This document shows positions 1 to 64,000 of a DNA stretch of 64,000 nucleotides, piece after piece. The translations under genes were made by a program, and so were the position numbers. The notes beneath the pieces are model-generated. The model had not been told where the DNA came from. It was given only the letters and a program-made list of their open reading frames with translations, and did no database searches. Source of the stretch: Candidatus Ozemobacteraceae bacterium. GTDB taxonomy: Bacteria; Muiribacteriota; Ozemobacteria; Ozemobacterales; Ozemobacteraceae. Where the stretch lies: the NCBI GenBank assembly GCA_035373905.1, contig DAOSOK010000002.1, positions 131,038 to 195,037 on the forward strand. The letters are read 5' to 3'. How positions within the stretch are numbered: position 1 is the first letter of the stretch; each line of letters opens with the position of its first letter.

Positions 1-333
1 CCAGCCGGCCTGGTACTCGTACCCCCACGTCGCGATCGACTGGTGCTCCTTCATCGGATCTTTCGGAAAATCCAGGAGATACCCTTTGCCGAGCGTTGTC
101 GTCGCGAGAATGCCGACTTCGGCGGTGTACGGGTATCGTCCTTTGTCGGTGCGATACTCCATCAGAGCCTTTCGGAGCGCCTTGAGGTTCGTCTTCATGA
201 CGGCGACTTCGCTCTGGGCGACGTAATCGGAATAAAACGGCATCGCCAGGCCGACGAGCGCCGCCATGACGCCGACGACGATGAGAAGTTCCACGAGCGA
301 AAAACCGGAGCGCTTACGGCGCCCGATTTCCAT
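1..333 (-). CDS. GspG/PulG-family major pseudopilin (type II secretion / type IV pilin-like), 3'-partial at window edge
   Basis: Not in the ORF track because it runs off the window start. Own translation of the minus strand from 333 down to 1 gives MEIGRRKRSG|FSLVELLIVVGVMAALVGLAMPFYSDYVAQSEVAVMKTNLKALRKALMEYRTDKGRYPYTAEVGILATT...GYEYQAGW. Prepilin leader, G/F cleavage site, Glu+5 and a GspG-like body are all present. Alternative start at 366 (MHRQYSLAPAV...). Confidence 0.7.
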   Translation of the reverse strand, partial: MEIGRRKRSGFSLVELLIVVGVMAALVGLAMPFYSDYVAQSEVAVMKTNLKALRKALMEYRTDKGRYPYTAEVGILATTTLGKGYLLDFPKDPMKEHQSIATWGYEYQAGW

Positions 334-385
334 GACGGCAGGGGCCAAGGAGTATTGCCTGTGCATGAGATGATTCCTCCACGTG

Positions 386-934
386 TCACCAGTCTTTGTA
401 AAGGGTATCGTCGAACCCGATCCTCCAGCCGCCGATGAACGTCGGATCTGCCGGGAAACGGACGTCGAACACGCGCGAGTTGGTCAGCTGGTGCTCGATG
501 CTGGCGACGTTCGTCACCCAGATGCTGGCGGCCGGTGAGGTGGCAATGAATCGCAGATCCCAGCGAAACATATCGTCATTTGGCGTGAACGGATTCTGGG
601 TCTGACCGAGCGTGAGAAACGGCCCTTCGGTCGCCCGGGAACGTGTTTCGGCCTCCGGGATGACGTCCAGGAGCGTTCTGATGGATTTCGGCGGCAGGTT
701 GTCCATGCGGGCGTTCCTGTATCTGTCTATCGCGAGGCGCATGTCGTACAGGCGGTCGCGAAGCATGCGTTCCCGTGTCTTCATGTCGAACAGCTCGACC
801 GTCGGAAGGGCCATCAGGGCGAGCACCGAGATGACCGAAACGACGATGATCATCTCGATCAGCGACAGGCCCCGACGGGCGGCGATCGCGCCTCTGGAAG
901 GAGCATGAAGAGCAATTCGGGCGGCTTTGAGCAT
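386..934 (-). CDS. GspG/PulG-family major pseudopilin (second tandem paralog)
   Basis: Part of ORF 386..1051(-). Internal Met (ORF residue 40) gives MLKAARIALHAPSRGAIAARRG|LSLIEMIIVVSVISVLALMALP, a prepilin N-methylation motif with Glu+5. The body (LRDRLYDMRLAIDRYRNARMDNLP...) matches the GspG pattern. A 'cat' is seen at 932-934. Confidence 0.75.
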   Translation of the reverse strand: MLKAARIALHAPSRGAIAARRGLSLIEMIIVVSVISVLALMALPTVELFDMKTRERMLRDRLYDMRLAIDRYRNARMDNLPPKSIRTLLDVIPEAETRSRATEGPFLTLGQTQNPFTPNDDMFRWDLRFIATSPAASIWVTNVASIEHQLTNSRVFDVRFPADPTFIGGWRIGFDDTLYKDW

Positions 935-1134
935 GCGACTACTATATCCGATACGTGGGGGAATTTTCCAGCTCGACGATGAAGCGGGCAGGGGGCGATC
1001 GGCTCTGCGATACCCGGATGCTGCTTCGATTCTGTCAGTCACGAGCGACACCGTTGCGACTGCCGTGTGGTAAAGTATTTTGTGACCGGTCGAATGAAAA
1101 ACGTGCCAGCATCGAGCGGCCTGGGAGGTATCGA

Positions 1135-1872
1135 ATGATACGAAACGGCGTGGCGGAAAACGGGGAGAAGATGAGAGCGCCCTGCTGCAACGGAGTGGTG
1201 TTATTCCTCGCTCTTCTGCTGTTCCAGATATATTTAGGAACGTATACTATAGCGGTGGCCGGCGAATGGGAGGCGTTCGAGATCAACGCCCAGTATCGCG
1301 GGTCGGTGAAACAGGCTTCCGAACGGCTCGGTTGCGCGATCGGGTATTTCCAGGGACTCGGCGACGGCCAGAACCAGGTGATCTTTCACGCCTGCGTCCA
1401 GGACCCCGAAAAGGCCCGAACCTACTACGCGTTCAGAGTGAATGAAACCGGACGCCGGGCCGATGCTGTGCTCAACAGGACGTCCGAGATCTACGCCCGG
1501 TTCGAGGGATTCGAGCCATCGCACCAGGAAGCCGCCAAGGATTTCCTTCTGCTCCTGTCGGAACTCCGGCGGTCGGATTTCGAGCCGAAGCCGGAGGACT
1601 CGATCGAGATCAACCGGGTCAGGATGCGCCTTTCCAGCACCACGAAGGAACGGGGAAAGAGGCGGGAAGTGACGGTCACGCGGCCGGGCAAACCTCCCGT
1701 CGAGGGGAAGTTTTTTTTCCTGCGCTCCATGCCGAACGCTCCGTGGGGTCTCGAAAAATTTCGCCTCAAGCGAGGGAAAGTCTCGGTTTCGTTCGTCGTT
1801 CAGCGTCTCGATGCGATACGCGCGACATACGGCGTGAAATCGCCGTTCGATGCATGGGTCTTCGCACGATGA
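1135..1872 (+). CDS. hypothetical protein with an N-terminal transmembrane anchor
   Basis: ORF 955..1872; likely start MIRNG at 1135 with GGAGG 8 nt upstream. Hydrophobic segment VVLFLALLLFQIYLG. No family recognised. Divergent from the pseudopilin genes. Confidence 0.45.
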   Translation: MIRNGVAENGEKMRAPCCNGVVLFLALLLFQIYLGTYTIAVAGEWEAFEINAQYRGSVKQASERLGCAIGYFQGLGDGQNQVIFHACVQDPEKARTYYAFRVNETGRRADAVLNRTSEIYARFEGFEPSHQEAAKDFLLLLSELRRSDFEPKPEDSIEINRVRMRLSSTTKERGKRREVTVTRPGKPPVEGKFFFLRSMPNAPWGLEKFRLKRGKVSVSFVVQRLDAIRATYGVKSPFDAWVFAR

Positions 1873-1897
1873 TCGGCGACTTCCCGGCGTCACCGCC

Positions 1898-4126
1898 ATG
1901 AGGCCGGTCGGACTCCTTTTCGCGGTTGCGAGCGGCCTCGGAGCTTTCCTGACGTTTCTGATCCAACCGATGGCCGGGAAAGCCCTTCTTCCCGCATTCG
2001 GAGGCGCTCCCGCCGTCTGGGCCGTCTGCCTCGCCTTCTTTCAGACGGCGCTTCTCGCCGGATACGGATACGCTCATCTGGGAGTTGTAGGCGTCGGCCC
2101 GCAGAAGGTTGCTCCGGTGCATCTCCTCCTGCTGCTCGGAGTCATGCCCCTGCTTCCTCTCGATATCTCCCGCCTGCAGGCGGCCGTCGACCCGGGGGGA
2201 TTTCCGGGACGGCCGGAATGGGCCCTGCTGTTCCGCCTGCTCGGGACGCTGGGATTGCCGTGCGTCCTCCTGGCGGCGACGGCTCCTCTCCTTCAAAACT
2301 GGTTCCTCGTCGCCCGCGGCGACAGCCGCGCGGACCCGTATCAGTTGTATAGTGCAAGCAATATTGGTAGTTTCGCGGCGCTGCTCGCCTATCCCTTCGT
2401 CGTCGAACCCTCCAGCCCGCTCGCTCTCCAGGCCCGCTGGTGGAGTGTCGGATTTGCCGCATTCATCCTGTCCGTCTTCGCCTGCATGCTCGTCATGGCG
2501 GCGGTGCCGCCCGACTTTCGCGCGAAATGCGTCGGCGTCGACGAATCTCCGGGCCCGGAAGCGACGGACGCCTGCCCGGGATGGATGTGGTTTGTCTGGA
2601 GCGCCATTCCGGCAAGCCTCCTCGCGGGCATGACGACGCATATCACGACGGATGTCGCGCCTCTGCCGCTGTTCTGGGTCGTTCCTCTGGCCGCGTATCT
2701 GTTGTCGTTCGTCATCGTTTTCGCGCCGGGCGTTCGGCCCGCATCATGGATTGTTCTCACCGGCATGCCGGTCACATTCGCCGTTCTTCTGCCTGTGTTT
2801 TTGCACGGCGGGGCGACCTCGATCCCGGTCCAGCTCATGGTGCATCTTGCCGCGTTCTTCACGACATGCCTGGTATTTCACGGCATGCTGGCCTCCACCC
2901 GCCCGCCTCCCGGCCGCCTCACGTCGTTCTATCTGACCCTCGCCGCAGGAGGCGCTACCGGCGGCCTGTTCAACGGCATCGCCGCCCCGTGCCTGTTTTC
3001 CGACATCATCGAGTATCCCGCGATGCTCGTCGCCGCCGCCCTGCTCTTTCCTGCGTCCCGGCTTCGTTCGGAAGAACGCACGTTTTCGCGCGCCGTAACC
3101 GTCTGCGTCGGGCTGATGATCGTATATGCAATCCTCTATAAAATAGGCGCATTCGGGGCGGCGCCTTCGGCGGGTCGCCTGTTCATGCCCATCGCGAGCG
3201 GTTTCGCCATGACGGCGATGGCGTTGTGGCAGCCGTCGTTCTGGGGCGCCGTCTTCGCCGTCAGCCTCATCGGCGGAGCGGGACCAGCGTTCCACGACCA
3301 GACGGTGGTCCTGCGGGCCCGAAGTTTCTACGGCGCGTTCCAGGTGGTCGAGACCGGCGGCGGCAGATACCATCTCCTCCAGCACGGGAACATCCATCAC
3401 GGCGGGCAACGGCGGGAGGCCGGCAGACGGAACGTGCCGATGTTCTACTATTCCCGCGAGAGCCCGGTCGGCAGAGTGTTCCGGGAGATGTCCATCGGAA
3501 GACGTGCCAAGCGGGTCGCCGTGGTCGGCCTGGGAACCGGCGGAATCGCCGCCTACGGGCGGCCCTGGCAGAGGTTCGTCTTCTACGAGATCGATCCGCT
3601 TATCATCCGGATCGCCAACGATCCCGAATTGTTCAGTTTCCTGCAGGATACCGCCGCGAAAACGCGTATCGTCGCCGGCGATGCGAGAGTGAATCTGGAA
3701 AAAGCCCCGGATGGGGCATACGATCTGATCATTCTCGACGCCTACTCCTCCGATGCGATACCGATGCATCTGCTGACGCGCGAGGCGATAGGTCTGTATA
3801 TGAGAAAACTGTCGCCGTCCGGTCTTCTCCTTTTCCATATTTCAAATCGATATCTCGATCTCGAGCCGGTTCTCGGTGCCATTGCCGCAAGCCTTCGCCT
3901 GGTTTCGATGACGGCCCTCTACGACCCCGGTGACAATGAGGCCCTGCATTACGAATCGGATGTGCGCTACGTCTTCGGCTCGAAATGGATGCTGATCGCA
4001 TCGCAACGGGAGCATTTCGGCCAACTGGCGCGTGACTCCGCCTGGAGACCGACGAAGGCAGGACCTCCCGGGGTCGCCTGGAGCGATGCATTCTCGAGCA
4101 TCTGGCAGGCATACCGCACGCCGTGA
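1898..4126 (+). CDS. fused polytopic membrane domain / spermidine-synthase-like (PABS) protein
   Basis: ORF 1850..4126. N-terminal ~480 aa has multiple TM helices. C-terminus has an AdoMet-dependent spermidine-synthase-like core: VVGLGTGGIAAYGRP...FYEIDPLII...YDLIILDAYSSDAIPMHLLTREA...LSPSGLLLFHISN. Start at Met-17 (1898) avoids overlap with the upstream gene; 1850 is also possible. Confidence 0.7.
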   Translation: MRPVGLLFAVASGLGAFLTFLIQPMAGKALLPAFGGAPAVWAVCLAFFQTALLAGYGYAHLGVVGVGPQKVAPVHLLLLLGVMPLLPLDISRLQAAVDPGGFPGRPEWALLFRLLGTLGLPCVLLAATAPLLQNWFLVARGDSRADPYQLYSASNIGSFAALLAYPFVVEPSSPLALQARWWSVGFAAFILSVFACMLVMAAVPPDFRAKCVGVDESPGPEATDACPGWMWFVWSAIPASLLAGMTTHITTDVAPLPLFWVVPLAAYLLSFVIVFAPGVRPASWIVLTGMPVTFAVLLPVFLHGGATSIPVQLMVHLAAFFTTCLVFHGMLASTRPPPGRLTSFYLTLAAGGATGGLFNGIAAPCLFSDIIEYPAMLVAAALLFPASRLRSEERTFSRAVTVCVGLMIVYAILYKIGAFGAAPSAGRLFMPIASGFAMTAMALWQPSFWGAVFAVSLIGGAGPAFHDQTVVLRARSFYGAFQVVETGGGRYHLLQHGNIHHGGQRREAGRRNVPMFYYSRESPVGRVFREMSIGRRAKRVAVVGLGTGGIAAYGRPWQRFVFYEIDPLIIRIANDPELFSFLQDTAAKTRIVAGDARVNLEKAPDGAYDLIILDAYSSDAIPMHLLTREAIGLYMRKLSPSGLLLFHISNRYLDLEPVLGAIAASLRLVSMTALYDPGDNEALHYESDVRYVFGSKWMLIASQREHFGQLARDSAWRPTKAGPPGVAWSDAFSSIWQAYRTP

Positions 4127-4209
4127 ACGAAATACTTTGACAGGCTCCTTCGGCGCGGGTAATAATGGCGCCGGCCGATTCCCCAAAAGGGGATTCGGAG
4201 GAGAGGTGT

Positions 4210-5064
4210 ATGTCTTTTAATATGTCTCTGCAAGCATGCATGGGAGGGTTTCGGCGCTCGGAATACCGGCGGTTCTGGCGCACAGCAGCCCTCGTCGGCG
4301 CGTTCGCCGCCGGAACGGCGTTCCTGACTCCCGCCCTGGCTCAGGATGTCCCGGAAGAAGCCGCCGAAGAGGCTCAGGATGCCACAACTGTCATCGAGAA
4401 CGGATTCTACGACGCCTTGGCGCGTGGCCAGGCTTCGGAAGCCGAGTCGATTCTGACCGGTACCATGAACGACAAGACGTCGACGGTGCTCGTCAACGTC
4501 CCTCAACTCATGCTTGCCCTCGCAAACCACCTGTGCGAGAGCGGCGATCTCGAAGCCGCCCGCCCCTGGTACGAACGTCTCGAGAAAGAATTCGGCGGGC
4601 AGATCGCCGATGAAGATGGCCAGAAAACCTTCCGCGACCTGATCCAGGGAAAGCTCGAGTGGATCCGGGGAGGCGGGAAACGGCCTTGGGCGCGACCGAG
4701 CGCAGTCGAGCTCGCCCGGGAAATCATGGCGGCGGTCGCCGCGAGCGGAACGACCCGGCTCGATACGCTGCTCGCCGTGCCCGATATCTACGTCGGGTGG
4801 TGGCAGAGCGAGCTCGAGCCGACCGCTCGCGAAGATCTGATCGCGTTCCTGGCGAAGCATCGGGAAGCCGGGATTTCCTGGTCGAACGAAGCTGAAATCG
4901 CCTCGCTCAGTGAAAAGGCGGACGAGAAGGTGCTGTATGCGAACACCCACGGTTGGAGCGAGATGGAAGGCGGATTCAGGAACGTCCAATTCGCCATCCA
5001 CCGCGTTCCTGGCGGCTGGGAATGGCGCGGCATCGTCCTCGGAGAAGCGGGCGGCGAACCCTGA
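4210..5064 (+). CDS. hypothetical secreted protein
   Basis: ORF 4165..5064. Start MSFNMSL at 4210 has GGAGG about 10 nt upstream. Signal-peptide-like N-terminus (ALVGAFAAGTAFLTPALAQD). No recognised domain. Confidence 0.5.
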   Translation: MSFNMSLQACMGGFRRSEYRRFWRTAALVGAFAAGTAFLTPALAQDVPEEAAEEAQDATTVIENGFYDALARGQASEAESILTGTMNDKTSTVLVNVPQLMLALANHLCESGDLEAARPWYERLEKEFGGQIADEDGQKTFRDLIQGKLEWIRGGGKRPWARPSAVELAREIMAAVAASGTTRLDTLLAVPDIYVGWWQSELEPTAREDLIAFLAKHREAGISWSNEAEIASLSEKADEKVLYANTHGWSEMEGGFRNVQFAIHRVPGGWEWRGIVLGEAGGEP

Positions 5065-6015
5065 TCAGAACTGGAGATTGTCCTCCCGCGTCCAGCCCTC
5101 TTTTTTGCCGTTGTTGTAGGAAATGCGGAACCACATGTATTTCCCGGCCTGCTGGGCGGCGAGGATCTTCACGGTGAGCCCCTTCGGAGCTTTTCCAACC
5201 AGCTGAGACTTCACGTCGGGGCTGCTCCGGATCTTCGCGAGCGGGTCGGCTATGATCGTTCCCTCTTCGGGAAGCTTGCCGCCGGCCACGTATCCCTTCA
5301 CCGTTTCGGCCGGAGCCGCCGGCTTTGCGACGGCGGTGCTGACCGTCATCGCGATGGTTTGCGCTTTCTTCGCCGCCGCCTGGATCCGGGCGGCGGTCAT
5401 GCTTGCAACGGCGGAAGCAGTCACACTCGCAACGCTCTGGTCGCCGATCAGTTTCCCGTTATGATCGACCATCGTCGAAAGAACTTCCTGTGGGCCTATC
5501 AGCAGCAGATCGTCGCGGGTCCAGCCGATCTTCTTGTTGAAATCCCATTTGATTTTCGTCCACCCATCGCTGCGCTCGAGAACGAACCCCTTCGTTCCCT
5601 GGTTGACCCGCATCATTTCTTTTGCCTGTGTCGAAGCGGATTCACGAACCTTCACGCCGTTCGTCAGCGCGTATGCGACCTCGTTTCCGTGAAGAGATTT
5701 CCCGGGATCCGTTGCCGCAGTCGAGCTGCCGGAAGAGAGAGCGGGCGAGGGGGATGCCGGCGCAACGCCGGCGGTCTGTGTGATTGCTGAAGGCGCCGAC
5801 GGCCGGAATTCCGGGGACGTTCCTCCCGTCGCTGGAACAGAAACGGCGGGTGCGGGCGCCGCTGCGACGGGTGTATTCGGCGACGGCCCGGCCGATGCGG
5901 CAGGAGTCTGGCTTTTCTCTTCCAGCATCCGAAACATCTGCTTGCCCGCAAAAATGCCCAGGGCGATGACGGAAGCGATGATCACGAGAACGGAGATAAT
6001 CTTAATAATTTTCAC
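5065..6015 (-). CDS. membrane-anchored protein with two bacterial SH3-like (SH3b) domains
   Basis: N-terminal TM (MKIIKIISVLVIIASVIALGIF). Pro/Ala/Ser-rich linker. Two SH3b-like repeats: GWTKIKWDFNKKIGWTRDDLL and KYMWFRISYNNGKKEGWTREDNLQF. Confidence 0.6.
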   Translation of the reverse strand: MKIIKIISVLVIIASVIALGIFAGKQMFRMLEEKSQTPAASAGPSPNTPVAAAPAPAVSVPATGGTSPEFRPSAPSAITQTAGVAPASPSPALSSGSSTAATDPGKSLHGNEVAYALTNGVKVRESASTQAKEMMRVNQGTKGFVLERSDGWTKIKWDFNKKIGWTRDDLLLIGPQEVLSTMVDHNGKLIGDQSVASVTASAVASMTAARIQAAAKKAQTIAMTVSTAVAKPAAPAETVKGYVAGGKLPEEGTIIADPLAKIRSSPDVKSQLVGKAPKGLTVKILAAQQAGKYMWFRISYNNGKKEGWTREDNLQF

Positions 6016-6024
6016 AATAAAAAT

Positions 6025-6067
6025 CCCCCCAGAAATTGATCTCGATTCTAGTACCGAGACCGGGGGG
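6025..6067 (-). terminator. intrinsic terminator downstream of the flp gene at 6116..6325
   Basis: Minus strand reads CACCCCCCGGTCTCGGTAC...GAGATCAATTTCTGGGGGG followed by ATTTTTATTGTG. This is a GC stem with a nested TCTCG/CGAGA stem and a U-run. Confidence 0.5.
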
Positions 6068-6115
6068 TGTCAAGACCCTGCGGGATATTGTAAAGGGTTT
6101 CGGTCGGATGATTCC

Positions 6116-6325
6116 TCAACCTCCGCTGGGAGGGGCGGAAGAAGAGGACGGGAGAACGGAGTCGGCCACCCGCTGAAAATTTCCGAGATAATTATCGCGA
6201 ATGAGCTGTCCGACGAGGGAAAGCACCACAAGCAAAGCTATCGCCACCAGGCTGATGACGAGGGTATACTCGACGAGTCCTTGGCCGGAGCGGCGGTTGA
6301 GCCTTTTCAGACAGTATCTGTTCAT
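6116..6325 (-). CDS. flp: Flp/Fap-family type IVb pilin
   Basis: Part of ORF 6116..6370. MNRYCLKRLNRRSGQGLVEYTLVISLVAIALLVVL shows the Flp motif G-x-x-x-x-EY followed by a hydrophobic stretch. Confidence 0.7.
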   Translation of the reverse strand: MNRYCLKRLNRRSGQGLVEYTLVISLVAIALLVVLSLVGQLIRDNYLGNFQRVADSVLPSSSSAPPSGG

Positions 6326-6469
6326 AAGTGATCCCCCTTCATGAAAACAGCAAACATTATGCCAGTTCACTTTCCATGACCTCGGATGATTTTACCAGAA
6401 ATTTTCATTTGGTGGGCAACCTGATTCCGATTTTTGCCTGAATCGCCCCCGAAAATCGGCATTTTCGTG

Positions 6470-6478
6470 TGATATAAT
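6470..6478 (+). promoter_or_regulatory. extended -10 promoter element (TGaTATAAT) upstream of the 6499 gene
   Basis: The sequence gtgTGaTATAATcgcaag lies about 20 nt upstream of the ATG at 6499, with gggga as the RBS. The -35 is poor. Confidence 0.4.
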
Positions 6479-6498
6479 CGCAAGCGGCAACGGGGAAT

Positions 6499-7365
6499 AT
6501 GATGAGAGCCGATGAATGGATACGCCACTGGAATCTGTTTGCGGGAATGCGTTTTCCCGACGGCAGCTTCCCCTATGCGCCAGGATTGCGTTCGGCGGTC
6601 GAACCCACCATTCATGCCGTTCTTGCAGGACTGGCCGGGGGCGTGGATCCCCGGGAACTTGCCCCTTCCATCGCATGGCTTTCCGGAAGACGGAACCAGG
6701 ACGGTTCCGTTCCCTGTTCCCCTGAATTCCCGGATCAGGGTCTTTGGGTCACCGCTCCTTGGGTCGTTGCCATGGCGAAAGCTGGAGATACCCGTTCTGT
6801 CTCCGCCGCTGTCGAGTTCCTGCTTTCCTTCGTCTCCATCACGGTGCAGAACACCAGCACGAACGATCTCGACGGCTCGCTGACGGGCTGGCCCTGGGGA
6901 AAAGGTGCGTTTTCCTGGGTAGAGCCGACCGCCTGGAGCCTGCTCGCACTCGAAGCGGCGGGAAAGAGTGACCATCCCAGGGTTGAAGAAGGACGAAAAC
7001 TGTTGCTGGACAGGCAGATTCCGGCCGGGGGATGGAACTACGGCAACAAGACCGTCTACGGACAGGAACTGATCCCGTTCGCCGATACGACGGCCTTGGC
7101 CCTTCTGGCCCTCTGCGAGAGGGTTCCCGAGGCTTCCATTGAACGTTCGATACGATTCCTCGAAACGGATGCTGCAACTCAGGAGTCTCCCTATGGCCTG
7201 GCGCTGACGGGGCTCGCTCTGCGACGTTGCCGAAGACCGAACGGCGATGCCGTGTTGAAACGCCTGGAAGGCTGTGTGTCGATGATGGCGGGTGAGCGGC
7301 TGAATACGGTGCATCTCGGTCTGGCCCTTCAGGCTCTGGGGTCACGGGGAGTCCTCTGGGAATGA
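6499..7365 (+). CDS. prenyltransferase / squalene-oxidase-repeat (terpenoid-cyclase-like alpha/alpha toroid) protein
   Basis: Repeats with GGWNYG, TAWSLLALEAAG and ALALLAL motifs. About 288 aa. Confidence 0.55.
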   Translation: MMRADEWIRHWNLFAGMRFPDGSFPYAPGLRSAVEPTIHAVLAGLAGGVDPRELAPSIAWLSGRRNQDGSVPCSPEFPDQGLWVTAPWVVAMAKAGDTRSVSAAVEFLLSFVSITVQNTSTNDLDGSLTGWPWGKGAFSWVEPTAWSLLALEAAGKSDHPRVEEGRKLLLDRQIPAGGWNYGNKTVYGQELIPFADTTALALLALCERVPEASIERSIRFLETDAATQESPYGLALTGLALRRCRRPNGDAVLKRLEGCVSMMAGERLNTVHLGLALQALGSRGVLWE

Positions 7366-8327
7366 ATCGAAGACAGTTTTTGAAATGGTCCCTTGCCGCC
7401 GTCGGGGCTGCGGGCCTTGGGGCCCTCATCGGCCGTTATTGGCACAGACGGTGCCGTGTATGGGTGCTCCCCGGACAGGATTACCAACGTGATCTTTCCC
7501 GTGATGTTGCTGGAGTGCTGGCACAGGAAGAACTCGCTCTGAAAGGGAAAAAGGTTCTCATAAAGCCCAACTTCGTTGAATGTCACCCGGGAAGGCCTAT
7601 CAATACCGATGCAAGACTCATCGCCCAGGTTGCCGACGCCTGCTTCCGGCTGGGCGCTTTATCCGTAGCGGTGGCGGAAGGTCCCGGCCACAGGCGGGAC
7701 CCTTGGTATTCGATCTATCATTCGACATTGCGTGAGGCATTACCATCCCAAGTGAGGTGTATTGACCTCAATCATGGCGATCTCGTGAAAGTGCCAAATA
7801 AAGGGTGGTACACCAAACTCCAGCATTTTTACATCACGACCCCGCTTGCCGAAGCGGATCTCGTCATCAGTATGCCCAAGATGAAGACTCATCACTGGAT
7901 GGGCGTGACGCTTTCCATGAAAAACCTGTTCGGGAACCTGCCCGGCATCGTCTATGGCTGGCCAAAAAACCTCCTGCACGTGCAGGGCGTTGCCAGGTCG
8001 ATCGTGGACCTCACTCTCACGATGCCGCCCGCATTCGTTGTTGTGGACGGTATTACCGGCATGGAAGGGGACGGCCCGATCATGGGAACGGCGAAGCCGA
8101 TGGGAGTTGTGGTGATGGGGAGGGACCCCCTGGCCGTCGATGCAACCTGCGCCCGCATGATGGGCTTCGAGCCTGGAAATATCCCATACATGGCGCTTGC
8201 CATGCCGCATATCCCTGGAATGCTGGACGAGATGAACGATTATCCGGCCGAGCATCCCCGCAGATTCGCTTCGACCTTTGCCTGTGTGGATGCGTTCAGA
8301 TCGTGGCAGACTGGCCCGTTCTGGTAA
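7362..8327 (+). CDS. DUF362-family protein with a twin-arginine signal
   Basis: MNRRQFLKWSLAAVGAAGLGA is a Tat motif. DUF362-like core: KPNFV...ISMPKMKTHHWMGVTLSMKNLFG. Overlaps the upstream gene stop by 4 nt. Confidence 0.6.
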   Translation: MNRRQFLKWSLAAVGAAGLGALIGRYWHRRCRVWVLPGQDYQRDLSRDVAGVLAQEELALKGKKVLIKPNFVECHPGRPINTDARLIAQVADACFRLGALSVAVAEGPGHRRDPWYSIYHSTLREALPSQVRCIDLNHGDLVKVPNKGWYTKLQHFYITTPLAEADLVISMPKMKTHHWMGVTLSMKNLFGNLPGIVYGWPKNLLHVQGVARSIVDLTLTMPPAFVVVDGITGMEGDGPIMGTAKPMGVVVMGRDPLAVDATCARMMGFEPGNIPYMALAMPHIPGMLDEMNDYPAEHPRRFASTFACVDAFRSWQTGPFW

Positions 8328-8364
8328 GAAAATCCGGGGAAATCAAAACGGAAGTAAAACAAAA

Positions 8365-8388
8365 CAGGAGAGGATTGCTCCTCTCCTG
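8365..8388 (-). terminator. intrinsic terminator after flp copy 1
   Basis: CAGGAGAGG-attgct-CCTCTCCTG, with a plus-strand A-run on the side that is downstream on the minus strand. Confidence 0.55.
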
Positions 8389-8412
8389 GATGCGGTCTAA
8401 CGACCTGATGTG

Positions 8413-8596
8413 GTGATCAGGAACCGGTGGTGACCATCTTGTCGCCGATGTAGCCGAGCATGCCGCTGACCTTGCCGCCGGCGAAGGTGAGAGCCACGAT
8501 GGCGAGAACGGCGATGAGGCCGATGATGAGGGCGTACTCGACAAGACCCTGGCCTTCTTCTTCTCTCACAAAGCGCTGAATCAGGTTCATATGGTT
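8413..8596. repeat. tandem duplication unit 1 (about 184 bp, about 99% identical to 8772..8955)
   Basis: Direct comparison of the two stretches shows only 2 mismatches, one of which gives K to Q in the pilin. Confidence 0.85.
8417..8590 (-). CDS. flp: Flp-family type IVb pilin (copy 1)
   Basis: Internal start of ORF 8417..8698: MNLIQRFVREEEGQGLVEYALIIGLIAVLAIVALTFAGGKVSGMLGYIGDKMVTTGS. GGAGGAAC-CAT-ATG gives a strong RBS. Confidence 0.85.
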   Translation of the reverse strand: MNLIQRFVREEEGQGLVEYALIIGLIAVLAIVALTFAGGKVSGMLGYIGDKMVTTGS

Positions 8597-8718
8597 CCTC
8601 CTGCTGGAATGTATTCGGCTTTGAGCCACTGATTTACTAGCAAGTCGTGTGCCAGAAATGAGATATCGAACATTCATGTTCCCATTGGAGTCTCTCACAT
8701 TCGCGAGACGTTTCTTTC

Positions 8719-8754
8719 AAAAAAAAACCTCGTGCAGCGAACATCTGCACGAGG
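8719..8754 (-). terminator. intrinsic terminator between the two flp copies
   Basis: A-run, then CCTCGTGCAG-cgaacat-CTGCACGAGG. On the minus strand this is a 10 bp hairpin followed by U9. Confidence 0.8.
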
Positions 8755-8771
8755 TCTGTTGACCTCAAACG

Positions 8772-8955
8772 GTGATCAGGAGCCGGTGGTGACCATCTGG
8801 TCGCCGATGTAGCCGAGCATGCCGCTGACCTTGCCGCCGGCGAAGGTGAGAGCCACGATGGCGAGAACGGCGATGAGGCCGATGATGAGGGCGTACTCGA
8901 CAAGACCCTGGCCTTCTTCTTCTCTCACAAAGCGCTGAATCAGGTTCATATGGTT
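8772..8955. repeat. tandem duplication unit 2
   Basis: See the entry for 8413..8596. Confidence 0.85.
8776..8949 (-). CDS. flp: Flp-family type IVb pilin (copy 2)
   Basis: Internal start of ORF 8776..9120; protein identical to copy 1 except GDQM versus GDKM. Same RBS. Confidence 0.85.
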   Translation of the reverse strand: MNLIQRFVREEEGQGLVEYALIIGLIAVLAIVALTFAGGKVSGMLGYIGDQMVTTGS

Positions 8956-9283
8956 CCTCCTGAAAAGATTTTGGATCTGTCCTGCTTGAAGATAGCGCAA
9001 TCCGCATGCCAAACTTCGACGCTGCATATTGCCCCTCTCAGACGGAAGTATATCACACATCGTCGTCAAAAATGCAACTCCTATTTTCAAATTGAAAAGC
9101 CGCTGGGCAAGCCATTTCACGAGAGATCTTCATGAAACTTTAGAATTGCTTATTTTCTCATTGGTACAGAACAGTGAATTCGCACAAATAATTCTTTTCC
9201 CATGGGAGGGGGGCAGAAGTTGACCATATCCTGCGCGAGGCTTATTTACCTCGAACCACGAAGAATTTCCGCAGCGGCGTACA

Positions 9284-11272
9284 TCACTCCGGCCGTTCGG
9301 TGCGCTGGATGCCCCACTGGTCGCCGGTGCTCGGGAACGCCTGCTGAAGGCGGTAGTCATACGTGTCGCCCGTAAAGTCCCTGACGAAGAGAGGCGACGA
9401 GGCGAGGCTTCCCGATGCCGACGCGCAACCGATGTACTCTTTTCCGGCCGGGAATCCGTAAACGCTGTTCGGTCCGAAAACCGGCGGCGTGGTCTGGCCT
9501 CCGAGATTCTCGATTCCCTTGAAACCCTGGCCCGTGAAACTCGTGCCCGCGACGAGAATGTTTTTTCGGATCGTCGGAACGCCGTTGACGACCTGGATGC
9601 CGTACGCCGCGTCGAAGGTGTTGTAATCAACGATCGGCGGTTGATCGGAAATTCTCAGCCCCAGCCCCGTCTTCGCCACGAACAGGTTGTTCGTGACGCT
9701 GATGGAGCCGGCCGTGTCGGCGCAGGAGAGCCCGACCCCGGAAAGATCGAAGAAGTTGTTGCCGGAGTAGGTCGAGGCGTCGTTCCCGCTCGCATCGATT
9801 CCGGTGACGCCGTGAGAAAAGGTACTGTTTGTTATCGAAAGCCGGGTGTTGCCTGTGGCCTTCACGCCGTCCGGCGTGTACAGAACCCTCGAGGCGTTGA
9901 GAGCTAGATCGGTGCAGGAGAGAATCCGGGCGCCCACGGAACAATGGTCCAGAATTAATCTCTGGAAATGCCCCGCCGCTTTTTCGAGTTTCAGTCCTGT
10001 GGCTGCATACGCGATCGTGACGCCGCAGAGGGACGTCGTGGCGTCTGGCGAGTCGGAAATGGTTATTCCGCCCCAGTCTCCTGCAGACGGCGTCGGCCGC
10101 TCTGACGTGAAAATGATGGGCTGTTCGGAACTCGTGCTGGCAATCAGAACGCCGCCGGTGACGAGAAGCTCGACTTTCCCCGTGTCGTTTGTTCGCAGCA
10201 CGTCGGAATCAGAGATTTTCACGACGACGCCGGGGTCGATCTTCAGCGTTCCCATATCGGTCACTGTAATATCACCCGGGACGACGAAGGGGCTGTTGGC
10301 CAGAGTCCAGGTCACGGTGCCCGTGATTTCGCCGGGAACCAGCATCGACACGATCTCGGACGGCCCGCTTTCGTTCCCCGCCTGGTCGACGGCCGACACT
10401 CGGTAATAGTATTTCATGCCGGTTCTGACCGTCGTGTCCGTATACCGTTCCTGGCCTTTCGCAATGAGCGTGTCGGAAACCATCGCGTAGCCGCTCGATG
10501 GAAGTTCCGAGCGGTAGATCCGGTATCCCTTCAGGTCGTTCTCGGTGTTTGGCGCCCAGAAGACGACAACTTGGTTCGGAGTTCCGTCAACGGCGATCGA
10601 TGTTCCCGACGGCGGGGCAGGCACGGTCGAGTCATCCAGCGGAGCAAGCGTAGAGAAAGAGCCGCTCGATGACGTCTCTGATTCTCGTCCCTGCCGGGAT
10701 GCCACGATTCGGAAGAAATACAGCTGATTGGGCTTGAGGCCCGTGATCGTCACGCTGTGGGTCGTCGCATACTGGCCGGAGGGCTCGTTGACGTAACTTC
10801 CGTAACTGTCGGTGGTGCCGTATTCGACGAGGCCGTTCGTGTAATCGGTCGTCTTCCAGGTGATCACCGCATGCGTGGAGGAATAATCAGCGACCGTGAT
10901 GTCCTGGTAATCGAACGAGGAGGTCTCCATGGTGACGTTCGTGATCACGGAAACGGCATTCGAATAGATGGCGGCCCTGAACGTCTTCGGGCGGTAGCCG
11001 GATCTCGTCGCGACGAACTCCTGCTCGCCGAAACCGATGCCGGCGACGTGAAACACGCCGTCGGCGCCGCTCCGTCCCCAGCGGGTGGGATCATACGTCC
11101 AGCTCACGAGCACGTCTTTCAGGGCGGTGCCGCTTTTCGAATACACGGTTCCCTGAAGCTCGCCTTCGCGCGGCGTGACGCTGTTGTCCGCCTCGCATCC
11201 GATGAGCGCCGCGAGCGCGCCGAGACAGACAAGAACCGCTGCCAGGGCGTTGGTGCGTATGAATGAGCGCAT
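9284..11272 (-). CDS. surface lipoprotein: carboxypeptidase-regulatory-like domain + 2 FN3-like domains + right-handed beta-helix repeats
   Basis: Signal peptide + lipobox LIGC. Ig-like GTVYSKSGTALKDVLVSW. FN3-like segments (KGYRIYRS...YYYRVSAVDQAGNES). Beta-helix repeats (NNLFVAKTGLGLRISD). Confidence 0.6.
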   Translation of the reverse strand: MRSFIRTNALAAVLVCLGALAALIGCEADNSVTPREGELQGTVYSKSGTALKDVLVSWTYDPTRWGRSGADGVFHVAGIGFGEQEFVATRSGYRPKTFRAAIYSNAVSVITNVTMETSSFDYQDITVADYSSTHAVITWKTTDYTNGLVEYGTTDSYGSYVNEPSGQYATTHSVTITGLKPNQLYFFRIVASRQGRESETSSSGSFSTLAPLDDSTVPAPPSGTSIAVDGTPNQVVVFWAPNTENDLKGYRIYRSELPSSGYAMVSDTLIAKGQERYTDTTVRTGMKYYYRVSAVDQAGNESGPSEIVSMLVPGEITGTVTWTLANSPFVVPGDITVTDMGTLKIDPGVVVKISDSDVLRTNDTGKVELLVTGGVLIASTSSEQPIIFTSERPTPSAGDWGGITISDSPDATTSLCGVTIAYAATGLKLEKAAGHFQRLILDHCSVGARILSCTDLALNASRVLYTPDGVKATGNTRLSITNSTFSHGVTGIDASGNDASTYSGNNFFDLSGVGLSCADTAGSISVTNNLFVAKTGLGLRISDQPPIVDYNTFDAAYGIQVVNGVPTIRKNILVAGTSFTGQGFKGIENLGGQTTPPVFGPNSVYGFPAGKEYIGCASASGSLASSPLFVRDFTGDTYDYRLQQAFPSTGDQWGIQRTERPE

Positions 11273-11288
11273 CGAGTCTTCTCCGGCG

Positions 11289-13859
11289 TTATTTCAGTCG
11301 GGCCATCGCTTCCTGGACGAACCGCGAGATCTGGCTGTTCTTGGGCGCATGCTGACCGGCGCGCTGGTAGCATGCCTTCGCTTCGGGCAGCAACCGCTTC
11401 TCCTCGTATGCCTGGCCGAGGTTGAAGCAGGCATACGGGTCTTCCGGCGCGAGGTTGACGGCCTTCACCAGAACCTCGATGGCCGAGTCGGTGTCGTGAT
11501 TGTCCATCAGCACCATGCCGAGGTTGTACAGCGCGTAGGTGTCTTCCGGGTTGATTTCGACCGAGCGCCGGAACGCGTTGATGGCGTCGTGCAGCTGTCC
11601 CTGCTCATATAGCGACAATGCGAGATGGGAATACGAATACCCGTCGTCCGAGTCGAGTTCGATTGCCTTGGAAAACGCCTTGATCGCGAGCGGAAGGCGG
11701 CCCGAGTTCTTGTAGATCACGCCGAGGCTGTACTGCGAGAAGGCATCGTCCGGGTTCAGCGTGATCGACTTTTTGAACGACTCTTCGGCCTGCTCGAAGC
11801 TGCCCAGCGCACGGTAAACGGTTCCGAGCAGGTAATGGGCGAAGAATTGTCGTTCGTCGAGCCGGATGGCCATCATCAGGCAGTTGAGGGCGTTTTCGAG
11901 CTGGTTCAGGTTCTTGTAGACGGCTCCCAGGTTCACCAGTCCGGCCACATGGTCTTCCTTCACGGACAGCAGATCCTCGAAGGTGTCGCGGGCCTGCTCG
12001 AGCATCCCGTTGTTCTTGTAGATCAGCCCGAGAACGAATCGGCACTCGACGTCGTCGGGCTTCAGCCGGATCGTCTTCTTGATCGCGGCGACGGCCTCGT
12101 CGAGCATGCCCTGGTTCAGGTAGGCCTTCCCCAGGTGCATGAACGCCTCCTGGAACTCGGGATCGATCTCGATCGTGCGGTTCCAGGCCTTCAACGCCTC
12201 GTCCGAATGGCCCGTGCTCTTGTAGGCGATGCCGAGCTGGAGATGCGCGTGCGAGAAGTCGGGGTCGAGAGCGACTGCCTTTTCCCACTCGCGGATCGCC
12301 TCGTCGAGCATGCCCTTCTCCTTGTAGGCGAGGCCGAGCCGGTAATGCGCGCCCGCGTTCTCGGGGTTGATCGCGACCGATCGCTTCCAGCGGACGAGGT
12401 TCTGATCGTCTATGCCTTTCAAACGATATATAACTTCTAGATTATAATGGGCGAACGAGTCGTAGGGATTCAGGGCGAGGACCTTTCGGAACTCGATGAT
12501 CGCCTCGTCGTACATTTCCTTGTTCTTGTATGCGGAGGCAAGCTTGTAGTGAGCTTCGGCGTTGTCCGGGTGGGCGGCGACCTCGACGCGGTACCGCTCG
12601 ATCATGAGATCCATCTCGGAGCGCGTCCGCACGGGAGGGGCGACTTTTTCGGCCATGTCCCGGGCCTCGCCCTTCTTGCGCAGTTCTGCGGCCTTGCGCC
12701 AGTGCGTGACGGCCTGGTCGTTCTGTCCCTTCACGTCGTAGATCTCGCCGAGCATGTCATGACAGCGCGACAAACCCGCGTCGAGATACAGCGCCCGCTT
12801 CAGTTCCCCGACGGCCTCGTCGAGCATGCCGCGGTCCTTGTAGGCGAGGCCCAGGTTGAAATGCAATTCGGCGTCGTTCGGATTCAGCCCGTTTTCCAGC
12901 TTGAACTCGTCGATCGCCTTCTGTGTCTCGTTTTTCTTCCGCAGAACCGTCCCGATGTGGAAATGGAGCCGCGGAAACTTCGGGTCCGTCTTGAGGGCCC
13001 GCCTGAACTCCTGCAGGGCGGCGTCGTCCATCGATTTCCGGAAGAACGACTGGCCGAGCAGCACGCGCGCTTCGGTCATGTCGGGGCTGATGTCGAGGAC
13101 CCGCTTCAGCGACTCGATCGCCTCGTCGTTGCGACCGGCGTGAAAGTGGGCGAGACCGACGTTCAGGAACGTGAACGCGTTGTCCGGGTTCAGCTCGATC
13201 GAGGTGCGAAGAACCGTGACGGCTTCGTCATACTGCTTCATCGAGATCATGGCCCGGCCGAGCTGGCTCAAGGCGTGCGAATCCTGCGGGTTCAGGATGA
13301 TCGCCTTCTTGAACTCGACGATCGCCTTGCGCGGCCTTCCGATCTCGAGATACGTCGATCCGAGCGCGAAATGGGCGTAGGCGTAATCGTGGTTCAGATC
13401 GATGGCGTTGCGGAACCGGATGATCGCCTCGTCATACAGCTTCTTGAGTTTGTAAATGAGGCCGAGTTGCAGGTGCGCGAAAGCGAAGTCGGGCTTGAGC
13501 GATATCGCCTTCTTGAAGCGGATGATCGCCTCGTCGTACATGCCCTTCTGCTTGTAGATGATGCCGAGGTTCGAGTAGGGAAAGGCGTAGTTCGTGTTGA
13601 ACATGATCGCCTTCTTGAACTCGGTGATGGCCTCGTTGAGCATGCCCTTGTTCTTGAACGCGAGCCCGAGAAAATTGTGCGCGTACGCATCTTTGGGATT
13701 GATTGCGAGAGCCTCGCGATAGATACCGATCGACGTGTCGGTCTCACCGGTCATCTCGACCGCCCGCGCGAGCTGGTAATACGCGAAAAAGTCGCGGGGA
13801 TTGGCCGCGATGCGCTTCTTGCAGTCGTTGATGATCTGATCGTATTTTTTGTCGATCAT
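11289..13859 (-). CDS. large tetratricopeptide-repeat (TPR) protein
   Basis: More than 20 TPR units (A..Y..LG..Y...G.y.eAi..f..Ai.l.P). GGAGG RBS. Confidence 0.85.
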   Translation of the reverse strand: MIDKKYDQIINDCKKRIAANPRDFFAYYQLARAVEMTGETDTSIGIYREALAINPKDAYAHNFLGLAFKNKGMLNEAITEFKKAIMFNTNYAFPYSNLGIIYKQKGMYDEAIIRFKKAISLKPDFAFAHLQLGLIYKLKKLYDEAIIRFRNAIDLNHDYAYAHFALGSTYLEIGRPRKAIVEFKKAIILNPQDSHALSQLGRAMISMKQYDEAVTVLRTSIELNPDNAFTFLNVGLAHFHAGRNDEAIESLKRVLDISPDMTEARVLLGQSFFRKSMDDAALQEFRRALKTDPKFPRLHFHIGTVLRKKNETQKAIDEFKLENGLNPNDAELHFNLGLAYKDRGMLDEAVGELKRALYLDAGLSRCHDMLGEIYDVKGQNDQAVTHWRKAAELRKKGEARDMAEKVAPPVRTRSEMDLMIERYRVEVAAHPDNAEAHYKLASAYKNKEMYDEAIIEFRKVLALNPYDSFAHYNLEVIYRLKGIDDQNLVRWKRSVAINPENAGAHYRLGLAYKEKGMLDEAIREWEKAVALDPDFSHAHLQLGIAYKSTGHSDEALKAWNRTIEIDPEFQEAFMHLGKAYLNQGMLDEAVAAIKKTIRLKPDDVECRFVLGLIYKNNGMLEQARDTFEDLLSVKEDHVAGLVNLGAVYKNLNQLENALNCLMMAIRLDERQFFAHYLLGTVYRALGSFEQAEESFKKSITLNPDDAFSQYSLGVIYKNSGRLPLAIKAFSKAIELDSDDGYSYSHLALSLYEQGQLHDAINAFRRSVEINPEDTYALYNLGMVLMDNHDTDSAIEVLVKAVNLAPEDPYACFNLGQAYEEKRLLPEAKACYQRAGQHAPKNSQISRFVQEAMARLK

Positions 13860-13878
13860 GCGCGCCTCCAGGGTTTTG

Positions 13879-14337
13879 TCAGGGGACCCATTCCAGGGTG
13901 CGGAACGGTTCGATACGCTCGCCTCGGGCGATTTTCCGGATGTCCTCGCCCATGTTCGGGAAAATCGGTCGCCCGGTCAGTTCGTCGGCCGTGAAAAAGT
14001 CGACGCCTTCGACGCGAGGGTCTTCCCCCGTGCCGAGCGTCGAAAGATCGGGATTCAAAGCCTCGAAGATGGGGAACTGGATGTGCCGGCCGGCCGCGCG
14101 GTTCATCGTCTCGCGAAGGCCGAGGAATTTCAGCCCGGAAACGGTGATGCGGAGCTCTTCCCGTAACTCGCGCCGGGCCGTTTCCTCGAGGGGTTCGAAC
14201 GCGTCCTGTCCGCCCCCGGGAAGCAGCCAGTAGCGCCGGCCATCCTTGAGATGCCGGACGAAACAGAGGCGGCCGTCCGGATGACGCAGAGCGACGGTCA
14301 CGCGGACGCGGACGACAGGTACGGACGAATCGAGCAT
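13879..14337 (-). CDS. NUDIX hydrolase
   Basis: Nudix box GGGQDAFEPLEETARRELREELRI. Confidence 0.8.
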   Translation of the reverse strand: MLDSSVPVVRVRVTVALRHPDGRLCFVRHLKDGRRYWLLPGGGQDAFEPLEETARRELREELRITVSGLKFLGLRETMNRAAGRHIQFPIFEALNPDLSTLGTGEDPRVEGVDFFTADELTGRPIFPNMGEDIRKIARGERIEPFRTLEWVP

Positions 14338-14385
14338 ATGTTCCCCCCTTCCTGTTATCGGCAGGCCGAGGGAAGGTGTGCAGTC

Positions 14386-15441
14386 CTATTTTCGGAACTC
14401 TTCTGAGACGACGTTGCGCAGATTCGCCTCGTCGAACAGCCGGCCGACGGCCAACTGCAGGCGCTTGGGGACGAAGAGCGCCTTCCGGGGGGAAGAGGGG
14501 GAAGTCTGCGGGATGTTCATGAGCTGATACTCATGGTTGAACTTGACGAGGAGGTTCAGGGCCCGCAGAAGATCGGAGGGCGTCTGAAACCGATAGAGGA
14601 CGTAGGACTTCGTCGCCGGGCGCTTGTGATACACGTATTCGCCGTGGAGGAACAGCTTCTCGAATTCGTCGTCGCCTTTCCAGTGGAGGGTTTCGGTCGC
14701 GCTCGTGAAGAACATACCGCCGGGCTCGAGGGCTTTGTAAATTCGTTCGGTCAGGGCGGCCTTGGTTGCTTCCTTGAAGTAGATCATCGTGTTGCGGCAG
14801 AAGATGATGTCGAATTTCCGGTCGGGCCAGACGTCGAGCAGGTTGAGGTGCTCGAAGCGCACGATCGCGGTAAGATCGGGCTTGACGCGGAACTCGCCGG
14901 TGCCGGTGGGTGTGAAATACCGGGTGATGAGCATGTTCGACAGCAGTTTTAGTTCGGTCGAGGTATACACCCCTCGGCGGGCGCGCTCGAGGGCCGATGA
15001 GGCGATGTCGCTGCCGATGATGGAGATGTTCCATGGAGTCGGATCGCGAAGCGTCTCGAATATCGATATGGCTATAGAATATGCCTCGGCGCCGATCGAA
15101 CACCCGGCGGACCAGATGGAAAGCTTCCGCTGGCCTTCCTGGTCGCGGGAACGGAGAAGGGGGGGGAGCAGTTCATCCCGGAGAATGTCGAAATGTCTCG
15201 GGTGTCTGAAAAACCAGGTCTCGTTCGTCGTGATGATGTCCAGCAGTTCGATCCTCCGGGCCTGATCCGACTGGATGACGGAGATCAGCCCGTTCATGTC
15301 GGAGCACCGGTACTTTTCGATGAGCGGGAGAACGCGGTTTTCGAGAAACGTGACCTTGCTCGTGTCGAAAAAAAGGCCGAACTCGCGCGAAAGGAAATCG
15401 CGCAACTGGGCATACTCGTTGGGAGAGAACGAGCGGCTCAT
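14386..15441 (-). CDS. CheR-type protein-glutamate O-methyltransferase with a C-terminal extension
   Basis: TNETWFFRHP, IWSAGCSIGAEAYSIA and DIIFCRNTMIYF motifs. 351 aa, longer than canonical CheR. Confidence 0.75.
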   Translation of the reverse strand: MSRSFSPNEYAQLRDFLSREFGLFFDTSKVTFLENRVLPLIEKYRCSDMNGLISVIQSDQARRIELLDIITTNETWFFRHPRHFDILRDELLPPLLRSRDQEGQRKLSIWSAGCSIGAEAYSIAISIFETLRDPTPWNISIIGSDIASSALERARRGVYTSTELKLLSNMLITRYFTPTGTGEFRVKPDLTAIVRFEHLNLLDVWPDRKFDIIFCRNTMIYFKEATKAALTERIYKALEPGGMFFTSATETLHWKGDDEFEKLFLHGEYVYHKRPATKSYVLYRFQTPSDLLRALNLLVKFNHEYQLMNIPQTSPSSPRKALFVPKRLQLAVGRLFDEANLRNVVSEEFRK

Positions 15442-15450
15442 CGGGGCCGC

Positions 15451-15642
15451 TCAGTCATTCTTCGTGCTTCGGGGAAAAACCCTGCCGGCGACGATCTGCC
15501 ACGTCGGGCGGAGACGGTTTTCGACTTCCTTCGCGCAAGGCTCGCACACCAGACGTTCGGTGTTCTGGAAGCGGTAATACGTCTTATTGGAAATGTCATA
15601 GTGTTTGATCCGCAAGCAGAGCGGGCAGCGTTCTTCCTGCAT
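15451..15642 (-). CDS. small CxxC...CxxC zinc-ribbon protein
   Basis: MQEERCPLCLRIKHYD...RLVCEPCAKEVENR. A gaggg RBS before the Met at 15642. Confidence 0.4.
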   Translation of the reverse strand: MQEERCPLCLRIKHYDISNKTYYRFQNTERLVCEPCAKEVENRLRPTWQIVAGRVFPRSTKND

Positions 15643-15705
15643 ATGGTGCGTCCCTCGATCCATGGTATCACGGGCAGAGGCCGTTCGCAAGCCGGTTTGA
15701 GGCGA

Positions 15706-17322
15706 TTACGGTGCTGGAACTTCGCCCGTGTCGAGTTCGTGCCAGACTCCTGCCGGTGCCGTGGCGACGACGCGCCACCCCGGTGCGGAGCGGAACCAGC
15801 GGTCGAAACCCGAATCGGGGGAGGTGAGGGCCGCGGTCGTCGAGAACGACCTCACCCACGAGGCGATCAACCGGGTGTTCGAAGCCGATTCGTAATGTTC
15901 GCGCATGAGCCGGTCGCCGAACAGTTCGCACCGGTCGTCGATCGTGACGCGCAGACGCGGATCGACGCCGACGGCCCAGGAACCGAGGTTGAACTCGGTG
16001 AACACCGCCTTGTTCGGCGTCTTCCGTTCCGCATACGCGCGAATGACCGGGACAAGCTCGAACGGCCAGCGGGCATCGTCGGGCTTGGCCCACCCGGTTC
16101 CGAGGAGCGGCAACGCGGAACCGCTCGCCTGAAGCCAGAAGCCGGCGAGGAGGAGAACGGTCGCGGTTCTGAGCGGAAGCTTCGCGGGGAGCCGGTCTTT
16201 CACAAGGCCATAGAGCGGTTTCCTTTCCGCAATCTCTTTTAGGAGGGAAGACTGGGAATAGATCTCGGCCAAAGCGATGGCGGCCGTGATCGCGAACAGC
16301 GGCGCATTGCGCACGCGGCTCCAGGCGAGGAGAAACCAGACGATGGGAATGACCCAGGTAATCCGCAGGGGGCGCTCCCCGAATTTCGCCAGAAATGCGA
16401 TGTATCCCAGGAACAGGAGGATCGGAACGACTCCGTCGGAAGTCGTATAGATGGGCATATGCTCGATGATCAGGGCTCTGACTTCCGCGGAGTCCATGAT
16501 CGTGGCCCACGTCTTTGGAAGTTCGACGCCGTACGGACCGAGAAACGACATGGCGCAGGCCAAAAAGAGAGACGCCCAGGCGATGAACACCCTGCGGGGC
16601 GCTGAAAGCGGCGTAGGGACGCTGGAGAGGCGCAGGGCGGTCCAGCCGGCAACGGTCAGGCCGAAGGTGCCGATTCCCGCGAGATAGCCGCCATGACTGT
16701 TTGCCCAGATCCAGAACATGGGGAGCAGGAGCAGAAGATGGCTGACCGGGCGCCGCCCCGCCTCGATATCGACGAGCATCGCGAAGAGAACGGCAAGTGC
16801 GGCCATCGTGATGAGAAGCGGTCGAATGAGAAACTGGATCGATGCTGCCGAAAACACCATGGCCATGATGAGAACCGTTATCAGCAGATGCATTCCAGAG
16901 TTGTACAGCCTGATCCAGATCCCCGTGAAGGTGAGAGCGGTCAGAAGGGTGGCGGCCAGGAGCAGCGTGTCGAATCCGCCGACCATGCTCAGAAGCGCCA
17001 TACCGACTTCGCTCAGCCACTGCTGGGCAATCCAGGGCTGGCCGAACCTCGAGCACGTGAAGGGATCGATCCTGATCAGGCTTCCCGAGTGAAGCATGAC
17101 ATTCCCATACATCGTGTGGGAATAGGTGCCGCAATCATTGAAGAAGGACGTGCGGAAAAAGATGTGAAGCAGAAGCCAGATGACCAGGAGCGCAAGCCGC
17201 CCGGCCCTGAGGGAACCGGCCTCTTGAAGGATCGAAGACAACCCCGTGCGGGTGGTAACCATGAACCGGATGATAATACGGACCGCAGAAGACGCGCGAC
17301 CCTGATTTTCAAGTTTGAGCAC
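15706..17322 (-). CDS. polytopic integral membrane protein with a C-terminal soluble domain (function unknown; possibly GT-C-like)
   Basis: About 11 predicted TM segments and a ~170 aa C-terminal hydrophilic domain. The competing frame 15668..17134 is Arg/Gly-rich and looks spurious. Confidence 0.5.
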   Translation of the reverse strand: MLKLENQGRASSAVRIIIRFMVTTRTGLSSILQEAGSLRAGRLALLVIWLLLHIFFRTSFFNDCGTYSHTMYGNVMLHSGSLIRIDPFTCSRFGQPWIAQQWLSEVGMALLSMVGGFDTLLLAATLLTALTFTGIWIRLYNSGMHLLITVLIMAMVFSAASIQFLIRPLLITMAALAVLFAMLVDIEAGRRPVSHLLLLLPMFWIWANSHGGYLAGIGTFGLTVAGWTALRLSSVPTPLSAPRRVFIAWASLFLACAMSFLGPYGVELPKTWATIMDSAEVRALIIEHMPIYTTSDGVVPILLFLGYIAFLAKFGERPLRITWVIPIVWFLLAWSRVRNAPLFAITAAIALAEIYSQSSLLKEIAERKPLYGLVKDRLPAKLPLRTATVLLLAGFWLQASGSALPLLGTGWAKPDDARWPFELVPVIRAYAERKTPNKAVFTEFNLGSWAVGVDPRLRVTIDDRCELFGDRLMREHYESASNTRLIASWVRSFSTTAALTSPDSGFDRWFRSAPGWRVVATAPAGVWHELDTGEVPAP

Positions 17323-17774
17323 GTGACGAACAAAGCTCGTGATGAGGCGCCGAAAAGAATTTCTATTTAGTTATCTGTGATAGAAAACGAAAGATCGGGG
17401 GCGAAAAGAGGGCGGTTTAGGCGAAAAATCTGAATATATCGGGTGAAAGTCGGGTGTGGGTTCTGACGATGTAAATCATAGAGATAAGGAGTTGGGGATA
17501 CCCCCCCTCCCGGCCCGAAAACAAGGAGGCAGGCATATGGTGCGAACACGGATGATCGCAAAACCCCGGGTGGCCGAAACGCCGTTGTGGGAAACGACGA
17601 ACGCTCACGTTCCGTGCCGCACGAATGGCCCCTGGGTGCGGGGACGCTAAGAGGCGCCCCGCGGGGAAATGGTGTCCTGAACTTCGTCTGAACGGCAAAA
17701 TTCAGGATATCCTGCGCAACCGGATGGAAGGAAGCCATCCGGTTTGCCATGTACAGGGGAAATACGCCGGCGCC

Positions 17775-20084
17775 TCAGAAATTCGTAAACTCGTCTGGCG
17801 CGGCGCGAAGATCTTTCCAGGTGAGAATCACGAACGCCGCCATGTCGCCGCTGCCGTCACCGATGTCAAGCGAGGGAAGCGTCGGATCATACAGCTTTCT
17901 GCGGGTGGGCGGCCGATAGGACGGGCCGGTGATCTTGGGAAGCGTCTTGTTCGTCGCATACCGGACCTCGGACCCATACACCCGATGGACCATCTGCTCC
18001 ATGGTGCAGTAGGGGCGGCCCACGCCCGCGCTCTGGCAGGACGGCGACCGTCCGATCTCGTCATATCGCTTGCTATAATCCGGGCCCATGTAGAAAATGT
18101 TGGAACGGACGCCGCAACTCTGGAAAATCCCGTTCGTCGTCATCTCGGGGAAATACAGGTAGTCGTTGTCCTTGTCGGTCTTCCCCTCGACCTTTTCCAG
18201 GAGTTTGTTGAAGAGCTTGTATACGCCGTTATTTTCGGAAAGGACGTTCTCTTCGTATCCCTTCCTGTGGGCGGGCCAGATTTCTTCGTTGCAGAACTTC
18301 TCGAAATCGGCCTCGCTGATGCCGTCGGTGGAGTTGAACTTCGTCGCGAAACGTTCTGCGATCGCCTCCTGGGCCGACTTGTCGGTCCCGTCCGCGAGAG
18401 GGAACTTTTCAAAATACGATGCGATTCTATTTTTCGTGGCTTCTGCGTCGCTCAGATCGGCCGTGATTTTGCCGTCTCCGGCATGAGTGAGCATGCTCGT
18501 CTCGGCGTCAGCCTCGGCCATGAATTCCTTCGCGAGGGCAAACTTCATGATGGGATATATTTCGTTCTCGAAACAGTCGGCCGGGCTTCGATAATCGTAA
18601 ACCACGCGCTCGTTGGCGATCACGTTCGCCGCGAAATGGTGCTTGTAATTGTTCGGGTCGTCCGGGTTCGATCCCGCCTTCAGATCGTCTGTCAGCAGCT
18701 TTCTGGAGTTCTCCTTGTAGTCGTCGCTGAGAAGTGCGTTCTGGTCGTAGTCCTGGGGAAAACTGTACTTTTCCGCTTTTTTCGACTTGTTGTTCCGCTG
18801 GTTGAAATCGCCGGCGACGAAGATGCTCTTCTTCGAGACGATCTTCACGTCTCGAGGAGGGTTCCCCTTGATGACGAGGTTCGTGTCGGAGTAGATCACG
18901 CCGTTGAAGTTCGGCGGCAACGTCACGTTTCCCTTGCGAAGCCCCGTTCCGAAATCGAGGATTCTGGCATCGACCGAGCCTCCATTGGAAGGCGCCCAGC
19001 CGGCGGGAACCTTGTATGCCTGGGCTGGATTCGCGCCGTCGTTTTCAGGAATATAACCGCCGTTCTGGGCCTGCTTCTTGAGGTCGCCGAACCGAGGTTC
19101 GCCTGGCGAAAGGCTGATCTGAGACGTTTTATCCAGGATGCGTCCCTTGAGTTTCTCTGTCAGATTGTCGGGAATCGTCGGCGTTTTTCCGCGAATTTCC
19201 GCCGGCACCTCTCCGTATTTTTCCCCTTCGGGTGATGAATAGGTGCCGTGCTGCGGGAACGGAATGTTGCTTGGCGGCATCGTGATCGTCTCTTCGGGCA
19301 TGCCGGGCCTCGCCCGGAACGTGACCTTCGTTGGCTGCCAGAAGAAAATCCCGCCCGCCCCGCTGATGATGCTGTGAATATCGAACAGCTCCTGCTTCGT
19401 GCCGGGCGTGCAGGGGGTATGGCCATCCATCAGGATCTGTCCGATTTCGACGCCGTGGTGACCGTACAGATTGCCGGTCGAGAACTTGTTCACGTTGTTC
19501 TGGCCGGGTTCGCCATACACGATCGAGAGAAACTCCATGTCGAACATCAGAAACTCGCGGCCCGGAAACCGTCGCTGCGCCACGCAGGAGATGCTGCGCA
19601 TCGTATCTCCGACCCGGCCCATCGAGTCGATCTTGAAAAAGCACTTGCTCTCGTCGATGTTCTTCGTCCGCTCGTCGTCCTCATACTCGATCAGACCGAC
19701 GCGAAACCGAAACTGCCCGTCCCCGAGCGTCCCCTGATATGATCCTTTTCCCGAGGTGTTCAGCTGGGAGAAGGAAACCCCGCTGTCGTTCGCGATGGAC
19801 GATTGCCAGGTGGGGAGATTGGTTTCGTCCCAGAGGACCTGCTTCTGGGCCGCATCGATCTTCACCTTGTGGGTTCTGAACGAACTGTTCAGGCTCAGTT
19901 CCGTCATGGCGAAGGAAATGCCAGCTTCGGCCAGGGCCAGTGCCTTGAGGTTCCTGTTTTCCATGATCGTGTTCTGAACGCGATACGAGGTGAACGATCT
20001 GAGCGAGGCGATGACGATCAGAAGAACGAAACCGAGCCCAAGGGCGATGACGATCGCCGAGCCTTTACGACCACGGGAATTCAT
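17775..20084 (-). CDS. large GspK-like minor pseudopilin (prepilin-type N-terminus lacking Glu+5)
   Basis: MNSRGRKG|SAIVIALGLGFVLLIVIASL. 769 aa. ATGA overlap with the upstream pseudopilin gene. Confidence 0.5.
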   Translation of the reverse strand: MNSRGRKGSAIVIALGLGFVLLIVIASLRSFTSYRVQNTIMENRNLKALALAEAGISFAMTELSLNSSFRTHKVKIDAAQKQVLWDETNLPTWQSSIANDSGVSFSQLNTSGKGSYQGTLGDGQFRFRVGLIEYEDDERTKNIDESKCFFKIDSMGRVGDTMRSISCVAQRRFPGREFLMFDMEFLSIVYGEPGQNNVNKFSTGNLYGHHGVEIGQILMDGHTPCTPGTKQELFDIHSIISGAGGIFFWQPTKVTFRARPGMPEETITMPPSNIPFPQHGTYSSPEGEKYGEVPAEIRGKTPTIPDNLTEKLKGRILDKTSQISLSPGEPRFGDLKKQAQNGGYIPENDGANPAQAYKVPAGWAPSNGGSVDARILDFGTGLRKGNVTLPPNFNGVIYSDTNLVIKGNPPRDVKIVSKKSIFVAGDFNQRNNKSKKAEKYSFPQDYDQNALLSDDYKENSRKLLTDDLKAGSNPDDPNNYKHHFAANVIANERVVYDYRSPADCFENEIYPIMKFALAKEFMAEADAETSMLTHAGDGKITADLSDAEATKNRIASYFEKFPLADGTDKSAQEAIAERFATKFNSTDGISEADFEKFCNEEIWPAHRKGYEENVLSENNGVYKLFNKLLEKVEGKTDKDNDYLYFPEMTTNGIFQSCGVRSNIFYMGPDYSKRYDEIGRSPSCQSAGVGRPYCTMEQMVHRVYGSEVRYATNKTLPKITGPSYRPPTRRKLYDPTLPSLDIGDGSGDMAAFVILTWKDLRAAPDEFTNF

Positions 20085-20725
20085 TGCGGTTCGGCCCCCC
20101 TTTGCCTGATCGATGTCAGAAGCGTCGAGTCGTATTTGCCTTCCTTCCCGCGGCCCGTCAGCCGCGCACGAATACAGACGCTGTCATGGTGCGGCAGGTT
20201 CGGCTCATTGAGCCTGAAGAATACCATTTCGTCGATGTTTTCCATCATGACCTTGCGCGCCCGCTGGGCCGGGACTTCCTGGCGCCGGTCGTCGAACGGC
20301 AACGTTTCCCGCCAGAGAATATACGGGCCGGTCGCCTGATCGGGGTCCACCTTCTCGAGTTTGTAGGTGACGCGCAACTGCGTGTAGTTATACTGGTTGT
20401 CTCCGAGACTTTTCGGCTGAATGGAAAAATCGTACGTCACTTTATGGAACGAGATATAGTTTGCCGCGTCTCCGGTGTTCAGCGTTTTCGACTGCTCCAG
20501 AGTTGCCTTGGGGGGCGTGCCTTCGAGGATGAAGTTCGACTCGCGAATGTCGTCGGTGATCTTGTCGAAGAGCCGCTGAAGCTCGTCGTTCGTCTGGTGC
20601 GCCTGCATGACCGCCTGCGCCTGTCTGCGGGATGAGGAAAACGTGTGATAGAGGGCCGTCAGGAGCAGGGCGAGAACGATGACCGCCATCATGACCTCGA
20701 TGAGCGTCACACCTTCACGTCGCAT
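20081..20725 (-). CDS. GspJ-like minor pseudopilin
   Basis: MRREG|VTLIEVMMAVIVLALLL has the prepilin methylation motif with Glu+5. Confidence 0.6.
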   Translation of the reverse strand: MRREGVTLIEVMMAVIVLALLLTALYHTFSSSRRQAQAVMQAHQTNDELQRLFDKITDDIRESNFILEGTPPKATLEQSKTLNTGDAANYISFHKVTYDFSIQPKSLGDNQYNYTQLRVTYKLEKVDPDQATGPYILWRETLPFDDRRQEVPAQRARKVMMENIDEMVFFRLNEPNLPHHDSVCIRARLTGRGKEGKYDSTLLTSIRQRGAEPQ

Positions 20726-20745
20726 GATCTGCCCGTCCTTTCGGA

Positions 20746-21228
20746 TTACTGGCGCTTGTTGATGGCCGTATGGATGTCGAGCGTGTGCGTATTTTTATCC
20801 TGACCGGTATATTTGACGGTGAAAGAGAGAAAGACCATGTTCGGCCTGATATCCGGATCGTTCTTGTCGGCGGCATACTTGACTTGATCCTTGTCCGTTT
20901 TGACGACTTCGTATTTGATCCCGTTGATGGTTTCCGTGCGGAAGTCTTCGTTGTTTTTCAGCATGTATTCGAAGGTGGTCTTCTGCGTGGCGGGATCGTG
21001 ATCATACTGGTCGGCATCGAGCAGATCGAATTTGCAGGCATGGGCCGACTCGAGAATTTTCTGGGCGAAGAACGACGCCTGCGTATGGTCGCGCGTGGCG
21101 TTGACGGTTTTGGTTTCGGAAATGATGACGTTGAGCGAAGGTATCAGAACCAGCGCCAGGATGATGACGCCGATCATGACCTCGACCATCGACATGCCGA
21201 GACGGTCGGAATGAACGGGAGCGGTCAT
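20746..21228 (-). CDS. GspH/I-like minor pseudopilin
   Basis: MTAPVHSDRLG|MSMVEVMIGVIILALVL has Glu+5. Confidence 0.6.
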   Translation of the reverse strand: MTAPVHSDRLGMSMVEVMIGVIILALVLIPSLNVIISETKTVNATRDHTQASFFAQKILESAHACKFDLLDADQYDHDPATQKTTFEYMLKNNEDFRTETINGIKYEVVKTDKDQVKYAADKNDPDIRPNMVFLSFTVKYTGQDKNTHTLDIHTAINKRQ

Positions 21229-22469
21229 GGCGTCTCCGCCTCCGGGTAGATGAGAAACTGTTTTCGTCTTTTCATGAAATCGGAAACCGACGACCTGATT
21301 CGACTTCGAATCTCGTCCATCCCTTTTCCCTGGATGATCGCCGTGCGGATGTCGGAACCCCCCAGCAGAATATCGACGCCCTCTGCGGCTGTCTGGTTCG
21401 ACAGGGGAATCTTGTCGGGATACAGCGTCCAGAGAGTGTGGAGAATCGCGATGCCGGTCATCACGGGGTCGTATGCCTGATGGTCCGTTACGACGATCTC
21501 GATGCCGGGCACCCGTTTCTGCTGGAACAGCCCGTAATACGGCCGTACCGCCGCCGGGAGGAAGGCGACGCCCGGCAGGTTCAGCACCGTGAGTTTCGAG
21601 ACGAGCACGTCGGGATCGATCCAGGGCGCCAGAACGTAGTGGAACGGCCGCGTCGTGCCGACGCCGGTCGAGAAGATGCCCATTTCGCCGAGGAAGCCCG
21701 TCGTCGCGTAATAGACCGGGGATTCGGGATCCGGGAGATGCTCCGACGGCATCGCCCAGTGAAGGCCGCAGTTCCGGTAGGTGACGTTCCGACGGTAGTT
21801 CTCCATGCCGACGACCGTGAGATCGGCGTTCAAACCGAATACTTTGTTGAAGAACAGAGCAAGTTCGCCGAACGTCATGCCGTAGACCAGCGGGATCGGA
21901 TACACGCCGAACCTGCTTCTGAACTGGACGTCGAGCAACGGACCCGAAACCTTCGACGCGCCGATCGGATTCGGCCGGTCGAGAACGAAGACGGGAATTC
22001 CCGCCGTCTTGCCGAGTTCGAGAAACTGGGCGAGAAGCGTCACGGCATGGAAAAAACGGATGCCGATATCTTGTATATCAATAACTATGATTTCCGCCCC
22101 GTTCAGCTGCTCCGCCCTCGGTTTTTCGAGGGGGTCGCGGATGATGTGGACGGGGGCCTGCGTGAGGGCGTCGATCTGTTTCGATCCTGAGGCTGACTCG
22201 ATCAGCTTGCGCGGCCACGGATCGCCGGAAAAGATCGCCGTGATCGTGGTTGCCCGGGCGAGCCGGTCGACCGTGTGGCGCATGCTCTGATCGTAGGAGG
22301 CGAGACCGACGAGGAGGGCGATTTTTTTCCCGGCAACGAGGTCGGGATGTCCGGTTGCAAGGACTTCCAGGCCGATCGACAAACGTTCGGATGCCGAAAC
22401 CGTCGAGCCGACGGTGAACGCGAACATTGCCAAAAAAATGATTCGAAGAAGGAGTCTTGTCTGTTTCAT
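21225..22469 (-). CDS. DUF1343 (NamZ-like exo-beta-N-acetylmuramidase family) protein, secreted
   Basis: Signal peptide MKQTRLLLRIIFLAMFAFTVGSTVSA. IIVIDIQDIGIRFFHAVT matches the DUF1343 DIQDVGARFYT signature. The stop overlaps the pseudopilin start (ATGA). Confidence 0.65.
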   Translation of the reverse strand: MKQTRLLLRIIFLAMFAFTVGSTVSASERLSIGLEVLATGHPDLVAGKKIALLVGLASYDQSMRHTVDRLARATTITAIFSGDPWPRKLIESASGSKQIDALTQAPVHIIRDPLEKPRAEQLNGAEIIVIDIQDIGIRFFHAVTLLAQFLELGKTAGIPVFVLDRPNPIGASKVSGPLLDVQFRSRFGVYPIPLVYGMTFGELALFFNKVFGLNADLTVVGMENYRRNVTYRNCGLHWAMPSEHLPDPESPVYYATTGFLGEMGIFSTGVGTTRPFHYVLAPWIDPDVLVSKLTVLNLPGVAFLPAAVRPYYGLFQQKRVPGIEIVVTDHQAYDPVMTGIAILHTLWTLYPDKIPLSNQTAAEGVDILLGGSDIRTAIIQGKGMDEIRSRIRSSVSDFMKRRKQFLIYPEAETP

Positions 22470-22554
22470 GATCGAGTCCTCAGAGGGATTATACACCGAT
22501 GCGTGAAGAAAATGGTGGTAGAATTGGGGAGAGAATTTTTACAGGAGGATCGAA

Positions 22555-23397
22555 ATGAGAGAACCTGCGGTGAGCGGTCGCTTTTATCCCGACGAGCCGA
22601 CCGAGCTGTATCAGATGATCAGACAGTGTTACGAGCACAGGCTCGGCGTTCGTGACCGCCATCACGCCCAGGCCGGGAGGCTGGCAGGCATGATCGTGCC
22701 GCATGCCGGGTATGTGTTCAGCGGCCCGGTCGCGAGTTGGTCGTTCCTGCGGCTCGGCGATGAGAAGCCTGCCCCGAAGCGGCTCCTGATGCTCGGACCG
22801 AAGCACACGCCATACGGCGCCACGGCGGCTCTGAGCGCCGAAGACGCCTGGATGACACCGCTTGGAAGCATCGAAACCGACGAAATGCTGCGAGCCGCTC
22901 TCGAGCAAACGGGCGTTTTCACGAGGGACGACTCGGCCCACGCCTTCGAACACTCGATCGAGGTCCAGATCCCCTTTGTCCAGCAGATGATGCACGTGTC
23001 ACTGCCGAAAATCGTTCCGCTTGCTCTCGGCTTCGCCGATTATCCGCAATGTGAACGGTGGGGAAAGGCGATCGCCGATGTGCTCGCGAAACCCGAGTTC
23101 GCCGACACGGTTTGCGTCGTCAGTTCCGATTTCTCTCACGAAACCCCCCGAGACGAAGCCTACCGGATCGATGGCGAGGCGCTCGACGTCATCCTGTCGC
23201 TTGACGCGAAGGCCTTTCACGAACTTGTCGTGGGGGAAGACCGAAGCATCTGCGGCGTCATTCCCATCACTGCGTTCCTCGCCTCGCTGACGGGGAAAAG
23301 CGTTCGCGCGACGAAGCTGGCCTACGCCACCTCCATGGATGTCATGGCTCACCCCCGGGGCGTCGGATACGCTTCCGTCATATTCGAACACATATAA
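22555..23397 (+). CDS. Memo-like protein (AmmeMemoRadiSam system protein B family)
   Basis: SGRFYP, VPHAGYVFSGPVAS and EHSIEVQIPFVQ motifs. Confidence 0.8.
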   Translation: MREPAVSGRFYPDEPTELYQMIRQCYEHRLGVRDRHHAQAGRLAGMIVPHAGYVFSGPVASWSFLRLGDEKPAPKRLLMLGPKHTPYGATAALSAEDAWMTPLGSIETDEMLRAALEQTGVFTRDDSAHAFEHSIEVQIPFVQQMMHVSLPKIVPLALGFADYPQCERWGKAIADVLAKPEFADTVCVVSSDFSHETPRDEAYRIDGEALDVILSLDAKAFHELVVGEDRSICGVIPITAFLASLTGKSVRATKLAYATSMDVMAHPRGVGYASVIFEHI

Positions 23398-23409
23398 CCA
23401 AGGAGACCC

Positions 23410-23646
23410 GTGACCCCGTTCGAGATCGGCATCCTGGTCGGGATGGCGTGGGCCGCCGTGCTGACGGTCTGGGCTCTCGCCGAGATCACCAGCGGCGAGC
23501 CCAGCCCGTGGTTGCTGGTCGTCGCGATCGTCTACGAGGGCTTCGACCTGACGCCGCGCGGCATCCTGCATGGCGCCGCGTGGGCGTTCGCCGACGGGTT
23601 CATCAGCGGCTATGTGATCGGATGGCTCGCCTCGCTGATCTGGTGA
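23410..23646 (+). CDS. small (78 aa) two-TM membrane protein
   Basis: Two hydrophobic helices, 12 nt downstream of the Memo-like gene. Confidence 0.4.
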   Translation: MTPFEIGILVGMAWAAVLTVWALAEITSGEPSPWLLVVAIVYEGFDLTPRGILHGAAWAFADGFISGYVIGWLASLIW

Positions 23647-23649
23647 ACG

Positions 23650-24957
23650 TCAGAAGTCGAAACTGCCGTACACGCCCAGCATGCGTTCGCGGGTGAAATC
23701 ACGGAGAGTGTTGCCGAACTCGGCATGAAGCCGGCCGGTGTCGAACCGGTAACTGGCGTGCAGGGTCATTCCCAATCCGCTTTCGCGGCGAGTTTCCGGT
23801 GACGTGTCGCGCCAGGAATTCGAGATGAGGCGGGTGTCGAACCCCCACCACCAGTTCGAGCCGACGGCCCGCTCCCAGCCCGCAACCAGTTCGGCGCCGC
23901 GAAAATCTCGGGGCGCCCAGTAGGGATACGCCGCACCGTCCGCGGCGAGCTGATTCTCGAAACTCGCCTGGGAAAGCTTGAGCTGGAGCGACAGGAATGG
24001 GATACCGCGGCGCTTGATGTAGTGCAGAATCTCGGTGTCGAACCTGCGCCTGGCGTTGCCGTCCGAGATGTCGCCCGTGGTGAACGACTGCTGGATGCGC
24101 GTCTGCTCGTGCAGGTCTCCGAAGACCGTCAGCGTCGCGTAGTCCTCGGAAAGCAGCCTGCGCGCCGTCTCGAGATTTTCCTTGTACGAGCCGTGGCCCG
24201 CGAAGGCGGCGAGATTGAGCTGCCCGTTCCCCGTCACGCCCTGGAACGAATACCCGTTGACCGTGTCTACATCGGAAAACCGCTCGGGGGCGAACGTCGC
24301 GGCGACGCGGGTGCGATGATCGAGGCTGTATTCGAAGGTTCCCGACAGGATGCGGCTGTCGGTCGTCTCGTCGAGGTTGCGGTCTTCGTAGGCCCAGGTT
24401 TCGAGCCTGTACCGGGCCGACAGTTTTGGATACGTGAAAGAGGGAAAATACGCCTCGAGGCTCGAGACGAACTCGGTCTGACCGGCATTGTCCTCGTGAA
24501 GCCTGACGCCGATCTCCGCGACCGAGTTGAGGCGGGAACGGACCCGTTCCAGGTTCTCACGGAGCTTGTCGCTGAGGGGATACAGGAGCGTCAGCCGGTC
24601 GTAGATCGCTTTCGTGTCGCTGAATCGACCCTGGCGCAGGAAGACGGCCGCGAGACCTTCGTTCGCCCGCATGTTGTCGGGCTGGATCTCGAGCGCCTGC
24701 TCGAAGAAGCGCTGGGCCTCTTCCAGCCGGCCCTGCTCGAGCCGGAGGTTTCCGATCTCGACCAGGGCGTCGAATTTGTGCGGGCGCTGCGTCAGACGTT
24801 CGAGCTGGATGTCGCGCTCGATGCTCTGAATGCGCCGGAGTTCCGTGCTCAGCGAGTCTCCTGTCTGTTCGTCCGGAACCATCAGATCGAACGGCTGGGC
24901 GAGGGCGGGGTTCGGAGATGCGAGACATAGCGCGACAGCCAGGAATAGAAAGAACAT
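23650..24957 (-). CDS. outer-membrane protein: N-terminal TPR + C-terminal beta-barrel
   Basis: Signal peptide MFFLFLAVALCLASPNPALAQP, TPR units, C-terminal ...YGSFDF aromatic terminus. Confidence 0.6.
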   Translation of the reverse strand: MFFLFLAVALCLASPNPALAQPFDLMVPDEQTGDSLSTELRRIQSIERDIQLERLTQRPHKFDALVEIGNLRLEQGRLEEAQRFFEQALEIQPDNMRANEGLAAVFLRQGRFSDTKAIYDRLTLLYPLSDKLRENLERVRSRLNSVAEIGVRLHEDNAGQTEFVSSLEAYFPSFTYPKLSARYRLETWAYEDRNLDETTDSRILSGTFEYSLDHRTRVAATFAPERFSDVDTVNGYSFQGVTGNGQLNLAAFAGHGSYKENLETARRLLSEDYATLTVFGDLHEQTRIQQSFTTGDISDGNARRRFDTEILHYIKRRGIPFLSLQLKLSQASFENQLAADGAAYPYWAPRDFRGAELVAGWERAVGSNWWWGFDTRLISNSWRDTSPETRRESGLGMTLHASYRFDTGRLHAEFGNTLRDFTRERMLGVYGSFDF

Positions 24958-25112
24958 CCTGGAGAAAAGCCGGAATTCCTGTGCAAACCTGAGCTGGCGA
25001 CACATCAACACCCTGTATCGGCAGGAGGCGGGGAGTTCGTTATTTCCTTCGGATGGCGTGCAAAAGAAAACCGCTCCCCGAAGGGGGAGCGGTCGGTCAG
25101 GCGCGGTTCGGA

Positions 25113-26120
25113 TCAGTTGCCGGCCGGGGCTGCGGGGGCCTTTTCTTCGGCGGCCGGAGCCGGGGCTGCCTTCATGCGCTCTTCGATCTTCTTCTTGACT
25201 TCGTCGAGCTTCGCCTTGGGCACGTTGAGGGTGATCTTGGCGGCGGTGTCGACGGCCTCGACCTTGATCAGGTTGAGGATCTCGGCGGCTTCGGGGGTCT
25301 GGCCGGCGAGCATCTTGATCATGGCGAGGAAGCCGTTGAGAGCGGTCATGACCTGGTCCATGTTTTCCTTCTTGTCGACTTCGCCGGTGAAGTTGAAGGT
25401 GAGGTCGGCATCGTAGTTGAAGGAGAAGAACAGGGAGTTGACGGCGGCGAGGGGGGCGGCCTGCGGGTTGGCTTTGGCCTGGTCCTTCAGGGTCTGCGGG
25501 ATGATACCCACGCCCCAGAGGGTGGCGCCGGTGTCGACCTTCTTGAGGAGACCGCCGAGAGCGGCGTTGGCGGAGAGGTTCTTGGCCTTGGCGTTCTTCA
25601 CGTCCACGACGGTCTTGATGGCCGGGAGAGTTCCGAGGACGGCGGTGCTGTTGTCGAGGAACACGCCCATGCCGTCGGCGTCCTTCTTGCCCTTCACGGC
25701 ATCGAAGCCTTCAAACTTCTCGATCGTGACGTCTTCGGCGGCTTTCTTGTCGCTCTTGATGGATTCGAGAATCTTGGCGACTTCGAAGGTGCCGTCGATG
25801 AGGACGCCGGCGTCCTGCTTCTCGGACTTGGCATCGGTTTTGGCGGCGGCGAACACGACGACGCTCTTCAGGTGCTTGAAGGGGTCGATGCCGGTCTTGG
25901 TGATGAACTCGTCGTAGGCTTTCTTCTGATCGGGCGATTGCTTGGCCATGCCCTCGTCGATCTGCTTCTTGATCGCTTCGGTCGAGAACATCTTGCTCAG
26001 GTTCAGGTTCAGCAGGAACGCGGTGTTCTCAGGAACGAGCTGCATCAGGTCGCCGGCCATGGCGCTCATCGCAGTGGCGGCCAGCAGAAGTACGGTTACC
26101 AGAAAACGTTTGGTCAACAT
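25113..26120 (-). CDS. hypothetical periplasmic Lys/Ala-rich protein
   Basis: Start MLTKRFLV has a GAGGAG RBS and signal peptide ...TAMSAMAG. The antisense ORF 25053..26144 is G/E/V low-complexity and was rejected. Confidence 0.55.
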   Translation of the reverse strand: MLTKRFLVTVLLLAATAMSAMAGDLMQLVPENTAFLLNLNLSKMFSTEAIKKQIDEGMAKQSPDQKKAYDEFITKTGIDPFKHLKSVVVFAAAKTDAKSEKQDAGVLIDGTFEVAKILESIKSDKKAAEDVTIEKFEGFDAVKGKKDADGMGVFLDNSTAVLGTLPAIKTVVDVKNAKAKNLSANAALGGLLKKVDTGATLWGVGIIPQTLKDQAKANPQAAPLAAVNSLFFSFNYDADLTFNFTGEVDKKENMDQVMTALNGFLAMIKMLAGQTPEAAEILNLIKVEAVDTAAKITLNVPKAKLDEVKKKIEERMKAAPAPAAEEKAPAAPAGN

Positions 26121-26450
26121 CGGTCGATCCCTTTCTCCTCTTGATTTCGTCATTCGGGCGCTTCCCTCGTCGGGTGCGGCCGGATTCCGGAATGATAGAC
26201 GCGAGCCCGGGGAAAGTCAAGCATGCTCGGTCGTATCGCGTGACGGATGCATCCTCATCGTCGAACGGATGACATCGTCGGCGGATTGTCGGGGGGGGGA
26301 ATTCTGGGGACGTGATACATATCTTTCCGATCATAACGTGGCCAAATACGACGTTACATCTGACTTCTGAAAAAACGCTGTGAAACGTCTCTGGGGATCC
26401 GGCCTTTCTTGTTATTGCCCCCCGGTGAAAGTAAGAATAATGCCCGTTTA

Positions 26451-26516
26451 TCCTGACCTTTGTCGAAGGGCGAGAGTCGCATGCATTTCGACAGGCTCAG
26501 CACGAACAGGAACGCG
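26451..26516. repeat. REP/MITE-like palindromic element, diverged copy
   Basis: cctgacctttGTCGAAGGGCGAGagtcgcatgCATTTCGACAgGCTCAgCACGAAC. Right arm intact, left arm degenerate. Confidence 0.6.
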
Positions 26517-26624
26517 AAATCGGTATCACGTCCCCAGAATACCGGAGGGGGCTGTCTTGCGCCTTGGGCGGCATCATGCTACCATGCACCGGCTTCGCGC
26601 CACCTTACCAATAAGGACAGACGG

Positions 26625-27056
26625 ATGGCAAACATGTCAGAAAAACAAGAACTGGCCGCACAGCTGCGGATGCTCATCGGTGAAATGCGCAATGCCGGCT
26701 TCGCAGAGCTGGAAATCGAATCGGCGGACCTGAACGTGCGCATGGTTCTTGGTTCTGCCCCGGCTTCTGCCCCCGCACCGTCTCCCGATTCGGAGCTGCC
26801 CGGAAAGTCCGCAGAGGATGCCGCGCCGAAACCGGTTTCCGTGACTGCCGAGCGGGTCGGCGTGTTCTCCTTCGGAAAACAGCGAATCGAAGCCGGATCG
26901 AAGGTCTCCAAAGGGCAGGCTCTGGGGATCATCAAGGGAATCAGCATCCAGGACCAGGTGGTTGCCCCCGTTTCCGGCACCGTGGATGCCGTTTTCGTTC
27001 GGGAAGGCGAGATCATTGACTTCGGCCGCGCCCTGTTTTCAATCCTTCCTGATTGA
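26625..27056 (+). CDS. accB: biotin-carboxyl-carrier-protein (AccB)-like protein with a degenerate biotinylation motif
   Basis: Start MANMSEKQ (aagga RBS). N-terminus ...FAELEIESADLNVRMVL and C-terminus SGTVDAVFVREGEIIDFGRALFSI align to E. coli BCCP, but the EAMKM segment is KGISI here (Ser at the biotinyl-Lys position). Confidence 0.65.
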   Translation: MANMSEKQELAAQLRMLIGEMRNAGFAELEIESADLNVRMVLGSAPASAPAPSPDSELPGKSAEDAAPKPVSVTAERVGVFSFGKQRIEAGSKVSKGQALGIIKGISIQDQVVAPVSGTVDAVFVREGEIIDFGRALFSILPD

Positions 27057-27105
27057 CGCCCGGCCGATGCCGATGTGGCGTGACAGCCTTACGTGAGGTG
27101 TAACC

Positions 27106-28563
27106 ATGTTCAACAAGATTCTCATCGCGAACCGCGGGGAAATCGCGGTCCGTGTCATCAGAACCTGCCGCAGGCTCGGCATCAAAACAGTCGCCGTCTT
27201 TTCGGAAGTCGACCGCCAGGCTCTGCATGTCAGGCTCGCCGATGAAGCCTACTGCATCGGGCCGGCCCGCCCAGACCTTTCGTATCTGAACATCCCGAAC
27301 ATCCTTTCCGTTGCCCACGCGACCCAGTGCGACGCGATTCACCCCGGATACGGCTTCCTGTCGGAAAACCCGACGTTCGCCGAGATCACCCAAAAGTGCG
27401 GTTTCGTGTTCATCGGCCCCAGCCACCGGGCGATGGAACGGATGGGCCAGAAGTCCGTCGCGCGCGACCTGATGATCCGGTCCGGCGTTCCCGTGATGCC
27501 CGGTTCGACCGGCAGCGTCGAGGATCCCGAGGAAGGTCTGAAGATCGCCCACAAGGTCGGCTTCCCCGTCCTCGTGAAGGCCTCCGCCGGCGGCGGCGGA
27601 CGCGGCATGCGCCTGGTCGAGACGGAGGACCGGTTCCGGACGCTGTTCAGCACGGCTCAGGCCGAGGCCCAGTCGGCATTCGGCGACGGCCGCGTCTACG
27701 TCGAAAAATACCTTCGGAACCCTCGCCACATAGAAGTCCAGATCATGGGCGACCATCACGGCAACATCGTCGCCCTGGGCGAACGCGAATGTTCGATCCA
27801 GCGCCGGCATCAGAAGCTGATCGAGGAGTCGCCATCCCCGGCCGTCAACGCCGATCTGCGCCGGCGACTGTGCGAAACGGCCGTGAAGGCTGCGAAGGCG
27901 ATCGACTACGTGAACGCTGGCACGATCGAGTTCCTGCTCGATGCCGACGGGAACTTCTTCTTCATGGAGATGAACACCCGTCTCCAGGTCGAACACCCCG
28001 TCACCGAGCTGGTTACCGGATACGATCTCGTCGAAATGCAGCTGCGCGTCGCGTCGGGCGAGCCGCTTCCCTTCAAGCAGGAAGACATCGCCCCTCACGG
28101 GTGGGCGTTCGAGTGCCGCATCAATGCCGAAGATCCTGCGAACGGCTTCTCGCCGTGTCCGGGCCGCATCAACGATTATCTGCCCGCGGGGGGGCCGTGG
28201 GTGCGCGTCGACTCGGCGGCCTACACCGGATACGCGGTGAGCCCGAGTTACGACTCGATGGTCGCCAAGCTGATCGTCTGGGGCCCCGATCGCGAGACGG
28301 CAATGGACCGCATGCAGGCGGCCCTGCACGAGTTCCGGGTCGAAGGGATCAAAACGACGATCCCGTTTCATCAGTGGGCGTTCGGGCACGAGGAGTTCCG
28401 GGCGGGGCTGTTGACCACAGGCTTCGTCGACAAGCACCAGGTGTCGATGATCGCCTGTATGCAGCGGGCCGACGAGGATGAACGTGAGCGCGCGAACGGA
28501 GCCGGCGGGAAGGCGGTCGAACATGGCAAAACTCAGGACCAGAACGGCACGGGAAGAGCCTGA
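27106..28563 (+). CDS. accC: acetyl-CoA carboxylase biotin carboxylase subunit
   Basis: MFNKILIANRGEIAVRVIRTCRRLGIKTVAV... Full-length ATP-grasp biotin carboxylase. Confidence 0.9.
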   Translation: MFNKILIANRGEIAVRVIRTCRRLGIKTVAVFSEVDRQALHVRLADEAYCIGPARPDLSYLNIPNILSVAHATQCDAIHPGYGFLSENPTFAEITQKCGFVFIGPSHRAMERMGQKSVARDLMIRSGVPVMPGSTGSVEDPEEGLKIAHKVGFPVLVKASAGGGGRGMRLVETEDRFRTLFSTAQAEAQSAFGDGRVYVEKYLRNPRHIEVQIMGDHHGNIVALGERECSIQRRHQKLIEESPSPAVNADLRRRLCETAVKAAKAIDYVNAGTIEFLLDADGNFFFMEMNTRLQVEHPVTELVTGYDLVEMQLRVASGEPLPFKQEDIAPHGWAFECRINAEDPANGFSPCPGRINDYLPAGGPWVRVDSAAYTGYAVSPSYDSMVAKLIVWGPDRETAMDRMQAALHEFRVEGIKTTIPFHQWAFGHEEFRAGLLTTGFVDKHQVSMIACMQRADEDERERANGAGGKAVEHGKTQDQNGTGRA

Positions 28564-29848
28564 AGCGAAACGAACCCTGTTCGACGCCCCCCCGGATGAG
28601 ACGGAACGCGAGTCTGGCGAGCTGACGCGCGGGGTTCTGTCCGTCGGGGACGTCACTCGCCACATCAAGCGGCTTCTCGAAAAGGACAGCCTTCTCGAGA
28701 GCGTCTGGGTTCAGGGAGAAGTGTCGAACCTGGTCAAGGCGGCATCGGGACACTGGTATTTTTCCCTGAAAGACGCGACGTCCGTCCTGAAAGCCGCCGT
28801 CTGGGCCGGGAACAGGCGCAGGATCCGGCATGAAATCAAGAACGGCGACCTGATCGCCGCCTACGGCTCCATCTCGGTCTACGAGCCCCGTGGCGAATAC
28901 CAGCTCATCATTACCGACCTGCGCCCGGCCGGCCTGGGTGCGCTGTATGAAGCCTTCGAGAAACTCAAGGCGAAACTCCAGGAAGAAGGCCTGTTCGACG
29001 CCGACCGGAAGGTGCCCCTGCCGTTCCTGCCGCGGGGCGTCGGGATCGTGACCTCGCCGAAGGGCGCCGTCGTGCAGGATATATATCGAGTGATACGAAG
29101 GCGCTTTCCGAACATGCCGCTGTATCTCGTCCCCGTGAAGGTGCAGGGTGAGGGAGCTGCGGAAGAGATCGTGGCCGGCATCCGACGGCTCGACGCCGAT
29201 TCGCGGGTCGACGTGATCATCGTCGCGCGCGGGGGCGGCAGTCTCGAGGATCTCTGGACGTTCAACGACGAACGCGTCGCCCGCGCGATCGCGGCGGCCG
29301 AAACCCCCGTCATATCGGCGATCGGCCATGAGACGGATTTCACCATCGCCGACTTTGTCGCGGACCAGCGGGCGGCTACGCCGTCGGTGGCGGGCGAACT
29401 GGTCGTTCCCCTCAAGGAAGACCTCGTGAAGGCGATCGCCGACAGGCGCAATAGGCTCGGCCGAGCCCTGAAGCACATGATCGTTTTCCTGGCCGGGCGG
29501 CTGGCTCATGCCCGTTCCTGCCGATTCCTGCGGAAACCGGCCCTGCTCGTCGCCGAACGCCGGACGCACGTCGCAAACACGGCCCGAGACCTGGAAACCG
29601 CCTGCGAGGCTTTCATGCGACGGTGCCGCCACGCATGGGAAATGGCCGCCGCACGGCTGACGGCCCTCGATCCGCGGGCGGTGCTCGCGAGAGGCTATAT
29701 GCTGGCGACGAACGAAGACGGCGTGGTCGTCACGTCCGCCGCGGCTTTGAAAACCGGACGAAAACTCGATCTGCAGATGGTCGACGGTCGGGCCCGCGTG
29801 GCCGTCGAGGATGTCGAAATCAAAACCCCGGGAGGCACGCGTTCATGA
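28523..29848 (+). CDS. xseA: exodeoxyribonuclease VII large subunit
   Basis: VQGEVSNLVKAASGHWYFSLKD (OB fold) and the catalytic region. Start uncertain (MAKLRT at 28523 overlaps accC). Confidence 0.8.
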   Translation: MAKLRTRTAREEPEAKRTLFDAPPDETERESGELTRGVLSVGDVTRHIKRLLEKDSLLESVWVQGEVSNLVKAASGHWYFSLKDATSVLKAAVWAGNRRRIRHEIKNGDLIAAYGSISVYEPRGEYQLIITDLRPAGLGALYEAFEKLKAKLQEEGLFDADRKVPLPFLPRGVGIVTSPKGAVVQDIYRVIRRRFPNMPLYLVPVKVQGEGAAEEIVAGIRRLDADSRVDVIIVARGGGSLEDLWTFNDERVARAIAAAETPVISAIGHETDFTIADFVADQRAATPSVAGELVVPLKEDLVKAIADRRNRLGRALKHMIVFLAGRLAHARSCRFLRKPALLVAERRTHVANTARDLETACEAFMRRCRHAWEMAAARLTALDPRAVLARGYMLATNEDGVVVTSAAALKTGRKLDLQMVDGRARVAVEDVEIKTPGGTRS

Positions 29849-30144
29849 AAAAGGTGTTCGATCGGAAAGAACTCGAGGAGCTCGCAGCTCTCACTCCCGA
29901 GATGATCGAAAAGCTGTCGTACGAAGACGCGATGGAGCGTCTCGAGCAAACCGTCGAGGCGCTCGAACAGGAGGGGACCCCGCTCGAGCTCGGCCTGCGC
30001 CTGTACGAAGTCGGCACGGGGCTGAGCCGCCGGTGCGGAAACGTGCTCGACGCCGCCGAGGCGCGGATGCTGCAGCTGATCGGCAACATCGAGTCGGCCC
30101 GCGAAGAGCCGTTCGATCCCGAGAAGGACGGCAGGCCGTCATGA
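29845..30144 (+). CDS. xseB: exodeoxyribonuclease VII small subunit
   Basis: MKKVFDRKELEELAALTPEMIEKLSYEDAMERLEQTVEALEQ... ATGA overlap with xseA. Confidence 0.8.
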   Translation: MKKVFDRKELEELAALTPEMIEKLSYEDAMERLEQTVEALEQEGTPLELGLRLYEVGTGLSRRCGNVLDAAEARMLQLIGNIESAREEPFDPEKDGRPS

Positions 30145-31052
30145 CCCCGGACGGGGCTTCAATGACGGGGCTGGAAGACTGGCTGCGCGCCTGCAGGTCG
30201 CGTGTCGACGAGGCGCTCGACCGCTGGCTGCCCCCGGCCGATGCTGTGCCCGCGCGCCTTCACGAGGCGATGCGGTACAGCGTCTGCGCGGGCGGAAAGC
30301 GGATCAGGCCGGCGCTGTGCCTGATGATCGCGGAGGGCTTCGGCGTCTCGGGAAACGGGCCGCTGAGGGCTGCCTGCGCACTCGAGCTGCTCCATACATA
30401 TTCTCTGATCCATGACGATCTGCCGGCGATGGATGACGACGATCTGCGGCGCGGCCGGCCGACGAACCACAAGGTGTTCGGCGAGGCGACGGCGATTCTT
30501 GCCGGAGACGCCCTGCTGACGCTTGCGTTCGAGTGGATGGCGCGCATCGCAGATTACGACGTTCCCGCGGGCCGGGCGGTCTCCGCAGTGAAGTCGTTCG
30601 CCGAGGCTGCCGGCCATGCCGGCATGGTGGGCGGTCAGATGCTCGATATCGACGCCGAGAACGGAGAGGTGACGATCGACGAACTTCGCCGGATCCATCG
30701 GCTCAAGACCGGCGCGCTCCTCACGGCCTCGATCCGAATCGGCGGGATCCTGGGCGGCGCAGATCCCGACGAGATGCGCAAACTTACCGAATACGGCCGC
30801 CACATCGGTCTTCTGTTTCAAATAGTAGACGATATACTCGACATCGAGGGAGACGCCGCCGCCCTCGGAAAGACGCCGGGAAGCGATGCGCGCCTCGGCA
30901 AATCCACGTTTCCGGCGCTTCTCGGCATGGACGGGGCGAAACGGGAAGCCGACCGCGTGCGCGACGAGGCGCTGAAAGCCGCCGCATCGCTCCCGAGGCC
31001 GATTTCCCGCATGTCGGAACTCGCCGGATGGCTGCACGGGAGAAAACGGTGA
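30141..31052 (+). CDS. ispA: polyprenyl (farnesyl/geranylgeranyl) diphosphate synthase
   Basis: LIHDDLPAMDDDDLRRGRPTNH and FQIVDDILD aspartate-rich motifs. ATGA overlap with xseB. Confidence 0.85.
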   Translation: MTPDGASMTGLEDWLRACRSRVDEALDRWLPPADAVPARLHEAMRYSVCAGGKRIRPALCLMIAEGFGVSGNGPLRAACALELLHTYSLIHDDLPAMDDDDLRRGRPTNHKVFGEATAILAGDALLTLAFEWMARIADYDVPAGRAVSAVKSFAEAAGHAGMVGGQMLDIDAENGEVTIDELRRIHRLKTGALLTASIRIGGILGGADPDEMRKLTEYGRHIGLLFQIVDDILDIEGDAAALGKTPGSDARLGKSTFPALLGMDGAKREADRVRDEALKAAASLPRPISRMSELAGWLHGRKR

Positions 31053-31738
31053 CCGTGAAACTGTATCCCGTCGTGGTCGCCGGCGGGTCGGGAACGCGCA
31101 TGAAAAGCGATCTTCCGAAACAGTTTCTCGACATCGGGGGAAAACCCGTCCTGCAATGGTCGCTCGAGTGCTTCGACGCGGTTTCCGAAACCGTCGACAT
31201 CACGGTCGTTCTTCCGGAAGCCTGGCTCGAGGAAGGCAAACGCCGCCTGTCCGGCTGGCGATCGAAACATAACATTCGTTATATATGCGGAGGACTGCGA
31301 CGGCAGGACTCCGTCGAAGCCGGCGTGTCGAGCATTCCCGACGAAGACGGGTGGGCTGCCGTGCACGACGGCGCTCGTCCGGCGATCACGCCCGAAATCG
31401 TCCGGGCCTGCCTTGAGATGGCTGTCGCGAAAGGAAACGCCTCGTGCGCGGTGCCGGTTTCCGACACCCTCGTCGAAACTGCCGGCGGTCTCGTGACCGG
31501 CGCCGTCGATCGGTCGAAGATGTTCGCCATGCAGACCCCGCAGATCTTCCCCGTGAACCTTCTGCGGGAGGCGCTCGCCCGGGCGCGCGCCGACGGCGTT
31601 GATGCCACCGACGACGCCGGACTCGTCAGGCGTCTCGGCCTGCCTGTCTATCTGGCCCCGGGTTCCCCCCTAAACATCAAAGTCACCCGGCCCGAAGATC
31701 TGCTCCTGCTCGCGTCGGTCCTCCGCCCCCCAGGCTGA
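31028..31738 (+). CDS. ispD: 2-C-methyl-D-erythritol 4-phosphate cytidylyltransferase
   Basis: VVAGGSGTRMKSDLPKQFLDIGGKPVL. Start is ATG at 31028 or GTG at 31049. Confidence 0.8.
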   Translation: MAAREKTVTVKLYPVVVAGGSGTRMKSDLPKQFLDIGGKPVLQWSLECFDAVSETVDITVVLPEAWLEEGKRRLSGWRSKHNIRYICGGLRRQDSVEAGVSSIPDEDGWAAVHDGARPAITPEIVRACLEMAVAKGNASCAVPVSDTLVETAGGLVTGAVDRSKMFAMQTPQIFPVNLLREALARARADGVDATDDAGLVRRLGLPVYLAPGSPLNIKVTRPEDLLLLASVLRPPG

Positions 31739-31831
31739 CCGCCGTCGATGCGTGTGCCGATGCATCCGGCATTGACGAAGAACGAGGGTGATTGCTAGAC
31801 TTGGCCGCAAGAAGCGAGGAGCGCACGACGA

Positions 31832-32713
31832 ATGAAACGAACGCTGATTGTTCAGGCACCTGCGAAGATCAATATCGGGCTCTGGGTCAAGGGTAAACGG
31901 GCGGACGGGTATCACGAGATCGCAAGCCTGATGCAGACGATCTCGCTCGCAGACACGATCGCGATCAAAGAGACCCGCGAAGACGGCCTCCGGATCGAGT
32001 GCGATCACCCCGGCGTTCCGACCGGCCCCGAGAATCTCGCCTACAAGTCGGCGATGCTGCTGCTGAAGAAACTCGACATTCCGCCGCGTCTCCTGATCCA
32101 GATCGAAAAGCGGATTCCGGTCGCCGCGGGACTGGCTGGTGGAAGCACCGACGCCGCCGCCGTGCTGCTGGCGCTTGCCCGTTTTTACGACTCGTCCCTG
32201 CCGATGCTCGATCTCATGACGATGAGCCAGTCGATCGGCTCCGACGTGCCGTTCGTCATGCACGGAGGCCTCGCCCTCGCCACGGGCCGGGGCGAGAACC
32301 TGACGTTCTACGACGCGCCGAAGCCGCCCTACGTCGTCGTCATCGCCGTTCCGAAAAACGTCAGCGTCTCGACGAAATGGGCGTATGAAAACTACCAGCC
32401 GGGCGACAACACCCGCAAGGAAGAATTGTTCGCCACCCTCCTTCCCGCATGCCGGGAGCGGAACCTCGCCCTCCTGAGAAAAAACGTGTTCAACGACCTC
32501 GAGTCCGTCACGCTGCACCGGCATCCCGAAGTCGCCGCAATCAAGGAGCGTCTGGCCGCAACCGGCGACGGCGTGGTTCTCATGTCCGGCAGCGGGCCGT
32601 CCGTATTCGGCCTGTTCGAGGAGCGTCGCGATGCCGTGAAGGCCGCGAGCTCACTCGACCCGGACACGGTCGATGTGTTCATCGAACATACACTGCGCTC
32701 GCAGTCGCGCTGA
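31832..32713 (+). CDS. ispE: 4-diphosphocytidyl-2-C-methyl-D-erythritol kinase
   Basis: MKRTLIVQAPAKINIGLWVKGKRADGYHEI...; GHMP kinase motif PVAAGLAGGSTDAA. Confidence 0.85.
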   Translation: MKRTLIVQAPAKINIGLWVKGKRADGYHEIASLMQTISLADTIAIKETREDGLRIECDHPGVPTGPENLAYKSAMLLLKKLDIPPRLLIQIEKRIPVAAGLAGGSTDAAAVLLALARFYDSSLPMLDLMTMSQSIGSDVPFVMHGGLALATGRGENLTFYDAPKPPYVVVIAVPKNVSVSTKWAYENYQPGDNTRKEELFATLLPACRERNLALLRKNVFNDLESVTLHRHPEVAAIKERLAATGDGVVLMSGSGPSVFGLFEERRDAVKAASSLDPDTVDVFIEHTLRSQSR

Positions 32714-32728
32714 GAGGAAATTGCCGGA

Positions 32729-33925
32729 ATGAAACGCCGCATCTCCCTCCTCGGCTCGACCGGCTCCATCGGCCAGAGCACGCTCGACGTCATCCGAGCC
32801 CACCGGGACCGCCTTTCCGTGGTTGCCTTGGCCGCCGGTCGCCAATGGGAGCGCCTCGTCGGCCAGACGCGTGAATTCCGGCCCAGGATGGTCGCGATCT
32901 TCGACCCGGAAGCGGCCGCCCGGTTCAGGGACGCGATGCGCGGCTCGGACGTGGCCGTCCGCGAGGGGATGCCGGGCCTGCTCGAGGCTGCCGGCCTTGA
33001 TGAAGCCGATACGCTTGTGTCCGCCTTGGTGGGCTCGATCGGCCTGCGGCCGGTGATGGCCGGCATCGATGCGGGAAAGGCCGTCTGCCTCGCCAACAAG
33101 GAGACGCTCGTCGTCGCCGGGGCCCTCGTCACCGCTGCGGCTCACAGGAAGGGCGTTCCCCTGATTCCGATCGATTCCGAACACTCCGCGATTTTCCAGT
33201 GCCTCGCTGACGGCCACAAGGACGGGAGCCGGATCAAACGCCTGATCCTGACGGCGTCAGGCGGCCCGTTCCGCATGACCGACGCCGGCAGTCTTGCCCG
33301 GGTGACGCCCGGTGAAGCTCTTCGACACCCGAACTGGGACATGGGCGGCAAGATCACGATCGACTCGGCGACGCTGATGAACAAAGGTCTCGAGGTCATC
33401 GAGGCCCACTGGTTGTTTGACATCGATTTCGACCGGATCGAAGTGGTCGTTCATCCGCAGTCGATCATTCATTCGCTGGTCGAGTTCATCGACGGCTCGT
33501 TTCTCGGCCAGCTCGGCGCCCCGGACATGCGCCTGCCGATTCAGTATGCGCTAAGTTATCCCGAACGCTGGGAAGCGAGCGGCGAGCGGCTCGATCTGCT
33601 CAAACTGGGAACGCTCTCGTTCGAACCGCCGCGGATGGCGGATTTTCCCTGCCTATCCTACGCATACGAGGCGGGGCGGCGCGGCGGCAGCCTTCCCTGC
33701 GCGATGAATGCGGCGAACGAGGTCGCCGTGGCGGCGTTCCTGCGCGGGGACATCGGGTTCACCGATATTCCGGTCGTGATCCGCACCGTGATGGATGAAC
33801 TGCCGTTCGAGGCCTCGCCCGACCTCGAGACGTTGCTGAGACACGACGAACTCGCGCGCGGGGCCGCAGCGGTCTGCGTTGCGGCGCGGACTGCCGTCCG
33901 GCAAGGCGGGGAGGCCGCGGCATGA
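32729..33925 (+). CDS. dxr: 1-deoxy-D-xylulose 5-phosphate reductoisomerase
   Basis: MKRRISLLGSTGSIGQSTLDVI...; full-length Dxr. Confidence 0.9.
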   Translation: MKRRISLLGSTGSIGQSTLDVIRAHRDRLSVVALAAGRQWERLVGQTREFRPRMVAIFDPEAAARFRDAMRGSDVAVREGMPGLLEAAGLDEADTLVSALVGSIGLRPVMAGIDAGKAVCLANKETLVVAGALVTAAAHRKGVPLIPIDSEHSAIFQCLADGHKDGSRIKRLILTASGGPFRMTDAGSLARVTPGEALRHPNWDMGGKITIDSATLMNKGLEVIEAHWLFDIDFDRIEVVVHPQSIIHSLVEFIDGSFLGQLGAPDMRLPIQYALSYPERWEASGERLDLLKLGTLSFEPPRMADFPCLSYAYEAGRRGGSLPCAMNAANEVAVAAFLRGDIGFTDIPVVIRTVMDELPFEASPDLETLLRHDELARGAAAVCVAARTAVRQGGEAAA

Positions 33926-34437
33926 ACGGGGAGATGAGCGGCCTCAGAATAGGCTTCGGCCACGATATTCATGCCCTGATTCCCGACCGGGAACTGTGGC
34001 TCGGCGGTGTCCGCATTCCCCATTCGTACGGTCTCAAGGGCCACTCGGACGCCGATGCCCTGCTTCATGCCGTCATGGATGCCCTGCTCGGGGCCGCCGC
34101 GCTCGGCGACATCGGCATGCTGTTTCCCGATACCGATCCCGCCTATCGCGGCATCTCGTCGATGCTGCTGCTCGAGCGCGTCATGAGCCGCATCGAGGAA
34201 GCCGGTTTTTGTGTCGTCAACATCGATACTGTGATACAGTGTGAGAGTCCGAAAATTTCTCCTCACCGTGAAGCCATTCGCGAGTCGCTCGCCCGGGGCC
34301 TGCGCATCGACAAGAGCAGGGTCTCGGTGAAAGCCGGCACGAACGAGGGGTTCGACGCGGTGGGGGAGCGGCGCGCCATGGTATGCAACGCCGTGGTGTT
34401 ACTTGAATCCCGGAGGAATGTCGGCTGTGGCAGGTGA
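33922..34437 (+). CDS. ispF: 2-C-methyl-D-erythritol 2,4-cyclodiphosphate synthase
   Basis: RIGFGHDIHALIP...GHSDADALLHAVMDALLGA. Confidence 0.85.
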   Translation: MNGEMSGLRIGFGHDIHALIPDRELWLGGVRIPHSYGLKGHSDADALLHAVMDALLGAAALGDIGMLFPDTDPAYRGISSMLLLERVMSRIEEAGFCVVNIDTVIQCESPKISPHREAIRESLARGLRIDKSRVSVKAGTNEGFDAVGERRAMVCNAVVLLESRRNVGCGR

Positions 34438-34978
34438 AAAGCAGAGATCCCAGTTGTTCCTCGGCGTAGGATACCTGTTCGTGGCAGGGATCATCCTGAT
34501 CAACTATATCGGCCAGCGCGGCGACTCGCGCGGCATCGTTGCCGTCACGGGCGAGATGGCGATGAGCAGCTACTTCGGCGAGGCCGAGGTCCTGCGGAAA
34601 CGACTCGAGGAGGAACGCCGTCTCAACACCGAGATGCGCAAGATGGTCACCGAAATGCAGACCTATGCCGGCACCAGCAAAGCCTCCGAAAAGGCGGGCT
34701 TCGAAAAAGTGCCGCTTCGCATGACGTCGGCCGATATCGACAAGCTGGCCCGGGAGGGGTTCCCCCCCGTCGTCGACAAGCTGAGGATCGTCACGGCCAA
34801 ATCCAGCCCCTTCCGCGTCGGGCGGAATCCGTTCGTCCCGTTCTACGGCATGGGAAAAACGTCCAAAGCCGTTACGGCCGAATCCTCGAAAGTCACCATC
34901 TCCCTGCGCGCCGATCCCGTCCTGCCCGTTCTGATGCAGGGCGCATGGTCTCCCGTGACGGTCTACGAAGAAAACTGA
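34418..34978 (+). CDS. hypothetical single-TM protein
   Basis: ORF 34403..34978. TM LFLGVGYLFVAGIILINYI. Start uncertain. Confidence 0.4.
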   Translation: MSAVAGEKQRSQLFLGVGYLFVAGIILINYIGQRGDSRGIVAVTGEMAMSSYFGEAEVLRKRLEEERRLNTEMRKMVTEMQTYAGTSKASEKAGFEKVPLRMTSADIDKLAREGFPPVVDKLRIVTAKSSPFRVGRNPFVPFYGMGKTSKAVTAESSKVTISLRADPVLPVLMQGAWSPVTVYEEN

Positions 34979-34994
34979 AACCGAACCGCCGACA

Positions 34995-35025
34995 AGAGCC
35001 CTCTCGGGGGCTCTTTCGTTTTTTT
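34995..35025 (+). terminator. intrinsic terminator closing the xse/isp operon
   Basis: AGAGCCC-tctcgg-GGGCTCT followed by ttcgTTTTTTT. Confidence 0.8.
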
Positions 35026-35118
35026 CGCCACGTTCGCCGAACTCCTAAAGCGTGAGCCGCCTCATGCCGATAAGCTTCTCAGAGAATACGCGACCTCGCT
35101 TTCAGGAGACGAACGAAC

Positions 35119-36375
35119 ATGAGGCAAACCATTCGGAATCTCGGCCTGCTGGCCGGACTGCTCTCGCTCTGCGCCCCTCTCGCGGCGGAACCGGTCGTCG
35201 GCGGCTACGTTCTCGAGCGCCTTCCCGGCGGCAAACAGGCTGTCGTGGACGGCAGGAACATCGTTCTCGCACATGTCTTCAACCAGGATCCCGGCGCCCT
35301 CAAAGCCGGCCGGTATGACGTCGGGGTTGAAGTTCAGGGCTCCAAGGGCGTCAAGACGTATGTGATGAAGCCGACCGGCGATATCGCCGGCGGGGTCTTG
35401 CGGACGTTCCGTCTGAAGGTGCCGCTGAACGCTGGAGGCAAACCCGAGCTGGTCAGGGCGTTCGCTCGTATCGACGGTCGGAAAATCTGGTCCGAGCCGT
35501 TTGCCGGCAGCCGCCAGGCTGCCGTGAAGAGCTCCGACGGCGTCGTCACGACGCTGTATACGGAAGTCGCTCCGGAACCAGGCTCCGATGCGCCGCCTCG
35601 AGAAATCCCCTTCGAGAACGAGGTCGTCCGCCCGGCCGCTCCGAAGACCGCAGCCGCATCGACGCAGAAGAAGCCCGCGACCGGCGCCGCTGCGGCCGTT
35701 CCTACCGCGAAGCCCGGCAAAACGGCCGGTGTCGCCCCCGTGCCGGCGAAGAGCGGAATTGCTCCCGTCGCGCCGGCGGTTCCGGCCGCGGTGTCCGCGA
35801 AGCCTTCGACGGACGTCGTCGCGAAGAATCCCTCCCCGGCACCCGCGGCGAAGCCTCGCGTGATCAATCCGAACGAGTTCAAGACCCTCCACACCATCGA
35901 CGAGGAACTGGTGATCTACGTCGTGAAGGCCGGAGACACCCTCCAGAGCGTTGCCGAGCGGTATTATGGCGATGCGGGTCATGACAGGACCATCGCCGAC
36001 CTCAACTTCATCGAAGCCCGTGCTCAGGTCAAGCCCGGCGAGGAGATCATCGTCGATGTGAAGCCGCTTTCGGGGCTGAAGCAGAACACCGCCCAGAAGG
36101 AACCGAAGAAGGACTCGAAGAATGAACCGAAGAAGGAAACCTCGGTTCGCCCCTCCGAAAAGGCGTCAGAAGCGATTGCCGCCGGCGATGCTTCGGCGTG
36201 TGTCCAGCGGTACACGATCCAGAACGGAGACACGCTCGCGATCATCGCGAAGCGGTTCTACGGCAAGGCGTCGAAGGCCGGCATCATCATCAAGGCCAAC
36301 CCGGGACTGAATCCGAAGAACCTCAAGATCGGAACCGAAGTGGTGATCCCCGCTGAGAAGGGAGACAAGGCATGA
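35119..36375 (+). CDS. secreted protein with two LysM domains
   Basis: Signal peptide. YVVKAGDTLQSVAERYYGD and YTIQNGDTLAIIAKRFYG. Pro/Ala-rich linker. Confidence 0.75.
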   Translation: MRQTIRNLGLLAGLLSLCAPLAAEPVVGGYVLERLPGGKQAVVDGRNIVLAHVFNQDPGALKAGRYDVGVEVQGSKGVKTYVMKPTGDIAGGVLRTFRLKVPLNAGGKPELVRAFARIDGRKIWSEPFAGSRQAAVKSSDGVVTTLYTEVAPEPGSDAPPREIPFENEVVRPAAPKTAAASTQKKPATGAAAAVPTAKPGKTAGVAPVPAKSGIAPVAPAVPAAVSAKPSTDVVAKNPSPAPAAKPRVINPNEFKTLHTIDEELVIYVVKAGDTLQSVAERYYGDAGHDRTIADLNFIEARAQVKPGEEIIVDVKPLSGLKQNTAQKEPKKDSKNEPKKETSVRPSEKASEAIAAGDASACVQRYTIQNGDTLAIIAKRFYGKASKAGIIIKANPGLNPKNLKIGTEVVIPAEKGDKA

Positions 36376-38519
36376 TGACGAACTCGATGACCGTGAAGCG
36401 GGGAGGGGGCGTGAAGTCGCCGCTCGTCCAGATCAACAGTGTCGGCCACGCCGGCGTCGCGTTCCAGGTCAAGGGGAAGGCGTTCCAGGAGGGATATCTG
36501 TTTCTCACCCCCGAAATGCTCCGCCTGTTCCCCTTCAAGGAGGAGCTCAGTTCGATCCTGTTCGTCGACGACGCCGAAGTTGTATATTCAGCGATATATC
36601 ACAAGGCCCGCGGCTACATGGTCTGCCTGTCCTTCGGCGAATGGTGGGAGAAGAACCAGATGCGCGAAGGGGATCAGATCGGCATCGAGCTGATCAGCCT
36701 GGCCGAGCGCCGCTACCGGCTGTATCGCGTCGTTCCCGATGCGGAAAAACTTGCCGCGAAATCCGACGAGGTCAAGATCACGATGCGCTCCGGCGGAGAC
36801 CTGCCGATCCAGTATACGTCGGGGAACCTCGAAGTCCTTCGCAAGCTGATCGCCGGCGATTTCTCCCCCTACGCCGAGACCGGGCTGATCCTTCAGGGCG
36901 AGGAAATGAACGCCCGCGGCGATGACCAGGAGCTGATGTCGCTCGCCACGTGTTTCGGCGTCTCGGCGTATCAGCATCAGCTGAACACCGTTCACAGCGT
37001 GCTCGGGCGCTACAACGGCCGCGCCCTGCTCGCGGACGAGGTCGGTCTGGGCAAAACCATCGAAGCGGGGCTGATTCTCAAGGAATACCTGCTTCGCGGC
37101 ATGGTGCGTAAGGTCCTGATCCTCACGCCGGCCTTGCTGATCACGCAGTGGCAGCAGGAACTCAAGACCAAGTTCGACCTCAGCTTCAAGAACCACAACG
37201 AGATTTCCGACTGGGAGCAGTCCGACCTGGTCATCGCCTCGCTCGACACCGCGAAAAGCCAGAAGAACCAGAAATCGGTCCAGAAGGTCAACTACGACCT
37301 GCTGATCATCGATGAAGCGCACAAGCTGAAGAACAAAAAAACGCAGAACTGGAAGTTCGTGAACTCGATCAAGACGAAGTATCTGCTGATGCTCACCGCG
37401 ACGCCGATCCAGAACGACCTGATCGAACTGTTCAACCTGATCACGATCCTCAAGCCGGGCCACCTGTCGACCCTGCAGAAGTTCAAGAGCGACTTTCTGG
37501 CCGAGCGCGACAAGCGCATTCCGAAAAACTCGCTGAAACTGCGGGCCATGCTGTCGGAGATCATGATCCGACACCGCCGCAGCGACACGATGATCAAGTT
37601 CCCCCAGCGGTTCGTCCATACCCAGGCGATCAATCTCAAGCCCGACGAGGCGCGCCTGTACAGCGAACTGACCGACTTCATCCGTCGCCGCTACTTTACC
37701 CTGCCGACCCACAACAATCCTCGCGGCATCAATCGCCTCACCCTCATCCTCCTGCAGAAACTGATGGGAAGCTCGACGCAGGCGCTCAAACGGGCGCTCA
37801 CGAAGATGATTTCCAGCAACTTCTACAAGGACGATTTCGACGAATCCCTCAAGCGGCTTCTCGATCTCGCCAACAACGTCGGCATGTCGAGAAAAACCGA
37901 GGTCCTTCTGGAACTGCTCGGCAATCTCAACGAGAAGCTGATCATCTTCACGCAGTTCCGCGGCACCCAGGATTATCTCGCAGACCTGCTTCGCGAGAAA
38001 GGGTATTCGGTCTCGATCTTCAACGGACAGCTGTCGCAGGCCGAGAAGGATGCGTGCATCGAGTCGTTCCGGAACAAGAACCAGATCCTGATCTCGACCG
38101 AGTCCGGCGGCGAAGGCCGCAACCTGCAGTTCTGCAAGGTGCTCGTCAACTACGATCTGCCCTGGAACCCGATGCGCATCGAACAGCGAATCGGTCGTAT
38201 CCACCGCCTCGGGCAGACAGACGACGTTCATATCATCAACCTCAGCGCGAGCGACACGATCGAGTCCTACGTGCTCGAGCTGCTCGACAAGAAGATCAAC
38301 ATGTTCCGCCTCATCATCGGCGAGCTCGAAATGATTCTTGGCAATATGCATTCGAAGAAGACGCTCGAGCAGATCATCATCGATATCGTGACGATGTCGC
38401 CCAACCAGGAAGCGATGAAGCGCAAGTTCCAGACGCTCGGCAACAAGCTCGAAAAGGCCCTCAAGATCCATCAGGACATCACCCGCGCCCAGGAGGACAT
38501 CTTCAATGGAAACGAGTAA
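36372..38519 (+). CDS. SNF2-family helicase with a ~150 aa N-terminal B3-like (DNA-binding pseudobarrel-like) domain
   Basis: LLADEVGLGKTIEAG (motif I), DEAHKLKN (II), helicase-C HRLGQT. The N-terminus YLFLTPEMLRLFP...GEWWEKNQMREGDQIGIEL is B3/EcoRII-N-like; this resemblance is inference. ATGA overlap with the LysM gene. Confidence 0.8.
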   Translation: MMTNSMTVKRGGGVKSPLVQINSVGHAGVAFQVKGKAFQEGYLFLTPEMLRLFPFKEELSSILFVDDAEVVYSAIYHKARGYMVCLSFGEWWEKNQMREGDQIGIELISLAERRYRLYRVVPDAEKLAAKSDEVKITMRSGGDLPIQYTSGNLEVLRKLIAGDFSPYAETGLILQGEEMNARGDDQELMSLATCFGVSAYQHQLNTVHSVLGRYNGRALLADEVGLGKTIEAGLILKEYLLRGMVRKVLILTPALLITQWQQELKTKFDLSFKNHNEISDWEQSDLVIASLDTAKSQKNQKSVQKVNYDLLIIDEAHKLKNKKTQNWKFVNSIKTKYLLMLTATPIQNDLIELFNLITILKPGHLSTLQKFKSDFLAERDKRIPKNSLKLRAMLSEIMIRHRRSDTMIKFPQRFVHTQAINLKPDEARLYSELTDFIRRRYFTLPTHNNPRGINRLTLILLQKLMGSSTQALKRALTKMISSNFYKDDFDESLKRLLDLANNVGMSRKTEVLLELLGNLNEKLIIFTQFRGTQDYLADLLREKGYSVSIFNGQLSQAEKDACIESFRNKNQILISTESGGEGRNLQFCKVLVNYDLPWNPMRIEQRIGRIHRLGQTDDVHIINLSASDTIESYVLELLDKKINMFRLIIGELEMILGNMHSKKTLEQIIIDIVTMSPNQEAMKRKFQTLGNKLEKALKIHQDITRAQEDIFNGNE

Positions 38520-39474
38520 AATCCAGACCCTCGTCTTCTCGTTCATGGACAAGGTCGGCATTTCCAGGTGGGAAACCTCCGAGGGCGTCTGGTGCGCCGA
38601 GATCCCCGAGTCGGAACGGGCGTTCTTCAACGGCTACGAGCACCTGCACTTCACCTTCGATCGCGAGATCGCGGAACGGCGGCGCGAACTGGAACTGATC
38701 TGCTCGGGCTCGTTCATGCTCCGCAAGATCGTCGACAGGCTCGTGGAAATTCCCAAGGTCAGCCGGCTGTTCAGCGCCGCGGCACCCGAGCTCCCGTCCT
38801 CGTCGGGCCAGCCCGGCGATCTGCGTGTGATCAGCGGCTGCAAGGCCCATTACCGGCAGCAGGTGCTGTTCCATTTCCGCGTCAGCGTCTCGGCGGAGCA
38901 GCGCCGCGAGCTGCTCTTCTCGGCACTTGCGGACCCCGCGAAGCGCGAAATATCATTGAAGGAAGGGCTGAGCGGAATCGATCTGAACGAATTCAGCGAA
39001 AAGCCCGATCCGTCACTCCCGATACAGGAATCCGGTGAAGATCTCGTCCGTTTGTATCTCCAGGCGTGCAGGACCCTCGAATCATCTCTCGAGGAGCATA
39101 TCCGCGAACTGCAGGCCGAATCCGAGGAGGCCTACCAGCAGGAACTCGCCAAGGTCCAGGAGTATCTCGAGGACCAGAAGCGGGAACTTCTGAAAAAACG
39201 TGAAAACGTCTGCTTCCACCTGTATTTCTTCCAGAAGGAGGAGGAAATCGACCGGATGATGCGCGAACTCGAGGCGGAGCAGGCGCGGAAAATCGAGGAA
39301 CTGAAGGAAAAGCACGCATTGAAGATCCAGGTGAGCCTCATCAATGCCGTCGTCCTGTGCATTCCGACCCTGGGAATGCCCACCGGCCAGACGGCCCGGC
39401 GGACGCGGGATGCGAAAGTCATTCCGATGCCCCTTCCGACGGGAGACCGCTGCGAGGTGCGCCCGGCAGTCTGA
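38506..39474 (+). CDS. hypothetical coiled-coil protein, translationally coupled to the SNF2 helicase
   Basis: Overlaps the helicase by 14 nt. N-terminal ~120 aa globular region, then a long E/K/Q-rich coiled coil. Confidence 0.55.
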   Translation: METSKIQTLVFSFMDKVGISRWETSEGVWCAEIPESERAFFNGYEHLHFTFDREIAERRRELELICSGSFMLRKIVDRLVEIPKVSRLFSAAAPELPSSSGQPGDLRVISGCKAHYRQQVLFHFRVSVSAEQRRELLFSALADPAKREISLKEGLSGIDLNEFSEKPDPSLPIQESGEDLVRLYLQACRTLESSLEEHIRELQAESEEAYQQELAKVQEYLEDQKRELLKKRENVCFHLYFFQKEEEIDRMMRELEAEQARKIEELKEKHALKIQVSLINAVVLCIPTLGMPTGQTARRTRDAKVIPMPLPTGDRCEVRPAV

Positions 39475-39513
39475 GGCATGGAGGCGGAATCAGATCGGCA
39501 CGGAGGTTGAGCG

Positions 39514-39816
39514 ATGTTTTTCAAGCACATATTCGTTATTCTCGTCATCCTGGGAATCCTGGGCTACGTCTACGGCGACAGGGTGTTCTATTTCCAGGCG
39601 AATCTGATGATCAGCTGGCAGTATGACTTCCCCGCCTATGAAGCGTTCGAGAGGATCGTTCGGTATTACCCGAACAGCAAGCACAGGCAGGAGGCCTACA
39701 AGATGATGGACATCCTCGTCAAACGGAACGGGGACCTGCGAACCTATCTGAACAAGCGTGACGAGGAGGTTCGTAAACTCGAGAAGAAACGGGCCGTCCA
39801 GGAGTCGTTCAGGTGA
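39514..39816 (+). CDS. small membrane-anchored protein
   Basis: MFFKHIFVILVILGILGYVYG TM followed by a charged tail. Confidence 0.45.
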   Translation: MFFKHIFVILVILGILGYVYGDRVFYFQANLMISWQYDFPAYEAFERIVRYYPNSKHRQEAYKMMDILVKRNGDLRTYLNKRDEEVRKLEKKRAVQESFR

Positions 39817-40445
39817 GCGGTGCTTCCGCGACATTCGAAGCCTTCGCCGGGCTGATGTCGGAACGGCGGAGCGTGCGTCAGTTCCGCCCGGACCCCGTCG
39901 ACCCTGCAATCATCGAACGCGTCGTCGAAGCCGTCCGGTATTCGCCCTCGCCGACCAACCGGCAGTGTTTCCGGTTCATCGCCGTTTCCGACCGCCTTCT
40001 GCTCCAATCGATGAGCCAGGACGTCCTGCGTCGGATCGACGAGATCGCCGGCAGGCTCGACGAAGCCTCGGCCGCGGCGTTTCGCGACTACTCGAAATGG
40101 TTCACCTTTTTCGACCGCGCGCCCGTCGTCCTGTTCGGGGCGTATCGAAGCTTCGCGTCCCGTCTGCCGAGCGGGGAGAACGACCGGACGCTCGAAGGCC
40201 TCGCCGAGATCCAGGCGTTCGGCGGGGCGGTGCATGCCCTGCTGCTCGGCCTGCACGCCGTCGGCCTCGGAAGCTGCTGGATGAGCGGGCCGCTGGTGGC
40301 GGAAAATCCGCTCGAGCGGCTTCTGCGCATCGAAAAGCCCTGGCGGCTGGGTGCCGTGATTCCCGTCGGCTGGCCGGCGGTGAAGCCGGAATGCCCGAAA
40401 AAACCGGCCGTCCGGGACATCCTGAGCGGCTATCCTGCAGAATGA
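39813..40445 (+). CDS. nitroreductase-family protein
   Basis: RRSVRQF and GLGSCWM motifs. GTG start overlapping the upstream stop. Confidence 0.8.
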   Translation: MSGASATFEAFAGLMSERRSVRQFRPDPVDPAIIERVVEAVRYSPSPTNRQCFRFIAVSDRLLLQSMSQDVLRRIDEIAGRLDEASAAAFRDYSKWFTFFDRAPVVLFGAYRSFASRLPSGENDRTLEGLAEIQAFGGAVHALLLGLHAVGLGSCWMSGPLVAENPLERLLRIEKPWRLGAVIPVGWPAVKPECPKKPAVRDILSGYPAE

Positions 40446-40454
40446 AAACCACCC

Positions 40455-40482
40455 GTTCGCCCTGAGCTTGTCGAAGGGCGAG
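40455..40482. repeat. half copy of the REP/MITE-like palindromic element
   Basis: GTTCGCCCTGAGCTTGTCGAAGGGCGAG (left arm only). Confidence 0.6.
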
Positions 40483-40489
40483 AAGCAAG

Positions 40490-40520
40490 ACGCCCCGCAG
40501 GCTCGAAGCCGGCGGGGCGT
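40490..40520. terminator. GC-rich hairpin between convergent genes (nitroreductase / fadL-like)
   Basis: ACGCCCCGC-aggctcgaagcc-GCGGGGCGT. 9 bp stem, weak U-tract. Confidence 0.4.
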
Positions 40521-40537
40521 TGCGGTATTGAACTATA

Positions 40538-41884
40538 TTACCAGGTATATGACGCCTGGACGCCGTAAATGTCGAGACCGGTGGTGAAGTCGCCGGACAG
40601 GTTGCCCCTCAGGAGATTGCCGGGGGCTGACGCCCGGAGATCGATCGGGGCGTCGTCATACCAGATTCGCATGAAACCCGCGGAGATCACCATGCGGTCG
40701 GAGGTGCGATACTCGGCGCCGAGAGCGACCTGCAGGCTGTCGGAACCGGGAATGCGCGGCGTGCGGCGCGAATCGGGGATGGGAGAACGATCGCGGGCCA
40801 CGCCGACGCGCCAGGCGAGTCGCGAACTCGGCCGGTAGATCGCGCCGAGCGAGGTATACCAGACGTCCTTCCAGTCTTCCGCGGTGAAGGAATCAGGCTG
40901 CGCGGGGTTGTCGAACGTGACCCGCAGTCCTCCGTACCGATGCCAGAACGTCTTCGCCGCGTCGAGCATCAGCGTCCAGGACGCGCCGCAGGTGCGGCTG
41001 TACCCGACGCCGAGAATTTCGGGCGTCGTGAGGTCGGAGCGCGCGCCGGTCTGTGAGAAGATCCCGGTTGCCGCGTTCATCGCGCCCGCCATGCCGGCGG
41101 CGTCGAACCCGAAACGGCAGTCGCCCTTCAGGGTGTGCCGAACGGCCGATCGATACGAAAGACCGGCGCGTTCCCTGGAGGAGATGTCGCAGATGAATCC
41201 GAGAACGAAGCCGACGTCCCGGGCATCGCCGGTCATTTCCGCGACGCCGTCCTGCGTGGTCGGCGCGGCGCCCGGAATGCCGCTGCCTGCGGCGATCGTC
41301 CCGTAATCGACCGCGTTGGTGAGCTTCGCATCGACGGACTGAACGTTCAGCCCGGCGGCGAACAGCCACTTCGAGTCGAGTTTTCTGCCGGCTACCGGCA
41401 TGACGGCCAGAGAGGTCATTTCAGAATCGATCGCGTAGTAGCGGCCGACCCAGGTCGGCGTATACTTCGTGCTGAGGCCCCAGGGGGCGTTCAGGGCGAG
41501 GCCGAAACGCCAGCCCTTCGAATCGGCAAGTGAGGCGTAGAGGGCCGGGATCGTGGCCGTGGGCGCTCCGTCCTCGCCCCCGGGATACCCGCCGACTGCC
41601 GTTCCGCCGGCCGTTGAAGCCCCTCTCAAGGAAAAGCGGACTTCGGGATCGAGCTGCAGCACCGAGATGATCGCTTCGCCCGGTTTATGAAGCATGAGAG
41701 CCGCCGGGTTGAAATACGTGTCGGCGAGATCGTGCGCGCCGGTATGTGCCCCGGCGAAGGCGCTCGAAAGGCCGGTCGTGCCGTGTTCGCGGACCATGTA
41801 TCCCGCACCGGTGACTTTACCGGGCAGGGACACGATGACGAGAAAGAGAAGGAATACGGACCACTTCTTCAGATCCTGGCTCAT
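40538..41884 (-). CDS. FadL/OmpP1/TodX-family outer-membrane hydrophobic-compound transporter
   Basis: Signal peptide MSQDLKKWSVFLLFLVIVSLPGKVTG. Gly/aromatic-rich beta-strands. C-terminal ...QASYTW. Start coordinate good to +/- 1 nt. Confidence 0.65.
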   Translation of the reverse strand: MSQDLKKWSVFLLFLVIVSLPGKVTGAGYMVREHGTTGLSSAFAGAHTGAHDLADTYFNPAALMLHKPGEAIISVLQLDPEVRFSLRGASTAGGTAVGGYPGGEDGAPTATIPALYASLADSKGWRFGLALNAPWGLSTKYTPTWVGRYYAIDSEMTSLAVMPVAGRKLDSKWLFAAGLNVQSVDAKLTNAVDYGTIAAGSGIPGAAPTTQDGVAEMTGDARDVGFVLGFICDISSRERAGLSYRSAVRHTLKGDCRFGFDAAGMAGAMNAATGIFSQTGARSDLTTPEILGVGYSRTCGASWTLMLDAAKTFWHRYGGLRVTFDNPAQPDSFTAEDWKDVWYTSLGAIYRPSSRLAWRVGVARDRSPIPDSRRTPRIPGSDSLQVALGAEYRTSDRMVISAGFMRIWYDDAPIDLRASAPGNLLRGNLSGDFTTGLDIYGVQASYTW

Positions 41885-42070
41885 GGGCTCCTCCAGACGA
41901 TGATGAAACGAAGGGAGTTTCATTTTTCGACAGGGATCATATTCGATATACAGGGCCGTTGGCAAATGGAATCATACCGTGACCCGCGTGAGTTTCGTTT
42001 TCGGGTGTCCGGAAAAACAGCCTTCCGCATGCGTCGATAACAATAATATATTCTATATATAATACAAAAT

Positions 42071-42094
42071 GGACCGACTCTTGCGAGTCGGTCC
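42071..42094 (-). terminator. intrinsic terminator after phaC-1
   Basis: GGACCGACTC-ttgc-GAGTCGGTCC. On the minus strand it is followed by ATTTTGTATTATATA. Confidence 0.8.
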
Positions 42095-42129
42095 CGAGAA
42101 CATAGGAACGTGGGATGCAAATGGTGAAA

Positions 42130-43215
42130 TCAGACGGTGGAGTGAAACTTCGCGACGGATTCGAACATGCCGCGGGCCTTGCGACCCATGACGACGCCGA
42201 TGTGCCCCGCGTCGATCACGAGATCGGTGACCGGCCCCGAGACGAGTTGCGAGAGGCACCGGGAAGACTCGATCGGAACGATGTGATCCTTCGAGGCCAT
42301 GACGTTCATGACCGGGATGGAAAGGTTTTCGAGGTCGATCTCGATGCCGTCGAAATCGAAACGGCGGTTCCTGATGGCGTTGTCGTGGTAGCAGAGTTTC
42401 ACGTATCCGCGATATGCCTCGCCGGGAACGTTGACGTTGTCGTTCAACCAGGATTCGAGCGCGACGATGCTTTCGGCGGCCTTCGCGTCGAGACTGCCCT
42501 CGAACACGTTCTTCCATTTCTGATATCCCGAGAAGGGCTTGATCAGCTGGAAGGACGACTGGAGCATCGCGGAATCGGCATGGCCGAGGACATCGACGAG
42601 CGTGTCGACGTCGAAGGCGTCCTTGCGTGCCCAGGCCGAGAGAGGGCCTTCGTCGTGGAAGTTGACGGGCGCGGCGAGCATGATGAGCCGCTCGATGCGG
42701 TTCGGGTGGAGCGCGGCGTGGAGGAGCGACATGGTGCCGCCCATGCAGTAGCCGAGAAGCGACGCTTTTTTGGCGCCGGTATCGCGGCAGGCTTCGCGGA
42801 CGGCCATGCCGATGAGGTCGTCGACGAAGAAACGGAACGGCAGGTGGTCGTGCTGCGGGCCCGGCGTGCCCCAATCGAGCAGGTAGACCTGGATTCCCGC
42901 CTCTCGAAGATGGCCGGCCAGTGTTGCGGAGGGCATCAGATCCATGATGTAGGCGCGGTTGATGAGAGAGGGAACGAGCACCAGCGGCGTTGTGCAGGTG
43001 ACGGGGGCCGTGCCGCTGTAGCGCAGGAGTTTCATCGAGTCGAACCGGAAGATCTCCTCGACCGTTGTTGCGCCGCGATACGGTTCGTCACGCGTTGCAG
43101 ATGAGCCGGAAAGGACCGAGTCGAGATTCTTCTCGATGATGCGGCCGGCGAGGTCGATGTTGGCGGCCGTCGCTTCGAGAAGCCTGGCCGCGCTTTTCGA
43201 GAGGGTGTCGTTCAT
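42130..43215 (-). CDS. phaC: class III-type poly(3-hydroxyalkanoate) synthase catalytic subunit
   Basis: Lipase box GYCMGG. VYLLDWG. ~360 aa (class III/IV size). AGGAGG RBS. Confidence 0.85.
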   Translation of the reverse strand: MNDTLSKSAARLLEATAANIDLAGRIIEKNLDSVLSGSSATRDEPYRGATTVEEIFRFDSMKLLRYSGTAPVTCTTPLVLVPSLINRAYIMDLMPSATLAGHLREAGIQVYLLDWGTPGPQHDHLPFRFFVDDLIGMAVREACRDTGAKKASLLGYCMGGTMSLLHAALHPNRIERLIMLAAPVNFHDEGPLSAWARKDAFDVDTLVDVLGHADSAMLQSSFQLIKPFSGYQKWKNVFEGSLDAKAAESIVALESWLNDNVNVPGEAYRGYVKLCYHDNAIRNRRFDFDGIEIDLENLSIPVMNVMASKDHIVPIESSRCLSQLVSGPVTDLVIDAGHIGVVMGRKARGMFESVAKFHSTV

Positions 43216-43248
43216 CGTCGCCTCCTGTTGGCGATAGAAAATTCAGAC

Positions 43249-43599
43249 TCAGTTGGTCTTGCCGCTGGTGACGGCTTCGGTTTGGGCGCGGACATGCCCC
43301 GCGATGTCGGCGAGTTGGGTCGTGATCTTGTCGAGATAGGCGTTCTGGTCGTAGAGACGGCGGTTGATCTCGTCGAGTTCGCGCTTGGTGACGACCTGGA
43401 AGGTCTCGGCCCAGCGGTTGAGGTTCGTTTCCCACATTTTGCGCACGTCGAGGCTCTGCTCGAGCGAGCGGGTCATCGTGTTGACGAACGTCTGCGACTT
43501 CGCGAACTCGTCCATCGCCTGCGCGATGCGGTTCTCCCAGAACGTCTGGACGTCGCGGCCGGCCTTGAGATACTCCTGAAACAGTGCTTCCATCGTCAT
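43249..43599 (-). CDS. PhaE/PhaR-like PHA-synthase partner subunit (small)
   Basis: MTMEALFQEYLKAGRDVQTFWENR...; similar architecture to 43787..44149. AAGGAG RBS. Confidence 0.55.
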   Translation of the reverse strand: MTMEALFQEYLKAGRDVQTFWENRIAQAMDEFAKSQTFVNTMTRSLEQSLDVRKMWETNLNRWAETFQVVTKRELDEINRRLYDQNAYLDKITTQLADIAGHVRAQTEAVTSGKTN

Positions 43600-43665
43600 T
43601 GCTCCTTTGTCGAATTCCGGGTGCGTATGAAAAGAGGATACCTGCATTGCGATATAAAGTCAAGA

Positions 43666-43683
43666 AATAATTTTGCAATGCAC
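43666..43683. promoter_or_regulatory. candidate operator AAATAATTTTGCAATGCA (copy 1) upstream of the phaE-like/phaC-1 unit
   Basis: An identical 18-mer is also at about 46526; it lies in an AT-rich island. Confidence 0.45.
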
Positions 43684-43736
43684 AAACATTATCGGGTGAA
43701 TCGCCTTGAAATCTGAGAAAGACTGAAGCTGTGAAG

Positions 43737-43772
43737 CAAAAAAAAGCCGCCCGGGCGAATGCCCGGGCGGCT
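43737..43772 (-). terminator. intrinsic terminator after the phaC-2/phaE-like-2 unit
   Basis: A-run, then AGCCGCCCGGGC-gaat-GCCCGGGCGGCT. On the minus strand this is a 12 bp stem followed by a U-run. Confidence 0.75.
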
Positions 43773-43786
43773 CTGGCGGACGGAAG

Positions 43787-44149
43787 TCAGGATTTTTTCG
43801 AGGAAGACGACCGTTTTGACGGCTTCGGCTTCGCCGGCCGCTCGGGGCGCAGCGCGGAAATTTCACCGCGGATCTCGCTGAACTGATCCTCCAGGTCGAG
43901 AAGTTTGGCTTCGATCCGCTGGAGATAGCACAACATGCGGTCGAGTTCGGACTTGGAAGGCATGTTGATCGAGGTCAGATACGACTCGATCTGGGTGCCG
44001 AGGTGCTTGCGGACGTCAAGGGACTGGGACATGACCTGGCTCATGGATTTGAGGAACTGCTCGTCCTTCGTCAGGCGCTCGAAGGTTTCGGTCATGGATT
44101 TTTCCCAGAGTTCCATCATGTTGCGGCCGAAATCAAACGGGTTCGTCAC
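43787..44149 (-). CDS. PhaE-like PHA-synthase partner subunit (copy 2)
   Basis: (V)TNPFDFGRNMMELWEKSM...LKSMSQVMSQSLDVRKHLGTQIESYL. GTG start with a GAGGAG RBS. Confidence 0.55.
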   Translation of the reverse strand: MTNPFDFGRNMMELWEKSMTETFERLTKDEQFLKSMSQVMSQSLDVRKHLGTQIESYLTSINMPSKSELDRMLCYLQRIEAKLLDLEDQFSEIRGEISALRPERPAKPKPSKRSSSSKKS

Positions 44150-44165
44150 GGGGTTCGTCTCCTCT

Positions 44166-45278
44166 TCACGGATTGGAAGGCTTGTTGCGGGACAGCCACT
44201 CCATCGTATCTTTCCAGACGGTTTCGCGGATGGGGTGGGCGACGGTCAGGGTGAAATGGGTGGCTTCGTACTTCCGGTTCGTCACTTTCGAGTTGGTGAG
44301 GATGCCGGGATTCCGTTCGGCGCACTCCACCGAGACGACATGGTCATTCGTCGCATACAGGTTCAGCGTCGGGAACGTGATCTTCCGCAGGTCGACGGTT
44401 TTCCCGTCGATGCGCATGGCGTTCTGCGAGAGCAGGTTCTCCTGGTAGCAGTCGCGGATGATCTCGACGAACGTCTGGCCCGGGAACGGGACGTTGTCGG
44501 TCGCCCATCGGTCGAGGGCCTTGAAATTCTTCAAGTATGTATCATCCAATATATTTTCAAACAGGATGCGCGGCTTCGCGAACGTCGATCTTGCCTGCAG
44601 GTAGGGGAACGGGGCGTGCAGGATCTTTTCCGGCACACAGCCGAATGCGTCGGCGAGCTTCTTCGGATCGAACGAGTCCTTATTGGTCCAGAGCGTGAGA
44701 AGGCCGCCCTCGGTGAACTCGAGCGGCGTAGCGAGAAGAACCAGGTTTGCGTACTCGTCGGGATGCAGGGCGGCCATCATTGCCGCGCAGGTGCCGCCCA
44801 GGCAATATCCGAAAAGGGTGAGTTTCTTTCCGCCTTCGGCGCGGCGGACGCGGCGGACGGCGCGGAGGGCGACCCTCTCGAGGTAGTAGGCGAGGCCGTG
44901 CTGGGCGTTTTCCGGTCCGGGGATGCCCCAGTCGAGGAGGTAGACCTTGTATCCGGCCTTCGACAGGGCCTCGATGAAGCTGTGTCCCGGCTGGAGATCG
45001 AGAATATACCAGCGGTTGATGAAAGAGTACACCATGAAGATCGGCGGCGCGTCGAGGGGCTTGCCGAGAACCTCGTATTCGAACAGCCGGCAGGTGCCTT
45101 CGGTGTAGACCGTACGGCAGGGCGTCTGGGCCATGCCGAGGGCGGCGAGTTGCTGGTCGCTGGCCCGGTTGCCGACGGCGGCGGCGTGCTGAAGATACTC
45201 GACGAATTTCCGCGCCCGCGCAAGGTCCTCCTGAAGACGGGGGTCCTGGACGGGGGCTGCTCCCTGCTGTTTGCTCAT
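44166..45278 (-). CDS. phaC: class III-type PHA synthase catalytic subunit (second copy)
   Basis: Lipase box GYCLGG. VYLLDWG. GGAGGAG RBS. Confidence 0.85.
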   Translation of the reverse strand: MSKQQGAAPVQDPRLQEDLARARKFVEYLQHAAAVGNRASDQQLAALGMAQTPCRTVYTEGTCRLFEYEVLGKPLDAPPIFMVYSFINRWYILDLQPGHSFIEALSKAGYKVYLLDWGIPGPENAQHGLAYYLERVALRAVRRVRRAEGGKKLTLFGYCLGGTCAAMMAALHPDEYANLVLLATPLEFTEGGLLTLWTNKDSFDPKKLADAFGCVPEKILHAPFPYLQARSTFAKPRILFENILDDTYLKNFKALDRWATDNVPFPGQTFVEIIRDCYQENLLSQNAMRIDGKTVDLRKITFPTLNLYATNDHVVSVECAERNPGILTNSKVTNRKYEATHFTLTVAHPIRETVWKDTMEWLSRNKPSNP

Positions 45279-45466
45279 GATAACGAAGCTCCTCCCTGGG
45301 ATAGGCGGATCTGATATCCGGTGTGTGTCGGCCGATACCGGCCGGGAAAGTATAGGGGGCTCCCTCCGAGGGTGTCAAATCGGGAATGGCCGTGGTTGCA
45401 ACGCCGGGAATGAAAAGCCGCCGGAACTGCCTGGGCAGACCGGCGGCCGTGGAGACGAGCGGGGGA

Positions 45467-45757
45467 TTATTCGGCAGCCTTGGCCTTGGGGGCGGTCTGT
45501 TCGATCACCTGGCGCCAGACGTTCTCGAAGTGGTGCATGACGACGCGGGTGTTCTTCTGGTAGTCCTCATACGCCTTGTTGACCATCTCGATCTGCTTCT
45601 TGGCGGTTTCGTTGTAGGCTTCGCGCTGCATGTCGGCGATCTTGGTGACGTTCTCGGTGAGGGTCGTGTAGAACTTGAGGGAGTTCTCGAGACCTTCGCG
45701 GGAAAGGCGGATCATCTCGTCGCGGTCGAACAGGGGGGTGTTGGTGGTCGGGGTCAT
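45467..45757 (-). CDS. phasin-like small protein (paralog 1)
   Basis: Internal start MTPTTNTPLFDRDEMIRLSREGLENSLKFYTTLTEN... with an AGGAG RBS. Confidence 0.55.
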   Translation of the reverse strand: MTPTTNTPLFDRDEMIRLSREGLENSLKFYTTLTENVTKIADMQREAYNETAKKQIEMVNKAYEDYQKNTRVVMHHFENVWRQVIEQTAPKAKAAE

Positions 45758-45828
45758 TGGTATTCTCCTTGATATTGTATTCAAAATAGAGAAGGCGTTT
45801 CGAATCGCCGTCTGTGTGAAACCGAACG

Positions 45829-46107
45829 TTACAGGGCGGCCTGGGGCTGGGACTGGAACTGGTCCGCGAGCTTCCGCCACTCTCTCTCGAAGCCACTCGT
45901 GATCGTGCGGCTGCTCTTCTGATACTCCTCGAAGGACTTGTTGACGAGGTCGATTTGACGGCGGGAAGCTTCGTTCATCGTGTCCTTCTGGATCTCGCCG
46001 AGTTTCAGGGCGTTCTCGGTCAGCGTCATGTAGAATCTCAGGGAGTTTTCCATCCCCTGTCTCGAGAGCCGGAGCACTTCGTCGCGGTCGAACAACGGGT
46101 TTGTCAT
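45829..46107 (-). CDS. phasin-like small protein (paralog 2)
   Basis: MTNPLFDRDEVLRLSRQGMENSLRFYMTLTEN... Clear paralog of 45467..45757. Confidence 0.55.
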   Translation of the reverse strand: MTNPLFDRDEVLRLSRQGMENSLRFYMTLTENALKLGEIQKDTMNEASRRQIDLVNKSFEEYQKSSRTITSGFEREWRKLADQFQSQPQAAL

Positions 46108-46143
46108 TGGTCGGATCCTTTCGTGTCTTGTGTCTGCGGGTGG

Positions 46144-46428
46144 TCATCGGTCGGTCCCGGTCTGGGCTTGGCGGTCGATGGCGCGGTTGAAGAGCGATTC
46201 GCAGTGATTCCGGAGAATCCTGGCCGCCTTCAGCGACTCGTCGATGACTAGGTTGGAAATCTCGGCCTGGCGGCGATGGACTTCATTCACGGTCTCGACC
46301 TGCATCGAGGCGACCTTCTCGACGTTGTGCGAAAACTGGACGGCCAGACGCATCGAGGCGTCGAACAGGTGCGTGGAGAGATCGGCGAGATCCGTGAGCG
46401 GGGTCATGGTGCTGCGGAAGGCGTTCAT
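46144..46428 (-). CDS. small helical protein, possible third phasin-like gene
   Basis: Internal start MNAFRSTMTPLTDLADLSTHLFDASMRL... 'cat' at 46426-46428. Confidence 0.4.
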   Translation of the reverse strand: MNAFRSTMTPLTDLADLSTHLFDASMRLAVQFSHNVEKVASMQVETVNEVHRRQAEISNLVIDESLKAARILRNHCESLFNRAIDRQAQTGTDR

Positions 46429-46525
46429 GGTTTTGTTCTCCTGAAATTGTGCGGTGCAATTTCGTGCTTGTGTTGAATTGGTCTTACAGAAGCAAATATA
46501 GCATCGGTAAGAAATTGTGTCAAGC

Positions 46526-46549
46526 AAAATAATTTTGCAATGCAAAATA
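46526..46549. promoter_or_regulatory. candidate operator AAATAATTTTGCA-a-TGCAAAAT (copy 2, a perfect 8+1+8 inverted repeat) upstream of the phasin genes
   Basis: ATTTTGCA a TGCAAAAT, found in an AT-rich promoter island. Confidence 0.5.
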
Positions 46550-46726
46550 TTTTTTCTGCCGCTCGTTCGCGGAGGTGCCAAGACGCGCCCGGAGCGACTC
46601 GTCGTCGGGGCGTCCGGGGTGAGCCGAAGAGGGCGAGGCACCCGTGGGAAATGTGTGGTCCGGGATGCGAGGGAAAAGAAACAGCCCGGGAGCTTCCGGG
46701 CTGTTTCTGAATGAAGCGGGAGGCCG

Positions 46727-47368
46727 CTACCTCTTGCGGCGGCGGACGGTCCCCGGTTTCTCGGCGTGCTTCAGGGCTTCGACCTCGCGGCGGAGTCGCT
46801 GGAGTTCCTCGCGAAGCGAATCATCCGCATGCGGGGCGGGCTGGGCGGGGGACTGAACCGGCTGGGCCGCCTGGCCGTGGGTGGGCTGCTGAGGCGGCGT
46901 TTGCGGTTGGGGAGCCTGTGGTTGAGGCTGCGGCTGCGGAGAAGCGCCGAAAAAACTTCCGAATGGCGACATGGTCGGAAAACTTCCGGGAAGCCAGGGA
47001 TTCATCATCATCCCGGACATCAGGCGCCGCTGCTGGTCGAGATATCCCTGGAACGCCTGGGGAAGACCGTTGTAGAGGAAGTCGCGGACGACGTTGTCCT
47101 GCGCGCGGATCATCAGCGTGACGAGGTCGAGCGGGAGATAGTCGGGGCGGGATTTCAGCGTTTCCACGAGAACCTGCCCCATGGTGACCTGCGTGAGGTC
47201 TTCGCCGGTCTTGTGATCGAGGATCCGAATCCGCTCGCCGGCCTTGATGCGATCGGCGATCTCGCCGAGCGTGACATGGGTGTTTCGCGTCGCATCATAG
47301 ATGCGGCGGTTCGGATACTTGCGGAGAATGGTTTCGCCCTGGCCTTCGCCGTGCTGTTTCTGTGTCAT
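46727..47368 (-). CDS. phaR: PHA synthesis repressor PhaR
   Basis: ILRKYPNRRIYDATRNTHVTLGEI (PhaR N-terminal DNA-binding signature), C-terminal Q/P-rich tail. GGAGG RBS. Confidence 0.8.
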   Translation of the reverse strand: MTQKQHGEGQGETILRKYPNRRIYDATRNTHVTLGEIADRIKAGERIRILDHKTGEDLTQVTMGQVLVETLKSRPDYLPLDLVTLMIRAQDNVVRDFLYNGLPQAFQGYLDQQRRLMSGMMMNPWLPGSFPTMSPFGSFFGASPQPQPQPQAPQPQTPPQQPTHGQAAQPVQSPAQPAPHADDSLREELQRLRREVEALKHAEKPGTVRRRKR

Positions 47369-47487
47369 GCCGTGCCTCCGGTTCGTGGTGCGGAATGGAC
47401 CGGTCGCGCTTCCCGTGCGGTCCTTCGAAAATTATAATGCATTGCGGCCGGAAGGTAAAGGCCCTTGTTGTCGCGCAAAAGCCGCGC

Positions 47488-48702
47488 TCACTCCCAGCGG
47501 CCGGGAATGGCGGTTCCGCAAAAAGCGCAGGCGCCGTTCCTGATATGCATTTCCCCGATCGAATACCCGAACCGCTCGACGACGCGCTTTTTGCAGCCCG
47601 GGCAGAAGGTGCTCTCTCCCTCGTGGCCGGGGATGTTTCCCAGGTAGACATACCGAAGGCCGGCCTGCATCGCCAGTTCCCGCAGTCGTTCGAGGGTGTC
47701 GGGCGGCGTCGGCGGAAGGCTGCGAAGACGGTAGGTGGGCATGAACCGTGAGAGGAACAGGCTGATGTCTGGGCCGGCGTGTTCCACGAGCCATCGGAAC
47801 ATGGCCGAGCAGGTCACGGGATCGTCGTTCAGCGTCGGAACGACGAGCGTGACGATATCGACGAGGGTCTTGCTCCCGGCCAATCGTTCGATCGTCGAAA
47901 GAACCGGCGCGAGAGTCCCTCCGCAGACGGAGCGGTAGAAACGTTCCGTGAACCCCTTGAGGTCGACTTTCATGACGTCGAGCCAGGGAAGGAGCTCCCT
48001 GAGAGGCTCGGGGTTGATATAGCCGCAGGAAATCATGATGTTCGCGAGGCCGGCCGCGCGGGCCGCTTTCGACGTGTCGAGCATGTACTCGTAGAAGATC
48101 GTCGGCTCGGTGTACGTGTAGGCGATGCTCCTGCACTTGTTGGCAAGCGCTTCCGCGACGACCCGCCCGGGAGGGAGATCGTAAAACTCGCACTCTTCCG
48201 GCCCGATCTGCGAGATCTGCCAGTTCTGGCAGTAGCGGCAGCCGAAGAGGCACCCGGCCGTCGCGATCGAGAAGGCTGTGCTGCCGGGCAGGAAATGAAA
48301 GACCGGCTTTTTTTCGATCGGATCGATCGCCGCCGAGCAGGGGCGGCCGTACACGAGAGTGCCGAGACGGTTTTCCAGGCTGATGCGCGCCCTGCAGAGA
48401 CCTCGTTCGAACGGCTTCAGCGTGCAGAAACGGGGGCAGAGTTCGCAGCGGATCAGTCCGTTCGCGGTGCGCGACCAGTACATCGCATCACGCGGGGAGA
48501 AGCCGGCCGCTTCGAGGGCGCGCAGGTTCGCCTCGGCGGCGGCGCGGTCGTAGGTATGCCGGCCCGCCGGCCCTTCGGGCTGGGCCCGTTCCGGGGAAAC
48601 GGCTTTCAGTCCGCTCCCGGCACGGCCGTCGAGGAGAAGTCCGCCGAGGCTGATTCCTGCCGCCGCGGTGCAGACGTCGATGAGAAACCGGCGCCTGTTC
48701 AT
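47488..48702 (-). CDS. radical SAM enzyme of the AmmeMemoRadiSam/PflA-like type with an N-terminal twin-arginine signal
   Basis: Internal start MNRRRFLIDVCTAAAGISLGG (Tat motif). CELCPRFC cluster and CLFGCRYCQNW (CxxxCxxC). ATGA overlap with the upstream gene. Alternative Met at about 48483. Confidence 0.7.
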   Translation of the reverse strand: MNRRRFLIDVCTAAAGISLGGLLLDGRAGSGLKAVSPERAQPEGPAGRHTYDRAAAEANLRALEAAGFSPRDAMYWSRTANGLIRCELCPRFCTLKPFERGLCRARISLENRLGTLVYGRPCSAAIDPIEKKPVFHFLPGSTAFSIATAGCLFGCRYCQNWQISQIGPEECEFYDLPPGRVVAEALANKCRSIAYTYTEPTIFYEYMLDTSKAARAAGLANIMISCGYINPEPLRELLPWLDVMKVDLKGFTERFYRSVCGGTLAPVLSTIERLAGSKTLVDIVTLVVPTLNDDPVTCSAMFRWLVEHAGPDISLFLSRFMPTYRLRSLPPTPPDTLERLRELAMQAGLRYVYLGNIPGHEGESTFCPGCKKRVVERFGYSIGEMHIRNGACAFCGTAIPGRWE

Positions 48703-49892
48703 GAGTCGCCGCCCGGACCGGGTTTCTCGGCTGGCCGGAGACGGGCCAGGCTCGTTTTGAACGTCTCGATGTCGGCAAACAGCGGGTTCAGAGGGCACAG
48801 TTTCCGGCAATAGAAGCGGGGAACCAGCGCCGCGCCTGCGAGAACCGAAACGGCGAGAAGCGTTCCCCACGCGCCGAGATTCCGGAAGAAGAGGGCCGAA
48901 AAGACTTCCGCCCGCTCCAGGGGGAGGTCTTCCGTCATCGGATACAGCAGGAGAACCGTCCAGAGGAGGGCACGACCAGGTCCGGGGCTGCATGAGCCGG
49001 GAGAAGCCGCGGGCGAGATCGAGTGAATGACGTCCTGGAGGCGGCCGCAGGGGCAGAGAAACCGGCAGTAGCCGCGCCTTGAGAGAAAGACGGCCGTCGC
49101 CGCGAGTGCCAGAATCAGGCCCGCCTGGAAGGACGCCGAACCGCCCGTCAGGAAGCGGAGATGCGAAAGGGAGACGAATGTCGGGGAAAGGAGACCGAGG
49201 GAAAAAACGACGAAGGTCGCCGCAAGGGCGTTTCCGATGAATCGCTGAAAACATGCCGCGAGGACGGCGATGAAGACGGCAACCAAGCTGGTCCGAACGC
49301 CTTTCCTGGAAGGAAGCGCGGACGCGGGTTCTCTCGGAAGGGGCCGACCGGAGGAGGCGTTCGCGACGGCAAACCCCTGACGAAGGGCCTGACACAGGGC
49401 TTCGACCGAGACGGTGGCGTGCGTCAGACCTTCGATGTCCTCACCCGGAACAAGGGGGTCATGGGCCGTTTTTCCGGCGAACTGTCCGAGAAACCAGTCT
49501 GAATCGATGCCGGCGACGAACGTCGGCGTTTCAGTATGCGAGAGGAGGCGCACGCCGGTGATGCGGCCTGCATCGTCGAAGCCGGCGACGAGATCGACGG
49601 GGCCAGCATAGCCTGCCGGGCGTGGAGCGAGAAACGCGCTGAAAACGGCGTGCCAGCGAACGGTTCCCGAGGCGTCGATCCCTTCAAGACGGCAAGGTCC
49701 GTGAGAAGCGGGGCGCAGAGAGAGACCGGACGGGCCGATGGACCGGGCGGCAGCTTCCCATGCCGCCGGAATGTCCCCGGCGGGACCGGGGCGATCTGAC
49801 GGCGTTCTCGTCGTACGGGCGCCGTGGAGCCAGACGAGAGCCAGCAGGAGAACCGTCACTCCGGCAAAGACGTGATGTGTCTTCGCTCTCAA
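48699..49892 (-). CDS. NosR/NapH-like membrane protein: FMN-binding domain + TM helices + two CxxLCPxG/N ferredoxin-like motifs
   Basis: N-terminal TM. FMN_bind-like region (...IEGLTHATVSVEAL). GYCRFLCPCG and FYCRKLCPLNP motifs. Confidence 0.6.
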   Translation of the reverse strand: MRAKTHHVFAGVTVLLLALVWLHGARTTRTPSDRPGPAGDIPAAWEAAARSIGPSGLSLRPASHGPCRLEGIDASGTVRWHAVFSAFLAPRPAGYAGPVDLVAGFDDAGRITGVRLLSHTETPTFVAGIDSDWFLGQFAGKTAHDPLVPGEDIEGLTHATVSVEALCQALRQGFAVANASSGRPLPREPASALPSRKGVRTSLVAVFIAVLAACFQRFIGNALAATFVVFSLGLLSPTFVSLSHLRFLTGGSASFQAGLILALAATAVFLSRRGYCRFLCPCGRLQDVIHSISPAASPGSCSPGPGRALLWTVLLLYPMTEDLPLERAEVFSALFFRNLGAWGTLLAVSVLAGAALVPRFYCRKLCPLNPLFADIETFKTSLARLRPAEKPGPGGDS

Positions 49893-49926
49893 AATTCATC
49901 CTCGTTTCATCTCGTTCGGTGGTATA

Positions 49927-52173
49927 GTGAAACGGCTCCATGATACCTGTTTTCAAAGCGAACCTGAAATGAATTTTCCCGCCCTATCCGATATCTTCCG
50001 TCTTCTTCTCGACAATCTCACCAGCGCCGAATACGAGTTGCGCAAGGCGGCCCTCACGGCGGTGAGCAGATTGCGGGGGGAAACCGCCGCCGAGATTCTG
50101 TTCGAGCGCTTCAAAAGCGACAATCTCGATGATTACCTGACCTTCGCGCTCAGCAGAATGAGCGCCGACAAGGCGGCAAAACTCTTGCTTCAGGCTCTCC
50201 ACGATACGCACGTCGAGACCAGGCTCGCCGCGGCCGACGCCCTGTCGCGGCTGAATGCCGACGAAGCGGTCCAGGTGCTCAGCGATGCGGTCGAGCAGTA
50301 TCTCGCGGGGTCGGGCGGCGGTGCGGACGCCGTTCTGCTGAGCGAGGAAGCCATTTCCGGCGCCGTCCGGGCGCTCGGGAGACTCGGCACGCCCGTCTGC
50401 ATGGCGTTGATGCGCAAGCTTCTTATGAAGGAAACGAATCCGCGTATCCGTGCAACGATTCTCGCGGCCATCGTTCCGCGAATGACCGACTCGTTGCTGA
50501 CCCTTGTCGCGGGGTTTCTCAAAGACGAAGACCCCCGCGTCCGGGCGAATGCCGTCGAGGCCCTCCAGGCGCTGAAGAATCCATCCATCATCGCCGTTCT
50601 TCAGCCGTATCTCTACGATCCGCACCAGCGCGTGCGCGCGAACGCCATCAAGGCCGTCTGGCAATACGGTGACTTCGAGGTTTCCGCCACGCTCAAGGAA
50701 ATGCTGGCCGACAAGGACAAGCGGCAGCGCGTGTCGGCTCTCTACGCCATCGGGGAAATCAGGCTCGCCGGCTTTCAGAAGCATGTCCTGGCGGCGCTCA
50801 GAGACCAGGACGCGGACATCCGACGAAATGCCCTCATTGCGATTCGGAAAATCTCCGTCGGAGCACAGGCCCCGATTCTCGCGACGCTGAAAGACAGCGT
50901 GCTTCCCCTGCTGGAGGACCAGGAGCCGGCGGTCAGACTCCAGGCCGTCACTGCGCTGGAAGCGACGATGGGCGGCGAAGCCTTCATGCCCCTGGTCAAG
51001 CGGCTTCTCATGGAAAAAGCCGCCGGGGTTCTCGCGCAGATCATCGATACGATCGGCCGGTTCAGAAAGCCCGAGACTCTCTCGATCATCGATTCCTATC
51101 TCGACAACTCCGAAGCGCAGGTTGCCATCGCCGCACTGAACGCCATCGGCGGAATAGAGCCAGAAATGGTGACGTCCGTCGTCCTCAAGTCGATCAGGCG
51201 AAGTATGAAGCATCCTGAAATCCGGGTTCGCAGGAAAACCGTCGAGACCCTGTGGAAACTTGGCGCCTTCGACGTCCTCAACGAGTTGTGCGTCGGGTTG
51301 CGTCACGAGCGCCAGGATATTCGGAAGATGTTTCTCCAGTGTTTCGGGGAGGTGTGCGCCGAAGTATCGCGATCAGGAGGCGAGCTTCTCACGACTTTCG
51401 AGCGTGAGTTGAAAGCGGCTATCGCCGAACATCAGAAAAGGCTCGAACAGAGTAAATCTTCTGCGGCCCAGGCAGATGCCCAGAACCTTTGGAACCTCGC
51501 GGCCGGGCACATCCGCTCCGGAAGGAACACCGAGGCGGCGGACGCTCTCGAACGCCTGCTGAAGATGGCCCCGAGGCATGTTCAGGCTTGGATGGCTCTT
51601 GGCGATTTGGCCCATCGTGGGGACGACCATGTGCGGGCCATCGACTGTTTCCGTTCGGCCTTGGCCCTGGAGCCCAACTTGCCGAAAGCCCTGTATGCCC
51701 TCGGTCAGATCCACCACGCAAGGGGGGAATGGAAGCAGGCGGCCGAGGCGCTTCATGCGACGATCCGGTTGTATCCGAAGCTGCCGCAGGCGTATCTACT
51801 GCTGGCCGAGGCTCTCGAAGAGCTTCAGCGGCCCCAGGACGCCTACAAGGCCCTGCTTCGCCTGGCGGACCTCGTGCCGGACAACCCCGCCGCCCTCCAA
51901 CGACTGGCGCGGGCGGCGTTTTTCGTCGGGGATTCGACGAAAGCCGTTGCTGCCGCGAAAAAGGCGGCCGAACACGGGCAGATCGACCTGGCCTGCCATT
52001 TTATTATATCGTATGGTATGGCATTCGAGGGGAACGGCGGGGCCGCCTATCGCGACCTGGTGCTTCTCGTCTCGAAAATCCTCGCACACCCCTCGGGGAA
52101 GGGGACCGCGGAACTGTTGAAGCTGTGCCAGTGTGCCGCGAAGCTGTTTGCCATGCGTTCGGAAAATGCCTGA
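49927..52173 (+). CDS. HEAT-repeat (PBS-lyase-like) + C-terminal TPR protein
   Basis: Repeated ...RVRANAVEALQAL.../...VRLQAVTALEA... units. TPR-like C-terminus. GTG at 49927 or ATG at 49969. Confidence 0.6.
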   Translation: MKRLHDTCFQSEPEMNFPALSDIFRLLLDNLTSAEYELRKAALTAVSRLRGETAAEILFERFKSDNLDDYLTFALSRMSADKAAKLLLQALHDTHVETRLAAADALSRLNADEAVQVLSDAVEQYLAGSGGGADAVLLSEEAISGAVRALGRLGTPVCMALMRKLLMKETNPRIRATILAAIVPRMTDSLLTLVAGFLKDEDPRVRANAVEALQALKNPSIIAVLQPYLYDPHQRVRANAIKAVWQYGDFEVSATLKEMLADKDKRQRVSALYAIGEIRLAGFQKHVLAALRDQDADIRRNALIAIRKISVGAQAPILATLKDSVLPLLEDQEPAVRLQAVTALEATMGGEAFMPLVKRLLMEKAAGVLAQIIDTIGRFRKPETLSIIDSYLDNSEAQVAIAALNAIGGIEPEMVTSVVLKSIRRSMKHPEIRVRRKTVETLWKLGAFDVLNELCVGLRHERQDIRKMFLQCFGEVCAEVSRSGGELLTTFERELKAAIAEHQKRLEQSKSSAAQADAQNLWNLAAGHIRSGRNTEAADALERLLKMAPRHVQAWMALGDLAHRGDDHVRAIDCFRSALALEPNLPKALYALGQIHHARGEWKQAAEALHATIRLYPKLPQAYLLLAEALEELQRPQDAYKALLRLADLVPDNPAALQRLARAAFFVGDSTKAVAAAKKAAEHGQIDLACHFIISYGMAFEGNGGAAYRDLVLLVSKILAHPSGKGTAELLKLCQCAAKLFAMRSENA

Positions 52174-52241
52174 AAACGGTTTGCGAGGCGGGTGGCCGTG
52201 TATTATGATGGCATGACTATCTTGTCTGGTGGAGGGAAACC

Positions 52242-53429
52242 ATGCCCCGGGCTTACATGCGGATTCACCGTGGAATCACCATCCTGCTCGTTCTCCTTGC
52301 GGCTCTTCTGATCCGCCCGGCCCTGGCGAGCAGGGAGTGTCCGGCGTGCGGAAAGTCGTTCGACGACGGGGTGAACTTCTGCCCGTTCGACGGGGGAAAA
52401 CTCGAGCAGAGCCCTCGGGGCGAGCGGGGAACCCTCATCGTGCGCGTGACGCCGCCGGAAGCGACGATGCTGATCGACGGTCTTCCCCGCGGCACGGGGC
52501 CGGAACTCCGGTTCGAGATTCCCGCCGGAGAGCACCGCCTCGAGGCGGCAGCTCCCGGTTTCGCCTCCCAGAAGCTCAGCTTCAGCGTCGCATCCGGCCA
52601 GGAACAGCGACTGACGCTGGAACTCGCCCCTGTCACCCAGATGCCCGCTTCGACGCCGGCCGCGGCCCCCGCGAACGGCCGCCCCAGGGGGGAAATGGTC
52701 GAGGTCAAGGGCGGTGTCTACATGCTTGGCAACGAGCGCGGCAACCCGGACGAACGGCCTCTGCGGAAGATCAAGAGCCCGGGGTTCTGGATCGACAAAT
52801 ACGAAGTGACCTGCGCCGAATACCTCCGCTTCATCGATGCGATCAAACGTGAAGGACACAAGTGGTGCCATCCTTCCGAGCCCATGCAGAAAGATCATAT
52901 ACCATACCATACATATACCTGGGCGCTGCGGTTCAGCTGGCTCGGGGGGCGACCCCCGGCCGGAATGGAGGAGTGCCCGGTCGTCCTCGTCGACTGGTAC
53001 GACGCCTGGGCGTATGCGAAGTGGGCCGGCAAACGACTCCCGACCGAAGACGAGTGGGAGATCGCGGCGGGCGGCGGTGACGGCCGCGAATACCCGTGGG
53101 GGAGCAGTTTTCGCGTCGAAAACGTGAATATAGGCGGGTATCCGGTGAAGGTGGGGAGCTTCCCGGACGGCGCCTCGCCGTGGGGGGCCCTCGACATGGC
53201 TGGCAACGTGGCCGAGTGGACGGTGACCGCCTACGAACCCGACGCCCGCGACGGCCGCGATTTCAACGGCCATTTCGGCCAGCCGATCATCCGCGGCGGC
53301 TCGTGGGACGATGAATCGAAAGGGTGCCGGGTCAGCGCCCGCGACGTGCATCGGACGCCCTTCTACCGCAGCACCACCGTCGGGTTCCGGTGCGTGCGCG
53401 ATACGCCGCCTCCAGATGCGAAACCCTGA
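52242..53429 (+). CDS. FGE-sulfatase (SUMF1)-domain protein with an N-terminal zinc ribbon + PEGA-like domain
   Basis: CPACGKSFDDGVNFCPFDG. PEGA-like (TLIVRVTPPEATMLIDG). C-terminal FGE core (WDAWAYAKWAGKRLPTEDEWE...GGSW...GFRC). GGAGGG RBS. Confidence 0.7.
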   Translation: MPRAYMRIHRGITILLVLLAALLIRPALASRECPACGKSFDDGVNFCPFDGGKLEQSPRGERGTLIVRVTPPEATMLIDGLPRGTGPELRFEIPAGEHRLEAAAPGFASQKLSFSVASGQEQRLTLELAPVTQMPASTPAAAPANGRPRGEMVEVKGGVYMLGNERGNPDERPLRKIKSPGFWIDKYEVTCAEYLRFIDAIKREGHKWCHPSEPMQKDHIPYHTYTWALRFSWLGGRPPAGMEECPVVLVDWYDAWAYAKWAGKRLPTEDEWEIAAGGGDGREYPWGSSFRVENVNIGGYPVKVGSFPDGASPWGALDMAGNVAEWTVTAYEPDARDGRDFNGHFGQPIIRGGSWDDESKGCRVSARDVHRTPFYRSTTVGFRCVRDTPPPDAKP

Positions 53430-54378
53430 CCACCCCGACCGGGCAGGACCGCGCGCGAAGAGAAAAACCTCCTCGGAACCGTGGCCGAACGGGCTGCGGG
53501 TGGGGTTCCATCTCTCGATCGCTTCTGGCCCTGAAACCCTATTCGAGCGGTACCGGGTCCGCGGATGCACGACGCTCCAGATATTCACGTCGAGCCCGAG
53601 AGTCTGGGAACTGCGCCCCTGGTCTGACGAGATGGTCGAACGGTTTCATGCCGCCCGCGCGGCCGCCGGTTCCCCGCCGTTGATCGTCCATGCGCGGTAT
53701 CTCGCGAACCTCGCCTCCGCCAACCCCGATGTCCGGCGAAAATCCGTCGAGGTTCTGCGGTTCGAATACCGGATGGCGGCGCGGTGCGGGGCCGATTTCG
53801 TCGTCGTCCACATGGGCAGCAATCCCGATCGCGAGGACGGCTTGAGCCACATGAAAGCCGGACTCCATGCCGCTCTCGACGGAGTGGCGGCCGATTCGCC
53901 CCTGCTTCTGCTCGAGAACACCGCCGGGGAACGGAACGATCTCGGCGCCGACCTTGCCGAGATCGCCGGCGTTCGCGACGAGATGCCGTTCCCGACGGGC
54001 GTCTGCATCGACACCTGCCATGCGTTCCAGGCCGGCTACGATCTTCGCGAGGTGGCGGAACGCGACCGGCTCGAACGCGACGCAGCCCGCCTGTTCGGCC
54101 CCGACGGCGTCAGGGTGGTCCATCTGAACGACTCGATGAAGCCCTTCGGAGCGCATCACGACAGGCACGAGAACATCGGCGGCGGGGTGATCGGCGCAGA
54201 AAACCTCGCCGAACTCCTGCTGCGGCCGGGTTTCACCGGCCGCCCCGTCATCATGGAAACCCCCCAAGCCGGCAACGAAGACCCCGCCGATGACCTCAAA
54301 AACCTCGCCACCCTTCGCACGGCGTTGAAAGCCTGTGCGAAACGCGCCTTCCGCCCCAAAGACGCTCCGTTGGCATAA
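53416..54378 (+). CDS. nfo: endonuclease IV (AP endonuclease family 2)
   Basis: GFHLSIASG...VVHMGS...LLLENTAG...CIDTCHAFQAGYD...VVHLNDS. Start uncertain: ATG at 53416 or about 53494. Confidence 0.8.
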   Translation: MRNPDHPDRAGPRAKRKTSSEPWPNGLRVGFHLSIASGPETLFERYRVRGCTTLQIFTSSPRVWELRPWSDEMVERFHAARAAAGSPPLIVHARYLANLASANPDVRRKSVEVLRFEYRMAARCGADFVVVHMGSNPDREDGLSHMKAGLHAALDGVAADSPLLLLENTAGERNDLGADLAEIAGVRDEMPFPTGVCIDTCHAFQAGYDLREVAERDRLERDAARLFGPDGVRVVHLNDSMKPFGAHHDRHENIGGGVIGAENLAELLLRPGFTGRPVIMETPQAGNEDPADDLKNLATLRTALKACAKRAFRPKDAPLA

Positions 54379-54440
54379 GGCTCTGGTTGAAGCAATCCAT
54401 CCCCAGTTGAGGGGAGACCTGCGGTATCTTCGGATTGACT

Positions 54441-54630
54441 ACTCGTCGCAAACGTACCACGACACTCATCCCGTATACTCGCATACTCGATGCCGTTCGT
54501 GCTGAGCTTGTCGAAGCACAAAAGCTCTCGCCCTTCGACAAGCTCAGGGCGAACGGCTGTGTCATGTCAGGTCGTATACGATATATTTCGAATGCGATAA
54601 TTGTCGCCTCATATATGAGACGAGTATGAT
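54441..54630. repeat. MITE/REP-like ~190 bp element, copy A (central 60 bp palindrome at about 54494-54553)
   Basis: GTTCGTGCTGAGCTTGTCGAAGCAC...GCCCTTCGACAAGCTCAGGGCGAAC. The flanks are homologous (inverted orientation) to copy B. Confidence 0.7.
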
Positions 54631-54728
54631 TCTCCGAACGGATCCCGCAACAGCAAGCACAGGCACAAAGGAAAAACGAACGCTTCCTTTGTGCCTGTGC
54701 CTGCTGTTGCGGCGAACCCGGGAACTCT

Positions 54729-55937
54729 TCAGCGCTTCGAGACGATTTCGAGGGTGTCTTCGGCGATGACGAGTTCTTCGTTCGTCGGGATGACGAGGTT
54801 GCGGACCTTCGCGTTCGGCGTCGCGATGTCGCCCTCGGCGCCGCGCCAGGTCTTGTCGTTCACGACCGGGTCGATCTCGATGCCGAGCCAGCCCAGTTCC
54901 TTGCAGACGATGCTGCGCACGATCGGGCTGTTCTCGCCGACGCCGGCTGTCCAGACGAGCGCATCGCAGCCGTTGAGCACCGCTATATATGCACCGATAT
55001 ATTTCTTGATGCGGTGCGAGTAAACGTCGAGCGCCAGGTTCGCGCGCTCGCTGCGGGTTGGCCACCCCTCCTCGAGGTCGCGCAGGTCGCTTGACTCGGC
55101 GCTGATGCCGAGCACGCCCGAGTGTTTGTTGAGCAGGTTGTCGACCTCGTGCGGGGTCAGTTCATACCGCTTCATGATGTGGAGCATGACCGCCGGGTCG
55201 ATGTCGCCGGAGCGGGTTCCCATGATCAGGCCTTCCAGCGGCGTGTGGCCCATCGACGTCTCGACCGACTTGCCCTTGTCGATGGCGCACATCGAACAGC
55301 CGTTCCCGAGGTGGATGGTGATCAGCTTCAGTTCCTCGAGGGGGCGTTTGAGCAGTTCGGCGGCGCGGCGGGAGACGAACCGGTGGCTCGTGCCGTGGAA
55401 GCCGTATCGGCGGATGCGTTCCTTCTCGTAGAAGCTGTAGGGGATGCCGTACAGGAAGGCTTCCGGTTTCATCGTCTGATGGAACGCGGTGTCGAAGACG
55501 CCGACCTGCTTCAGGCTGGGCAGAATTTCAGAGACCGCTTCCACGCCCTTGAGGTTCGGCGGGTTGTGAAGCGGCGCGAAGACGATGCAGTCGCGGACGG
55601 CCTGGAGAACGTCGTCGGTCAGGAGTACGCTGCTGGCGAACTTGTCGCCGCCGTGGACGACGCGGTGTCCGACGGCTTCGATCTCGTTCAGCGACGTGAC
55701 GACGCCGTTGTCGGCGCTGATCAGCAGGTCGAACACCTTCCGGATGCCGTCCTTGTGGTCGAGGATCTCGGTATTGATCGTGACCTTGGGGCCGTTGTCG
55801 CCCTTGCGGTGGACGATGTTCGAGCCGGCGATGCCGATGCGCTGCACGAGGCCCTTCGCCATGACGCTCTTGTCGGCCATGTCGAACAGCTGATACTTGA
55901 GGGAGGAGGAACCGCAGTTGAGTACAAGAATTTTCAT
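54729..55937 (-). CDS. ackA: acetate kinase
   Basis: MKILVLNCGSSSLKYQLFDM...; full-length. Confidence 0.9.
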   Translation of the reverse strand: MKILVLNCGSSSLKYQLFDMADKSVMAKGLVQRIGIAGSNIVHRKGDNGPKVTINTEILDHKDGIRKVFDLLISADNGVVTSLNEIEAVGHRVVHGGDKFASSVLLTDDVLQAVRDCIVFAPLHNPPNLKGVEAVSEILPSLKQVGVFDTAFHQTMKPEAFLYGIPYSFYEKERIRRYGFHGTSHRFVSRRAAELLKRPLEELKLITIHLGNGCSMCAIDKGKSVETSMGHTPLEGLIMGTRSGDIDPAVMLHIMKRYELTPHEVDNLLNKHSGVLGISAESSDLRDLEEGWPTRSERANLALDVYSHRIKKYIGAYIAVLNGCDALVWTAGVGENSPIVRSIVCKELGWLGIEIDPVVNDKTWRGAEGDIATPNAKVRNLVIPTNEELVIAEDTLEIVSKR

Positions 55938-55944
55938 TCGTTCG

Positions 55945-56874
55945 TCACCTCTGGGAAATGGCGCCGGGAGCGCTCAGTTCGCGAATGGACAGACCGCTGC
56001 CCTCGATGCGCCGGCCGTCGGGGCCGTAGCGGTAGAAGCCGCGGCCGCTTTTGATCCCGTAGAGGCCCGCGCGGACCATCTTGCGGATCAGCTTGCTGGG
56101 CAGATACGCGTTGTCATTGGTCTCGTGGTGCAAACTTTCCATCCAGGAAAGGAGGGAGTCGACGCCCATCTGGTCGGCGAGGGCGAAGGGGCCCATGTTG
56201 AGCCCGAAGCCGAGCTTCATCGCGTTGTCGATATCCGCGCAGCTGGCGATGCCTTCGTTGAGCACCTTTGCCGCCTGGTTCAGCATGGGCAGGAAGACGC
56301 GGGTCGTGACGAGGCCGGGATACTCGTAGACCTGGATGACGGTCTTGTCGAGCATCTTCGCGAAACGTTTCGCGTTCTCGAGAGCGGCGTCGCTGGTCTG
56401 TGTGCCGCGAGAGACTTCGACGACGGGGGTCTTGCGGACGGGATTGAGGAAGTGCATGCCGATCAGCCGCTCGGGGTGCTTCATGCCCGCCGCCGTGTCG
56501 GTGACGGTGATCGTCGCCGAATTCGTGATCAGGAGCGTCTCGACCGGGCAGATGGCGTCGAGCTTGGAAAACAACTGGCGTTTGCCTTCGAGCCCCTCCG
56601 GGATCGTTTCGATGACGTGGCTTGCTTTCGCCGCCTCCTTCAGATCCGTCGAGGTGCGGATGCGATTCAGAATCGACTTCTTCTCGCCCTCGGTAAGCCC
56701 CCAGCGGGCGATTTCGGAATCGAGCGCCTGCGTGATCCTGACCAGGCTGTCCTCGAGCTTGTCCGCCGCCTCATCGATCAGCACGACGTCGCAGCCGGAC
56801 ATCGCAACGGCCTGCGCCAGTCCCTGTCCGACAGGGCCGACGCCGAACACCACGACCAGTTTCTGACTCATCAT
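55945..56874 (-). CDS. hbd: 3-hydroxyacyl-CoA (3-hydroxybutyryl-CoA) dehydrogenase
   Basis: MMSQKLVVVFGVGPVGQGLAQAVA (Rossmann fold) and the C-terminal dimerisation domain. AGGAG RBS. Confidence 0.8.
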   Translation of the reverse strand: MMSQKLVVVFGVGPVGQGLAQAVAMSGCDVVLIDEAADKLEDSLVRITQALDSEIARWGLTEGEKKSILNRIRTSTDLKEAAKASHVIETIPEGLEGKRQLFSKLDAICPVETLLITNSATITVTDTAAGMKHPERLIGMHFLNPVRKTPVVEVSRGTQTSDAALENAKRFAKMLDKTVIQVYEYPGLVTTRVFLPMLNQAAKVLNEGIASCADIDNAMKLGFGLNMGPFALADQMGVDSLLSWMESLHHETNDNAYLPSKLIRKMVRAGLYGIKSGRGFYRYGPDGRRIEGSGLSIRELSAPGAISQR

Positions 56875-57029
56875 TCTTCTCCTGATGCGAGTAACCACTG
56901 TCTAACGACAGCCGGGCTGTACCCCGGCAAAAGCGACTCAATGTACCAGCCCTTCGAAGAGAAGTCAAACATGGAAAAACACCGAAGGCTGACGGGCCTT
57001 CGGTGTCTGGACAAGGTTCGGGAAACGGG

Positions 57030-58364
57030 TCAGTCGTTGTGAATGCTCCGGAAGCGAGCTTTCACGGACTGGACCGCCTGCACCTGCCGCCCGGTGAGAA
57101 TCGTGCGGTTCGGGTCGCGGAGAACGTTCGTGCCGCAGTGAATCTCGCCCATCGAGGCGTGATACGGCTCGTCGTCGATGAAATGAACGGTGTTCCCCTG
57201 GGCGCGGAACCGGGCCTCGATGATGCGGTCGAAGCTCGGGATGTGGCAGGCCGGCACCAGCAGATGGTTGCGCACGACGGTCAGGTTCACGACCCCGGGC
57301 AGGAAGGCGCAGCAGCCGGTCGGCCGGGTACCCCCGCGGCCTTCGTACAACGACGGCCAGGCCACTTCCGCGATGTCGCGGTCCGGGTCGTTCGCCGCAG
57401 CGCGGATGAACTGCTTCAACTCGCCGACGTTCTTTTCGATGATGTCGCCGATCGCCCGGTTCAGAGTGACGAAATCGCCCTCTGCCGTCCCTCGGCCGGC
57501 GTCGGGATCGTCGAGCCGTTCGTTGAGAACGCGCTTCACCCGGAGCAGGAACTCGCGGTCGGAGCGGTTCAGACGGTCGAGCTCGCCGTCCTCGATGTTG
57601 GTGAGAAGTTCGAGCGCGTAGACCGGATCGGCCTTGACGATTGAGTAGCCGCCGGGAGCGTGGGGGGTGGGAATGAAGGAAATATATTCATCGATATGCC
57701 CGACCGTCAGCCAGCGCGTGTCGGGGGTGGCGAGTCGGCCCGAATACCCGAGCTTCTCGAAGAAGGCTTTGCAGGAGGCGGTGATCGTGTTGCCGGCGAC
57801 CATGATGTCGTCGAAGGGCGTCACTTCGAGGTTGCCGCCGTAATCTCCGTGCGACATCTGGGTCGCCGGATTCTTGAAATAGACGAGGTCCCACAGGGTG
57901 GCGAGAGCTCTCGGCAACCCGGCGAGGCCGCGCCCGCGATTGCTGTCGAAGACGGCCTGCACGCGCTTCCCGTCCGCCCAGGCGGAGCACAGTTCCATGC
58001 AGTCCTGCATCCAGATGTCGCTCGATTTGAAAGTCGGGTTGATCTCGACGTACCGGGCGGCATCCTCGGCGCCGATTCCGAGATCCTTCACGGGATCACC
58101 CCCGGACGTTACGATGTGCAGCTTCAGCCGGTCGTTCTCGGGCAGCCGGTCCTGCTCGTTGATCTGCTTGACAACCTTGAACAGGTCCTTCACGAACGGC
58201 CCGTTCCCATAGGTGTACACCACGAGCAGCTTCTGCGGAACATGATTGTTGTTCACCAGCTGGATCCGTTCGACCTTGTCCGCCGTCGGCGCCGCATCGG
58301 CAGCCGGCGCGACCAGGCAGGAAAACGCCGCAAGAGTGACCCCCAGGATCGTGCGCAGATTCAT
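57030..58364 (-). CDS. secreted agmatine-deiminase / Porphyromonas-type peptidylarginine-deiminase-family (guanidino-modifying) enzyme
   Basis: Signal peptide MNLRTILGVTLAAFSCLVAPAADA. The C-terminal ...MGEIHCGTNV places Cys in the HC context typical of the family. Confidence 0.55.
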   Translation of the reverse strand: MNLRTILGVTLAAFSCLVAPAADAAPTADKVERIQLVNNNHVPQKLLVVYTYGNGPFVKDLFKVVKQINEQDRLPENDRLKLHIVTSGGDPVKDLGIGAEDAARYVEINPTFKSSDIWMQDCMELCSAWADGKRVQAVFDSNRGRGLAGLPRALATLWDLVYFKNPATQMSHGDYGGNLEVTPFDDIMVAGNTITASCKAFFEKLGYSGRLATPDTRWLTVGHIDEYISFIPTPHAPGGYSIVKADPVYALELLTNIEDGELDRLNRSDREFLLRVKRVLNERLDDPDAGRGTAEGDFVTLNRAIGDIIEKNVGELKQFIRAAANDPDRDIAEVAWPSLYEGRGGTRPTGCCAFLPGVVNLTVVRNHLLVPACHIPSFDRIIEARFRAQGNTVHFIDDEPYHASMGEIHCGTNVLRDPNRTILTGRQVQAVQSVKARFRSIHND

Positions 58365-58592
58365 TCGTTCGTTCCTTTCCCGCGACGTGCATGGCACGGC
58401 GTCTTTGTTCTCACATACGTACAGTATACCTCGAATGAAGACGATGTGCATCGGTTCGTGTTCACGAGAATGGCCGTGATTCGCAGAGGCATTTCGCTGA
58501 AAAAAACCTGCTTTTCAAGATTTCATCTGCGAGATCTGCTTGGTCGGCGTCATCTGCGGATCGGATCTCAACGCAAAACACGCATACGGATG

Positions 58593-58782
58593 ACACCATC
58601 TCCTCGTCTCATATGTTAGGCAACAGCTATCACGAGGAAAATAGAATTCTCCAGACCGACATGGCACGGTCGTTCGCCCTGAGCTTGTCGAAGGGCGAGT
58701 GCATTCGTGCTTCGACAAGCTCACCACGAACGGTATCGAGTATGCGGGTGATTGTGGTGGTACGTATGAGACGAGGAGATGA
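58593..58782. repeat. MITE/REP-like ~190 bp element, copy B, with ~18 bp terminal inverted repeats
   Basis: TIRs (C)ATCTCCTCGTCTCATA at about 58595 and its reverse complement at about 58763. Central palindrome GTTCGCCCTGAGCTTGTCGAAGGGCGAGtgCATTCGTGCTTCGACAAGCTCAccACGAAC. Confidence 0.7.
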
Positions 58783-58813
58783 ACCACGAGGTTGTGAAAA
58801 CGATGCGCATGCC

Positions 58814-60217
58814 CTACGCCAGGAAATCCTGCAGGGAGGCGACGAACTCGTGGCGGCCGAGGGTTTCGAGAGCTTCCTTCAGGATCTGTCTCGCCCGTTC
58901 GCGGGAGATGCCCATGCGGCGGCCGATTTCGGCGAGGTTCGGGACCTCGTCGCGGAAACCGTAATACAGTTCGACGAGCTCGCGCTGGCGGTCCGGAAGG
59001 AGGGAGATTGCTTTTCGACATGCCTCCGATTTCGCCTGCTCGAGCGCGATTTCCTCAGGCGACAGCTGGCGCCGGTCGGCGAGGAAATACTCTGGGGCGG
59101 TTTCTCCGGTATCGTCATCGGACTTGTTTCCCGCCTCGAGCGAAACCGGTGTCTGCGTGATCCGGATGATCTCGAGGACTTTGTCCTCCTCGAGATCGAG
59201 GACCTGGGACAGCTCGCGCAGGGTCGGTGGACGGAGAAGTTCGGCCTCGAGCTCGCGCATGCTGCGCCGGATCTTGTGCGCGACCGCGAGCAGATGGTGC
59301 GGGACGCGCACGACCCGACCCTGTTCGCTGACCGCTTTCTGCATGTAATATCTGATCCAGTATGCGGCGTAGGTCGAGAATCTATAGCCAAGCGTATAAT
59401 CGAACTTCGCGACGGCCTTGATCAGGCCGATGTTGCCTTCCTGGATGAGGTCCATGATGCTGAGCCCGCGGTTCGAATACCCGGCGGCGATGCGGGTAAC
59501 CAGTTTCAGATTGGCCGTCAGCAGAAGCTCGTTTGCGTCACGGTCGCCGGCGATCCTGCGGGCCAGATCCTGCTCTTGCTGCCGCGTCAGGGGTTTTCGC
59601 GACAGCTCGTCGAGATACATCTCGACGAGCGTGTGGCGCTTGATCCGGTCGGCGCGCGCGATGTTCAGCCGCTTCTCGGCGAGGACGTCCTCGAACAGTT
59701 CCTCGCTGATGGTGCCGATTTCCCATCCCGTTCGGTAGTGGCATTCGTCGCAGCTCCGCTCGCCACAGGTGACGGCGAGTTTTGCCTCCATGCCGCGCGG
59801 CTCGAAAAACTTGAAGCACCGGATGATGCGTCGTTCTCGAACCGGGCAGCGCGGGTTCGGGCAAGGCAGCACTTCCCAGCAGAAGCGCATGCCAGGTTTG
59901 CCCGAGATTTCGGGAAGAGTCTCCGCCGTCTCTCCGGCAGATCGGGAGGGCTCCGGCGCCTCTTCCGGTTTGGCTGGCGGCAGGGGAGAGGGAATGACCG
60001 ATTCGGGTTCGGGCGGCTGATCCGGTGGGAACAGGCTTTCCCCGATCAGCCCGATCTCCCAGCCCATCCGGTAATGGCAGGTCGAGCATGGGGCGTGGGG
60101 ACAGTCGTCGACGCTTTCCGTGCCGTTCTCGCCGAACCACTGCCAGCATCGTTTGATCCGGTTTCGGCGGACGGGGCAGTCGGTCCGGTCGCAATGAAAG
60201 GCTTCGTAACAGTGCAT
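58814..60217 (-). CDS. sigma-70-family RNA polymerase sigma factor with two tandem N-terminal Cys-rich (C7H) repeats
   Basis: Regions 2-4 are present (LIQEGNIGLIKAVAKFD...YAAYWIRYYMQKAV...VELYYGFRDEVPNLAEIGRRMGISRERARQI). The N-terminal repeats MHCYEAFHCDRTDCPVRRNRIKRCWQWF...CSTCHYRMGWEIGLIGESLF and MRFCWEVLPCPNPRCPVRERRIIRCFKFF...CDECHYRTGWEIGTISEELF are clearly homologous to each other. Confidence 0.8.
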   Translation of the reverse strand: MHCYEAFHCDRTDCPVRRNRIKRCWQWFGENGTESVDDCPHAPCSTCHYRMGWEIGLIGESLFPPDQPPEPESVIPSPLPPAKPEEAPEPSRSAGETAETLPEISGKPGMRFCWEVLPCPNPRCPVRERRIIRCFKFFEPRGMEAKLAVTCGERSCDECHYRTGWEIGTISEELFEDVLAEKRLNIARADRIKRHTLVEMYLDELSRKPLTRQQEQDLARRIAGDRDANELLLTANLKLVTRIAAGYSNRGLSIMDLIQEGNIGLIKAVAKFDYTLGYRFSTYAAYWIRYYMQKAVSEQGRVVRVPHHLLAVAHKIRRSMRELEAELLRPPTLRELSQVLDLEEDKVLEIIRITQTPVSLEAGNKSDDDTGETAPEYFLADRRQLSPEEIALEQAKSEACRKAISLLPDRQRELVELYYGFRDEVPNLAEIGRRMGISRERARQILKEALETLGRHEFVASLQDFLA

Positions 60218-60269
60218 CGCTCAGTTCATCCGGACGATGCGGGCCGGAAGACGCCGGCTCTCCGGGCGG

Positions 60270-61193
60270 TCAGGCGGGAACGGGCTTCGGGGCCGGCGCC
60301 GCGGGCGGGGTCTCCACGGGGAGGAGAGAGACGCCGCCCAGAATCAGGGCGGTTCCTGCGTATCCCGTGAGCGTCATCGTCTCGCCAAGCCATAGCCACC
60401 CGATGATGATTCCCGCGAGCGGTTGTATATTCAGCGTCACCGCCATGATACCCGCGGGCATGTCGATGAGAACGAGATTCCAGAGGGCGAATCCGAGGGC
60501 GGTGCAGATCAGACCGAGAAACAAAATGGCCAGCACGAGCCCGGGACTCCATTGTATCACATGGCCGGCGCCGATTTCCCAGGCCGCGAGAGGAAGCGTG
60601 AGGCCCGCGCCGATGAGGCTGCTGAGCGCCGTGGTCCACATCGCCCCGATCCGCCGCGACACCGGCTTGCTGATCACCGTGTACACCCCGCCCAGCGCCA
60701 CCGAGAACAGGACGAGAATGTCGCCGAGCAGTTCCCCGGCGCCGACGATCTCCTTCCAGAGCGTCGCCGGGTCCTTGCCGCCCAGCAACAGCAGGAACGT
60801 GCCCGCCAGCGAGATCGCCAGCGCCGCCATCGTTCTCGGGTGAAGCCGCTCGGCGAGAAACATGCGCGCGAGAAGCACCAGGATGATGGGTTCGAGGGTG
60901 ATCTCGATGGCGGCTTTCGTCGCGGTCGTGCGCTGGAGACCCCAGAAGTTCAGCAGGAACGCCAGCGTGATGCCGAGGGCGCCGACCAGCGTCACGCCGA
61001 GCCAGTCGCGCCGGGAGATGCGAGGGAGGGGACGCGGGGCGACCAGCAGCAGAACGAGACCGCCCAGCAGGAATCGCGACATGAGAAGCATGGCGGGGGG
61101 CATGAACAGGAGGGCCCATTTCGCCACGGCATACGAACCGCCCCAGACGAAGTTCATCGCCAGGAGCAGGAGGATTCCCGTGCGGCGCGACAT
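60270..61193 (-). CDS. EamA/DMT-superfamily transporter
   Basis: Two EamA-like halves, about 10 TM helices. Confidence 0.75.
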   Translation of the reverse strand: MSRRTGILLLLAMNFVWGGSYAVAKWALLFMPPAMLLMSRFLLGGLVLLLVAPRPLPRISRRDWLGVTLVGALGITLAFLLNFWGLQRTTATKAAIEITLEPIILVLLARMFLAERLHPRTMAALAISLAGTFLLLLGGKDPATLWKEIVGAGELLGDILVLFSVALGGVYTVISKPVSRRIGAMWTTALSSLIGAGLTLPLAAWEIGAGHVIQWSPGLVLAILFLGLICTALGFALWNLVLIDMPAGIMAVTLNIQPLAGIIIGWLWLGETMTLTGYAGTALILGGVSLLPVETPPAAPAPKPVPA

Positions 61194-61194
61194 G

Positions 61195-61974
61195 TCAGGC
61201 CGGGGTCGGATGGTGGCTCATCGCTTCCTCGGCCTCTTCCTCGGTCAGCTTGAGGAACACCGATTCGAGATCGGAAGTGTCGGAGCCGGACTGGATGCGC
61301 AGCGCCTCGAGCGTGCCGAGCGCGATCACGCTCCCGCGGTTGATGATCCCGATCCGCGAGCAGAGATCCTGCGCGACGGACAGCGTGTGCGTGGTGAGAA
61401 AGATCGTCTTGCCCTTCTTCACCTGCTCCTTGAAGATGTCCTTCACCAGTCTGACGCTCTTGGGATCGAGGCCGACCATCGGTTCGTCGACGATGATGAT
61501 GTCGGGGTCGTGCAGGAACGCCGAGCACATCGCGACCTTCTGTTTCATGCCGTGAGAGAAGCTTTCGATCAGCTCGTTTCGCCATTCCCAGAGCTTGAAC
61601 AGCTTCAGCAGCTCCTCGCTGCGCTGCTTCCACAGGTCATCGGTGAGAGTGTACAGGCCGGCGACGAACTCGAAATACTCGAGCGGCGTCAGCTTCTCGT
61701 AGAGATACGGCCGGTCGGGAATATATCCGATGCGCCGTTTCGCCGCGTCCGGGTCTTTCGCCACGTCGTGGCCGGAGATGCGCACCGAGCCGCAGGTGGG
61801 GATGATGATGCCCGTGATGATGCGGATCATCGTCGTCTTGCCGGCGCCGTTGGGGCCGAGAAAACCGAAAAATTCGCCGGGCATGATGTCGAGCGACGTC
61901 GGCTTCAGCGCCTCGAAATCGCCGTAATGCTTGCCGATGCCGGTCAGGGAGATGGCGGGTTCATTCTGGTTCAT
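61195..61974 (-). CDS. ABC transporter ATP-binding protein
   Basis: Walker A GPNGAGKTT, signature LSGGMKQK-like (SHGMKQKVA), Walker B IIIVDEP. Confidence 0.85.
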   Translation of the reverse strand: MNQNEPAISLTGIGKHYGDFEALKPTSLDIMPGEFFGFLGPNGAGKTTMIRIITGIIIPTCGSVRISGHDVAKDPDAAKRRIGYIPDRPYLYEKLTPLEYFEFVAGLYTLTDDLWKQRSEELLKLFKLWEWRNELIESFSHGMKQKVAMCSAFLHDPDIIIVDEPMVGLDPKSVRLVKDIFKEQVKKGKTIFLTTHTLSVAQDLCSRIGIINRGSVIALGTLEALRIQSGSDTSDLESVFLKLTEEEAEEAMSHHPTPA

Positions 61975-63676
61975 AGCGTTCGATTGTGTCCCGTGCCCGC
62001 ATCAGCGGCACGATCGTCCAGAGCGCGCTGCAGAAGATCAGCAGAACGAAGGAAAGGAGGATGAGGAGCCGGCTTCCCGTGCCGGCGATCGGATAATAGC
62101 GATAGAAATACATCCTGAACATGGGGTAGGCCTCGAGCACGAGCAGGTTCATCACGTAGAGCGCGCAGCTGATCATGAAGACGAAACCGCCGAACGAGCC
62201 GGATATCTTGAGGGGGTTGTCGGCGTCGAACCGCGCGAAGACCGTGCCGAGTCCGATGGCGAGGCCCGTGATGACGATCGACATCATGAAGACGTTCAGG
62301 AAGCTGATCAGAAACAGATACGAGGTGGTGACGGCGAATATTCTGTTTGATATAAAACACAGCAGGAGGCCGAGCGCCATCATCGGCACGAGATACAGAA
62401 TGAACTTGACCTGGAGGAGCCGCGACGCCGGAACGGGAGATGCCTTGACGGCCCAGAACGCCCGTCCCTCCATGCTGATCGAAGGGTAGACGAAGCGCAT
62501 CGCGACGGCCGCCATGATGAAACCGATGAAGGGACCGTTGAAATAGACCATCGTATCGTTGATTTCCCCGGAATACAGCGAGGGAAGGTCTTTCAGCGGC
62601 AGAATCGTCAGGTTGTACCCGTAGACGAAGATGATCGCCGCCATCATGAAGATCTGGGAAAAGATCGCCGGATCGCGGAAGAACACCGTAATCTCCTTCT
62701 GCCCGATGACCCGGAACTCCGGCGAGGCGAACCTCAGGGGGATGATGAGCACCCGGCGCAGCCACTCGAGGCCCAGGACCTGGTTCTCGACGGCTTCGAG
62801 GGAGATCTGCCAGCTTCGCCGGTAGAACGAGCGTGCAAGGACGTGCATGATGAAGAGGCCGATTCCGAGCAGAGTCAGCAGGGGAAGCAACTGCCTGAGG
62901 CTGACGAGCGGATCGCCCTCGAACAGGGTCCGCGTCGCGGTGTGCATCCAGGCGCTCGGCCCGATCTTCGTGAGCGGGTTCTGAAGATTGAGAATGTAGT
63001 TCGAGACGCTGCCGAAATAGCTTGGGTTGAGCAGTTTCTCCGGTTCCATGTATCGGAAGAAAAATACCATCGCCGCCAGCACCATCACCGAGAGAAACTG
63101 GAACACCTTGCGCATCTGCCTGATCGGGAACAGCGTCGCCAGCGAGAGCGCGAGAAGCCCCCCGACCAGGTTGGGCGCGAGAAGAAAGAAAAAGATATAT
63201 AACGGGTAGATCAGATACGCCCAGAGGGGCGCCTGGGCGGCGGTGGCGAACGCCAGGAAGACGGGAAGGAAAAACGCCGCGGCCATCCAACTGCTTTCCC
63301 CCACCATCAGGACGAACCGGGACCAGAAGATGCGGGCGGAGGGGATCGGCGACGACATCAACAACCGGATCTCGTCGTCGAGATAGAACGAGGAGAACGC
63401 GGCGATGACGCTGCTGAAGACGATCATGATGAACAGCGCGAGATACAGCATCTCGAGCAGTTTCGACACCAGCAGGCCGCCGATCATCGGGCCGATGACC
63501 GCCCCCAGCATCGGGGCCTTCGAAACATAGGCGAGAAATTTATATAATGCAAAATAAATAATGAACGCCGTGAAGACGCCGCCGCCGGCGAGAAGGGCGG
63601 CGAACCTGGCGCCCCGTTTCCGGACGCTCTGGACGAACGCCCGATAGGTCGGGAAAAGGAGGGAGTTCGGATTCAT
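61961..63676 (-). CDS. large (571 aa, ~12 TM) putative ABC exporter permease
   Basis: Polytopic. Overlaps the ATPase gene by 14 nt. Confidence 0.65.
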   Translation of the reverse strand: MNPNSLLFPTYRAFVQSVRKRGARFAALLAGGGVFTAFIIYFALYKFLAYVSKAPMLGAVIGPMIGGLLVSKLLEMLYLALFIMIVFSSVIAAFSSFYLDDEIRLLMSSPIPSARIFWSRFVLMVGESSWMAAAFFLPVFLAFATAAQAPLWAYLIYPLYIFFFLLAPNLVGGLLALSLATLFPIRQMRKVFQFLSVMVLAAMVFFFRYMEPEKLLNPSYFGSVSNYILNLQNPLTKIGPSAWMHTATRTLFEGDPLVSLRQLLPLLTLLGIGLFIMHVLARSFYRRSWQISLEAVENQVLGLEWLRRVLIIPLRFASPEFRVIGQKEITVFFRDPAIFSQIFMMAAIIFVYGYNLTILPLKDLPSLYSGEINDTMVYFNGPFIGFIMAAVAMRFVYPSISMEGRAFWAVKASPVPASRLLQVKFILYLVPMMALGLLLCFISNRIFAVTTSYLFLISFLNVFMMSIVITGLAIGLGTVFARFDADNPLKISGSFGGFVFMISCALYVMNLLVLEAYPMFRMYFYRYYPIAGTGSRLLILLSFVLLIFCSALWTIVPLMRARDTIERYEPE

Positions 63677-63686
63677 CGACGACGCG

Positions 63687-63965
63687 TCACCAGGGCAGGG
63701 GGTGCCAATCGGGATCCGGCTGGGGGGGAATCGCGAACCGGAGCTCGCTAGACGTTCCCGCGGATTTCAGGAGCCCGAGCCGGAGACCGCGCTCGGCTGG
63801 GTCGTCGCCCTGCGCGGACTCTGGACAGACGAGGGCGTGAAGCGCCCGGAGGGCTTCCGGCCGGAAGGAGTCGGGCAGACAGGTGCGGCCGATGACGGCG
63901 GTGCGCGCCTGCCATCGGAGCCCGGCCGTGATCTCCCGGATCGCGCGGGCGTGGTCGAACGCCAT
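63687..63965 (-). CDS. hypothetical protein, possibly 5'-truncated by the window edge
   Basis: The ORF starts at the Met at 63965, but the frame stays open through 64000, so the real start may lie outside the window. Confidence 0.3.
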   Translation of the reverse strand: MAFDHARAIREITAGLRWQARTAVIGRTCLPDSFRPEALRALHALVCPESAQGDDPAERGLRLGLLKSAGTSSELRFAIPPQPDPDWHPLPW

Positions 63966-64000
63966 CTTCGGAGGGTCGAAGAGCGGGAACCAGGAAGCTT

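Follow-up and report, generated by a model that had tools for sequence, protein, structure and literature searches.

A two-gene operon couples a radical SAM enzyme to an FMN_bind membrane protein

We identified a two-gene operon on the minus strand of a 64-kb window (the whole stretch of DNA analysed), in which the gene for an FMN_bind/NapH-like membrane protein is translationally coupled, through an ATGA overlap, to the gene for an AmmeMemoRadiSam-family radical SAM enzyme with a Tat-like N-terminus. We give about even chances to the reading that the operon encodes a Tat-type radical SAM enzyme together with a NapH-like FMN membrane partner that would reduce it at the outer face of the membrane.

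All features of the two proteins given below lie on the minus strand. The membrane protein gene (48699..49892, 397 aa) has a TTG start with GAGGA about 5 nt upstream, and is followed by the radical SAM gene (47488..48702, 404 aa; TIGR04337, PF04055). The start/stop overlap claimed in the original prediction was read directly in the sequence (48699..48702), with the ATG of the radical SAM gene at 48702-48700 and the TGA of the membrane protein gene at 48701-48699. The features claimed for the two proteins were likewise all present where they had been placed, and since relatives keep both the gene pair and the RR N-terminus, they are not due to chance. An Rfam scan of the window from 46 to 51 kb detected no riboswitch and no other RNA, and a promoter/terminator scan yielded nothing informative for the gene pair, its sole outcome being a promoter-like site for a downstream phaR gene. 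No apbE, tatA or tatC turned up in the parts of the window that were annotated, an absence that carries little weight because these 64 kb belong to a much larger genome. At least one strong Tat substrate is present in the source organism, namely a DUF362 protein encoded in the window (7362..8324; TAT_signal 28.7 bits, cutoff 22.7).

The radical SAM enzyme retains the conserved residues of its family

The predicted AmmeMemoRadiSam-type assignment was borne out by TIGR04337, which aligned aa 74-404 to profile positions 2-334 of 349 with 349.5 bits (E = 1.7e-104; cutoff 220). PF04055 also matched the enzyme, and the radical SAM cluster motif C151-x3-C155-x2-C158 followed by QNW (48229..48252) falls inside this match. 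Both cysteine motifs named in the original prediction were found, CLFGCRYCQNW at aa 151-161 and CELCPRFC upstream at aa 86-93. The latter belongs to a C86-x2-C89-x3-C93...C103 motif (48394..48447), which is probably an auxiliary Fe-S site with a putative cluster. Near the C-terminus, the Cys pairs C367-x2-C370 and C392-x2-C395 (47518..47604) are Zn-ribbon-like or may hold a further cluster. The cysteines of all three elements (C151/C155/C158, C86/89/93/103 and C367/370/392/395) were invariant in 115 homologs, 41 signal-less and 74 extended. The enzyme shares all 11 conserved Cys, QNW and TYxEP with the signal-less forms, and with none of the family's cluster- or SAM-binding residues lost, it presumably still uses SAM.

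The AF2 model of the enzyme had a pLDDT of 86, and its best fold match in the PDB was PFL-AE (TM 0.79). A helix at aa 50-73 was predicted with pLDDT > 90 and packed on the core. The Pfam and curated HMM search reported neither a SPASM domain nor an anSME family. CxxCH motifs occurring in some homologs were weighed as proof of a periplasmic location and not relied on, because they may be a metal site and because c-type heme is seldom attached to Tat substrates.

The N-terminal extension is Tat-like and inherited by clade

Ahead of the TIGR04337 region, the enzyme carries a 73-aa extension that opens with MNRRRFL. Its first 21 residues are MNRRRFLIDVCTAAAGISLGG, and aa 1-28 (48619..48702) form a Tat-like signal or signal anchor consisting of MN-RRRFL, an h-region FLIDVCTAAAGISLGGLLL and then DGRA, which is kept in orthologs P0002-P0023. 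We applied a pattern rule under which a moderately hydrophobic, uncharged h-region of 13 residues or more follows RR and a hydrophobic pair close to the N-terminus. The results showed the Tat-type residue pattern, with RRRFL at aa 3-7 and the uncharged 15-aa stretch VCTAAAGISLGGLLL at a hydropathy of 1.93, and this RR-type pattern was conserved in the orthologs. Three Arg precede the h-region and a near-neutral flank follows it. In the AF2 model, a helix at aa 3-24 leads into a disordered linker at aa 24-48.

The extension had been called a textbook Tat signal. The RR, the h-region (mean hydropathy ~1.9) and a basic residue behind it were all present, but "textbook" proved too strong, because the window N-terminus scored 13.6 bits against TIGR01409, below the cutoff of 16.7, and was not matched by PF10518 (cutoff 22.7). 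Ortholog P0007 reached 19.0 bits against TIGR01409, above the cutoff, and an Anaerolineae homolog (P0055) reached 21.8 bits against PF10518, just under it. No AxA-type cleavage site is conserved among the orthologs, so the N-terminus, for all its Tat-like character, may be an uncleaved anchor.

An alternative start, Met74, lies at 48483. Orthologs at 55-89% identity all open with MNRRxFL at the same start as the window enzyme and not at Met74, as the original prediction required. On this comparison of orthologs, the N-terminal extension and its start codon are real. We considered an annotation artefact, with Met74 as the true start, the RR stretch untranslated and the adjacency functionally meaningless, or else a plain pyruvate formate-lyase activase, to be barely credible. 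The TIGR04337 profile does start at aa 74, the JGI label on homologs is "pyruvate formate lyase activating enzyme", and the nearest solved fold is that of PFL-AE; however, the 73 N-terminal residues are kept as protein with the same start in orthologs, the confident helix at aa 50-73 packs on the core, the gene overlap is conserved in three relatives (L085, L086 and L087), and the activase identity was rejected by TIGR02493 (PFLA), at 42.4 bits against a cutoff of 231.75.

Most of the closest relatives, spread over many phyla, carry an RR or hydrophobic signal-like N-terminus. Among the 119 top homologs, 39 combined RR with an h-region (mean hydropathy 1.85), 8 had KR/RK, 16 were Sec/TM-like (2.82) and 42 had none. 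Some homologs have Sec-like instead of Tat-like N-termini, and a multi-cluster Fe-S protein is hard to square with Sec export. In a tree of 189 core domains, the presence of a signal required 5 state changes, compared to a mean of 42.7 (minimum 38) when the labels were shuffled as a null. These tree comparisons indicate that the signal-bearing state is inherited by clade and is not random.

The membrane partner combines an FMN_bind domain with two CX3CP motifs

The partner had been described as a NapH-like membrane protein with an FMN_bind domain, TM helices and two C-x-x-LCP (CX3CP) motifs, and this description agreed with what we found, a polytopic protein of the PceC/NosR type. PF04205 (FMN_bind) matched aa 94-172 (49377..49613; 41.8 bits, cutoff 22) and PF12801 (Fer4_5) matched aa 261-291 (26.5 bits, cutoff 22). 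The first CX3CP motif, C276-R-F-L-C280-P281 (CRFLCP, aa 276-281; 49050..49067), follows a TM segment at aa 252-270 and has a flanking RR; the second, C362-R-K-L-C366-P367 (CRKLCP, aa 362-367; 48792..48809), follows a TM segment at aa 339-357. Both were invariant in the alignment. Strict membership in the NapH, NosR or RnfG families was ruled out, as TIGR02163, NF046105 and TIGR01947 gave 28.5, 25.4 and 47.8 bits against cutoffs of 213, 1000 and 102, respectively. The NCBI name for an identical protein is "FMN-binding protein", and the closest solved sequence to the FMN_bind domain is RnfG (7zc6_G, E = 2.8e-9).

An N-terminal hydrophobic segment at aa 7-25 (49818..49874) has a hydropathy of 1.85 across 19 residues, with K/R ahead of it; as a Sec-type signal or a signal anchor, it would put the FMN_bind domain outside. 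Within this domain, DIEGLTHAT (D152...T157-x-A159-T160; 49413..49439) resembles the ApbE-type flavinylation motif Dxx(S/T)GA(T/S) with H for G. D152, G155, T157, A159 and T160 were invariant in the alignment of nine family members, which have H, R or Q where the canonical motif has G, and fused relatives carry the canonical SGAT/TGAT. From the motif, T160 is probably flavinylated by ApbE.

The positive-inside rule predicted both CX3CP motifs on the cytoplasmic face, and about five further TM helices are proposed beyond the N-terminal signal or anchor. The AF2 model, built on the 9-sequence alignment, had a mean pLDDT of 54.9, with only the FMN_bind domain confident and a low-confidence helix at aa 5-28; at this pLDDT it cannot confirm the topology and is unfit for a fold search. 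A word-indexed homolog search returned 16 close relatives of the membrane protein, and an exhaustive profile search, whose matches come without genomic context, indicated a much larger family.

The pair recurs in relatives, and signal-bearing enzymes have signal-bearing partners

Both genes recur together in other genomes (L085-L088 and L091-L095), mostly with overlapping stop and start, in line with the gene-neighbourhood prediction. The overlap is 4 or 8 bp in L085, L086 and L087, and L088 has a 159-bp gap and another genomic context. Among informative full-length relatives on metagenome contigs, found via the membrane protein, the radical SAM gene follows in 5 of 5. The pair also recurs in Riflebacteria. 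The pairing nevertheless has exceptions: at two syntenic Rifleibacteriota loci the RR-type radical SAM gene stands alone, with no membrane partner, and one membrane-protein relative has no adjacent radical SAM gene. In other lineages the module adjoins the radical SAM gene in fused form, combining DsbD_2, FMN_bind and Fer4_5 in UBP3, Auribacterota and Chlamydiae MAGs, and Spermine_synth, MFS, FMN_bind and Fer4_5 in a Pirellulales MAG. A polytopic membrane neighbour was present at 41 of 56 signal-bearing loci, compared to 3 of 15 signal-less or unclear ones. Across 80 genome loci, Memo-AMMECR1 and spermidine-synthase-like membrane proteins were the dominant neighbours.

Within the 64-kb window no AMMECR1 was detected, and the only Memo-like gene mentioned in the original prediction (22555..23397, plus strand; TIGR04336, 243 bits) has no signal peptide and lies 24 kb from the pair in a different gene context, as had been stated. 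Neither AMMECR1 (protein A) nor Memo (protein B), whose adjacency marks the three-gene system, adjoins the pair. Elsewhere, fused Memo-AMMECR1 proteins (TIGR04336 + TIGR04335) beside signal-bearing radical SAM enzymes carry a Sec/lipoprotein-type signal at their N-terminus, which is missing from Memo-AMMECR1 at three fully signal-less loci (L061, L075 and L078). By sequence, the signal peptides of the two proteins co-vary in these other lineages. At three further loci (L006, L023 and L060), a signal-less radical SAM enzyme accompanies a Memo-AMMECR1 bearing an export signal; this combination implies that the system can work with the radical SAM enzyme not outside and that the external FMN could serve another partner. 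Taken together, the pair appears to be a pared-down form of an AmmeMemoRadiSam system that is widespread and apparently located in the envelope.

The neighbourhood also raised the reading that the enzyme acts on or with nearby sulfatase or FGE-type proteins, much as anaerobic sulfatase-maturating radical SAM enzymes do. A gene with an FGE-sulfatase domain is found no more than 3 kb from the pair in the window (52242..53429) and also in L085, L089 and L090, and in L086 an 883-aa PF00884 sulfatase starts 4 bp past the radical SAM stop. However, the enzyme is a TIGR04337 and not an anSME protein, with no SPASM domain reported, the FGE-domain neighbour scores far below the EgtB, GldK and SenA cutoffs, a divergent HEAT/TPR gene stands between it and the pair, and the association is limited to Riflebacteria synteny, being absent from the 80 genome loci. 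We regard this reading as very improbable.

The N-terminus and the partner suggest possible activity at the outer face of the membrane

The Tat-like N-terminus, together with a co-transcribed membrane protein suited to moving electrons outwards, suggests that the radical SAM enzyme may work at the outer face of the membrane. In the proposed mechanism, an AmmeMemoRadiSam enzyme would have gained a twin-arginine-type N-terminus and a disordered linker while retaining the family residues. Its Fe-S clusters would be loaded in the cytoplasm, and the enzyme would then be sent by Tat to the outer face of the cytoplasmic membrane, to be released there or to stay attached through an uncleaved signal anchor. 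The partner could pass electrons from the cytoplasm or the quinol pool through a CX3CP site to the external FMN, and from there to the radical SAM cluster, which would be reduced. We put forward only tentatively the full form of this proposal, in which the enzyme is truly extracytoplasmic, Tat-exported with its clusters and perhaps SAM-bound, and is served by a flavinylated NapH-like conduit in a widespread envelope AmmeMemoRadiSam system whose substrate would be a membrane or envelope component and not RNA. There is no known source of SAM outside the cytoplasm, which counts against export.

A possible but somewhat more doubtful arrangement is that the enzyme is tethered to the membrane yet cytoplasmic, its N-terminus being an uncleaved anchor or a membrane-association helix and its radical SAM domain docking on the cytoplasmic CX3CP face, which would give or take electrons, with the external FMN connected to another periplasmic donor or acceptor. 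The cytoplasmic location of SAM and of Fe-S assembly is established knowledge and fits this arrangement, as do the predicted cytoplasmic face of both CX3CP motifs, the non-conserved cleavage site, the sub-threshold Tat HMM score in the window, the Sec-like N-termini of some homologs, which are easier to reconcile with an anchor than with exporting a folded Fe-S protein, and the signal-less enzymes that adjoin the same membrane modules in L006, L023 and L060. The charge distribution points the other way: applied to the three Arg ahead of the h-region and the near-neutral flank behind it, the positive-inside rule gives an N-in/C-out orientation, which would place the catalytic domain outside. 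Moreover, the h-region hydropathy of the RR forms (1.85) is typical of Tat signals and not of a TM anchor (2.82 in non-RR forms), the Memo-AMMECR1 partners bear signals in the same loci, and a long disordered linker stands behind the helix, as in tethered exported proteins.

To our knowledge, radical SAM enzymes are regarded as strictly cytoplasmic, a view grounded in their need for SAM, a low-potential reductant and cytoplasmic Fe-S assembly. Outside the gene-context literature on Memo, AMMECR1 and radical SAM genes, a phrase search of the literature returned no description of an exported or extracytoplasmic radical SAM enzyme. A large, clade-inherited radical SAM subfamily with export-type N-termini, signal-bearing partners and adjacent transmembrane electron-transfer modules (FMN_bind/NapH-like or DsbD-like) would challenge the cytoplasm-only view. 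If export is true, it poses a sharp question of how SAM is supplied outside the cell. It would also shift the long-standing search for the function of the conserved AMMECR1, Memo and radical SAM system in bacteria, and by extension of human AMMECR1 and MEMO1, to membrane or envelope substrates, and it would assign a defined partner to one of many NapH-like flavinylated systems whose function is unknown. For an experimental test, the two genes of the window offer the simplest version.

Comparison with known systems

The AmmeMemoRadiSam radical SAM enzymes of TIGR04337 are the closest family, as the window enzyme scores above the cutoff and shares the 11 Cys, QNW and TYxEP with their signal-less forms. 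This system normally comprises three genes, with AMMECR1 (A) and Memo (B), whereas the window pair has no adjacent A or B; its enzyme instead has the 73-aa RR extension and is coupled to an FMN_bind/NapH-like membrane protein. Burroughs et al. (JBC, 2019) reportedly predicted RNA-base or isoprenoid modification for the family.

Like the NapH-like flavinylated proteins (PceC/RdhC, NosR), the window membrane protein has an N-terminal FMN_bind domain, a PF12801 membrane domain and two CX3CP motifs. The survey of Meheust et al. 2021 (PMC8238504) defines a NapH-like flavinylated system operationally as a PF12801 membrane protein accompanied by FMN_bind within one protein or one cluster, and the window holds PF12801 (26.5 bits) and PF04205 (41.8 bits) in one 397-aa protein. 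In contrast to the known members, it scores below the NapH, NosR and RnfG cutoffs, has no C-terminal polyferredoxin domain and differs in its flavinylation motif (H/R/Q for the canonical G). That survey (PMC8238504) treats the FMN_bind domains of NapH-like proteins as modules for extracytosolic electron transfer, most of them with unknown partner reactions. The window partner is a radical SAM enzyme, a pairing absent from the main text of that paper; among the rows listed from its supplementary tables, Radical_SAM entries in NapH-like clusters are incidental cytosolic enzymes near Dehalococcoides rdh genes.

PFL-AE (3c8f/3cb8) ranks first both among solved folds (Foldseek E = 3e-14, TM 0.79 on target) and among PDB sequences (E = 1.7e-5), but its identity to the window enzyme is only 17-19%, TIGR02493 is far below its cutoff, and the window enzyme adds N- and C-terminal Cys-rich elements and the signal-like N-terminus. 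Rieske Fe-S proteins are RR-targeted and keep the h-region as an uncleaved membrane anchor. Since the cleavage site is not conserved, the N-terminus of the window enzyme may share this fate, although fold and function are unrelated.

PceA is a Tat-exported Fe-S/corrinoid reductive dehalogenase, and its membrane partner PceC, similar in size to the window membrane protein (~400 aa), is proposed to supply it with electrons on the external side of the membrane. The window enzyme differs in belonging to another catalytic family and in needing the cytoplasmic co-substrate SAM. Both pairs would follow the same logic, in which a cofactor-loaded RR-signal enzyme is matched with a dedicated FMN_bind/CX3CP membrane protein.

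Results

The pair lies on the minus strand and comprises ORFs for a 397-aa membrane protein (48699..49892; TTG start, GAGGA upstream) and a 404-aa radical SAM enzyme (rSAM; 47488..48702; ATG start), the TGA stop of the former overlapping the ATG of the latter (ATGA at 48702-48699). The sequence was identical to proteins of a Candidatus Ozemobacteraceae (Riflebacteria) MAG and of anaerobic-digester metagenomes. A sequence check located all motifs quoted in the original prediction, including its cysteine and twin-arginine (RR) motifs, at their positions. Since orthologs start precisely at MNRR, a longer, 635-aa in-frame ORF for the rSAM gene (GTG at 49395) was attributed to artefactual ORF overlap in a GC-rich genome and rejected.

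Against TIGR04337 (AmmeMemoRadiSam system radical SAM enzyme; cutoff 220 bits), the rSAM scored 349.5 bits with aa 74-404 covered. The PFL activase model gave 42.4 against a cutoff of 231.75 bits, and other glycyl-radical activases were also far below cutoff. For practical purposes, a start-codon artefact and a PFL-activase identity are both excluded. In a confident AlphaFold model, built on an 18-sequence alignment (pLDDT 86, pTM 0.81), aa 3-24 formed a helix, aa 24-48 were disordered and a well-packed core began near aa 50. The nearest solved fold was PFL-AE (TM 0.79 on target, 17-19% identity), and a PDB sequence search returned nothing closer. Eleven cysteines (C86/89/93/103, C151/155/158, C367/370/392/395) and the QNW and TYxEP motifs were invariant across 41 homologs without and 74 with the N-terminal extension; the extension thus occurs on complete radical SAM enzymes, for which binding of SAM and of several metal clusters can still be presumed.

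Two Pfam matches above cutoff, PF04205 FMN_bind (aa 94-172) and PF12801 Fer4_5 (aa 261-291), were obtained for the membrane partner, whose resemblance to RnfG, NapH and NosR was only weak and sub-threshold. Invariant in nine family members were D152, G155, T157, A159 and T160, which lie in the flavinylation-type motif DIEGLTHAT, and both CX3CP motifs (C276/C280/P281 and C362/C366/P367); the flavinylation-type motif has H/R/Q in place of the G of the canonical motif. Hydropathy gave hydrophobic segments at 7-25, 202-220, 222-240, 252-270 and 339-357, with a further weak one near 305-320 judged by eye. The positive-inside rule would place the FMN domain outside and both CX3CP motifs inside, the AF2 model being too poor to inform topology. 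This is the arrangement proposed for NapH, NosR and PceC.

In three loci the pair recurred with its genes overlapping by 4 or 8 bp (L085, L086 and L087; rSAM identity 66%, 60% and 55%, respectively), and in L088 (58%), where the genomic context is unrelated, 159 bp separate the two genes. In a metagenome scan from the membrane protein, the rSAM directly followed the membrane gene in five of six full-length relatives, the sixth contig being too short to show what follows. Exceptions were two Rifleibacteriota loci (L089, L090), where an RR-rSAM lacked the membrane gene within the same flanking synteny, and one membrane-protein relative on a 2-kb contig (L109), followed by a convergent unrelated gene. 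That gene (1792-2040, minus strand) ends ...FADTIRDFYRERTLGFWGSFDL, resembling the C-terminus ...FGNTLRDFTRERMLGVYGSFDF of the window TPR protein (23650..25011, minus strand) beside the Memo-like gene; the likeness may be only that of a shared Riflebacteria gene.

Directly downstream of the pair lies a polyhydroxyalkanoate cluster (43787..47368, minus strand) with a PhaR-like gene (46727..47368), three paralogous 92-96-aa genes (~45.8-46.4 kb; no Pfam match, possibly phasin-like), class III PhaC (44166..45278) and PhaE (43787..44149), after which comes another PhaC-like gene. Divergent from the pair is a HEAT/TPR repeat protein of ~730-750 aa (49927..52173, plus strand), found in the same position in two further Riflebacteria loci, L085 (1216-3402) and L087 (1472-3709); L089 and L090 lack both this gene and the membrane gene. 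A PEGA and FGE-sulfatase-domain gene stands near the rSAM in the window (52242..53429, plus strand) and likewise in L085, L089 and L090, and in the Ozemobacteraceae relative L086 an 883-aa sulfatase (7222-9873) begins 4 bp past the rSAM stop. A sulfatase-related role of the rSAM, hinted at solely by lineage-specific synteny, is unlikely.

All orthologs at 55-89% identity shared the start MNRRxFLxDxCT...G. Of the 119 full-length top homologs, drawn from many phyla, 39 had RR ahead of an uncharged hydrophobic h-region (mean hydropathy 1.85) and 8 had KR/RK, while 16 had a more hydrophobic Sec- or anchor-like N-terminus (mean 2.82), 14 an extension without a clear h-region and 42 no extension. 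The genome scan gave 71 classifiable rSAM genes (43 RR/KR, 13 hydrophobic only, 15 none or unclear). On a neighbour-joining tree of 189 rSAM core domains, signal presence or absence required 5 changes (shuffled labels: average 42.7, minimum 38), and large rSAM clades carry the signal as an inherited trait.

Curated Tat models were borderline: against TIGR01409 (cutoff 16.7 bits) the window N-terminus scored 13.6 and ortholog P0007 19.0, and an Anaerolineae homolog reached 21.8 against PF10518 (cutoff 22.7). No conserved cleavage site was found in the rSAM N-termini, which makes an uncleaved Tat signal anchor and a cleaved signal equally likely. A Tat pathway is very probably present in the host, given that a DUF362 protein encoded elsewhere in the window (7362..8324, plus strand) bears a strong Tat signal (PF10518, 28.7 bits). 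The DUF362 gene stands 40 kb from the rSAM; RR-bearing members of its family lie directly upstream of signal-bearing rSAMs in eight other loci (e.g. L064 6656-7723). Some Chloroflexi and Acidobacteria homologs (P0050, P0055, P0060, P0072, P0073, P0083; L012, L028, L055, L068) carry, between RR signal and core, an insert with a single CxxCH motif, often with further Cys/His; a c-type heme or an additional metal could bind there.

Neighbours were clustered for the best 80 genome loci. A membrane-protein cluster (44 loci) grouped DsbD_2-like proteins and FMN_bind/NapH-like fusions with a polytopic spermidine-synthase-domain protein of ~700 aa; a fused Memo and AMMECR1 protein (TIGR04336 + TIGR04335) occurred in 37 loci, the Tat-signal DUF362 protein in 8 and a DsbD_2-type two-Cys membrane protein in several. 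The ~700-aa spermidine/spermine-synthase protein (e.g. L053 5783-7906) was the commonest neighbour of signal-bearing TIGR04337 genes; one possibility is that it handles SAM or dcSAM at the membrane. Directly beside the rSAM were DsbD_2 + FMN_bind + Fer4_5 fusions (UBP3, Auribacterota and Chlamydiae MAGs) and a 1315-aa Spermine_synth + MFS + FMN_bind + Fer4_5 fusion (Pirellulales MAG, L060 7182-11126). Polytopic membrane neighbours accompanied 41 of 56 signal-bearing rSAMs versus 3 of 15 of the rest.

Sec/lipoprotein-type signals began nearly all Memo-AMMECR1 fusions adjoining signal-bearing rSAMs, which implies that many phyla have a putative extracytoplasmic version of the complete AmmeMemoRadiSam system. 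Such fusions beside TIGR04337 genes were seen in L047 (3849-5390), L006, L008, L023, L028, L034, L053, L055, L057, L059, L062-L066, L076 and L077. Signal-less rSAMs accompanied signal-less Memo proteins in L061, L075 and L078. In L006, L023 and L060 a signal-less rSAM (stop codon just upstream) adjoined a Memo-AMMECR1 protein with a lipoprotein-type signal; it follows that the system can lie on both sides of the membrane and that external FMN does not have to serve the rSAM in all lineages, and a substrate that crosses the membrane is suggested. The window's stand-alone Memo, AmmeMemoRadiSam protein B (22555..23397, plus strand; TIGR04336, 243 bits), had no signal peptide; its gene is not linked to the rSAM and has a NamZ-like gene and a TPR protein gene as neighbours. 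Given the neighbour patterns, the pair resembles a pared-down representative of an AmmeMemoRadiSam form that is widespread, apparently located in the envelope and wired to transmembrane electron-transfer modules.

Discussion

In the best-supported reading, which we consider about as likely as not, the rSAM is loaded with its clusters in the cytoplasm, targeted by Tat to act at the outer face of the membrane, and reduced there by the partner's external FMN. Counting against export are the unexplained supply of SAM outside the cytoplasm, the sub-threshold Tat score of the window rSAM, the lack of a conserved cleavage site and the Sec-like N-termini of some homologs, ill-suited to a folded Fe-S protein. 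The main rival, in which the catalytic domain instead stays cytoplasmic, held to the membrane by its N-terminal helix and docking on the partner's CX3CP face, is rather doubtful: charges around the h-region predict N-in/C-out, hydrophobicity of the RR forms is low and Tat-like, and partner proteins bear signal peptides too.

Both protein families are known and already named by automated annotation. The analysis of Memo/AMMECR1/radical SAM gene contexts by Burroughs et al. (2019, JBC) reportedly linked the system to nucleotide-base and isoprenoid modification; it is the most relevant prior analysis and may already describe membrane-associated contexts. In the literature searched, with that study outside its scope, we found no paper on an exported or Tat-targeted radical SAM enzyme, nor one that pairs a NapH-like flavinylated protein with a radical SAM enzyme.

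The partner fits the 'NapH-like' class, operationally defined by Meheust et al. (2021, PMC8238504), of extracytosolic electron-transfer systems flavinylated by ApbE. For most such systems that study gives the reaction served as unknown, and radical SAM partners go unmentioned in its main text. Export of the rSAM with reduction by external FMN would parallel the PceA/PceC logic of organohalide respiration.
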